A stretch of 57,003 nt of DNA from Klebsormidium nitens (lineage: Eukaryota > Plantae > Klebsormidiophyceae). The notes under the pieces were generated by a model that was not told the DNA's origin, searched no databases, and saw only the letters and a program-made list of their open reading frames with translations. Location: positions 1 through 57,003 of the forward strand of contig DF237527.1 of NCBI GenBank assembly GCA_000708835.1, read 5' to 3'. Positions 1-57,003 of this stretch are shown piece after piece; the first letter of the stretch is position 1, and the number at the start of each line of letters is the position of its first letter. A program made the translations under genes and the position numbers.

Positions 1-381
1 ATCTGGTAAGCGTCTCCATAACCTAGCTTTCGACAGATTGCCAGAAAAGGGGCTAGGCGGGTACGCCTAGACCCAGGGTTATCATAGTGCTCTAGAACAC
101 GTTCAACAATCTTTTGAGCTTTGCTCTTCACCCACGAGGGATCCTCTGGCATTTTTTCCTCGAAACACATCTGCCAAAGGAGCTGAATCCCCTTAAGGTA
201 CTGCTCCGTGGAGCTTTCGCTTCTAATCCCATCATCCAAGATCTTTCTGAGAGTGTCCACAGTTATCTTCGTCTAGTCCCATGCAAGATAATTGATTGAA
301 GACATTTCCCCTTCCGCATCAACTTATTTAAAAATGATCCGTCACAATAAAATGACATCGAAATCCTTCTCAAACGGTTAT

Positions 382-456
382 TTTCTAGAAACTGCGGGCG
401 GGGGCCTGAAAAATCTTTAGAAATCTCGAGATTTCTCAAGAGAATAACTAGTTATT
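382..456. other. Cluster of three perfect palindromes
   Basis: TTTCTAGAAA (382-391), AGAAATCTCGAGATTTCT (419-436) and AATAACTAGTTATT (443-456), with a GC-rich GCGGGCGGGGGC stretch between the first two. Read directly from the sequence. Confidence 0.9.
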
Positions 457-466
457 TAAAAGGCAG

Positions 467-1126
467 TTGACACTTTTTCACTGTCTCTCCGCATGCGTTT
501 TACAACATATGCACTATATAGTATGGCTTGTAGCTGATGATTTGCGGGCCTGCACAAGATGTAATGCATTAGTGGGCCGAACTTCGGAATTATTTTCGGC
601 GATCTCATCATCACAAGTGCATCAGGACAAGTATATGGAGTCCACAAAACGAAGCTTCCGTGTAAATGCTGCCTACGATGCAAAGGGGAATGATACCCTC
701 GCTCTGTTGAAGGATACGCGACTCGAGTTTGACGCACAGAAGGGTCGCGTCTGTCAAGCGGGGGCTCGAGCAGGATCCCAGCTTTTTCGTACTCAAAAGT
801 GCCAGGGGAAAAAGGTCTCCCTTCCACAAAAGATGGTAGTTCTGATCCAAGAAACCACACGAGGTTCCACAAACAAGAAGTACGGATACTCGGTTGAAAT
901 CGGTCCGGTGAAGAAAAGTAATCGTCCAACAGGTCTGCCATCTGAAGGAACTTTTCAGAGCACGGCAACAAAGATGGATGTTGAAGATATAGAAAGTATA
1001 AATTCTCCGAAGAGAAATTCAAGGGCGAAAACCACTCGCAAGCCCACGAGAAAAACCGTTGGAAAGAAGGCAACTCCGAGAAGGAGAGCAGAATCGGTCG
1101 ACTCCAATTCCGATTCCGAGTCATAA
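467..1126 (+). CDS. Hypothetical intronless ORF (219 aa) with a Lys/Arg-rich and then acidic C-terminus
   Basis: Open frame in the ORF track, with a basic low-complexity tail (RKPTRKTVGKKATPRRR) ending in SDSES. No recognisable family motif. Confidence 0.3.
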   Translation: MTLFHCLSACVLQHMHYIVWLVADDLRACTRCNALVGRTSELFSAISSSQVHQDKYMESTKRSFRVNAAYDAKGNDTLALLKDTRLEFDAQKGRVCQAGARAGSQLFRTQKCQGKKVSLPQKMVVLIQETTRGSTNKKYGYSVEIGPVKKSNRPTGLPSEGTFQSTATKMDVEDIESINSPKRNSRAKTTRKPTRKTVGKKATPRRRAESVDSNSDSES

Positions 1127-1905
1127 TCCGATCACTCGCAAAGATCCGAGGTGATCTGCAAATGCATGAACAAGAGATGTCATATTGTCGTGGCGTGATA
1201 AGGATTCGGGTATCCCCGTTTGCCGAGGCGTCCTGATCTAACTCCTGTTCTACACACTCCGGCCATATCGCACGCTTACTAGCATCACCCATATGTCACC
1301 ATCGATTCTGACGTACGGTCCATCCAAGACGCATGTTCGTCAAGATATATCAACTCATTTTACACACATAAGCTATCATTACAACGCTTGTAACAACCCT
1401 CATTGTGGGAAACATTTGCATGCTTCATGCCAATGCGATTGGAAAGAATTGCTTGCGTTCATATCAAACTTCGTAAGGTAGGGCACGCATTGAGCGACTT
1501 GAAACTTTCGCTGCCAGATCTGTAGGGCCCAAGCCATACGCATGCACTCCAGATTGCACAAAATGGTCTACATGTAGTTATTGACTCCTAGTATCAAATA
1601 TCCAACCAATTGCAAGGTGTATCTAACAGTAAGCAAGCCTTGCCAGAGCTTTACTTTCAGGAGCAGATTGCAAGCAGCAGATGCAATAAACGGCGCACTC
1701 GCTATCATGGATTACAACAAGGCTGGGGTTGTTTATAGCTTGAGGGGACCACAATCTAGAGCAAGACAACAAGCAAGCTGTAAGCTAGCTACACCGTCTC
1801 AAATACTTTACAGATTTTGCCGGATACCATCCACAAGGCGGCTACTAAAAGGTAGCCTATCCAAATTGCTCGACTTGCTGTACACGCTAAGCTTCTCCTT
1901 GATTA

Positions 1906-4488
1906 CTACTCTTCATCCTCCTCTCTTGGACCTACGGTGATACCGCACCTCTTATGCTGGACAAGTTCCGGCCACTCAAACGAGAGCCGCTCCACATACT
2001 CCCGCAGGACCACCGGGATCCTGTTCTTGAGAGCCTCTGAAGCCTCCAAACGGAGCTTCAATAACTGAGCCATCAGGTCTACCCCCAGGGGCCCTTGCAC
2101 AAGGCTGAGTCGTAGTCCGAGGGTCTCGCGAGAGACACCAACCTCCATATCGGTAGAGCCGTTTCCGCTTTCCGTTCTTTGAACCCTTCACATCCCCCAC
2201 CTCCTTTCTGCCAAACTTCTTTGCCTCCAAGCGCAATCCTAACGTCGAAAAGACGTGGTTTAGAGCAATTGTGGCTGTCTTCTGGGATGCCAGCACGTCA
2301 GAGATGCTAGCTGCTCGAGCATGGAACAATTTGACGTTCTCTGAGTAGTCCCGGAAGAAGGCGGTTCCGGCCAGACGCGACCTGAGCGTGCTAAGAGTAT
2401 CGGTTTCGTGAGCAGAATCAAGCGCGTGCTCGAAACCCATGACCGCCAAGAGCTCTCTCGCCATGGCTGCCATCTGAGGAGGATACATATGCCGCCCAAT
2501 CTCATTTCTGTCGTACTTGAAGTCTTCATCGATTACTTGCTCCAGGAAGTCGAGTGCTTGGATTGGCTTCGGCCCAAAGGTCCGCAAGAATTCCTCGCTG
2601 AGGAATGGCACGTCGTAGAACCGTGCCAGCAGAAACTTCTCCATCTGCACCGACTCCCCTTCCCGGTTCTGGTACATTCGAGTCCGCGCTTCGATGTCAG
2701 CGAACTCCGCTGGCGCGATGTTAGGGGCGCAGATCATCTCTTCCAGAAGATACTTGGCCCCACGCTCCCTTTCTTCCGAAGAGCCCGGATTCTCTTCGAC
2801 CGCCTCTTCGTCAACCAACTCCTCATCGCAGACGTCCTTGACAATGTGGCCGTCCTCCTGCAGCAAGTCCGTGAACTCCTCGTAGAAATGCGTTTGTCCG
2901 TTGAAGATCTCCTTTTCATTGTGAGTGAGAAGACGGGTTGTCGGATGCACACAGTTCAGCCCGCCCCTCCGATTTTGGTTGAGAAACCACTGATAGGTCT
3001 CTTCGAGCCCCAACCTTGCCTTCCTACCCGACTTGCTCCTCTTCGTCATGGACCCGCCCTCCAAGGGCCTTGGTACGATGGGCAGCCAGATGCCCTCCTG
3101 AACATAACACATGACTCGTTGATCTTCCAACTTTCGTACACGCCCCTTCATCTGATCGAGGCCCCGCGGGTGCGTACTCTTCTGGCAGATGTACATGAAC
3201 ATCTGATGAAACCAGTCCTGATTGAAATCCACGCCTGCTTCAACAGTGGGGCTGATGATCACAAGCTGCTTCCGCCACTGCGTATTCACGTCCTGCAGCC
3301 CTCGTTTGACTTCACCGTCCGAGTGCCGGGTGATGATCAGGATCTGGTCATCCGCGACAAGACTCTTCTTCAAGACCGCCGCCCCCAACTCTCGCGCTTT
3401 TTCTGAGGACATGCTCACGACAAAGACGTTGCGCCCAGCCCCGAGTGCCTCAAAAATTGCCCCCTCCCACTTGTCAAGCCCTTCGTTCTTGCCGTGAAGG
3501 AATTCAAACTCGAGGGGCCTCTCGGGGGCATGCTTGTTGACCACCACGGGGCTGCAGGATATCTCGTGCATCGTCAGGAACTCGTACGTCCGTTGCCCCA
3601 GGTGCCCGTCCAAGCAGATGATCCGCCGCGCTNNNNNNNNNNNNNNNNNNNNNNNNNNNNNNNNNNNNNNNNNNNNNNNNNNNNNNNNNNNNNNNNNNNN
3701 NNNNNNNNNNNNNNNNNNNNNNNNNNNNNNNNNNNNNNNNNNNNNNNNNNNNNNNNNNNNNNNNNNNNNNNNNNNNNNNNNNNNNNNNNNNNNNNNNNNN
3801 NNNNNNNNNNNNNNNNNNNNNNNNNNNNNNNNNNNNNNNNNNNNNNNNNNNNNNNNNNNNNNNNNNNNNNNNNNNNNNNNNNNNNNNNNNNNNNNNNNNN
3901 NNNNNNNNNNNNNNNNNNNNNNNNNNNNNNNNNNNNNNNNNNNNNNNNNNNNNNNNNNNNNNNNNNNNNNNNNNNNNNNNNNNNNNNNNNNNNNNNNNNN
4001 NNNNNNNNNNNNNNNNNNNNNNNNNNNNNNNNNNNNNNNNNNNNNNNNCAGATGATCCGCCGCGCTCTTTTCATCATATCAATAAAAAGCTGAATGACTC
4101 TGTGCCTCTCTCGAAGCGTGTCTGCCGAGAAGTGTGCCAAAATGGACTCGCATTCGTCCAGAACGAGCAGGTCGAACGCGGGGGCATCCTCGTCATCTTC
4201 AGCGAGCAGCCCGGGCAGGCTGTCCAGCTGGACGATGACGCGGGGATGGAGTTCCCGGTCGGCAAGAGGGTGGATGAAGCGGTCGCCGAGCATACACCCC
4301 TCCGCCTGCTTGAGATCCTCGTGGTGGGAGAACGTCTGGTGCTTGCCTGCCGCGTCAAGAGCTTGCGTGCGGCGGTAAGTAATCATGCAGATCTGGAGAC
4401 CTCAGCGAGAAGAGCCGCAAGAAGCATGCTTTTGCCGCTCCCCATGGGACTCCTGATCGGCAGAGTCTTGTACCGGCCCTCCAGCCAC
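1906..4488 (-). CDS. Exon encoding a UL9/origin-binding-protein-like superfamily 2 helicase
   Basis: Walker A SPMGSGKS (4428-4448), ITYRRTQA, Walker B LLVLDECES, RIICLDGHL (after closing the gap), VIISPTVEAGVDF and DQMKGRVRKL. These match the motif pattern of herpesvirus UL9 and NCLDV origin-binding helicases. Acceptor tgcag at 4489. Confidence 0.85.
3633..4048. other. Assembly gap (N run), probably spurious
   Basis: The same 18-mer CAGATGATCCGCCGCGCT flanks both sides (3615-3632 and 4049-4066). Merging the two copies restores MMKRARRIICLDGHLGQRT. Confidence 0.85.
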
Positions 4489-5566
4489 CTGCACGAAGGG
4501 GTGAGACAGGAATTTGAATCAATCTTCCAAAGCCAGTCAACCAGCAAAGTTAAGCGGCAACGTCCCTTTCCTCAAACATGGCCTACACCTTGCAAAAGGC
4601 AGAAGCCTGGATCCCTTATTTCCAATGACAGGGTGTAGACTAGCGGGGGGGCAAGTGCCCATGTGCCCATGTGACTGTTTTCCCTATCGCGGGGTGCGAT
4701 CGGATGTGTTTTTAAGGCCTACATCTTGCAAATGGCGAAAGACCGAACTTCCTGACTCCAATGACAAGGTGTGGGCCCGTTCAAACATTCCAGCCACTCC
4801 AAACTCACAGAGCTGCTTCCTGGACTGACCAAGCAGCCTGTTCTCATTTTCCAAGTGGACTACACTTTGCTGATGGTGACTCTTTTCCCTAGATTCCAAG
4901 AACGATGTGTGGGCCCGTTCGCACTTTCCAGCCACTCATTAAAGCCAACTTCAAACCCACAAACATTTCCTGAATCGGCCCAGCAACCGCTTCTCCGCTG
5001 GAAACCTGGCCTACACCTTGCAAGTGGCAGAATACTGCACTCCTTTCTCTCCAATAACAAGGTGTGGGCCAGTTCAAACGTTCCACCAGCCACTCATCCG
5101 AGATTTCGATCTCGATAAACCTGCTTCCCACCCTGACCAAGCAGCCTCTTCTCATCGGAATCTCGATAAACCTGCTTCCCTCCCTGACCAAGCAGCCTCT
5201 TCTCATCTTTCAGAATGGCCTACACTTTGCCAATGGTGAAAAACCTGTGTTCCTTAGATCCCAACGACGATGTGTGGAGGGCGGTTCAAACTTTCCAGCC
5301 ACTCGTTCAAGCCACTTCGACATCACAACCCTTTCCTGAATTGGCCCAGCAGCTGCTTCTCTTCACACCTATCGATAAAGCACCTGGCCTACACCTTGCA
5401 AATGGCAAAACCCTGAATTCCTTATTTCCAATGACAAGGTATAGATCCGTTCATCAGAATCTTGAAGTGAGAGACTGGTCAGCGACCAGACTCGCGGCAC
5501 TGACAAAAGCGACGCTGCCACACTCCCAGATGACGGCTCAGTGAAAGTATGAGTGCACAGCCTCAC
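4489..5566 (-). other. 1078-bp spliceosomal intron between the primase and helicase exons, containing six hairpin repeats
   Basis: Donor AA|GTGAG at 5566 and acceptor ttcgtgcag|G at 4489. The phase-2 join gives ...DIVNK-WLEGRYKTLPIRSPMGSGKS. Confidence 0.8.
5109..5207. repeat. Near-perfect 48-bp tandem duplication
   Basis: 5109-5156 and 5160-5207 (ATCTCGATAAACCTGCTTCCCWCCCTGACCAAGCAGCCTCTTCTCATC). Confidence 0.9.
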
Positions 5567-6867
5567 TTGTTCACGATGTCGTTGAAGACCACCTTGTCAG
5601 TCAAAGGGCGGACCCCGGCACGGATCAGCGCCAGATCCATGGGTGCGGCAGCCAGCGGGTCCCGATCCAGGTACTTCAGGTCGATCTCGGCAGCACCATC
5701 CTTCCAGGTCTCGTTGTCCACCCAGTAGGGCCCGAGGTACTTGGCCGGCAGGTTCTTGCAGCACACACCCGTCTCTGGATCGACCCGCTCGCTGCTGCAC
5801 ACCGCGAACACGGCGTTCCTCTCGCAATCCGCGACACAGAGGATGTCCCGCCCCCCAGCATGCACATGCCCTGAGTAGCATGGCTCGCTCCGATCATGCC
5901 AGCTAAAGTTCAGCGAGTTTGCCGAACCCCTGTGGTACGCCGTTGGGTGCAGATTCTGGATGAGCTCTGTGCACCGCTGCACCTCATACATGCTCGCAGC
6001 TCTGGGGTTTAGGTGGCCTGGATTCTCCGGCCTCTCGCGCGGGCGCACTGCTCTTAACAGGACGTCGGGGACCTTGATCGCTTGAACGTGGTCATCGAAC
6101 CAGGTAATGCAGGCGTCCGCGTACGGCTTACTCTCGTCCAAGGGAATCAGGCGGCTGTGGGGGTTAGAGGGTTTCGAACAGAAGGGGAGTCGGATCCCCC
6201 GGTTCCTGGTGTAGACCGATTGATCAATGAGCTCGGCGTAGCAGTCCGGCAAGCGCAGACCGAACTTCCTCGCGAGATGCCCCGCTCCTTGGGGGTCCGC
6301 CGGGGGCGCCAGGTTGGAGCGGTAGACAAACTGGGGGGAGTGGGAGGAGATGACCAGGTGCAAGCTGAATTTGCCGCCTGGCCCATAGTCGCAGGGGATC
6401 CAATTGAAGGCTTCCTTTGGGAGCTCCAGGCCGTATTCCGATTCGAAGATGGCCTTGATTGCCTCCTCGAAGGCGCCAATAACCGTCTCGAGGGTTTCCC
6501 CGTCCGGCAGGCCCCCATCTCGTTCCAGATCCAGGTACGGCTTGCAGGGACACCCCGCTTTGATGGCTTCCTCCAGGTGAAGCTCGTCGCGCAGGTTGGG
6601 GTAGGCTGAGGGCCAATCCGGGTAAGACCCAAACTCCCGGGAGGGACGCAGGCGACGGATTTCGACCTGATGGCCAAGGACTTCCCCGTGACGACGGCAG
6701 CAACCCTGCGGCCCGTTCTTCGCGTCCTGGTAGTCGACCTTGTCGTCGAACTTGCGCTTGGCGAAGAAGAAGGTGCCCAGCTCCGCCTTCTTGACGGTCA
6801 GCAACTTCCCGCCGTGCTCCTCGTGGACCACGATCTGGCCAGGGCGAGGGTCCACTGACGAACCATC
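5567..6867 (-). CDS. Exon encoding a PrimPol/herpes-NCLDV-type archaeo-eukaryotic primase domain plus Zn finger
   Basis: AEP motif I KPYLDLE, motif II KFSLHLVI and motif III IDQSVYTRNRGIRLP...K. These are followed by C-x4-H-x-H...C...C (EPCYSGHVH...VCSSERV...CCK), resembling the PrimPol/UL52 Zn finger. The ORF-track 'start' ATGCAG at 6873 is really an acceptor (catgcag|GAT). Confidence 0.85.
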
Positions 6868-7353
6868 CTGCATGAGAGAAACCAGACTGTGTCACTGCTT
6901 GGAGACATACAGCGGCTCCGGAAATCCTTACTTAGAGAAAACGCTGTCCTGAAGAAAGGCAGAATCTCATGTCTCTGACCGCAACAGCCGGTACTAGTGC
7001 CGAATCTCAGTCAGCTCGACCGCAATGACCAGGGGAATTGCGACAGGGCACGACTGCTCCGAGAAGCAGCCTTGAACAGATCGACGACCTTCATCAGATA
7101 TGCAAGCACAGTGATACGAAAAAGACTGACCACCCTTTTTGGAGGGGTTCGCAGAGGACGGCAACTTCGAGGACGGGATCCGGTCTCACTCACTACCTAC
7201 GTTACCCGTCTTCTGGACAAGGAGCCTGAAGACCTCGACTACAATGGAGAAGATGACAACATGCTGTTTGACAAAGAAGATCTCTCTAGACTGTGCTTAA
7301 ACATGTGATCACACTGAGCATTAGTTGACGTCTTTGGTGCAATTCAGACTTAC

Positions 7354-10300
7354 ATCTTCGATGGAAGCCTGATCTCGGGGTCGAGAAGGCTCGTTCCGAG
7401 TGGGGGCTGTGCTGGGTTGGCCGGCATCCACAACAGGGGGGGGCGTGGCTGCGCTATTGAGATCTCGAGCGGCAAACCCCCGGAGCTGCTGCCGCTCGTC
7501 CTGGCTCCCCTCAAAACCCTGCAAAGCGCACGCTGGGATCAGAAACTTGCTTTCGAGTCTACTCTCACCTTCCAAAAACAGCTTGCTTTGGCCTACACCT
7601 TGCAGATGGCTGAAGACTGCTCTCTTTAATTCCAATGACAAGGTGTGGACCGGGGGCAGGGCACGTGCACATCATCGTTTGCCAATCCCTGTGTAATCGG
7701 ATTTGCTTCTGGCCTACACCTTGCGGATGGTAAAAGACTAGGTTCCTTATTTCCAATGACAGGGTGTGGACCAGAGGCGGGGCACATACGTTGTGATCTG
7801 AGCGGTCATTACTAAGCATCTTCTAAGCAGCTTGGGACTTACATCTTCGAAGGAAGCCTCGCTATCCAATCGAGGAGGCTCGTTCGGGTTGGGGGATGTG
7901 TTGCGTTGGCCGGCCATCACATCAGGGGGCGGGATGGTTGCGCGGCTAACAACCTCAGCTGCGATCGCCTGGAGCTGCTGGCGCTCGTCCGAGCCCTCGC
8001 CCCGTCCTGGTTGAAGGTCCTGCACATATACGCATGATTGGTCAGAGCGAGTCAGCACTCTACAAAAAAGCGCCGCACTTTCAAAACCTTCCTTCCTTGT
8101 GTCCATACCTTGCAGCTGACCAGAACATAATCCACGGATGCGGAGATCAGGGCATGAATTATGGGTTTGAACGAGTCGACAACGAGAAGAGGCTAGGTTC
8201 CCGTGGACAAGTACGTGCTCACTGTGTGCTGACCGCGCCAGGGTTGGGAATGCTTCTGGCCTACACCTTGCAAACGGCGAAAGACTGAACTCTTTAACTC
8301 CACTAACAAGGTGTGGACCAACTCCCGGTTCCTATATGGAGAAACGGGCCCTCGTCCGTGACAGTCTGCTCTCGATCGAGCTTGAATCTCATGGTCCAGA
8401 CAGGTTACATAAGCTCATGTGCATTGACAAGGTGCAAACGGCATGAAAGGCATGAGAATGTCTCTGCGCAATTGGGACTTACAGCTTCGATTGAAGCCCA
8501 GGCTGCCGATCGAGAAGGCAGATCGAAGTTGGGGGCTGCGCTGGGCTCGCCAGCTTCTGCGCCGGGGGCCAGGCTCGTTGCGCTGCTGAGATTGTCGGGA
8601 GGGATCCCTGGGAACCGCTGGCACGCATCCTGACCCCTCTCAAATTCCTGCAAAAACGCTGATGTCGGAATCAAACACTAACAAACGAGCCTGCCCTCGA
8701 TTCTCAGAACACGGCTTGCTGTGGCCTACACCTTGCAGATGGCACAAGACTTGGATCCTTACTTCCATTGACAAGGTGTGGACCAGAGGCAGGGCACGTG
8801 CCTGCCATCGAATAGCCAACCGCTGTATGGTCAGGCTCGCTTGTGGCCTACACCTTGCAAATGGCTGAAGAATGATTTCCTTATTTCTAATGACAAGGTG
8901 TGGACCAAAGGCAGGGCACGTGCCTGCCATCGAATAGCCAAACGCTGTATGCTCGGGCTCGCTTATGGCCTACACCTTGCATCTGGCGAACACTGGTTTC
9001 CTTATAACTGATGACAAGGTGTAGACCAGAGGCGCGTGCCCACCATGCCCGTCCGCACTCAGGCTTGAGCTTGCGTCCAAGAACGACCCAACATGTCGGA
9101 CCCAAAGGTGACGCTGACATTCGATGCACTGCTTGACCGTGCATGCCTACACCCTCATGATCGCCCTGACACCAACCTAAACCTGCATGCTAAGCTCGCA
9201 TATCTGACCGTTGACGGATTAATGAAAGTCTCTAGATAAACCCAGCACGCGCATTCCCTGATACCGCCCGCCTCACCTCAGCCTGCCCAATCGCCTCCCG
9301 TGGACTGTGCTGTTGAGACTGGCGCATCGCTTTGTCGAAGTACCTGAAACGAATGAGAGCATATGGGTGAAAATTCAAATGAGAATCGTCGAAACTGCAC
9401 ACGGTGTGCTGTCCCGAAGTGCGTTTTCTGCCGCTGATCAGTCGACCTGCACCCGCATGACTCGAGTTATTCAAGAGCAGGGGCTCACTTGCGACCAGAC
9501 TGCTGCTCCTCTTCACGGACTTGGGCCACCGTCGCGTCCACGAACGGACGCTCGCCAGGTGCCTCTGCCGCAACTGCTTCTTGGGCGGCTCGATGCCCCC
9601 CTCCCTGCGCCTCGAACATCCGGCGCACCATCGCCTGCGAAAAGGAGCGAGTGCGTGTTTCCGTCAGATCTCCAAAGGTGACGGCTATTAAAGCCCATCT
9701 TGACGATGTTTCAACATCGCAGTCGATGTAGGTAAACGGCAGAAAGCAGATTGGCTTTCTCCAAGGAGATGTGCACAAAATTCTGCACCTTGGCAGCGAG
9801 GGGGTCCAATTGCGAAACCCAGAGATGAACGAGAGCCACATCAATGCGAGCCACAGCACTAAGAAACGCGCCAGCAAGGGCTGCGGGCGGCACTCTGGGA
9901 TCAGCCGAAAAGGGTCGCACCTCTTACCCGTTTGAAAGGGGCCTCAATCCCTTCAGAGTTCGAAAGTGAGCTTCACTAGCCGCCAAGATCTCCGCCCGAG
10001 CCCCCTCATCCACCGGGGCAGGGATTGGTTTCACACGCTTGCTGTGAGTGCAACGGGGAAGAAGCGAATCAGCGCCCGGCCAAAGCTTCCTCAGTCACAG
10101 GCCTGCTACACTGCAGAAAGCCGCCAGCACAAGGTTCCCATATCGACTCATGAGGCCTTCTCGGTGCTCTCCGTACCCATTGACTCGAGCAGACTGGATC
10201 TTGACATCGGGATCATTTGCAGAAGTGGAACCCAAGATGACAAACCAAGGAGCAACGGACTTACTGTAGCTTCTTCTTTGTCGGTCGACCAGTCTTTGGC

Positions 10301-12609
10301 GCCCCTGATGTTGACACCCCATGTACTTCAATCTGGGAGCAAACAATATGACGGAGTGGTGAGCAACTATCAAAGCTGGTCACGAGGAAAACCTAGCCTG
10401 GCTCCTTTACGAGATTCTCAAGAAGCGGCCGAACAGGTAGAGTGAGACGAATGCCAGGGAAAATTCACACCTCGTTCTTCTACTGCCATTAAATGGTTTC
10501 ACTCGACAAGCAAGCTCACCCGACAAGCAAGCTTTTGTCTAGGATGAAGGAGGGGAAATCTTCTACAGCCATGTGGGCTGGGAGGAGTACCTCAACTCGC
10601 ACTTTTTGCCATGTGGGAAATGAAGTGCGCGGGACGGTCAAGTGAAAGGGGGCGACAGGGGCTTGAATAAAGTTGAGGGCCATATCATTCCGGGAATGCC
10701 CCTTTTCCGCACAGGAATGCGAGTGCACTCACCGAAGGTGTAGGCTCCGTAGCAGCAGAGCGAAGCTCATCGGCATGATGTGGAGAAGCGGGGAAAGGGT
10801 CCGTGTTCTGCACAACAGGAAGGAGGCGAGGGACTTAGGGGCAAGCGGCATGGATATGAGGCAACTGTAGACGACGAAAAACCATTGCGATGCAACTAAG
10901 AGGCTCGGAGTAGCCGATTGAAATCCGAGAGCAGCAACCCGTTTGCTTTTCTAAATCTTTCTGGACAAGAACCTAGGACACCAAATAGGCACCTTTTCAA
11001 GGACGTTTACCTTGCAGCACTTCCAAGTGCGTCAAGGACACTGCCTAGATCCAGCGCAGACAGTGGCTCATCGAGTCCCCAGCTTCGAGATTCAGTAAAT
11101 AGTCCGACTCACATGTAGCTCCCCAGCAGCGGACCCTGTGAACTGCTGGCACACATCATCACCATCGCCTGTTGCCACGCCAGGTTCCTGCACACGAGGA
11201 CACGCATTTGATGAGAGTTGAGCAAACCCCTTTCGCATATGGTGACACCTTGCCAATGGAGAGAGACTCGATGTTTGCACCAATGATGATGTGTGGACTG
11301 TTCAGAAACCAGAGACAAGAGGTAAAACATCATCGGCTTTGAATAATGCAGGGTGTGGTCGGGCTTGCTTGTGGCCTACACCTTGCAGATGGCAAAAGAC
11401 TAGTTCCTTAGAACTAATGATAAGGTGTGGACCAGATGTGAACCAGAGGCGGGCACGTTCTTTTTGGAGGGGCTCGCTTATGGCCTACACCTTGCAGATG
11501 GCAAAAGACTGGTTTCCTTATTTCCAATGACAAGGTGTAGACCGAAGGCGCATGCATATCATAGCCATCCGGCTCAGACTCGAGCTTGCGTCCAACAGGC
11601 CGGTGCGGTGATACGAGTGTGTGTTGGATTGGCCGCCCTTGGTGGAGGAGTTCAAAGAGGATGGCGGCTTCGAGGACAGGGATCAGAGCTCAGTCACTCC
11701 CTACGTGACCGATCTCTTGGAGGCGGATCCTGAAGGCCTTCAACAAGCCTAAACACAAGGAGGAAGAGGATCTCTTTGGACTTTGCGCATACACAGAGAA
11801 TGTGATGCCTGATCAGATCAGTCATCAATGCGTTTTTCGAGCAGTTGAAACTTACATCTTCGAGGGAAGGCTCGTTTCGGTTTGGGGTTATGCTGGGTTG
11901 GTCAGCATCCACAACAGAGGACGGCCTTGCTGCGCGGCTGACAACTTCAACGGCAATCCCTCGGAGCGATTGGCGCACGTCCTGCCCCCCCTCGAGTTCC
12001 TGCGAAGCGCACTTCAGAATCAAAAACTCGCTTTCGAGCCTACCCTCGTCCCTCAAGAGCCACTTGCCTTGGCCCACACCTTGCAGATGGCAAAGAATGG
12101 GTTCCTTATTCCACGGACAAGGTGCGGATCGGGGCCGCCTAAACCTTGCAGAATGCACATACAGAGTGTGGATGAAAGGCGGGACACGTGCTCATCGTCG
12201 ATCTTGCCGATTGCTGTGTGGTCGGGCTCGCTTATGGCCTACACATTGCAGATGCCGAAAAGGTGAATTCCTAATTTCCAATGACAAGGTGTAGACCAAG
12301 TTCTCAAAAGGGAGAGACGGGCCCTCACCCACCATCAGCGCTGTCGATCGAGCTTTCATCGCATGGTTCAGCCAGGCTTTGTAAGCTCAGGTCAAGCGAA
12401 GAGTCTGGCGAAATCGTATGCCTTTGTGCACGATCCGAACTTACATCTCCAACTGAAGCGCAGGTCGCGAGTCGAGAACGCGGATCGAAGTTGGGAGCGG
12501 CGCTGGGCTCGCCAGCTTCTGCAACGGAAGACCGGCTTGATGCGTCACTGGAATTCTCGGCAGGGGTCCCTTGGAGCCGCTGTCGCGCATCCTGGCGCCT
12601 CTCGAGTTC
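7354..12609 (-). repeat. Five paralogous phase-0/phase-0 exons (7518-7354, 8019-7843, 8647-8483, 11999-11856, 12609-12445)
   Basis: Each starts after gcag and ends at GTAAGT. Lengths are 165, 177, 165, 144 and 165 nt, all multiples of 3. The peptides are related (xEGxQDxRQxL...AGxPS..PNxNxP...ASxED). Confidence 0.8.
8723..9027. repeat. 122-bp tandem array built on the hairpin unit (2.5 copies)
   Basis: Hairpins start at 8723, 8845 and 8967. The conserved linker is AGGCAGGGCACGTGCCTGCCATCGAATAGCCAA...GGCTCGCTT. Confidence 0.9.
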
Positions 12610-13409
12610 CTGCGTAAAGTGCACACGGGATTTGCACTCGCATCCGATCCTACCCTCATACCGGACAAGGTGTGGACCGGAGGCGGGGCACGTGCCTACA
12701 GTCGAATAGCCGACCGCTGTATGGTCGGGCTGGCTTATGGCCTACACCTTGCAAGTGGCAAAAGGCTGGGTTCCTTATTTCTGATGACAAGGTGTGGACC
12801 GGAGGCGGGGGGGGGGTGCGCGCCCACCATGCGCGCCGCATGTGCGTCCGAGTCTGACCCAACATGTCGGACCCAAGCCTGACACTGATCTGCTTGACCC
12901 TGCATGCCTAACCTCTCATGATTGCCTTGACCCCCACATGGCCCTGCATCCCAAAACCGCAAACTTGACTGTTGACAAATCCATGTAAGCCTCTCACAAC
13001 CCAGCACATGCGTTCTCTGGTAACTGTCAGCCTCACCTCAGCATGCCTAAGCGCTTCCCGTGGGCTGTGCTGGATGGACTGCCGCACTGCCGTTATGAAA
13101 CGCCTGAAAAAATTGGAAGCATCTGGGTGAAAACCTGGGCAAGTATCATGACATCTCAGACGGTTTGCTGTCATGAGGACGTTTCTGCAGCTAATCAGTC
13201 GACCTGCACCCGCTCGCACGGACACGAAAGAGACATTCAGGAGCAGAGGCTCACTCGCCACCCTGCTGGTCCTCTTCGCCGACTTCGGGCACCGTCACGT
13301 CCACGCGCGAGCGCTCCCGCACAGTCTCGGCCGCGGCTGCCACTTGGGCGCATTGATTTCCCCCTCCCTGCGCCTCGGGCATCCGCCGGGCCGTCGTCTG
13401 CGAGACGAG

Positions 13410-13556
13410 CGAGTGCGTGTTTCCGTCCGATCTCAAAGGTGGCAGGTGTTTATGCCCATCTTAACGATTCTTAACATCACCACCGAGTGCGTGTTTCCGT
13501 CCGATCTCAAAGGTGGCAGGTGTTTATGCCCATCTTAACGATTCTTAACATCACCA
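13410..13556. repeat. Perfect 73-bp tandem duplication (period 74)
   Basis: CGAGTGCGTGTTTCCGTCCGATCTCAAAGG...TTAACATCACCA at 13410-13482 and 13484-13556. It is single-copy in the paralogous segment (~9650). Confidence 0.9.
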
Positions 13557-15139
13557 TCGAATCCAGGTGAACGGCAGAAAGCAAATGCGCATTTTCCAAA
13601 GAGATGAGCGCGGGAGGCGGCGAGGGATTCCAACCACGAAGCAAAGATGAACGCAAGCCAGAGCACTGACAAATCCGCCAGCAAGGGCTGTAAGCGGCAC
13701 TCCGAGATTTAGCCGAAAGGTTCGCACCTCTTGCCCGTTTGGATGGGGCCTCAATCCCTCCAAAGTTCGGAAGTGAGCCTCACGAGCCGCCTGAATGTCC
13801 ACCCGAGCCGCCTCGTCCATCGGGGCAGGAATCGGCTTCTCACGCTTGCTGTGGGTGGCACGCTTGCTGTGGGTGAAGGGAGAAGAAGGATCCAAGTTAG
13901 TGACGGGCCAAAGCTCCTCAGCCACAGGCCTGTTACCCTTGCAAAAAGCCGCCTGCATAAGTTCTCTACGTTTGCACCAGGTCCCAATGTCGACTGAAGA
14001 TGCCTCTGTATGCTCAGTGACCCGATCAGACTGAATCCTAACCAGGATCACTGGCAAAAGTCGAGCCCAAGATGACAAAGGAGGGGACAGCGAGCTTACT
14101 GTGACTTTTTCTTCGCCGGTGGACCAGCCTTTGGCACCGACGATTTTGATCCCCCTGCTGCTTCAACCTGGGGGGAAGCAATCTGGCGGAGGGGTGAGCA
14201 AGTATTGAAGCTGCGCACGACCACTATCACGAATAAGACCTAGGGCTCTTTTATGATTGTCAGAAAGCGGCCGGCCAGGATCCAGCGAAACGTATGCAAG
14301 CAACTGCGCTAAGGAGATCGTTTCGAATCCTAGCCTCCTACTGACAATGAACGGTCTCACCCTAAAAGCGAGCTCTTGTCTGGAACGCCGAAGGAAAGTT
14401 CTACAACCACGCGGGCTGGTTGGCATACCTGACTTTGCACTACTCTGTCATGTGGGGAGTCGGGTTGAGCAGGGCGGTCGAGTGGAATGGGGCGGAAGAG
14501 GCTCGAATGGAGTCGAGGGACATATCATCCTCGAGATGCCCCTTTCCCGCACAGAATGCAAGTGGGCTCACCAAAGGAGTAGGCTCCGCAGCAGCAAAGC
14601 GAGGCTCAACGGCAGGATGCGAAGGAGTGCGAAAAGGGCCCTTGAACTGCACAACAAGAAGGCAGGGGGGTCAGGGGCAGTCGGCGTGGATACGAGGCAA
14701 CTTTAGAGGACGGAATTTTACTTCGATGCATTAGAGAGGCTCGAAGTGGTCAACTGAGATCCGAGAGTAGCAGCGTTATTCGCTTTTCTGAATCTTTCTA
14801 GACAAGAGCTCCAGACACAGACGAGCACCTTTTCGAGCACAATTGACTTTGCGGCACTTCAAGTGCTCCAGAAACTCTGCCTACATATGGCGCATACGAT
14901 GGCTAACCTAGCCTCCGGCATCGAGAATTGGGGAATGCTTCAACTCACGTGTAGCTCCCCAGCAGCGGACCCCGAGAACTGCTGGTTTACATCATGACCA
15001 TTGCCTGTTGCCACGCCAAGCTCCTGCACACATGGACACGCATCTGATGAGCATCGAGCAAACCCCTTTTGCATATGCTCCACACCTTGCAAACGTGGGG
15101 AGACTCCATGTCGGCACCAATGACGGTGCGTGGATGTTG

Positions 15140-15180
15140 AGAGGAGGAGAGAGAAGAGAGAGATAGAGAGAAGAGAAAAG
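15140..15180. repeat. GA-rich polypurine microsatellite
   Basis: gagaggaggagagaagagagagatagagagaagagaaaag. Confidence 0.8.
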
Positions 15181-17511
15181 TGCCCATCCTCGGCTTTGAA
15201 TATCGCAGGATGTGATCGGGCTTGCTTGTGGCCTACACCTTGCAGATGGCAGAGGCTTAAATTCCTTACTTCCAATGACAAGGTCTAGACCCGATTGTCG
15301 AGAAGATGCGTGATGCATGACCATCTTCTGCCCTGAGAGTTGTGGGTTGTGGACCGCGGGGGTGTGGTCCGGCTTTTATTGTGGCCTACACCTTGCATAT
15401 GGCAGAAGCCTGGATTCCTTATTTCTAATGGCAAGGTGTAGACCAGCAGCGGGGGCTTCCCGCTCAGCCTGGACTCCATTCGCAAGCTCAACAGAAAAGG
15501 CCACACAAGGATCGTGTTCTGTAAAAGAACGGACTGCCTGATTCATGGATTTTGCAGGGCACAAGAGTTCCTCAAGCGTACCAACGAGCGGCTCACAGGT
15601 GAGACTGGCTGCAGCGTGGGCACGTGCTTCTCCTCCGCCCCCTCTGACTCTTGAGAAAGGACTGTGCGGCGTCGCTTCCTCGCGAGCGCCCGTCCTGTTA
15701 ACACCAGCCCACCAATGTCCTCCTCGAGACAAGCTTCTTCTGGGCAGCGCGCGCCTTCCCCTTGGAAGGACTGCGAAGCCAAGACGCAAGAAGACTGACT
15801 GCTGTGGACTTCAGCCCACGATCAATCTGAATGTTAGCGCCTTTCTGAAGAGAATTCAAGGTTGCTTCAGCATGCATGTGCTGCAGCTGAATTGGGTGCC
15901 TTAGCGGCGCACCAACTTCAGCAATCGAACGGAGTCGCAGCGAGACAGATTGCGCTGACATCATGAGTATCACGTTTCGCAGCTTTTTGCCATCCAATTC
16001 TCACCTTGCGTTTGCGTTTGAGAGACGGTGATACAGAGACCGGCTTTCCGAAAGCGCTGTCGGTAGACCAATTGGCAAATGGAGAGGTGGGTGAATCACC
16101 CTGTACAGCACAGCAAACGCCGAAGTGAGAGAGCAGAAGACACCACTTTTGCATAAAACTGTCGCAACTGATTAGTAGAGACCCTGGTGCAAACTTCAGA
16201 CACAGACTTTCAAGACAACATGGTGCGTGCAGGTCATTGGCAGGGGCCCGAGTGCCCGCTGGACTGACTTGATACTGACCTCATTGTTGAGAGCCCTGTA
16301 GAAGCTTGGACCTTGTATGCCGTCAGAATCTTGATCGTCGAAGAACCCTTGTAGTGACTGTCCAGACTGAGAACCATCAACGGATCGATTAGCGTACTCA
16401 GCACCTTCGATGTCCTCTGCTTGAGTCCCTTCTGATTCTGACACATCACTGTACACAAGAGCAGAATGACTGTGAGCATCCCAGCCTGCACCAGACATGA
16501 GTGCATTCCAAAAACCAGGCAGGACGTCGCAACAAGTTCCCGCGCTGATCCTGCAACTCTGCAAGTCTGCAAGTCTATTGGAAATTGACCAGAATTGACG
16601 TCATTGGACCTCTTGAGCACACATGCCTTTGCAGTCACCCTACCCAACTCCCCGTTCCCGATTCTGAGCACAACTTCCTTCCAGCCCAGTGCTGTCCCAG
16701 AAGAGCACTCACCTATCCCAAGGCAGGCGCATGTCGGAAGACATGGCAGCTCAGCTGGCGTACGCAGCCAGCCTTTTAGCACCCAGAGCTCAGTCAGGTT
16801 TCACAGCCTGATCAGCTTCAGCTGCTGGTCGTCAGCACCAAGTCTGCGCTTCACAGGGTTGACCTAGCTTCACCTTACTACAGGAAGTCTCAGTGGCATG
16901 AAACTCCTACCATAAAGGCAGGCAGTACTGAGTCACGAAAGGAGCAACGACTGCAGGTGGCGTGTCCGCAGGCAAACCCGCATGTCGTTTGGAAAGCTGG
17001 GAGAGGGTTGAGAAGGAAGCTGAGGGTTTCCAGGAAAGCTCATCTGCAAATGAAAGGATTGAGCGAGAGATTGACTCTTTATATCCCATGGGCAGGTAAG
17101 TTCAGTCGAACACTGTGCATGATCCAGTAAAGCTGCAACCTCTGCTTTGTTGGTAGGCTTCTGCGTCGGCAGAAGCTTCCAATCCCTTCCAGATTGAAGC
17201 TTCTGCTGCACTGGCCTTGTCAGAGCCTGACTCAGACTGCTGAGTCAAGCAGAACTTTCGCCTTGTACTGAACCCTAGCCGGCCTTGGCATGGCGCACCC
17301 AAGACTCGGACGCACCAAGGTTCCCGCCATTTTGCTGCCAGCTGGACTCGGACGCGAAGAAAGTTCAGCAAAGCCTGTCTTCTTGTTCGCACAGCCTTGA
17401 GCGCGCGCTGCTCGCGAAGGGTCGTTCGGGCGACGAAACCTTCTGGACATCTTTAGTGCGGTGGCAGGCGCCGCCTCCACTGGTCTCTGTGGGACGTCAC
17501 CGGTAAGGTGA

Positions 17512-20500
17512 ATGGCGTCTGCCGCAGTGCTCTTTAAAGTGGCTGGGGCAAAATTCGTATGTTCGCGCGGGCAGGCAGACATCGCCCCTGCAACGCCCCA
17601 GCGATTTGCTTTCGGGACACTTCGTCCATCTCTGTATGAGGGATTGAGGCTGGGCCGTTTTCATACCGACTACAGGGTGGGGTCAGGATTGAGGCGCTTC
17701 TTGCCAAGGGCAGAGATTCCCCAGGAGGGAGCAGAGTCTCCCGGAAGTTCCAACTTGGTTGACAGCGTGCCTCAGGCTGAACAGGTCAAGGATGAGGCAC
17801 AGGCTCTCAAGTCGAGCATCAAGCGTGTGGAGAAGGAGATTGACGATGTGGAGAACCAGATTAAGATTGCTGCGGCTGCAGGCAAGAACACAGATTTCTT
17901 GCAGCAGAAGGAGGTCGCGCTGCGGCAGAAGGAGGCCGCGCTGGAGCAGCGACTGACCGCGCTCGCACAGGCGGAGGTGGAAAAATTGAAGCTGCAGCAG
18001 ACACCAGGTACATCTCCCGTCCTCTTACGCATGGAGAGCTGTCTCCTTGAAGCAGCCCGGCAAATTAGCGCATAGATGTGAATAAGACCATGAGCAGCAT
18101 TCTGCTGCCAACGTTGTGCTGCAGGCAATTCCCCTGCTGCTTGTCGATGTTTCGCAAAGAGAGTGGTAGGGCACACCGCACAGAGGGTTTCTATTTGTCT
18201 TTGCCTGCAGTTCAGGAGTCTGCTCAATGAGCCATGGTAACCTGTCTCGATTGTTGCTGCTTAAGAAGGGTTTTTGTATCTGTGTTTGCCTGAGGTTGGT
18301 GTGTTGCTCTGTGAGTCATGGCACTTGCAGACGGAAAGGTTTTGCGGTGCAGAGAAACTACTTCAACCTCATAGCCTGCTCAGCAGTTACAGTTGGCTTA
18401 TCCAGTGACTGCATGTGGAATGCTAACAGATAGCTTCTGTCGTGTGCAGCGGCGGGGGTTCCAGACCCTGCAGTCTTGGGTAAGTCTCTGTACCTGTCTC
18501 CACCGGTCGGCGCTGTGTGCCGAAGCGCTTGTCGCACCTGTCAGCATCGTTTTCTGACTGGTGTAGAGTTCCTGCATTGGCGTAATCCAGGTTCTGCCAC
18601 TGGGCAGTGCCCACCACAAAGGCGACTCGCTTCGTGGAGGGCTGGTGTGAAGTTTCTTGCATCCGAACGAGAGTGTCTAATCTGCCGGTGGTCAGCTTCC
18701 ACCACAACGATGGTCTGCTTCTTCTTCCAGAGAGGCTCCAGAAGTACGCTGAGCTCATTGCGCATGCGGACACCGCCAGTGGAGTCATTCAGATTCCGCC
18801 CGAGCTTAGGGAAGGACTGCCACCAGGCCTAAAGGACAGCATTCTAATTCGGGAGTGCTACTGCATGGTGCTGAAGAAGCTCGAGGCTCTTGGGGACGAC
18901 TTTGCGGTTGTCCTGAGTGGCACCCCGGGCATCGGAAAGTCTGCCATTGCTGTCCTCCTACTGCACCACCTGGCAGAGCAGGGGGCACAGGTGGCCTACA
19001 GGTACACTTACACCTCTCTTGGCTGGCCAAATCTGTAACTGCGTGCTCTAACTTGTGTCGCTGAGCACGTTGCTTCTAACAAGGCCTTCCTCAACAAGAG
19101 AGATGCTTCCTTGTTCTGTGCCAACCCTATGTGCCAACTTTATCAATCTGCCTCACAGGTACATGGACACCATCAACAAGGACACCATAATCTTCTTCGA
19201 TTTCTCCAATCCGTCTGCGATCGACGTCAAACAGGCCTCGGAAGGCGATGCTGACTGGCGATCCCTTCGAGGTAAGCAAACAGGTGTCATGATATTGCAA
19301 CTGTGAAACCCTTGTTTGGCATCCAAGTGTAATTGGCTTCTGGCTTCAGATCATTGTAAAGGGCTCATGTTGGTTGATGCTCGATGGGAACACACTTCGC
19401 TTTTGAAACCAGGTGACCGTGTAATCACCTAAAAAAACGCACTCTCTCTGGGTCTTGGCTATTGACGAAGTGGTGTGTGACCGGGCTCTGCTCGCGTTCA
19501 CCAGCACTGATTAGCCAGAGATAGCAATGATTGTCCTCTCTGGCTACAGCTCTCTGCAAGCGCTCTTCTGTCTGGCTAGTACAAGATGGACGAGCTCCCC
19601 GCGAGACGCAGTTCCCGGGTGAAGGCCGCTGGGTGGTGCTGTGCTCGCCAAATGCAGACAATTATGCGGAGTTCGTCAAGGGGAAGTAAGTATTTGGACC
19701 GAAGTCGACAGATGCTCTAAAGCGATTGCTTCATGGACAGAGAGATGTGGGACCTCATTGTGGTCTAGGATTTGAGATCTTGCCCGAGCCCGCAAAGCTG
19801 ATTTTCCTTGCTGCTCGTTCCTTCATCTTATGCTGTTCTCTTATAGGTCGATTGAATCCTGGCTGCATGTCTTCGGCGGTTGCAGCCCTGGCAGGATGTT
19901 ACTAGATCCTCTCAGGTTTTCTGATCACTTGAAGTTTCGCTGGCCTACACCTGCGTCTCTCATCAAGTCATCGGGCATAGACAGACTTCCACCCCGTCTG
20001 ACCCCTTGCTCTTGCCACAGCAGGCACTTTGCTTCTGTGACCTGCTCTCAATCTGCATTAATGTCGCAGGCACGCTGAAGTCTGGTGGCTCCCTGTGTGG
20101 ACGCTAGATGAGTTGCTGGACTGCCGGCAGCGCCTCTACCCTCACGTGTCGCAAAAGCAGACGGAGGATCGGTTCGAGCAGTTTGGCGGGGTCGTCAGGA
20201 GCGTCTTGGCGGACCCCGGCCGATCGTTTGAGCGTCTTGCGAGGTCGCTCTCAGCTTTGGAGGCGGTGAACCTGTATCGCCTTGGCGCAGCAGCTTTGAA
20301 GAGCGCCATGAGGCACGCATTTGCGCACATTGAAGTGAGTCACCTTGAGGCAAAGGAGGGTCGACTGAAAGCCGACCATTCAGAAGTCGGCTTGGTCTTT
20401 GTTGTGCTCGTGTCTTTCGCCTTGGTTGGCATGCATATTTGCAGTGGAAAGGCAGGTGGCGCAGTTGGCGCAGTGCCTGGCTTTCATAGGTCTCCAGCAT

Positions 20501-21445
20501 GTATACGACGGCATCCACTCACTTGCAGAGGGACAATTAGCGCTTGACCTCCTTGTTCATCTGTCCATGTAGGCGACGAAAGATCTGGAGTTTGACGGGT
20601 TTCGTCTCGGTTCGCCGCGCATCGGGGACCTCGTCTTTCAAAGAGCCAAGGACGGCCGATGGCAGGACCTAGTGGACCTACTGCACGCGGCTGCCAGCAA
20701 TTCTAGGGTCGGCGAGATGTCAGGGTCCTCGTTGGAGGCGTACGGGCATGTGAGGTGCGTCCTGGGCGTAGACCTGGACGACGACGACATCAAGGAGGTG
20801 TTTCGAAAGCGACGCGGCCGGCCTCGGAAGCAGGAGGGAACGAAGGAGGGAGCGAGAGAGGGCGGGGAGGTGTCCGCGAATGACTCGGGTCAGTCGAGAA
20901 AGCGGGAGGAAGCGGTTGAAGAGATCAAAGAGGCGTTCTGGAGCTGCAAGGATTTTGTGTCCGACAGCAAGGAGGAGGGAATGAATCTGGCGGATCTGAA
21001 GCACACGTACCTCCGGCCAACCACAAGAGATCAAGAGTCGTGGGATGGGCTACTTTGCCCCGGTGGCGATTGGATCTATGCTGTCCAGTTCACGCGCAAC
21101 CCCGGGCATGGGATCAGCGCGCAAGGGATTTCGGACCTTCTGAACCGCATCGGAAGAAAGCAGCTTCGAGTAGTCCTTGCGGTTCCAGGAGAGAAGTTTG
21201 ATAACTATGGTTGGCAGCCGTGGACCGGTCCCAAGAGAAAAGGTGTGGATGGGGAGATGGTCATGACAAAAGGCGCTCTTCCAGAGAACGAGGTCCCTCC
21301 CAAGCTGAAGAGCATCAAACAATGGGTGGTTCGTCTGAAGCTGCCTGAAGCGGGGGACGATGTTCCGCGCATCCCCGAAAATATGTTAGTGTTGCCTGAC
21401 AAAGAATTGTCCGATGATGACTTGTCTGACGACTTGTCCAGATAG
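17512..21445 (+). CDS. Crinkler/RHS (CR)-type protein: transit-peptide-like N-terminus, coiled coil, P-loop CR-NTPase, C-terminal PD-(D/E)XK-like REase (~758 aa, 6 exons)
   Basis: Exons 17512-18007, 18608-19001, 19159-19271, 19550-19685, 20070-20334 and 20573-21445; all splice phases match. Motifs: ILIRECY, LSGTPGIGKS, VWLVQDG, VVLCSPN..Y.EF, LPVWTLDELLDCR..LYP, FGGVVRSVL, GSSLEAYGH, and YLRP....SWDGL....YAVQFT....H...LRVVLAVP...F..Y..Q. Confidence 0.8.
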
Positions 21446-23201
21446 AAGTAGATTGTGCAACGTGTCCAGATAAAAGTAAATCGTGCAAGAGACGTGGCAG
21501 AATGTTAGTCAGATGTGGAGAACCGACGCCTCAGCAAGAGCTCAAGCTTGTGTAGCTCAATGTCTTTCCTCTCTTGCTCTTTCAACAAGGTTAATGTCTC
21601 TAGACATCGGCCATGCTGAATTGCAGAGAACCAAGTCTCTGGTGTAAGCATGTCTTGATGGTACATAAACATACCCAATTGCCCGAGTGAAGCCCGGGAT
21701 TCGCAGCATACAGTCGTGTGCTTTCCCATGAAGACTTTCCGCAATCACGCTTTTGAGTGGGGTCTCAAAGGTTCCGAGGAAACACGATTGTATCGTATGA
21801 CATTGCTTAAATATTACGGGCGCGAGAAGCCAATCAACCTCATATTTTATGCGGACCTTTAGTCGATGCTGCTATCATTTGCTTATGACAACAATGTGTA
21901 ATTAAGTCAAAGGTCTGATAATGACCATGCAGATTTGCTGTTGGCCTACATGCATGAGTGGGTGGTTCGACATCTCCTTCCCTACTATATGAAGGTTAGG
22001 CTTTGGGCACATCCGATCCCTCGCGAAGCTTGGTCAACACTCCTGCAACCTGGCTGTCTACGTCCACCGCAGTCCTTTTGAATATGATGTGCAAGCATAC
22101 TGCGGCGATGCTAGAATATCAGCATCCATCACTCTCCCCTAGCTCCGCCCCTCAGTCTCTCGGCGAAAAGATGCCCCTCGCCTTTCGGCGGATGCTGAAC
22201 ACCCCAGTCTCGCAGGATGAAGTACAGCGTACCTCAAATGCCATCATGCGTCACCGTGTGCGCTTTCCACCTTGGGAACAGAGTATGCTTCGACACTAAG
22301 CAACTCCTTGACGCACTCACACCGCCGATCGAATCCCCGGGTGAGGAACGCCCAGCAACACTGTGGTGAACCACTGATACGTGAACCGCAGTGCATGCCT
22401 GAAGAGTTTTTTCAGTTCCGAACTTAGCGTTTTCGCAGTTCAGGGTACCCCCCGGGCTCCGGAGCCGGCGAGCCTGGGCGACCAGGTTGCGGAGGCAAAG
22501 CCTTCCAAGCGAAAGGGGGGGGCACGTGGCGGCCTTAGAGTGGTTGGTTTTATGCCGTTCAACAGATGGTTAGTTGGGTTAATTTGAGCTCTTCAATTAA
22601 ACTTCAAAGTTCAAATTTCGAAGGGAAGGAACTTTTCAGCGACCTGCGAAAAGGAATTTACTGTACGTTCATGCCCATTTAGGGTTTCGCCTCTTAGAAC
22701 CTATTTGCAGGGTTGGTTGTGCAGGCCATCTGAAGGATCCCAGCCGTCTGATGTCGCGCGCGCTCTCTCGGTATGAGGTGGTCTGTCTGGGGCTAGTCAG
22801 GAATCGGGCAGAAAATCGCAGAGGACCCAACTTTCCTCCAACTCCAAGCCCAGATACAGAAAGCGACGGGAGTACAGGGACTGGCTAAAGAGATCCAGAG
22901 AAAGGCGTCGCAATATACCTATGATTAAATTTACGGGTCTTGATTACGGAAGCCGCAAAGTTCTACTGTTGGTCAGGAGCCCGTCGACAGGAGCGCCGCT
23001 TGCAGGCAAACCAACTCACAGCGTGCTCACAGCGGGCGAGCAGTTTGGCGCAACTCTGAGGAGTAGGACTCGAGGATCCTCAGAGGCGGGGGGCTGAGCA
23101 TCAGAAGACTCGCGGAATAGAGGCAGTGGTAATTAGTTGCAAAAAGGGAGCAGCAGTTTACAGCTGTAGTCAATTCGGGCGTAGCGCGGGAGGCCGCAAA
23201 C

Positions 23202-25026
23202 ATGGAACAAAGGGCGAGGCTTTTGCTTGGCTTTGCGTTGCTCGCTGCGGCCGCAAGCGTCGGTGAGATCTCACACCAATTTCCGGGCTGTTCGTTTCGG
23301 CTCTTGCTTCTATGAGCATTGCCAAGGGTATGTTCGTCATAAGTAGCATATGCTATCGCGCGCTTCTGATTTGGGTCTGAGTCATCCGATCAGAAAGCCA
23401 TTGTGAAATGGATGGGGCAGCATTGCAAGGTACTGGACTCACCATGGAGTGAATTACTTACACAACATGGAATCCCACTCAAAAAGCTTGCTTCGTTGCT
23501 TGTCCAGGGCAGCATTAGGTTCTGCAGAGTCTCACTCGCCGACAGTTTATCTTCTACTCTGGATTCTTGAAGCATCCTTGCTCTTCAGACCACAGCTTTT
23601 GGCTATGATTGAAGTCAGTGAAGACGCAAACAGCTCAACGAGGCTGCATAGCTGCCAAGATGGTCAGATTAGAAGCCGCCAACATGGCACAGCCAGAACT
23701 TTCCAATTGCCCTGCCACAGCGGATGCTCCTCGTGAACGGAATGTCAGCATCAAATTGACACAGCTTAAACAGTTCTGCCCCTGTCTATCGCCATCAGTT
23801 CTTGCGGTGACAAGACGTGCAAGCAACGGAGCTCTTGGTTGCAGCTGCTGAGATACTTCGAAGGTCGAACGTGGGGTACAAAAGCCCATGCAGTTGTTGG
23901 GGCTTCCAATAAGTATTCTTTGGACCAAGCAGGGCTCTGCAGAACCGCAGTGGTACAGTCCTCCACGTATTTAGGAGCTCCTGGCAATAGCATTTTGCTG
24001 ATGGTGGATTGAGGAGCGCCAATTTCCAATGACTTGGTTCTTGAGCTGCCTTTTACCCCTTACACCATCCTAAACGTCTTTCGTCAGACTTCAGGCTTGA
24101 CAAGCTCATCAAATCACGTTCTCTTTCGTTTCCAGGATATGCCCAGAGTTCCGAACAGGAGCCTTACCTCGTCTTTCCAGGTGAGACTCGGAGCCCCGAA
24201 TAATCTGCGTCTTAGAGTCTCCTTTGTTCCAGCTTCCTCTGAATCATGACAGGACCATTAAAGTAAGTAGGTTGTTGGCAAGACACCTACTTCAGGTTTG
24301 AAAGGCATTGCTAGAGTATCTTTGACGAGCTTTGGCAGATTTCTATGGGTTACTTGGTCCAATACAAAGGTATGATCTTAAGCCATTTACTCCCACCTTC
24401 TTCACGACCCACCCCTAAGGCATCCAGTGCACGTGCAACTGCAGAAAAAGCCCCCGCACGGTCCTAGGATTAGTAAGCACCACCAGCCGTCACTGTCTGA
24501 AGAAGGGCAGCCACTACGAGTTGGAAAAAGTAGCATAGCGAGCGCCAAACTTGAAGAGCTAACGAGGGTGTACATGGACACGCTTACAACTATCTGACGT
24601 AGGAGGGCCACTGTGCACTGTGCGCCCCTTAGCTCTTTTGTCACCTGAAGCCGTTTGTTTCTGCCCGAGCATAAGATGCTGATTAAGGGTGACCGGTGCT
24701 GACGGAAGATCGCTCCAGAAGGTGACACGCCCTTTCTAGTCAAGCGCTTGATTCAATCCCGATTCAATTGACGGTACGTGCTTCTGACTTTGACAGGCGG
24801 CCAGGGCCCCTTCATTCCGCACAAGCCGCCTCGGAAGGACGGCATCAGCCCGAATGCTTCGGCGGGTTTCATCACCGGTTTCTCCATCGTGTTCTGCGTC
24901 CTACTGCTGCTGACGACGGCCGTCATCAAGCTGTATGCTGACGTCAAGCGGCTCCGGGCTGATGTGGATGCCCACCGCGCACAGGAGGAGAGCCGGCTGA
25001 TCCTTTCGGGGGGGGGCAAGTTCTGA
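23202..25026 (+). CDS. Small single-pass membrane protein (signal peptide + TM), 2-exon model
   Basis: Exon 1 (23202-23262) reads MEQRARLLLGFALLAAAASV with a phase-1 GTGAG donor. Exon 2 (24797-25026) follows ttgacag in phase 1 and has a hydrophobic FITGFSIVFCVLLLLTTAVIKLY segment plus a basic tail. Internal exons cannot be excluded. Confidence 0.55.
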
Positions 25027-26738
25027 CCTGGTTGAGCACGATTCCGTTAGTTGAGGCTTCTATCTAACTTAGCTGATGAGTGTCAATACCACTATGTTGA
25101 ATACCCCAATTCAGTTGAGAGCTCCGCGTCTGGCGAAAGCTCGTTAGTTATTACCCACTGGAATTCAATAGCTGGCCGTTGCTTCCGTAAGAAAGTCAAA
25201 TGACTTGAACGATCGTAAGTCGATGCTCGTCTCTCGGGTTTTCACGGCAGCTTGTAGAATGAACACTCTGTGCATCTGTGCCAGCATTGAACACCACACT
25301 GGGACAGCTAGCAGCAGCAATGCTAGCTCGACCCCGGGCCCAAGAGGAACAGTACTTGAGATTGTCTTATGATAGTCCTGGCACTCCTACAAGCGCTTAT
25401 CATGTGCCAAAATAGCTTGATACCATCTCGGCCCAGTCGATCGATCAGACGGATCCGACGTACACCTTGAACTTAGCTGTCGCGTGGCAGTGGCAGCACA
25501 TGACTTAATTTGAGTTCTTGCATGTACCGTACTGCTATTTGATTTCGGCAACTTCGACGCCGAAAAATTAATCATAAAACTTTCTATCCTTTCGGCAGAC
25601 CTAGTATTACATGCTAAAACATACATTATCGACCATTATCGCTCCAAAATATTTTCCAGCGGAATTCGGCATGGCACATAATTATTTATTTTCTGCCGAA
25701 ATTACGTAGCAATACGGTAAGCTAAATCCTCAAAACCGGCCGGGCCCGCATGCTGATCATGACTCAGACTCAGTGGGCCTGGCTAGCCAATGCTGCATGT
25801 CGTGGCTGGCCAGCCCGGACACGGAGAGCTCACTTGGAACGTGACCGTCCGACCACTGTGGTCGATCGAAGTAGCGTCGATCCAGCGCGGCGTGAACGTG
25901 CACGGCATTATTGAATCACCGTCATATTCAATCATGCAATGGGTCATGTTGGCGGCCGCCGCCCCCGCGCATTCTGTGAATCATTGAAGTGACTCCGATG
26001 ATGAATGCATGTCGGACTTGGTGAATGATAAGTTTCAATCATTCCGACGTGGTCAGCCTGTATAGTCAATGTTGCTCGCAATCATGGTCAGCTGCACTGC
26101 CGCCCACGTATTGACCAATGAACTTAGTATACGTCACTAGCTGCATCGAAAATATATACTCAGTGTCGTTGGCCGGCCAGCTTGACGTACGAATGATGCC
26201 ATGGCATCCGATCATGTGCGTTTGGGCGTGTACAAGCTTTGCAGGGGTTGATTCGGCGGCCTGAGTGACTAGCTCAAGTACACTGACAAACGTCAGACAC
26301 GTCCAACGATCGAAGGGCCGGCGCCGCGGCCAGGCCGCCGTCCGACTTTGGCGACGTTTAGGCACGATCGCACTGGTGAGTCATTCAGTACGTGAAACTT
26401 GCACCATCATGTCAGATGATACCTCTGAATCCGGGGGGTTAGTGAGGTCTTCTTGCGAAGTTCTAAAACGCGGCGCGCACTCCTGCAATCCGACCGACAA
26501 TCCGACCAATGATCATCAGTGATCTCATCTCAGATGTAACATCCATGGTCCATGCTGATCAGGCCCCGACCCAAGAGTAAATGCACGTTACTCATTTGTT
26601 TAGCTAAGCTCAAAGTAGAGAGGCCGGACGTTTTGTCCCTCTCATTCGCGAACCAATCTTCCAAGAAGCATATCAATCTTAACGCAAGTAGTTTGGCGAC
26701 CAACTTGACGGCCCAGCCAGGGGTATCTATGCGTGCTA

Positions 26739-29700
26739 TTACCACGCTAGTGGCACGGGCCCGGTCTGGAAGAGGTCGCCCTCAATTTGCCGGATGCTCG
26801 TGCACACTCGATTGCATACCGCAATCGCCGCATCCTGCGCAATGAAGGTAGAGTACAGCATCAGGCACACGGTCACAAATCTTCCGAGTTTGTAGGACAT
26901 GCTTAGTATTGTTCGTAGTGTGACGAACGGCAGACCAATCTCCACAGTATGGCATCAGAGGGATCCAGTTTCGGACTCTGATTGTAAGCTCAGACTTTCA
27001 TCTGGAAGGAGGCACCTTAGAAGGAGACTCGCAGCTCGCAACTTCAAATGACAGCCGTTGAAGGCTAACTGCACCTCCAGTGACAAAGAAACACCAAAAA
27101 GTCATTGGGCGACACATTGGCCCGCATACGCGGGCCTCGCTACTGCCCCACAAGGAAATTCTACTCCTTGCGCGTCAAAACAGATATGAAGGAGGCCATT
27201 TCAAAATGAAGGACAACATACGTCTTCGGCCTGTATGTGCATTTGCAAGACGGTCACTTCTTTCTGGCTGCGATCCTTCAGTGGCGGACTTTGTTGGGAG
27301 CGAAACGTTGCAGAATTGGTGGCAGCTGAACAGCCCAAGAATCAGTTGGCCAAACTTGAAAGCTCTCCCACATCTTACCTTGTCAGCCAACGGATCGAAG
27401 ACGGCATAAAAGTCGAAGTCGCTGGTACTCCATGCCAGCATCACTGCAGACAACGAGGGAGGATAATATGTGAGAATGCATCTTCGGCCGTTCTACGTTT
27501 CAAAACCTTGCGCCCCAGACGGTTTTGTGTTGCCTTTTTATCGAGGTCCATTCGAATTTAGCAATGCCCCAGATTCGGAAAGGAAATTCGTAGCCTGAGG
27601 AAAAAAGATGACGCTGATCTGAATTTCCCTGCAGTTGTTACACCTTTAAAAAAGCGACCCGGGAAATAAGGCCGACCAAATGCCCACGAGAACAAAGTCC
27701 ACTGTATGCATGCAGGGAAGTAGGTACAGCCACCGTCAGAACGAACACGAACTTTTGAACAAGCCCACGAAAAAGGATTTTCGGCTGCACTCATAAGGCA
27801 AAGCGCACAATGCACCATTGAACGAAGACGCTATGTTCCAGGCAGGTTTTTAGAAGCTGCTAACCTGCTTCGCAGCCGGCTTACTAAGGGCCGAAATATC
27901 CGTCTTTAACCATGGATATATTTTCTGAAATAGTTCCAACAAGATTGACTCAGGAGCATGCAGTTTTGAGGCGACTCACCGAACTCGCTGTCCCGCCGGT
28001 ACTGCATCCGATGCGGCCCCGACTTTGCCCCGTCCCCTTGCATTGACGCAAGCAGCCGCTGATAGGTTTGAAAGACTCTGCAACCCAAAACCAGTGTTAT
28101 AGTCCCTGAGGCGTAAGCTTTGCTTACACATCTCGTAGGGTACCACCGTTGTGCAGCTATTTCGACCTTCTCGGCTGATCAAGCGCGGTGGAAATGACCA
28201 TCTCGGTTTGCTCGGGCTGAAACCGTGCTGAGTCAGCGCTACCACTCACACTCTCCAGATAAAGATACATGCAGCGGTAATGCCTTTCTCTCTGAAGAAC
28301 TCCGTCGGTCACCATGAAAAGGAAGAAGCAGTGAGCAGCATCGGCACATTAACCCCGTCACAAAAGGCTGTCGTCATTGCACGAAACCTTGCCATTTCCA
28401 GACGGCCTTGGGAACATGCGGTTTTAGCGCTTTGATCAAACCACGCAAGATATATCACAGATATCCGAAATTCTTACTCGAAAGAGACGGAGTCCGCCAG
28501 AATTTGGATTCTCGTATTCCTTCTCCGCCCTGGTAACCAAGGAGAATTTTGAACCGCTCTGGTATTGAGCGAAGTAGAGTAACGGAAGACCATGCACATG
28601 TCGATTCATATTTTCCAAAACATAAAGAATGACGTCAGGAAGAAGGCACCTCTCACCGTTTCTGTGCGGCTCTAGTTTCAAGCGGGGGAGAGTACTCGGA
28701 CGCTAGGTACTGGTCGACCGCCGTGTGCCGGTACAGAAAGTGCCATATCCCTGCCGGGCCACCCAAACCCGCGGATAAACCCTCGTCCCGCGAACGCCCT
28801 GGCCCCCAACGCCCGCTTGTGCTGCACACAGAAGATAACTTTCTCCAAAAGGCAGTGAAGAGCGGCGGTATAAAATGGTGCTAGTCTACCAAGGCCACGG
28901 CTCCTGATTTCGTTACAGCGAACTGGATCGAACAGGTCCACGGTTCTGCGAGTCGTAGCCTCGCGCACTGCACCCAACATTGTGAAAAGACCGCGTTGTG
29001 TGAACATCCCAGGATCGCAGAATCGACGAGGGATCTTTGCCCAGTTTCGATAACCCGAGTATGGAGTGTGGCCGCAAAGTGATGCAACCGGGCCGCCGCA
29101 AAAGTGTAGTGCAACCTCGAGACTCTACCTGTGAACAGCTCTACTGCAAACTGCATGGTGCATGGTGCTTTGTCAACCCTTGGCTCCAATGAACGCACTT
29201 CGGACATGGTGTTTCCGTAGATAGAGAAAGAATAATTGCATGTTACTGTCGCAAAATTGCTTCACTGCCGTAGTCGAAGATAACGGCAACAAAGTAGATT
29301 GAGCTTGAGCGACGTGGGTCTATCTCGAGGGGTTGATCGGAGTCCGGAGAGTATTGAAAGTTGAGCGCTGCAAGCCAATTTCTTAGACCAAAACTTAGAA
29401 ATCACGCTATAAGGAGGTTAGCTTTCAAACACCTGGCATCGCCTGAGGCCGTCTGTTTCTGCCGCAGCGTGTGATTGGACGCTGTTATGGAAGAACGAGA
29501 AGACGGCAGACTCCCGATGCCCTCCCCGGTTTCTGTACCCGCCGCGAGCCGCCTCTGCGCAGCCGCGCTCGCGCTCGGAACCTCCTCCACTCGCAGGCCG
29601 CCACGTGTCACCGCGGCGGCCACCTCTCGGAATACGCCCGTGATGCGTAGTGACTGCTCAATGTGCGCCCTGGCAGAGGAGTGATGTCAAATGAAGCACG

Positions 29701-32700
29701 ACCAAGATTTGCATAAGACAACGAGGGCCTTTGATGTACAAAATGAGAGCAGTAAAGTGTCAAAACCTTAGTCAGGTAGCGCCGAGGTCCAATGATAGTG
29801 GCGTCACACAGAACACGTTGCATGGCATGTTGCAAGGATATCTAACAAGAAACTTGACGATAGACTTTCTTGAGAGATGATCAATCGCAGACGAGTCCGA
29901 ATGGACCAACGAATAGATTATGAGGCAGGGCCAACAAAAGCTTGACAAAGCTCAGTTCAAGCAATCCGTCTAAACATGATATCTGTGCACAAACATCGTC
30001 ACCAGTACAGTCACGGGTAACCAAACGTCCTACTGCTCAAACACAGGTGCGTCAGACGTGTTGCTTCACGTGAAGGAAACCAAGCCTGCATTGTCTACCG
30101 CATATGACAGTGGAAGTCGGACTCAATCGCCAAGGTCAGCGGGCCGGCTTAACAATCAACCGGACAGCCATCTCCGATGTTCTACAAAGTCGTCCGACGG
30201 AGGGACAGAGAAGAGGTTTACAGACACCTGCGAAGAAAGCCCGTCAACCCTGGACGAAAACGCATCGACACCCCACCTGCACTCCTTGAGGTGGAAGAAG
30301 CCGTCCTGCTGTGACGTCAGCAGGACGAGGCACACCTCCGGCTCCAGGTAGCCCACATACGCGTACAGGAACGCGGACGGGTTGTACCGGTACAAGCAGA
30401 GCGGTACGAAGCTCTCGGACGTCCGGAACGACTCCGAGGCGCCCACGAAGTTGCACAGCAGGAGCACGTCGTCCGGGTGGGGGGGGGTCCGCCGTGGGGC
30501 AACCAGGCTGATGATCTTGCCCGCTGGAGCGAGAAGAAGGCCGAACACAAGCCCCGGGGAGGCGATCTCTTGCAGGGCGACGCCTGCGGCCTGACGCGCG
30601 GCGTAAGGGAGGGGGAGGCACGTGAAGGCACGAAGCAGGACAGCATAGTCCCTGCAGAACCCAGTTTAGAACCTCAGACTTTCAGAGTCTTACCTATAAG
30701 CTTTCCCAATGTTCAGAATTTGCGATTTCATATTCATGACTGCAGCCCGTTTTTATAAGACCCCAGCGCTCCTTGTCTGAACTCTCAACTCAGAAACACC
30801 CTGTTGTACGAAAGCACCCCTTGTTGAGTACGCTCTTTGCACAGTCTACTTGTTCCGCACTCCACAGATAACGGGTGCCCCTGACACCTGGACACCCTAA
30901 AACGCGCTACTGTTCATAAACGTGAATTGCTGATCATGTGATTCTGCATGTGCTCAATGCGAAACCAGCTGAATAACGTGCATCGGTGGTGCGAAGACCC
31001 TTGTTTGTAACCATCACTTCAATTCTGCTAAGTGTGCCATGGAAAGAGGCGCCCTCTCGTCAGCAGCTCGCTGTCGCAAACCCATAGCTGAGGCCCTTTC
31101 GAGGGGAGGGCTCGAGCTTCAAAATGACAACACGTGGTCACCCGAAAACGTTGGAACAGGTTCGGCACAAACCTGCTGCGTTCCGGCAGCAGGGGTTTAG
31201 GTCGGACGTTCTGTCCGATAAATGGGCGCCCCCTACAACTTGCTTCAAGCTTTAACCACAGCCCAGTTCAAAAGCTTCTCGAAAATGGTCGCTCTCAGAA
31301 AACAATATTTTGGATGGCAGTCTCCTTCTACAAACTTCCCGCTTACGAGAACACTCCCTAGAACGACAGCCCAGCAGCCCGCACTGTAAAGAGCTAACAT
31401 CGAAAGATCTGTAAAACTTCCGTAAATTCACACCTCACCAGCTGAAGACGTAAACCAAGGACGCAAAGACCGGCAACAACTGCATGTCGAACCCTTGCTC
31501 CGGCCAGAACAACAATTCTCAAAACACGCTTCCACTTGTAACAATCACTCGCGAAAAAACGCTTCTTTCAGCGCAAACCCACCAGCCCAACTTTCACACA
31601 GGCCACGTTAGGAAGGTAAGACGGAGATAGAAACGAACGAGCGAACGTAAATGTTGTCTCACCAGCTGAAAACGTGCATCAGAGATGCAAAGACCGGTTC
31701 CGTTCCGCCCAGCAGGGAATGCACGTCAAACTTTTGGTTCCGCCGGAACGTGCGCTCGATTGAGTCGGTGAGGATCGAGATAAGTTGGCCGTACAGCAGG
31801 TCTAGTTTGCGGAGGAGGCTGGACTCAGGCTCGCCGGTTGCTGAGATTGCAACCAGGTAGATGGGACCCCGGGCCATGAAGACTATCTGTGAGTTGAGAT
31901 GATTGGTTCTCAAAACGGGTTCCCAAGTAGAAGAAAAACACACCAGCCAGTTTAAGTTGCATCGGAAGTTATTTGCCAAGGATATCCGGGGGGGAGGATC
32001 ACAATCAGATAGATGTGGCCCCGAACCTTAAAAGACTACCTGCGAGTTCACGTATCGATCAGGGAACCCGAGAGGACAGAAAGAAAAGGGAAGCATACAC
32101 AAAAGGTTCTGACATTCGCTTCGGTGGACCCTGCACAGAAACTGACGAGACCTTAGGCGTCCGCAACCTTTCAGAAGACGAAACTGGTTGACGAAGGGCG
32201 GACAGAAGTAGATCTGCTGTGAATCAATGATTGTGTGATATAAACGACAGAGTCTCGCTCAACCCCATGGCCGATTCTCGCGCGACAAAAACAGACATCG
32301 GGTTTCAACGTTCTCTGGTTGCTTGTCTCCATCGGCCCCATATTGGCCCGGAAAAGGGGTTGTCCCGATACTTGAGAAAGTAAACGAATGGTCTCTTTCT
32401 CTCTTTCAGTCTTTGAAATGGCGGAAAGCAGAGTCTCGAACGACTCGACAAAACTGAACGACCTCCAACAAACTTCAATAAGCGCACATTCCGAGCCGGG
32501 GTTTCTTTTCCCGGAAATTCTGGAAGCTCGCAATCACGGCAGATTTGCGGAAGCCGTGCAAGCAGAAAGCATACCTTGTGGGCGCCAGCGCGTATGCTAT
32601 GTATCGTGTCTTTGCTGTTCTCCACGTATGACATGATTGCTTGCAACGTCGCAGAGAACCCAGCCAGTTTGTGTTCGTCGCCGTACCTGCAAAAATACCC

Positions 32701-34604
32701 AAAGTCAAAACATCCAGGCGCGCTGACCTGTATGAGTTGACTTGAAAGAAGCAGGGGACCGATAAGCCCCTGGCGTGGCCGTTCTTGTGACCGATGCTGT
32801 CATTGCACAAACAAATTGCGCTGCATGCTTTGACAAGCTTTATAACAATCTGCCACCCAAGTCTCTAACCTCAAAACAAGATGTGGTTAAGCTCCATCGC
32901 AGGACAACGCAGAAAGGCGTCTGAAAACGAAAAGCATGAAGAACGCGACCACCTTAGTTTGAACTCCCATCTTCTTATCAGGACAACCTGAACAAACATT
33001 ACACCTGTGGCGGGTCAAGGTTCTCTCCGGCTGGTTTAGGGCAAAAACTTCCAAAAAGGGAAAGTTGGACCGCTTCCATAGCCAATGTACCACAACGTGG
33101 CTCATTGACACCAGAAACCTTCCTGCTGCACCATGAAAGATCCTGAGCACAAGGTTCGGTTGATCGTTGATATGATGCAAAGCAAGAGACTTAATTAGAA
33201 AAGGTAAGATATGATTGGCTCAACATTGGCTTGAAGCGAGCCATCGAGCAAAGTTGATGATGTTTGCTGACCTTGAATAGATGGGCTTCCCTGCATTGCT
33301 CAGGATGAAGAAGTGCCGCTTGCGTTTCCTCCACGATTCTGACGAATCATCCTGCATGAAGGGAAAGGAACCTTATGATAGATCTTGAGAGCGTGGATAA
33401 GGCAGCTGCACAGTATTCAACCTCTCCTGATGCTTTGAAAAGCCTATGAAGAGACGCTTTAATCAATGGCATTGTGCATTGTCTTCGGGTGATGCATCTG
33501 TGGGTTGAACTGCTGTCTACTCCTTGCTTTGCCAAATCATAACGAATGAAGCGCACTGCTTGCACAAACTTTGTCTACGACTCTATTGAGTATAACCAAG
33601 ATTGGGTCCGTTTGGCTACCGGCCATAGCGCGCTCATGAAGCGTGCACAACATAACCATCTCAATATCCAGATGCGCTCAGAATGCACGTGCAACAAACA
33701 AAATCCTCACCTCATCTGTGTGTTTCTTCCCTGGCGTCCAGCAGCCCCCCCGGGCCTCCGCTAGACTACTATCGCTTGTGCTCCGCTCGCTGAGCCCCTC
33801 CACTGCACTGCCGCTGCTGCCCAAGTATCCCTCTCCCACTCCGGGGGGGTCCTCTATCTGCACCCCGTCTGCATCCTGCCCCCCCCGTTGTGATTGCACA
33901 TTGGCGTCCCCAAGCTCTTTATGAATCTCAGGCGAACTTGCTTTGGCAGCGACGGGGGGTGCTTGTAGAATGGCGGAAGACGGCGCGGCCGCCCTTTCGG
34001 CGGGACTGCCTGCCTGGCCGCTTTCTTCATCCGTCCTCTCCGGACGCTGCGTATCAAATCGTTGCGCCCCCCCTTCTCCTCGGTCGATGCTTCCCAACCC
34101 TAATCCCTCTCTTCTGCTCGCGCCGCTATCACTCCCCTGCGCACCTCCCCCCCGTTTCGGTTTCTCCAAGGACCCCCCCTTGGGCAGGCCCGCGAGCGCC
34201 TTCGACGAGCTCTGAAACCGCCCCGGCGGACCCCCCTGGAGCGAAACCATCGGCCCTTCGAGCCCCCCCATCGGGACGTCCAACCGCACCCCCTGCCCTG
34301 CGCCGTTCCGTTTCTTCCGGTGCCTCTTCACACCCGCCGCAGGCCCCCCCTCAGGCTCGCCGACCGCATTCTTCCCCCTGTTTTGGAGCTCGCCCTGGCG
34401 CCTGCGCGGGCGTTGCTCCACCCCCCCGTTGCTTTCCGCGGTGGTTTTGAGCGCTTTGAGGGCCAGCATGACACCGGCCATCGCGGCGGAGGAGGCGGCC
34501 CCTGCCGCTGCCTGGGCGGCGGCCGCGGTCGGGTGGACGGTGTTAGGTCCTGAAGAACCACCATTCTCTCTCTTGCTCTCATTTGGCAGTGGGGGAGGCG
34601 CCAT
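26739..34604 (-). CDS. MON1: Vacuolar fusion protein MON1 (Rab7 GEF subunit), ~10 exons
   Basis: Spliced peptides: [125 protein letters not shown] and AIAVCNRVC...LAW*. All closely resemble plant MON1. The start codon (MAPPPLP) is inferred. Confidence 0.93.
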
Positions 34605-37302
34605 TATTTCAATGCTGGTGCAGCTGCAATCCAGAAGCATAGTCATATGTGCAAATGCAAAGCTCAAGGATTGAGCTAGTGTTGTCCAGACAAACTTTCA
34701 GACAAGCAGGCAGCAAGTGCTTCTTGGAAAAGAATGCTGCACCTAGCTGCAATCAGACATCATGAATTTTCCTCTGCCTTGGGGATCCCTTCGCCTGTTG
34801 CAAGTCCAAAATGATGGGTTGTATTCAAAGACGCCCACTTACAAGGCACTTCAGCACTGCTCTGATTGCGGCGACGCCTCCATGATGATCCCCGCACCCA
34901 GCGGCCGTCTAAGTGGACGAAGACATGCCACTCCATGACTTACAGCGCTTTACGTCAAACCTGCCATCGGGTTTCAAGTGCTCCGATCATGGTTCCCGAT
35001 CTTGAACCGTTCGATCGAAGTCAAGGAAAGGCATCGGACGGCCCAAGATCAGGAACCCGGCTCAGAAAGTCTGGAACCCGATGGCAAGTTTGACGCAAAC
35101 AGCTGTACTTGCAGAATTCTGCTCGAAAGCTGCATGCGCGTGGAATCGTTTTCGGAGCCCTGGAAACGGATCTAAGCAAGAAATAAAAAGTTTCTGAGCT
35201 AAAAATCAGGCTAGGCAGCTGAGTGGGGAAATCAAGAGCTAACTTCCCCCGCAAGTTTCGGAGCTTCCGGTAAGTGTTGCGGCTACCGTCCGATGATGCC
35301 ACGCGGACAGCAATCGACCGGAAGTTTGACCAGGCCAATTTGATCCGTACCGACGGAGTGTACCGTCGGCTTAGATCGCGATCGGCCGGTAGGTACCCCG
35401 TAGTCTGCAAGTGTCGACTCGCCCGCCTGGCGGTACCTACCTCTTGCAGGCACACTGTTGACAGTGTCTATCACTGTATCAGGCTACCTAGGCTGCCACA
35501 CGAGATTACATGCTCTAATACCTTCAAAGCATGCATTGACATTCCTATGTCGCATGGGTTGCGCAAGAAGATACAAGACAAAATTCACAGAAAAGGTTTC
35601 TAATATTATCTCAAATGACAATGGTTGATTTTCGAGCTCTAGCTCTTAGCGCTCTATCCACTTCATGTATAGCTTGCCACCATCCGGCAAGTCCGACCAA
35701 CCTCCTCTTGATCCTTTGAGAGATACACCGCTTCTCAATAAAATGCAAAAGGACTGAAAGGACATGAGGGCCCCCGAAGAAAGAAACTACAAATACATCA
35801 AGCCCAATGGTAGGTATTAAAGACTCGAGAAGCATATTGTGCAGTCAGCAGAAGTCGGCAGCAATTCAGACGATAAAGAACATACATCAACAATAAAGTT
35901 GAAAAGTTTGACGCTATTTTGCTTGTTCAATATCATACCCATCCATGGAAATATCATTGGGCGAGATGTATGAGCAAAGAACGAGTTTAGGCAGATGAAG
36001 CGCTACCCAGCTACAACTTTCTGCAGCTCCCGCTGCACTGTGCTGATGTGCTAACATTTTATCCGATAACTTTTGAACAACGCCACTCCTCATAGTGTAC
36101 AATGGCTCAAAACATATGTACTGAACACCACAAAGCCGGATAAGGTCTCTGATTGGTCAGATCTGTTGATCTTCCTAGATTCTAGGAGGCGGTTTGAACA
36201 GAAATTCGAGCAATTTTCCAAAATCGAAACGAGTTGGACCTTTGCCGTTGAAAGGGTACCCCTTAATACTGTTTCCATACATGGTAATGGTAATTACCCT
36301 TGCGCACAGAGCCCCAATAGATTATGATCGGGCCACGGTCAGGCACCGTTAACGCTTCATCGAACGGCCGCGTTAAACATCGCGCGCCGTACGGTCGATT
36401 AAAAATTTGAGTATACGTCACCGGCGCACGTGTGGCTTTGGTAAGTTTGACCCCCGCAAAGTGCCGCACCTGACTAAAAACCTCGCTGACAAGGCTCTGT
36501 TCACAATCGATCACAGAACAGAAGCTCTTAGGGGTCTTAGCCGCAAGTTCGCGACATCTTCAAATATTCTGCCCAAGTACATCTAATGCATCGGCTACGA
36601 GGCCTTTGTCAAGTTTGGTGACGAAGTTTGGACGAAGTTCTTGATGATTCTGAACCACTCCAGACGGCTCAGAACTTTTGCTTTGGAAACACACGTGCAC
36701 ATCGACGGCGCAAGATTGTAAAGCCTTGCACTTCTTTCAATGTTTCATTGAAAGCGTCAGGCCCCGTGTCGGCGAGATCGCTTGAAACTTGAAATCCTTG
36801 ACGGAAGGAAGACGGTCGAGGCTCTAGAGACTAGAGTCTAGCTGCTGATCTGGTGCTGCATGTGCCTGCTGAGGCCGCTCTGCATCAGTGCATGTTGGAC
36901 TCTGCACATTGGGCAATCTTTGAAGAGGCGCTTGCACGACAGTGTCGTGAGGGCTCTTGTAATTGGGTAGAACGGTTGAGGCACCATGCAGAAAGAGCCT
37001 TACAACTCCTCCTGATGTGTCTTTAATGTTGTGTGTCTCAAATAAGCAATTGAAAGGGTGGAGGAAGGGGGCTTCCACAGCAAGTTTATGCAAAATGTGT
37101 AGGCTTGGGAGGTTTTCTCCAATTGGTGCTATCGAATCCTAGATCTTTGGCCTCTGTTCAAATCTTGGGTGCTTATCAGTGGGGAACCTGCATGAGGTCT
37201 TGGTTCCACCTGGGTACAGGGCAGGAGACGCAGACTTACATCATAGGTTTACGTAGTAAAGATTTGATTGGAAATCATTGGCAGAGAGATGTCAATGCAG
37301 CC

Positions 37303-40300
37303 ATGGCTTTGATCTCAGTGAAGTGCCCCGGCTGCTCTTGTGTCTGGGCTGGGAGTCCCCTTCTCTCCGGAAACTACTCCTCCCTCACAGCAAAACAGAG
37401 CAGCATTCCACCTATTTTTGCAACTCTCCGGACGCGCGATAGAATCTTACGGGATGGTTATTGCATGCGAGCTCTCAAACCGTTTCTCTTTTCTAGAAAA
37501 CCCTCGCACACACGCCAAAGGGGGGTGATCTCTGCATCGGCCCCTGTGGGCACTTTGGTGGAGATCGTAGCGGCGGGGACGCAGGCTTCAAACAGTTCCG
37601 GGCATGTTATTGCTAACCTGGCGGCAGTGGCTAATGTGGCGCTGACAGCTGTTGCCGTGGCGGCGACCGCATACCTCTCGCCGTATGCGGACGGCATTGC
37701 GGGGCGGCACGAGGAGAAAAGAGGTGGGTCTCTTGATTCGGTTTGGGGTTTTGTATTGGTGCTTGTAACATTGGCCGCGTCCTGTGGTGAAAAATAAAAA
37801 GAGTCGGGCACTCATTTGCGATGCTGAGGAAATTGCAAGTGCATCAGTTGTCATGCCATGCGAGTACTCCCGTCTCCGTTATTGCAGCATGCTTCGTCGC
37901 ATCAACCCTAAAGCCCACGTACACAATGTCATGAGGTTTGGTCAGCCCCACAGCTCTTGCAACTTCGATGGCTTGCGGCTGGAATGCATCCAGTGAACAG
38001 TGCCATACAAATGTTGTCTTGTCATTTCTTCAAATTCTCGGAACTTAGATTGGAACTTCTTCGTTTTGAAAATGTTCAGGGATAGAAGGTCTCGGCTTCG
38101 ATTCAGTTTGTGTTCCTTTTGCGGTTGGTCTTTTGAAAGTGCTGGCAAGCTTTCCCATGCTGCTGCAGCTTGCGAGGAGTCCCATGTGTATCAGCTAAAG
38201 TACTTGCAGTAGCAACATCTGCAAGTTTTTCCAATCTAGAGTTATTGACTTCAAGTTTTTTCTTCACTACACTTGGCTGCTTGAATAACAATCTTCCACT
38301 TACGTATTCCCCTCATCTCAGTGAAGCGGCTGAGAAGCGGAAAGGATGTGATTGAGGATATCTTGGAGGCGACTCTTTTGCAGCAGCGCCCAGCATCTTC
38401 TTGGTTTTCTGTAGAATGTTGGCATCGCTGCTCACTTACTTCCTAGAAGCCACATACCTGATACTTATCCTTCATTGTGCAGTTCGAACTATCATCGAAG
38501 GAGTGGACGTGACGGGGTTCCAGGTCTTTGCGGAGGCTGATGTGAGCTTCGGACTCCTTGAACTGACCTTTATCAGTTCCCGCCTGGCATTTGCCAGGGC
38601 GGCTCGTCATCATGTTGTCACTTTGATTCTCTCAGATTGTGATATGTTTCTTTAGGCAGTCTTCTGTCAAGGTGGTCGCTGATGATGGCAGATGCAGCGC
38701 AGTCGGAACGGAATGTCAGACTGAAATGAGTTTGAAGTCGGACCGCGAAATCGTATACCTGTGGCCGAAATGGTTGCTCTTCGGCTGTCGAACCGCCGCA
38801 AGCTTCAGCGTCGCCTCTCTGGAACCTGCGCGTGACCTTGAGAAGCTCCTGAGAGGCGCCTTTTCTGAGCCTGCCAAGTCGTTTGGTTTCGTGGGTGTAT
38901 TGTGCAACGTCTGCGGACACCTCGTCCAGGAGCATGAACTTCCAAAACGTCGGCATGCCGGTGTTGGCTCTGGCGAATTCAGCCGTCTCATGCACTCAGA
39001 AATGCCGTTTTTCTCTTTGTCTCTGTACGTTTCTTTTACCAGACAAGTGTGCACTGATTCTGATTATGGATTCAAGACCTGCAGGTAAAGCGGGCGATTG
39101 ACTATGCGAAGGAGGCCCACAAGGGTCAGATGCGCAGGACTGGGGAGCCCTACATCACGCACTGCATCCACACCGCGCTCATTCTGGCCGCTCTAGTTCC
39201 GGCGGAAGGATCGCGGGTGAGGGTTTCGTTTCCCTACGTTCAGACGCAGATCACTCATTTCAGAAGCGACTTTTGACTGGCTCGGTTGCCGAGGCTGACG
39301 AGCATCGCAACCGCTCCATCTCTTCGAAATTGTTTTAGACAGGCTTCAAAAGTTTGAGACGGTGGACTTTCCTGTCTCGTTGGGCGGGCTGGACGAAGTC
39401 CTAGCACGGCCGTCATCGAGATGAGCACAACGGAGAGCTTGTGGAGTGTGGAAGTGTTCTGGGGTTGCCTGAGTGCGGTCTTGTGTCTGGGCCTTTTCGT
39501 AAGCAAAGCGATTTTGACTAGCTTTTTTTAGTTCAGCTTCTGTCCAGCCGCATTCTGGAATCTTCGCCAGCTTTTGGTCACATGCCCATCAACCAGAAAG
39601 AGCGATTTGACCGGACTCGGTGCAAGAGTAGTGGATATGTTTTGGCCGTTCGCTTGGCGCATTGCTGACAAGGTGACCGCTCTACCATGCGCAACCGGAC
39701 CTCATTAAACAGCTGCTGATGAAAGAGTCCGTCAGTACAGTGTCAGTGTCTCTTTCATACTCTCGCTCAGACTGATGAGAAACCTTCTTCAAGTACGATC
39801 GGATTGACACCATCTGCTCGCCTTCCCGTTGGTGCAGATTCATCAGTCACCTTAGTGTTGCTGTTTCATTGCAGGCTGTAAATACGATCGTCGCAGGCGT
39901 GCTACACGACGTCTTGGACGACACTAACCGGAAGAGGGAGGACGTAAAGCGCAACTTTGGGGAGGAGGTGGCGGGACTGGTGGCGGGCGTCAGCAGGCTG
40001 AGCCACATCAACCAGGTATTTCATGATCCGTTCGTTACTTCTCCAGACCTAAGAATAAGTCTTGAGTCATTTGAGGAGATCCAGGATTTTCTTGATTACA
40101 ATGTCTTTTTTACATTCAAGAAGATCCTTAGAAATCCAGACAGAGTATATTGTCGATTGGAGTCGGAATAGGCTCAATCGGTTTGCGCGTGCACTTCTCC
40201 TCGTCAGATGGATAGAAAAGGGACGACGAGGTTCAGCCTTGGTTGACGGCTTTTGGGCGCTTGAATCAATCCTGTTGTTCATGAGGGACTCATTGGTTGA

Positions 40301-43300
40301 GGTCCTCCCGGCGATGACTGAACCTGCTTGTCAATCTTACTTGCCGGATGCTGAACGGGTGGTCACTTTGACCTTCATTGGTCATGCGGCACCTCCGAAG
40401 CATTTCCAGATTCATGCACCAAGTAGTACGAAGCGGTCCTGCATGTACAAGAGTTGGGACGTTCATTGACAGTAAAATGCTAAAATGGCTGTCTTGCATA
40501 AGTCTCTTTTCGGTCCTCTCTGTTTTCCTGTTGCATGCATGAAGATACAACATTCGGGTCGCTGTTGGTGCGGGGCAAAGAAGATGCAACGCCTCAATTT
40601 CTGCACTCCAGATCTCCACTGGACTCTGTTGCTCCAGCAATTGGGCCTTTGACCAAGTTTGTGGGACTTGAGTTGAAGGGAGGTCACTTCTTGTTCTGTT
40701 CTTTGCAAATGTGCAAAAGATACACTCAGTCTGTGTTCGACTCCAAGCACTTCTTCGGCGCCGGAGGCAACAACGGACTCCACTGCCCTTTTTGATCATT
40801 AGGAACACCTCATACCCATGCGATTTGTGCCTGGCTCCTCCTTAAGAGTCGAGTCATGTCTCTTTTGCAGCTTCTGCGACGGCACCGGCGCACCTCTGCG
40901 GAGAGGAATCCCTCTACCAGCACGGGCACGCTGACACACGATGACGTCAGCAACCTGCGCGTGATGCTGCTTGGGATGATAAACGACCCACGCATGGTCC
41001 TCATCAAGCTTGCGGACCGACTGCACAACATGCGGACCATGTAAGGGGGCAGATCACACCTTCAAAATGGGAGGTTATCAGGGATCTCAATCGCCTCTAC
41101 TTATTTATAAGCGGACCTCTGCTTATGCATGCGTGTTCAAGTGGTAGAGAGCTTGATGAGCGGCTGCACGACATGCGGGCTTTGTAAGCGCGCCAATCGG
41201 ACGTCCGAAACAAGAGATTCTGAGAAGCATGTGCTGCACCGATCTCCAATTCAACGACGTTTCGCTGTTTCTTTATTGAGGGTTTTGTTCTGCACCCAAC
41301 CTGCGTTTCTGCCCCGTGCCTCCACACGACGTTCATTGACTTCGCGTTTCGACAACTCGGATTGCGAGCTGGATTGATCAAGACCTCAGTTGCACGTACG
41401 TCGATCTGCTGAAGCCTCTAAAGTCTTGCTGCAAACGTGCGGACCAAGTGAGGGCACTGTTTCGACGTGGAAACCGAGACCTTATCGTCGACATGAGAAG
41501 CGTTGTCAGTTGGCGATGATCAACCTGACGAACGCACGTTCCTGCTTTTGCCAGGTCGTTAGCATTCGGGATGTAAGAGCGCACTAAGCAGGAACGACGA
41601 TCACAGATTCCCTTCTCCGCCTCTGCAGTTATGCGCTCCCGCCCAGCAAAGCTGCCGCCGTCGCCCAGGAGACGCTGGCCATCTGGTGCTCGCTCGCTGC
41701 CAGGCTGGGGGTCTGGGGAGTCAAGGCCGAACTGGAGGACCTGTGCTTCGCAGTCCTGCAGGTCAGTGAGTCGTGACTAGTTGAAGTTGACGTTTTTGTG
41801 AACCCCTATATCTGTGTCCGGATCAACTTTTGCCACTTCAGCGGCTCGCTCCAATCAGGTGTTCGGTATTTTCCACTCCAACCCTTGATTGTGCAGGTCA
41901 GCAAATCCCCTCGGTTTGAAATTCTCACTCTCGATTCATCGAGTTCGAGTTCCGTAGGTTGATGATAATCGCCGATCGGAGCTCTCCGTCTTTTGAATAA
42001 GCATAGTTATGATCCCAGTGGTAGTTGAGTGCGTCAAACTCCCGTTTTTGGCGTGCTCGCAAGCAAGTGGAACGCTCCGATCAGGCTGTGTGGCACGTCC
42101 GCACATACCTAGTAAACTAAGGTTGGAGGGGGTTTGACTTGGCTATTCAAGAGGAGCGAGTTTGTACCAGCCTGGCGTCAGCAGGCTTTGCTTTTATTGG
42201 CGCGGCTGCATTGAGATAGAATTGGAGTGTCCAATCACCATCCTCGCAAGTCCCCAAACGGATCGTTTCGGTAGGAGAATTCGATCGTGCTTGCCCAGTT
42301 CGTGAGTCATACCTCCAGATCGTCTTTCTTTTTAAAAACTCCCCACTTCCCTAGTCAAGGTTTTCTCTATCGCTTCTCTGAGATTTTTATTGAATGAAGC
42401 TTCAATCAGTCACATCGCAGCTTGAGTTGGTCTGTTGTAAGACCCACATGCCTGTACCTCAGTGTTTATACAGCTGGGACGCTTGCGCATTCTTGGGCCA
42501 TGCTTAATTATCCCTTGAAGCGAGTTTCGTCTAAAATTCACAGCGAGTTCGGTCTAGAATTCAGAGCGATTTCTCATCCGGTGTCGAAACTGCTACCCGG
42601 AAACCTGACCGCCCCTCTCGGTTTAGAAGTCAAATATGTTCAAGAATTGGTGGAGGGTGAATTTCAGCTAAAATTTTCTCACAACGTCCAAACAGACTCA
42701 GTCGCATCATCCGTTAAAACAATAGACCGTACTTCAGCATCATTTCCACACCCCCATTTTATTGAGCGATCCATCTGAAACGCAGCCGGAACTGTTCCGG
42801 AAACTTCGGGCGGAGCTCGCCGATCTGTGGACCCCGGAGCGCGACTGGCGCTTCGTTCGGCGGCAGGCGATGATCCGGGAGAGGATCCGCCAGGAGAGGC
42901 CGCAGAAACAGAACAAGGGCTTGAAATTGAGCGCAGATGGCGGGGTTTCAAAAGCGAAAAGGGAGAGGGAAAGAGAAGAGGACGAGAGGAGGGAGCAGGC
43001 TCAAATAGAAGAGGATGCGAAAGAGGAGGAGGAGCAGCCGTCGACGCAGGTTGGTAGTCTCGTTTGTCCAGAAAATATAAAGGGTATAGCTCTCAGCCTT
43101 CATTACGTTCCAATCACCCTCCTCACTGACGTCTGCCGGAATCCAACCTTGCGAGAGTACGACCATGCCCTTCTTCTCGAGGGACCTGGCGAAGCGATAC
43201 CGTTGGGTCTGGGTATGATAACTATGCACTACCTTCCTTACGGTTGCACGTTCTTTTGAAGCTAGTTATCTTGGGACCAACGCTTCATTAACAGGAGCAA

Positions 43301-46300
43301 GCCGCTTTCGGACAGGCCCTGTCTCTCTGGGCTGGATCTCTAACGTGACATACGAATTCTCTACTGTGTCCGATATCCCCTCCTTTTTGATTTCTTCGGC
43401 CATAAAAGTCGGACAGAGTACCGCTGTTGTGAAAGCCGCTCAGAGGTGTTATCCAATTTCGAGATTCGCTCCTTGAAGCGAAGTGGTGGCCAACCAACTC
43501 AATCGGCTCGTGCTTACAGGACCTGCTCAAAGCGGTAGTTCCGTTCAATCTGCTCACGGACCAAGCACGGAGGGGGCGGCAACGAGAAGGGGCGGGGAGC
43601 CTGGCGCAGGCGAGCACAATGCTGGATCAAGCACGGCGGCCCCACGAAGAAGGCGGGGAGCCGCACCGACCAAAGGTGAGGAACTCACTTTGGATTGTGG
43701 GTCCCAGTACTTGTTATGTAATATCTTGGCGTTCTGTGAATGGCAGTGCTTTTGGTATGTCCTGGAAGAGCTGCGGCCGGTTGGATCATGCGCCGCGGCC
43801 ACGGAATGATGCGACAGCCTATCAATGGAAGAAGGAGGTCCGCCTTTCATGCGATCAGTAGCGTCGGTTTCTCTTCTCGGCGAGTTCCTTTCCAGCATTC
43901 GTCCCGGAGGACAAAGCAGGTGCTTTATTGGCCAAAAGGGTAGGAGTCGTATTTGATGAGGGTGTTTTTTTATTTGCCTGCCTGTCTGGCCGGTTGCTCA
44001 GATTCTGTTTTGATGTGCAGGTGATTCGGGACGCTGCAGTGGCGCTGGCGGCGCTGGGTGCGTGCGAGGACGCGCTGAGCTCAGAGCTCCTCATCACGCA
44101 GCCGTAAGTGACGTCACAAGCCCTTCTCACATGCCGTTAAATCCTCGTCGCAGGCGGTTTGTTTCAGGGTTGACTCTTTGGTGTCCTGTATTGAGCTGGA
44201 AGCCGAAGGTGAGCGTTGACAGGTTCCGAGCAGAAAGCTTATTGCAATGCCCACAAAGACTGAAATTGATATCTGCGCCATCTCAGAAAGAACGGGACAC
44301 TACTCTTTAAACTTGTGCATGAGCGATGCTTGCAGTCACTCTGTTCAGAACCCGCTTCCATCTCGTTTTCAGATATGTACCTGGCATGGAGGTGACGCTC
44401 TCGGGACGGTTGAAGAGTTTGTACAGTGCACACTGCAAGGTGAGCCAATCCTGAAAGCGGAATACGATGATTTTCTGGTTCCTATTCTCAAAAGCGAAGG
44501 TCTGCTGAACGGTTCAGGCTAGTCCCTTAAGAAGCGCCACGTACCATTGACGGGCATCATCGACGGGCGCTTACGAGCTCTGAATCGGAGAGAGGTTCAA
44601 TCTGTCCACGGATTTATTGGACCTTGTCTGAGAAAACTTTTAGCCGTCAGCATCAGTTCGTCAAACATTGCTTATTACTATTCGTGGTAGACGGTCCGTA
44701 TAGTCGCCTTTCTAAAGCAGATTGAAGTTGGAGATAATCAATCGGAATGCCCTGGCCGGAGTTCCTGTCAAAGTTTACAAGTGCTCAATAATCTAGCGAC
44801 TGTTGTCGGATATCTTCCGTGCCCGACTTCTGGCGTCCTGAAACGTGTACTTAACTTGTCCCCTAGATAAGTCGTTGATACCTCGATACTGGGGGTCCAG
44901 ATACTTGGGATCAGTCCTTTCGGTGATGTACAGTGTCTGGTCAAAAAGGAGGTCCGTCCTACATGGGGCAGCTGCTTTTAGAATACGTACACTGATGCTA
45001 GTTGCTGCAACTTTCAACGCACTTGATTCCTTGAGCAACTTTGAAGCAGTGGTCTTAGGTGATCAGTCGACGGCGGCTTTTGGTTTCCTAGCCTTCTCTA
45101 ACTGCACTGTTCAATTTGCAGATGCGACGAAAAGGCGTGAGCCTGGCGCAGATCTATGACGCGCGCGCTCTTAGAGTTGTTGTCGGCGACGGGAATGGCA
45201 CGCAGCACGTGGCGGCTGTTGAAGGCTGCTACGACCTGCTGAGAACAGTACATGGGTGAGCGCTCACCTCACGGAGTGTCAGCAAAACATGTTTACCTTT
45301 TTGGGTTGACTATGAGGATTCTTTAGTCCAAGGCGACTGTTAACACCGCAGACTTAGAGATTTTTAAGGGAGTGATTGATTTGGTGCTGTTCTTTTACAT
45401 GCATATGAGTATAGGTGCATCGGTTTCAGACTGCTTCTCAAGCTGAGAATTGAATACGGTTTGATCAGTCGGGCGTCGGTCAGTTTGAGGAGGTGCATGC
45501 TTGCATTGGTGCGTCGCCTCGCTTAGGAGTCAAGGCTTGCGGTTCGGTTGGTAAACTCTCTTTCCTGTCCAGATGACTGCCATTCCCGCATGCACATTCA
45601 AACGACGTTTCAGGCTGGGTTTCAGCAGAGGTTACTTGTCGATCCGTTTCGCGAGCTACTCGTTTAGGAGTTTCGGAAGCATTGCAACATTGCGCAGGTT
45701 AGCGTTGTGACCTTTTGCCGATCAATCCTCACCCCGAGATTTACCGGGCAGATTAAACCAGACTCGCCGGAGTCTGGCACCTCTCTTGGCCATTGTCGAA
45801 GTTCCCGACAGACCAGATAAGGCCAAGTGACCGAGTTGCGTCCCTGTCGTGCAGGTTGTGGCCGCCGATTGGGGGCGAGTTCGACGATTACATTGTCAAC
45901 CCAAAGCCTACGGGTTACCAGGTCAGTTGCAATCCGCCTTTTACAGCTGAAGTACATCAGAATCAATCCACTGTATCAGCAACCCGGTTCAGCGATTCGC
46001 AGCAGGAGTCTACAGATATAGCGCCTTCCAAATGCCTCTCGTGTTTCCTTCTGCCGAAGAGAGCGAGGTTGGTTTTTGCCTTTGCGACCATCTCTCTTTG
46101 AACGGGCGGGTGACCATCTTTCGTTGAACCCACTTCAAGCTGAGACTGCCTTTGGTGGAGAATGTCCTGAAATCTACTTCACCCGAGAATTTTCAATTTG
46201 CTGTGGTTCTCTCACATTGAATAGACGAATGTTGACTGCCTTCCAGATCTACGGTCAGCTTAGTACACAAATTCGGAATGCTTTTCAGAGCCGGGGAAGG

Positions 46301-49300
46301 GGACTTCATACTTCGTTATACCCCAACCCCTTCTGCTTAGCATGGATTGCTGGTCGAGATTGCCAGCCAAAAGGTCCAGCCGATAATTGGGCTGTCACAG
46401 CCAAGCGGTTTCCCGATAATTGCCAGGGGTCCACTTTTCCGATCCAGCTATTCTCTCAAGGCGGGGTCTAGGATACTACTTTAAAAGTGCACTGTGCAGG
46501 CTATCCCAAAGACTTTCAACTTCTGTCGTCGCTCCCATGGGAACGCAAAGGCAGCAGTTCCAAGCGTCCCTTGTCTTCTGCAGTCTCTTCACACGGCGGT
46601 GATCGGGCCGGACGGAGCGCCGCTCGAAGTGCAGATTCGAACCCAGAGTATGCACGAGCAGGCAGAGTATGGGGTAGCCGCGCACTGGATGTACAAAGAG
46701 TCGGGCAACATGGACTTCTCGCTGGACTCGCTCAGTCCCTGGGGCAAAGGAAGTGGGCAAGGCGCCGACAAAACGGGGGCGGAAAGCCAAGCGGAAACGA
46801 GCGGAGTCGGGGTAACGTACCAGGATAAGTACCCCTACAGGACGCAGATCAGGGAGGGGCATCCCGCGCTGAGGATCGACGAGGGGCGGCTGTTAGCGGC
46901 GGTCGTTGTACGGTGGGTTTTTGTGTTGATTTCGTGCTTTCCATTTTGTCTTGTTTGGGGGCGCATGGGATCAGGTGACTTCCCTTGCGTGTCTGTGTTT
47001 GAGGTTTGGCACTGTGGATTCGAGCTTGCATTCAAAACTTGCTTTCTAGGGACGGGCAGCACAGATATGATGCACACGCGTGCAACGCTTGTTTTGGTGG
47101 ATTCCGCGAAAAACAGATCTCTTTGTCTCGTCGGCAAGCGGCAGTTCTTCAATGTATCCTGGGTCGTCCTACTTTTCTGTTCCTGAATCAAAGTTGCTGC
47201 GAATTTAGGATTCCCGTCCTGGAGTATCTCAGTCCAAGTATTTTTGCATGCCCATGGATTGCAAGCAAGGCTGCGCTGATCTTTGAAACAACCAGCCCCA
47301 TCAAAGGTGTTCCTTGTTGAGGGCGGAATGTCGGAATGTCGAATAGGAACTGGTGCTGATCAACGGCCTCCTGATTAACAGTACTCGATAACGTGGTTCG
47401 GGTTCCTGCAATGTCGAAAAGATTGCGGAATGATTTGGAACATTTGGATTTTCGGTGTGCTTTGTGCGTAAAACTGAGAGTGATCTTCGCATGCCTCTTC
47501 TGGCAGGGCGGAAAACGACGGGCGGAACTTGCTGGTGGCCGTCAGTTTCGCACTGGGGGCGCGAGAAGCGGTCGCGGCGGGGCGGACGCGGGGCCGACGG
47601 AAACGATGGGAGACATACGCAAAGCTTCATAAGTTGGTAAGTTTGACATCTTACGCCAAGTCATTTGTAAGTACTGAGGTTTCAATCTAAAACGTCTATA
47701 AGGACTCCGGGTTTGGTTCGTTGGATAGGGCCAAAGCGAGCAATCTGTATTTTTGATACATGTTGCTTTCGATCGGCAAGGGCACCTCTGCAGCTGGCGC
47801 TTAGGAATGAAGGAGCAAGAGCTGTGAGGAAGTCCTCAATATTGCCGGCCTTTCCATATGCAGCTGTTCTTGTGCTACTTTCCGTGCTTTCTGGAAGTTG
47901 GGCAAGCAAGGGGACTTCTGGTCCTCGAGTTGATCACGTGGCGGGCGCTCTTCTCCGATGGAGTACTTTCTGATCCTCAAGTCGATTACCTGGGGGGCAC
48001 TCATCTTCAACGGAATACTTGATTTGCATAATCTTGATCCTCATTGGATGATTGCGGACCTTGCTAAGAGTTTGAGGGTTTTGGGGTCCACAGTCTCGAT
48101 AATCGGGCGTTGCCGGCCCACTTTGCCGCATTCAAAACCTTCTTATGCAAGGTCAACCTCAGCTCAGCTCAGGTAGGGATTCCGGCATCGGGCGTTCGTT
48201 GGCCTACTTAGCCGCACTTCTGAGTCTGCTTGACCAACCGTAATCCCACTTTTAGGTGGGCGACAAGAAGTGGACGCTTCCAGGACACGGAGACTGGACG
48301 CACTGCCTGGAGCGATACACCCTGTGCTCGGATGGCATCTATCACAAGGTCAGTCAAGGCAGGGCCCCCATTGACAAGGATGCAAATCAGCAAATAATGA
48401 GAACCTTCTAAGGTCGTTGTTTGTATCAAGTCTGGAGATTTTTGTTGCCGATCTGTGCGACTGCTCGGGTTTCACTGCAAGGAGCGAGTATGAAACATGC
48501 GTTGCTGAAATAGCCGAGAGGAAGCGAACAATAGCCGTGCCTTGTTGAATGTCTTGGCACTTACGGCCGGAGCCTGTTCAGAAAAACGGCTGTCCAGCAG
48601 TGCGCGGTCGATATTTAAGCTTGACAAATAGGTGAACGCCTCATAAAAGCCCTTCTTAAACCCTGCTGGATTGTCAGCTGAAAAAGGCTTCCTCCAACTC
48701 TTGCGTTCATCTCGTGGGGCTCGAATCAGGCCGACGTCCTTGCAGGACGCTTACGGGTGTGAGCTGGCCACGCTTGTCCAATTGCTGCCCACATTCCCAG
48801 TTCGATTGGGATCCGAGCATTTCCCTTATCCGCACGCTGAAATTGACATCACCACTCCTGTAGGAGGACGCGTATGGGCTGCCCTCGTTAGTGTAGATGC
48901 TCCTTTCTCCGTTCTGTCGGGGCTCTGAAATGAATTTCAGTTCCCACGCGTAAAGAACTAATCATTTATGCAGGAGGACGCGTATGGGCATAAACTGCCC
49001 ACGTTTGTCCAGATGCTGGAGCTGAGCTCGGAAGAGGAAGAGGAGTACGGGGACATTCTGGGGAAGGTGGCACAAGGAATCGAAGTCGAGGACACCGATA
49101 TCGAAGACGAAGGGGAGGAGTTGGGCGCGGCAAACGGGGCTGGAATGCCCACGAATATGGCCCGGTTGAACAACAAGGTGCGTGAGCGGTTATCTAGTGT
49201 ATGCCCACGAACATGGGAAGCTTGATTCAATAGGTGCTTGAACGGCTGATTTGTTCTTGCGCCCCGGGTTTGCCGAGCTCTGGCGCCTGACTCCCGGTGT

Positions 49301-49964
49301 CTCAGGGATCCGATTCGCCGATGCGTATCTAGGGCGATACTCTGAGAGGGGAGTTTGATGGGAGGGTTGAGCATGGTAGATCCGCCTCTTGATTGGGACT
49401 GTTGATCAAGTTTCTAGTAAACCTTGGTTAAGCCTGGAGGTTGATGGGATAGTGTGCTCACCCGTATATTGAAAGCAAGCACAATTTCCTTAATTTCAAG
49501 AGCTGCGGTTCGCTGTTGACTGGACACGCTCAAGGGCGGGAAGACAATCTCCGAGGCAGCGGCGTTTCTTGACATATTTTAAGTTCCCCATCGGGCTCTG
49601 TTTCCGAAGGAAATGTCTTCTCATATGCATGTCAAGAAGCGGTCGTTGTCTTACCATACCATTGACGACTCGGTACATGCAGGTCCGATTGCTGCGGTCC
49701 ATGCTTCAATGGGAACGTGAAATCCGTGACGAAACCGTCGAGGATGCGCTCAGAAAGCCAGAGGCGCCCGAGTTAACCTCTACCTTAACCGAGGTTTTGG
49801 TGATTCGATGGCCGGATGGGGAGATTGTTAGTCTGCCAGCTGGCAGCAGTGCCGAGGATTTGGTGAGGCAGGTGGGCGAAACGCAGAAGATAGTAATCAT
49901 AAATGGAAAGGCGGTCACGCCAAACGCGCGCCTGAAGGATGGAGACTTGGTGGAGCTAAGGTGA
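37303..49964 (+). CDS. RSH: RelA/SpoT homologue ((p)ppGpp synthetase/hydrolase), likely plastid-targeted, with C-terminal TGS-like domain
   Basis: [38 protein letters not shown] (HD at 39905), [87 protein letters not shown], and a final exon ...[10 protein letters not shown]. The N-terminus [13 protein letters not shown]... is transit-peptide-like; the start is inferred. Confidence 0.93.
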
Positions 49965-52900
49965 TCTGTCTGCTAAGGGCTCGTCATCAAGAAGCTTGCA
50001 AGTAAAGATTGAGGTGCCTAGATCAGGTCTAGAAAGCACATACATATTTATGTGGAGAAGGATATTCATACTTGTCCAGTTTACAGACTTGTTGGATTCA
50101 GCCCGTGCGCATCTGTAAATATTGTCACGCCAATTTGGAGCAAATTATCCACCGAGTCTAAGAGTCAAACAATCTGGTCCGATCTAAAACTCATCTAACT
50201 TGTTATTAGTTGGATCTCCACGAGCTAAGCGACCGTCAACAACGTTATTCTCGCACTTTCGCATCGATGTTGGGACTCATTGGTTTTGTAACCAAACCCG
50301 GATGACGTGGCAACTCCATCGAGTTATGGTTACGAGATTAAACCGTTATTAATAAGACCTAACCCAAGGTTGAGCCAACCCTGTAATAATCAAAAAAAAC
50401 CCTCAATGCGCCAGCATTGGCGCCTGTATTGTGCCTTTCACCCCTTTAACGCCTTTGCCTCTCTAAGTTGCCTTCGCCGTAGTCCGTAGGAAGTTAGAGC
50501 GTTCGAGCGCCTAGGGAACGCCGGTTTGCGGGTCCGATCCCCACCTTTTGCAACTTTTTTCCATGTTCTCTCACTCGTATACATTGGCATATTCCATGTA
50601 CTTTTAAGTGAGGTCCATAACCGATTCATGCAAAGCTAGTGTGACGCAACAAGTAAACTTCCTTTGCAGAGGGCTATTGGTGATGCTTGAAACCTGCGTG
50701 CTTACATAAGCATGCATTCACCTTAAAAGGTATCGATCCACCTCAATTATTGGGAAGCTTTTTTCAGGTGCTAGAGCAGAAGGGTTATCATTTAGGGGTG
50801 CTTGAATAATTCCAATTAACAGATTTTCAAACGTACGGATTGAGGAGTTCCGAGTCATCATTTTATGGGGTTTTTATTACGGGTGCCGTTTCATGCATTT
50901 GAAATGCGCCAATCATGGTCCGGGTCACCTCTTCCGACTATTTGGAGCCATCGATTTTTCAAGAGTTTTAAATTGCCAGTTCATGCAAAGGGTTTCCTAC
51001 TCGGAGGCTTTGAACTTGTTGACCCAGGTGCCAGGTACTAAGGAACTTATAGATTTAGCAAGGTTCTAGCAACATGCAGAAAGGTGGGTCGCACGCCAAC
51101 TTTTATAGGTTGTAAATTCGGAGTTCGCGTTGTGGGCTAATTTGGTCCATTTCGGCGGCGCGCCTAATCATTCCCGGCCGTCGAAAATGAATCGAAGGTT
51201 AATCTCGTACTGTAGTGCCCCGTGACCGCCACTTAGCGGTCATGCAGCACCACCGGTCGGCACTTTGTAGTTAGTCTGCGAGTAGGGGCGCGAGTACGGT
51301 GTGCTTGAGCAACCGCGGGCCGCGAGTGTGTCAGGTTTTAGGGGGCTCCAGGCAATGACGGCAGCGATGAAGACCACTAGTCCGTAGAGTCGCTCGATAG
51401 ATTTGAGTAGCTAAGAACCACTCGCAGAAAGATACGCTGATTTGTAATTGGTGGAGACAAGTCGGTGTACGGTCCCGTAGACTTCGCGTCTGAAAGCAGC
51501 ACTTTGAAAAGATCTGCATGAGGAGCATCGAGGAAGAAATTGGCGTTCGAGTAGTCCTCGCGAGACATTGTCTTGAGTAGACACAATCGAACTTTTTGCT
51601 TGTTTGATTGCTTGTTTGAGAGGCGCTTGCTTCTTGTAGCGTTTTGCTTCGGGACACTTGTCTCTGTAGCGTTTGGCTGGCGTTTCTGCCTGTATATTGT
51701 ATGGACCTGTGTAAGCTGGCCAGGCCTTTAAGGACGCCTTAAGCCCGCAACGATGTTCTAAGTTTCATACCCTCTCGCGACCTGCCATATCACTTGGTTC
51801 TCAGCTCAATCGGACTTCACCGCAAATGTATCGCAGTGCAACATGGTGAATGCACATTGGCCCAATCAAGGGGGACACTGCCAGTGATGAGCTTACGCAG
51901 GTTGTAACTGTTTATCTTGGTTCGTTATTTCAAGTTCACATGGGCTAGCTGGAGTGCACGGTATGGGAAACTCCCTTGTGTGATACTTCACGGTAGTATC
52001 GCCCTTGTCTGGTTAGCTTTGCATGGGCACCATGCTAGATTCCGCTGCCTGCTATTTAATATATTAATATAGTAGCTTGTCTGTAGCCCCACGCTGAGTT
52101 ACGTAAGGTCAGTGACGGTTAACTGTGGGTTAGTATACCTCCAAGCCATCCGGTAGTGGGAATTAGTAGCCCGGGTGTTTGTTGTAGGCTGCTAGTGGTC
52201 CCAGCGTTCGGGCCGGTGGACTTCCTAGTGCAATACAAAGCTCCTCGATTTCCGAGTTCAACTCTATCATTTACTCAGCCGTCGAAGCTCCCATTGATGG
52301 TCGTCTAAATTCGATACCTCCATTTTCCACGATCGCAAATCCGCCGCTAATCCGCCGCAAGAGTACGTTCGTAATTGCGAAATCCGCGGCCACAACAATC
52401 CAAAACCTCAACGCCTTTGAGCTTGACTCAACCTCGCGAGTCGCTTCAATGATTGGGCGCAACACAATGTTTGCTAGTTAGCAATTAACAACGCCTCCCC
52501 TTGCTGATTGCTACTACTAATATTACCTTTGTGTTCGGGCTACAGACTTGCCATAGCCTTATAAACCACCACTAGGGGTACAACTTGGGGCAAACCGGCT
52601 ATCATTCAATAATTCTCGCCAATGGCCACCGGTATTCACCATTTTGTCCGGCAGCGCATGCTTCCAATTAGTCATGGAAATTTAAGCTGATAGATCAAAA
52701 AACAAAAGCATTACTCCACTGTTTTCAGCGGTCTTTCTTTCTGATGCTCGGTTCTAAACTATTGTGCAAGGCCATATGTCGAAATGGCCCGGCTGCTCAA
52801 AACAAAGAGAAACGGCTTATTCTTCTGCTGCCGCGAAGGACCTTTTTGTATGCCAGCCTTGCGCCCTAACGCGCCCGTTGCAATTTTCAAGTTGCAAAAG

Positions 52901-53586
52901 ATTATGGCCAAGCCATAGTAACCAGCACTATTTATTACCCGGTCACGCGGTTCTAGATCGTTGCGGTCTCGTTGCGGGAACATGTCGATAACATACCAGA
53001 CAAGTTTCGGCACACTCGGCTAAAGAAAAATGTCAGGCTAGAGTGTGTCGAGTCGGAATTATATTCAGCACTGCTTGTTGAGTGGTGACTTAAACTAGGG
53101 TAGGCAGGAATTCGAGTCCATGCTAGAATGTAGCTCAGTGCACCATGTGAGACAGTAAACAAGAAAAAAGTGAAGCCAGGCTTCATTCTTTCTTCCGTTC
53201 AGTCAAAAGTTTGATATGGGGCGGCAATCTTGAGCCCATGCGAACTGTACGATGGCCAGAAGGCAGTCTCAACTCGGTTACTATGTGTGGCGTGACATGT
53301 GAAGTGTGAATAGCGAAGGCACATGCGGTTCTGAATTCTGAGGTGCGCTGTGAGCGGAGGCGAGCATTACAAAAGAAAGAATCATCAGAGTTGCATTTAG
53401 TGCATCGATCGGCGGCTAGTGGGCTACTGGAACGCTAAAACGACCCTTGGTGGATTCTGGTGGAATTGGGTTCTGTAACGGGTCAATTCAAGAAGGTGAT
53501 TAAACAGCCAACGGGTTATGACTCGGATATATAAGCTATGGGAGTGCCGTTTGATCCACTGCTCTATCAACGGAGGTCCTTGGGGC

Positions 53587-54072
53587 CTTGAAACTTGAGC
53601 GATTAGCTAACTCAAACAATTCCAGCGACAACTTGTATGAAGGTCCTTCGGGCCCTTCAAATGCATGCAAGCAATTACGCTAATTCAAGCAATCCAAGCA
53701 ACTACTATGTATGGGGATTCATGGAGGCCTTGAAACATGAGCAATTGCGCTAATTCGAGCAATATAAGCAACGGCTGTATGAATGGGTCATCAGACTCAG
53801 AGCACTTGAAAATATGAGCAATTACGCTAATTTGAGCAATCCAAGCAATTGTTATATGTAGGGCTCATAAGTCGAAGTGCATGAAAAGATAAGCATTTAC
53901 GCTAATTCAAGCAATCGGACTCGCAGACGCATTGTGAAGGGGTTTTGAAGGCTCTTGAAATATGAGCATTTACGCTAATTCAAGCAATCCGAGCAACTGT
54001 AATCAATGGGGTCCCTATCGTTAGGACCTTTGAAACGCGAGCAGTTGTCCTAATTCAAGCTTTCCAAGCAAC
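53587..54072. repeat. Seven-unit tandem array, ~75-bp period, with a conserved ~44-bp core
   Basis: Core CTTGAAAnATGAGCAATTACGCTAATTCAAGCAATCCAAGCAAC starts at 53587, 53655, 53729, 53805, 53880, 53954 and 54029. An inverted partial copy lies at ~54091-54113. Confidence 0.9.
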
Positions 54073-54555
54073 TTCGACCTTGCACCCGTGAATTAGCCCA
54101 ATTGCTCAATTTCCCTCATTATTCAACGATTTGCGGTGTGTACAGAGCTTCAAGGGCTATGGGTGTACAAGAAAGTGGGCCCGGGCGGGTCAGGTTGTGT
54201 GTAATTATTGTAATATGGTTAACTGAGCAATTCGTACTCTTCAGACGGTTACCCAAATTACTCAGATTACCCTAATTGCTCAAAATTTCAGGGTAGAATC
54301 GTGTGGATCTCCATACGCTATGACAGTAGAAGGGGCTCACCCTAAGGGCTTAAATGCCTAAGTAATTACTGCAATTGGCTAATTGGAGCAATTCACCCTT
54401 GTTCTCTATGTATGCAACTATTAGATCGAAATAATTGTACATCGCGTCTGACATACACTGACACAAACTGTGCACAACCCGGTACTCTTAACCACTATAG
54501 TTTGCACTTGGCCATTTGCATCAAGATAAAGAAGCCTCTCGAGCACCTACATTTG

Positions 54556-54740
54556 AACCCTAACACAAAAGAATGACACGCTCCGCACCCATACCCACCC
54601 TAACCACCAAGATAACCCCACCCGTCCCTAATAGCCCCGTTCTTAGAAGCCTGGGGCCCCAGCACTAAAAACCCTCACACAAAACGTGACACGCTGCGCA
54701 TCCGTACCCACCTTAACCACCAAATTAACCCCACCCGTCC
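54556..54740. repeat. Two ~72-bp C-rich direct repeats
   Basis: AACCCTMACACAAAA..TGACACGCTSCGCAYCCRTACCCACCYTAACCACCAA...AACCCCACCCGTCC at 54556-54627 and 54670-54740. Confidence 0.85.
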
Positions 54741-54933
54741 TTCGAGTGCATATACTGCATACATTAATGTACCAGCACCAGCTGCTTTTGACCTAGGATA
54801 GCGTTGCCATACTTTTCAAACCCCCTCCACTCCCTTTGATAGCATCCCAGGCCGCCCCTATGATCATAGTTAGCGTTACGCGTTACGTTTCCGTTTTCCA
54901 CCAGAATCCACCAAGGGTCATTTTAGCGTCCCC

Positions 54934-56085
54934 ACGCTCCAGCCCGTGCCCATCAAAGGGTTTGGCCTCGACTTCGCGGGGCCGCTGCCGCGCTTGCGGC
55001 AGGGCAACCAGTACGTGGTGGTGCTGGTGGAGAGGCTTCAGCAAGACGGTGGCCCTGGTCCCCACTCGGGATAAAGAACCCTCCACGGTTGTAGGTACCG
55101 TAGACGTCTTGGTGTTGACACAGGAGGCGTTCACACAGGAGGTGTTGACGCGGTTTGGGGCGCCGACGGAGGTGGTGACAGACAGGGGCGGGGAGTTTGC
55201 GGCGGAGTTCCAGGCGTGCCTGGACGCGGCACTGGTGGATCACAAAGCCACAGCCGCCCATCACCCGCAGGCGAACGGACTGAGCGAGTGCGTGATCTAG
55301 GTGGTCAAGCGGACGTTGCGCCTGAGTGGTGCCGGGGGCGTGCACGCGGCCGAGGACCGGGACCTGTACCTCCCGTGGGTGGCCATGGGGTACAACTTCA
55401 GCACACAGACGTCGCTGGCGGGATTCTCGCCGTACCAGCTCATGTACGGGCGGGCACCACGGTCCCGGGGGCCATCAAGGTGGAAGTGGCTAAGTCCCTG
55501 GACATGGACAACGAGGAGCAGACCCTCGATCTGGACAACGAGGAGCGGCTGGTGGCGCTAGTGGCGCAGCGCGCGAAGCTGTTTGAGCGGTGGGTGCCCA
55601 TGGCGATGGGCAACCTGGAGATTGCGCATCACTGGCACCGCGACACCCTGCGGTACGCTCAGACGCGCAATGGGGCTTGGAAGCCAGAAGCCGCAGGCGG
55701 TTAAGTATGAGCCTGGGGACTATGTCTACCTGCAGCGCGAGATGCTCTACACACTGGACACACGGGCATGCGTGCAGGTCCTCAGCGTGCGCGAGGTGGC
55801 GGCCAACGGGGTCTTGGAGCTGGAGGGGGCGGACGCTCGCACGATCAGGGTGCACATGGAACGGTGTGCTCCCTGCCACTGGGCGGACATTGATGGACGA
55901 ATGGACCCACTTGCGGCGGTCCTGGCGGTCGACGTTGCCAGCACGCGGTGTTGGAAGGCGAGCGGAGCGGCCGCATGTTGCTGTGTGACGGGTGCGGGGC
56001 TGGGTGGCACCTCAAGAGTGCCTAGCGCGGCCGCTACCGGCAGTCCTGGATGGATTGGTACTGCGCCCAGTGCCATGCGATGTAG
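54934..56085 (+). mobile_element. Degenerate Ty3/Gypsy-like integrase remnant with C-terminal PHD finger
   Basis: TLQPVPIKGFGLDFAGPLP, FGAPTEVVTDRGGEF, HHPQANGLSE, YLPWVAMGYNFSTQTSLAGFSPYQLMYGRAP and YEPGDYVYL. These are followed by MLLCDGCGAGWHLK/CL..PL..V/DWYCAQC. There are multiple frameshifts and a stop at 55298-55300. No RT, RNase H or LTR is visible. Confidence 0.85.
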
Positions 56086-57003
56086 CTTGACCAGAGCATA
56101 CTGTATCAATGGTGGTATGAATGTCCATTTCTGGACGTTCATTTGGATTTCTTCAGGGCCAAAAACAAGCGGCCTGAATATTCACTGAACCAGCCTGAAC
56201 AGATAAGGACTACAGACTCGGATTGTGCGGGAAAATTCTAATTATTTTGAAAATTCGGCAATTATTTGGTACATTATGTATTACAGAATTCTGCGAAATG
56301 TTCATTTCATATTCATTCAGGTTCCTTGAATTTCTGAACTAGGCGTGCCGGGGGCTCTTGGGCCCCCGGATGCTTTGTAGTGTCAACAGAGGCAAGCGAA
56401 GCACATCCCCGCATCTACTGACACTTCCAATCGGTCAGCAAACTGTCGAACCTGGTGCAAACGACCTCAACGTGCACGCTCAACTTGACTGCTTGACACC
56501 AGTCGCAATATCGGTGCGAGCTCGGCAAACAGGCCTCCAAGCGTGCATTTGTGCACCGAACGTTGCTCATAGTGTCACTCTTCAATAAAAAGCTGCTGTG
56601 CTTTAACATTGACACAAAAGATAAAATCGGTGCGACCACTCACAGTGCTGCCTGACAGTATAGCTTTAATACTACCGAAAACCCGGAGGAAGTGCCAACC
56701 AATCCAGACTGCGGCTCGGCGCGGAGCCTTGACACCACATCACAGTCTTCCTTGGTCCTTATTTTTAACACCAATCCGGCTTCAATGTCCAGGCGGAGTC
56801 AAAAACCTCGGCGACGGCGTTAAGCTTACGTCACTCGACCAATCAGATCGCCGGGATGGGTCCTGAAGACTCTGAAAGAGCCCCCTAATAATGGCCTGGC
56901 GCCCGGGCCACATGTTTTTTTTGTTTTTTTGTTTTTTTCGAAACAAGTATATAAATATTGCGGGACCCGTGTATTGAACTAGAAATGCCACCGGATCACC
57001 AAG

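Follow-up and report, generated by a model that had tools for sequence, protein, structure and literature searches.

MicroRNA families show a gradient of conservation in which the mature arm exceeds the star arm and the star arm exceeds the loop, and MITEs, together with the microRNAs derived from them, consist of a small inverted-repeat unit with conserved ends and a variable interior that occurs in both orientations. Known algal intronic microRNAs originate in the host mRNA itself (PMC4817775). Klebsormidium nitens encodes DCL and AGO1/5/10-type proteins (PMC7994812, PMC9864873). Dicer-like and AGO1-type genes are thus present in an alga whose microRNA loci are undescribed in the literature found; a small-RNA catalogue may exist outside the texts searched. 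The repeat reported here is also undescribed in that literature, with supplements and subscription papers lying outside the search.

Proteins joining an N-terminal AEP domain to a C-terminal UL9-like SF2 helicase are known from mimivirus R8, ASFV pF1055L and mriyaviruses, and KFL_005780015 of K. nitens has the same arrangement (bioRxiv 2024.02.29.582850). In contrast to the viral genes, the K. nitens gene is nuclear, contains 22 spliceosomal introns and lies among algal genes; it also differs in its long low-complexity N-terminus and in a helicase half that is out of frame. The viral relatives are about 25% identical and are without the hairpin described below.

An AEP-UL9 gene and its intronic hairpins

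KFL_005780015 (1976..16732, - strand) comprises 21 small exons encoding a low-complexity N-terminal region, then a PrimPol-like AEP primase exon (5566..6867, - strand) and a UL9-type SF2 helicase part (1976..4487, - strand; Pfam PF02399, E 1e-6). The AEP exon is ~70% identical to its K. nitens paralogues, with motifs DxE, SxH and D present and intact. The helicase part has two frame changes, one near 4383-4392, where the spliced frame meets a stop at 4383, and the other near 2102-2112; the letters at the frame changes are identical in RNA-type contigs. A run of 416 N (3633..4048) is an assembly artefact, bridged from 3614 to 4049 by contigs of 4/4 runs. These runs are called RNA-type because their spliced joints lead us to presume RNA; they are not recorded as RNA. 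In the RNA-type contigs, which come from four studies, many hairpin-bearing introns have spliced joints (CT..AC ends) or matching loose ends, with at least 15 spliced joints among the matches listed; low or missing intron cover was excluded as evidence. The host AEP-UL9 gene is spliced and expressed. A scan for bacterial promoters and terminators stayed at chance level.

In the 57,003-nt window (the whole stretch of DNA analysed), we found 19 full hairpin copies, all on the + strand and 59-64 bp long (exactly 62 bp in 13), in agreement with a first-pass annotation that had counted about 19 same-orientation hairpins of ~62 bp. Their profile E-values of 1e-23 to 3e-12 are so by construction. Copies 1-6 (4580-4641, 4716-4777, 4857-4915, 5008-5070, 5217-5280 and 5386-5447) form a group, 4580..5447, inside a 1078-bp intron at the boundary of the AEP exon and the helicase part, the edges being loose ends of RNA-type contigs. 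Copies 7 and 8 (7590-7651, 7711-7772) are a pair with a 121-bp period, copy 9 stands alone (8258-8319), and copies 10-12 (8723-8784, 8845-8906, 8967-9027) are a triplet with a 122-bp period, two of them followed by a GC-rich stem-loop. Further pairs are formed by copies 13 and 14 (11373-11433, 11482-11543), by copies 15 and 16 (12071-12130, 12236-12297), which are accompanied by a remnant with an internal deletion at 12136-12172, and by copies 18 and 19 (15230-15291, 15383-15444). Copy 17 (12739-12800) is accompanied by a right arm without its partner (12666-12678), situated at the junction of a duplication. As first proposed, no copy interrupts an exon: in database gene model P0003 all 19 are intronic and free of exon overlap, occupying 7 of the 22 introns at 70-924 bp from the splice sites. 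These distances led us to reject a mirtron or introner.

An old tandem block duplication (7124-11543 / 11627-15444, ~70% identity) doubled exons and hairpins together, and local tandem units of 109-153 bp are also present, so the 19 copies are not independent. The initial statement that there were none elsewhere in the window needs correction. Two decayed + strand copies (11239-11300 and 15076-15137) are duplicates of one another that have diverged at the intron rate (71-75% identity) and provide an internal control, and further fragments lie near 8100, 12136 and 12666. A decayed full-length copy on the - strand (1564-1626) sits in the host gene 3' UTR, where RNA-type contigs extend to 1525 and 1539. 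It scores 30.6 against the profile (shuffle maximum 23.1, 60 shuffles) and has two recognisable arms around an unrelated 21-nt loop, with arm-to-arm pairing lost.

A search of 4227 Rfam families against positions 1-20000 gave one chance match (E 0.82), outside the hairpins; the first-pass annotation had not recognised the motif as a known RNA family either. The core of a type II hammerhead is CUGANGA plus GAAA; CTGATGA precedes the right arm in 2/19 copies and the GAAA core is absent after the left arm. Hammerhead, SECIS, kink-turn, H/ACA, tRNA-like and Y-RNA identities were dropped on comparison by eye with consensus features. The right arm matches AEP motif-III codons (6205-6217) over 10-12 bases, but this lies outside the seed position and was set aside.

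Conservation and strand bias of the arms

Across four aligned duplicate blocks, identity is 97/105 (92%) in the left arm, 88/104 (85%) in the right arm and 72/106 (68%) in the loop, set beside 1363/1950 (70%) in introns and 653/846 in exons. The arms exceed the intron with CpG sites removed (p 1e-9) and with the decayed pair included (p 1e-8), and they exceed the loop (p 2e-5). Conservation of the 21-base arms far above loop and intron in duplicated blocks argues that the hairpins are under constraint and, as judged from these alignments, the 19 are a constrained repeat family; the original picture of a conserved outer stem and a drifting loop stands. The values of 92%, 85% and 68% also match the microRNA-family gradient. 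Parsimony places 8 events in the left arm and 31 in the right (p 3e-4), so that the left arm is nearly frozen, and its nt 2-9 are identical in 17/19 copies (a 21-nt example, with 5' U, is 7589-7609).

These data bear on the idea, which we consider doubtful, that the hairpins are functionless relics of a small inverted-repeat mobile element, their arms homogenised by gene conversion or hairpin-templated repair. It would suit such relics that the copies are not independent, that one is inverted and some lie in unrelated flanks, that five are decayed or partial, and that in 5/19 the right arm is followed by a GC-rich stem-loop with a folding energy of at most -11 kcal/mol, as at Helentron ends. 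However, conversion between copies should not skip a central 22-nt loop at 68% between arms at 85-92%, and arm-to-arm repair predicts mismatch loss and compensatory changes, neither of which is observed. Neither process explains the left-right asymmetry or the strand bias described next. Copy number is also low, and target-site duplications are absent, the flanks of the 19 copies being, by eye, inverted or unrelated rather than direct repeats.

Of the transitions that yield G-U pairs, 24 do so on the + (antisense) strand and 4 on the sense (-) strand, a bias with p 1.5e-4 against a flanking-sequence background of 51%. The inner 3-bp stem, outside the 13-bp palindrome, is biased likewise (7 to 1). 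Counted once per column the ratio is 11 to 4 (p 0.07), and the event counts rest on a tree with short branches. Covariation amounts to one pair changed on both sides, which 207/500 shuffles reach, and the 19 copies contain no clear double compensatory changes beyond shuffles.

Folding energy favours neither strand: the core folds better on the - strand in 13/19 hairpins, and with 12-15 nt flanks the + strand is better in 11-12/19. The energetic preference for the + strand that the first-pass annotation had claimed is not borne out, since the + strand signal comes from substitution patterns and not from energy. Of its two inner stems, TGG/CCA belongs to the consensus fold and AAG/CTT is absent from it. 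The inverted arms are imperfect over 13-21 bp, and a 21-bp duplex with no more than 5 in-register mismatches forms in 13/19 copies on + and 15/19 on -, with 19-24 nt between the arms, judged against a threshold of 20-24 nt, up to about 5 mismatches and no large asymmetric bulge. Flank pairing on + beats 300/300 letter-shuffles, and on - 82/300 shuffles reach the observed value. Cognate flank pairs are no better than permuted ones (p 0.10), and basal pairing on + is patchy (p<0.05 in 4/19 copies; loop side 19-24 nt). The left flank has T at -3 in 13/19 and at -4 in 11/19.

Could the hairpins act instead in the sense pre-mRNA, perhaps as intronic small-RNA precursors (with the conserved arm 3'), protein-binding stem-loops or splicing aids? 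The sense strand is transcribed, it folds as well as the + strand and forms the 15/19 duplexes noted above, and at two conserved positions a C.A mismatch on + corresponds to a G-U pair on -. The majority of Chlamydomonas microRNAs come from introns and UTRs (PMC4817775), and this too is consistent with a sense element. With 12 contiguous bases pairing to the sense 3' arm, the inverted copy in the 3' UTR could serve as a target or a site of pairing, but it retains two correctly spaced arms, so that a relic is enough to account for the match. Against a sense element, C-to-U changes keeping sense G-U pairs are the rarest class (4/28 transitions), variation in the conserved arm would fall at its 5' seed end, 15/22 introns are without a hairpin, and splice-site distances vary widely. 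We therefore regard sense elements as quite unlikely. The splicing structure suggested at first is disfavoured because the constraint is strand-biased and those 15 introns are hairpin-free, and the suggested cruciform site is disfavoured by the strand bias as well.

Copies beyond the locus and possible roles

The repeat had been described as confined to the locus, but contigs also place it at further AEP-UL9 loci and within unrelated flanks. RNA-type contigs include two copies, one of them in 4/4 runs, in which both arms are kept, the loop differs and the flanks are absent from the window. DNA contigs contain a second locus, ~85-90% identical, with hairpins in the same introns, and others join a hairpin to the AEP exon end or adjoining intron; the proposed co-occurrence with AEP-UL9 genes holds in the contigs as a link to paralogues. 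Contigs at least 80% alike over 3.4 kb number 114 (31 at 99% or more, many from AEP paralogues), a count that covers this likeness only and leaves copies under 80% uncounted. Depth gives a rough estimate of 30-54 further copies, depth not being equal to copy number. Hairpin copies in the genome thus number roughly tens, not hundreds, and the DNA contigs do not show the high-copy genome-wide MITE that had been named as the contrary case.

We tentatively favour the view that the hairpins are a putative array of microRNA-like precursors that likely fold as RNA on the + (antisense) strand. Indirect support for a small-RNA precursor comes from the frozen 5' arm, the G-U tolerance of the 3' arm, the neutral loop and the retention of the arms alone in outside copies; this much of the original suggestion survives. 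An antisense transcript would cross the locus and a Dicer-like enzyme would release a ~21-nt left-arm RNA (e.g. 7589-7609, 5' U), the right arm being the star strand. The predicted product is a discrete RNA of 21-22 nt whose first base is the T preceding each left arm. Outside the hairpins, the window has no left-arm target site with a penalty below 7. The only perfect complements found for the left arm are the hairpins themselves, read in the sense pre-mRNA, so the predicted RNA would most likely dampen or mark the virus-related family to which the gene belongs, which is the weakest step. That the gene splices well and turns up in RNA contigs does not suggest strong silencing, and we count this against the microRNA reading. 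A small inverted-repeat element is the probable origin of the unit, given its two orientations and unrelated flanks, and tandem and exon-block duplication multiplied it here. If the microRNA reading is true, a multi-copy family of short antisense precursors within a virus-related gene would give insight into small-RNA processing by streptophyte algae and a possible view of the taming of endogenised viral replication genes.

The + strand hairpins might instead be signals in single-stranded DNA that direct priming, loading or copying once recognised by an AEP-UL9 protein or by some other mobile-element enzyme. Plasmid single-strand initiation sites and herpes origin hairpins are analogies for such signals. 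The hairpins belong to a primase-helicase gene and have been passed on with its paralogous loci, one copy is in the opposite orientation, the AEP motifs are intact, and G-T tolerance on one strand fits single-stranded DNA too. UL9 binds origins (bioRxiv 2025.10.31.685793), as such a role would have it. Yet the helicase half of this copy is out of frame, a scan of 22 ORFs turned up neither a capsid nor an integrase nor any other viral gene, and the gene lacks flanking terminal repeats. Under DNA parameters less than 50% pairing is reached in the inner stem and no strand is favoured, yet the inner stem has the G-U bias; in at least one AEP contig the main intron is joined across without a hairpin piece among the pieces listed. 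Viral contigs contain no close AEP relative and no match to the two-arm pattern, and 0/12 viral loci with a distantly related protein carry the motif. One left-arm 18-mer match in viral contigs (right arm absent) and four two-arm matches in metagenome contigs (no AEP-UL9 match, weak profile scores) were dismissed as chance. Priming or loading in cis, as first suggested, is weakened by the out-of-frame helicase half and the motif-free viral relatives scanned; paralogues might act in trans. Single-stranded DNA signals therefore seem unlikely to us. More improbable is a putative nuclear self-priming element, in which a giant-virus-related AEP-UL9 primase-helicase would recognise its own strand-specific single-stranded DNA hairpins, spread in arrays over the introns of its gene family, and drive the copying of hairpin-bearing modules; were the single-stranded DNA reading true, it would point to a eukaryotic mobile element driven by a primase and so far undescribed.

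Comparison with known systems

Like the box I sites of HSV-1 oriS (bioRxiv 2025.10.31.685793), the arms are inverted sites at a fixed spacing near a UL9-family gene, but they are unlike box I and their spacer is not AT-rich. An 11-base box I match at 4916-4926 occurs in 1/4 sister flanks and is therefore most likely drift. HINE / DINE-1 elements, which are non-autonomous Helentrons, have 12-15 bp subterminal inverted repeats, comparable to the 13-bp arms here, and share the lack of target-site duplication, the tandem units and, in some copies, a stem-loop 3' of the repeat (PMC4067079). The hairpins differ in having the stem-loop in 5/19 only, no evident T-rich ends on both sides, few copies, and arms constrained after in-place duplication; no Rep-helicase partner of the HINE/Helentron type was found in the window. 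MITEs share terminal inverted repeats with the imperfect 13-21 bp arms, whereas the hairpins are 62 bp, exist in tens rather than hundreds of copies and cluster in one gene family. In eukaryotes, a self-priming element would correspond to the single-strand initiation sites of plasmids or to bacterial REP arrays around a cognate enzyme.

Land-plant DCL1 uses a double-stranded segment of 15-17 bp that adjoins the duplex from below or above (PMC9864873); such a flanking stem is not evident in the hairpins, which have a short, patchy basal stem only. A further likeness is to the intronic microRNAs of Chlamydomonas (PMC4817775), for both are short stem-loops in introns or UTRs of an algal coding gene, with the difference that here the supported fold is antisense and the putative microRNA is present in 19 copies within one gene.

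Hairpins in the introns of an AEP-UL9 gene

The hairpin family comprises 19 full copies on the + strand, 59-64 bp long, in keeping with the first-pass annotation's count of about 19 in one orientation; as it had also stated, all are intronic (19/19), lying within 7 of the 22 introns at 70-924 bp from splice sites. Its claim that the window held none elsewhere did not survive a scan of the window, after masking, with a two-arm profile: three further full-length decayed copies (at 11239, 15076 and 1564-1626) scored above every one of 60 shuffles. The last of these is on the opposite strand, within the 3' UTR. The copies are not independent, since 7124-11543 has a duplicate (about 70% identical) at 11627-15444 and tandem units of 109-153 bp occur locally. 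Directly after one hairpin, inside this UL9-family gene, 11 bases (4916-4926) match HSV-1 UL9 box I exactly; the three sister flanks lack this match, which is thus probably due to chance.

A protein search with the host gene's large exon found KFL_005780015 of Klebsormidium nitens, which is the protein encoded in the window itself, along with five paralogues (55-71% identity); a further search added a sixth, more distant than these. Human PrimPol is a weak match (E 0.006), the AEP motifs are kept, and PF02399 (UL9 family) matches the region downstream of the AEP exon. The same AEP-SF2 architecture is reported for mimivirus R8, ASFV pF1055L and some mriyaviruses (bioRxiv 2024.02.29.582850), and giant-virus genes are reported in the K. 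nitens genome (PMC5294986). Among 22 ORFs scanned, the gene had no viral neighbours; these were instead algal or transposon-like, and included longin domains, RelA/SpoT and an NTPase. Proteins P0012-P0015, on JGI/IMG contigs of 12-60 kb, are AEP relatives at 59-71% identity.

On the - strand, the database model divides the gene into 23 exons, and CT..AC-ended joints in contigs from four RNA-type runs of four studies (taken as RNA from such joints, and unstranded) indicate that the gene is spliced. Since these contigs read across the N run at 3633-4048, the run is an artefact. Relative to the paralogues, the helicase part shifts frame twice, once near 4383-4392, where the spliced frame meets a stop at 4383, and once near 2102-2112, and the RNA-type contigs have identical letters at both places; the predicted product is thus a low-complexity N-terminus plus AEP, without helicase. 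Since the helicase half (1976-4487, -) is otherwise open and transcribed, its condition suggests a recent loss.

Several other elements share the window. A spliced gene at 17512-21445 (+), which forms a head-to-head pair with the AEP-UL9 gene, encodes a STAND-type NTPase (nSTAND3, E 4e-6) and resembles CRN/CR-type genes. Terminal inverted repeats of 55 nt (82% complementary) bound an element of ~1.5 kb at 53429-54932. Inside are an array of five to six 70-77 bp repeats (53570-54090) and, near 54250, inverted copies of the array repeat, and the whole resembles a non-autonomous DNA transposon. Beside it, 54950-56090 (+) is GC-rich and, judged by eye, resembles a decayed LTR-retrotransposon integrase that has a PHD-like finger; two ORFs scanned there gave no Pfam match. 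A long inverted repeat lies at 34941-35107 (75-nt arms, 76% complementary, 17-nt loop), and AT-rich, MITE-like sequence at 25525-25719 carries 26-nt inverted repeats 143 nt apart.

Constraint on the arms and strand bias

The block duplication provides a built-in clock. At matching positions of duplicate copies, identity is 92% over the left 21 bases (97/105), 85% over the right 21 (88/104) and 68% in the loop (72/106), in a comparison of only five hairpin pairs whose intact copies were picked by their arms and whose own loops served as control. Other intron sequence is 70% identical and exons 77%, so that conservation of the arms exceeds that of the surrounding coding exons. This excess persists after dropping CpG sites and after adding the decayed pair (11239-11300 and 15076-15137), which itself diverges at the intron rate. 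A neutral relic would account for the inverted and outlying copies, but would leave this arm-specific constraint unexplained, and we consider it an unlikely reading.

On a tree of units, 8 events fall in the left arm and 31 in the right, and transitions leaving a G-U pair number 24 on the + strand versus 4 on the - strand, against a flanking-sequence background of 51%; counting each column once (11 to 4, p 0.07), the bias is suggestive. Folding energy picks neither strand under RNA or DNA parameters, and double compensatory changes are not beyond chance. The asymmetry and G-U bias argue that one arm is constrained in its sequence and the other in its ability to pair with the first. Neither a cruciform nor a symmetric dimer site would give this pattern, and arm-to-arm repair ought to erase mismatches, yet these last. 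Action on the sense strand, where the known transcript lies and the 3' UTR offers a pairing site, runs contrary to the substitution bias and seems to us quite improbable.

Copies beyond the window

Two copies in RNA-type contigs have arms matching window copies, different loops and flanks absent from the window; one is present in all four runs. In DNA contigs of one run, 114 records fall on 4400-7800 at 80% likeness, 31 of them at least 99% alike. The pieces listed reveal a second locus, about 85-90% identical, whose hairpins occupy the same introns. They also include further contigs in which a hairpin is joined to an AEP exon end (7749 to 5562) or to the intron beside the AEP exon (7074 to 7710), and one contig that crosses the main intron and has no hairpin among its listed pieces. 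Summed depth gives a rough estimate of some 30-54 further copies, 11 of these in the window. The supposed confinement to one locus therefore gives way to a family tied largely to AEP-UL9 loci, with some outlying members, and not a high-copy repeat at 80% likeness. The hairpin was not found in viral contigs searched directly or near 12 distant viral homologues of the protein, and metagenome contigs held no convincing copy.

Co-inheritance with AEP-UL9 genes fits our main alternative, that the hairpins are a single-stranded DNA signal for the primase family. However, the helicase half of this gene is frameshifted, the motif is absent from the viral relatives, and as DNA the inner stem is weak; we doubt this alternative.

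A microRNA-like reading and known elements

In the hairpins, an arm of 21-22 bases starting with U is frozen, its partner tolerates wobble pairs, the loop of about 22 nt changes neutrally and pairing at the base is partial; such a combination is the signature of a microRNA family. Because of this signature in arms and loop, and because DCL and AGO1/5/10-type genes are reported in K. nitens (PMC7994812, PMC9864873), we tentatively favour the view that the antisense strand carries an array of microRNA-like precursors, while rating it at somewhat below an even chance. An antisense transcript would cross the hairpins, the precursor would be cut into small RNA, and this would act on a target; within the window, no target beyond the hairpins themselves was found. 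The basal stem appears shorter than the 15-17 bp rule given for land plants (PMC9864873). An intronless ORF at 635-1126 (+), in the low-GC left end and without a match in a Pfam scan, is convergent with the AEP-UL9 3' end and a possible source of antisense read-through.

The hairpins have no match in Rfam, and assignment as a MITE fails on target-site duplication and on copy number. Searches of the main text of freely accessible papers found no description of the repeat. The hairpins are a real, selected and undescribed element, for which the mechanism is only proposed, and they share in part the features that PMC4067079 gives for HINEs.
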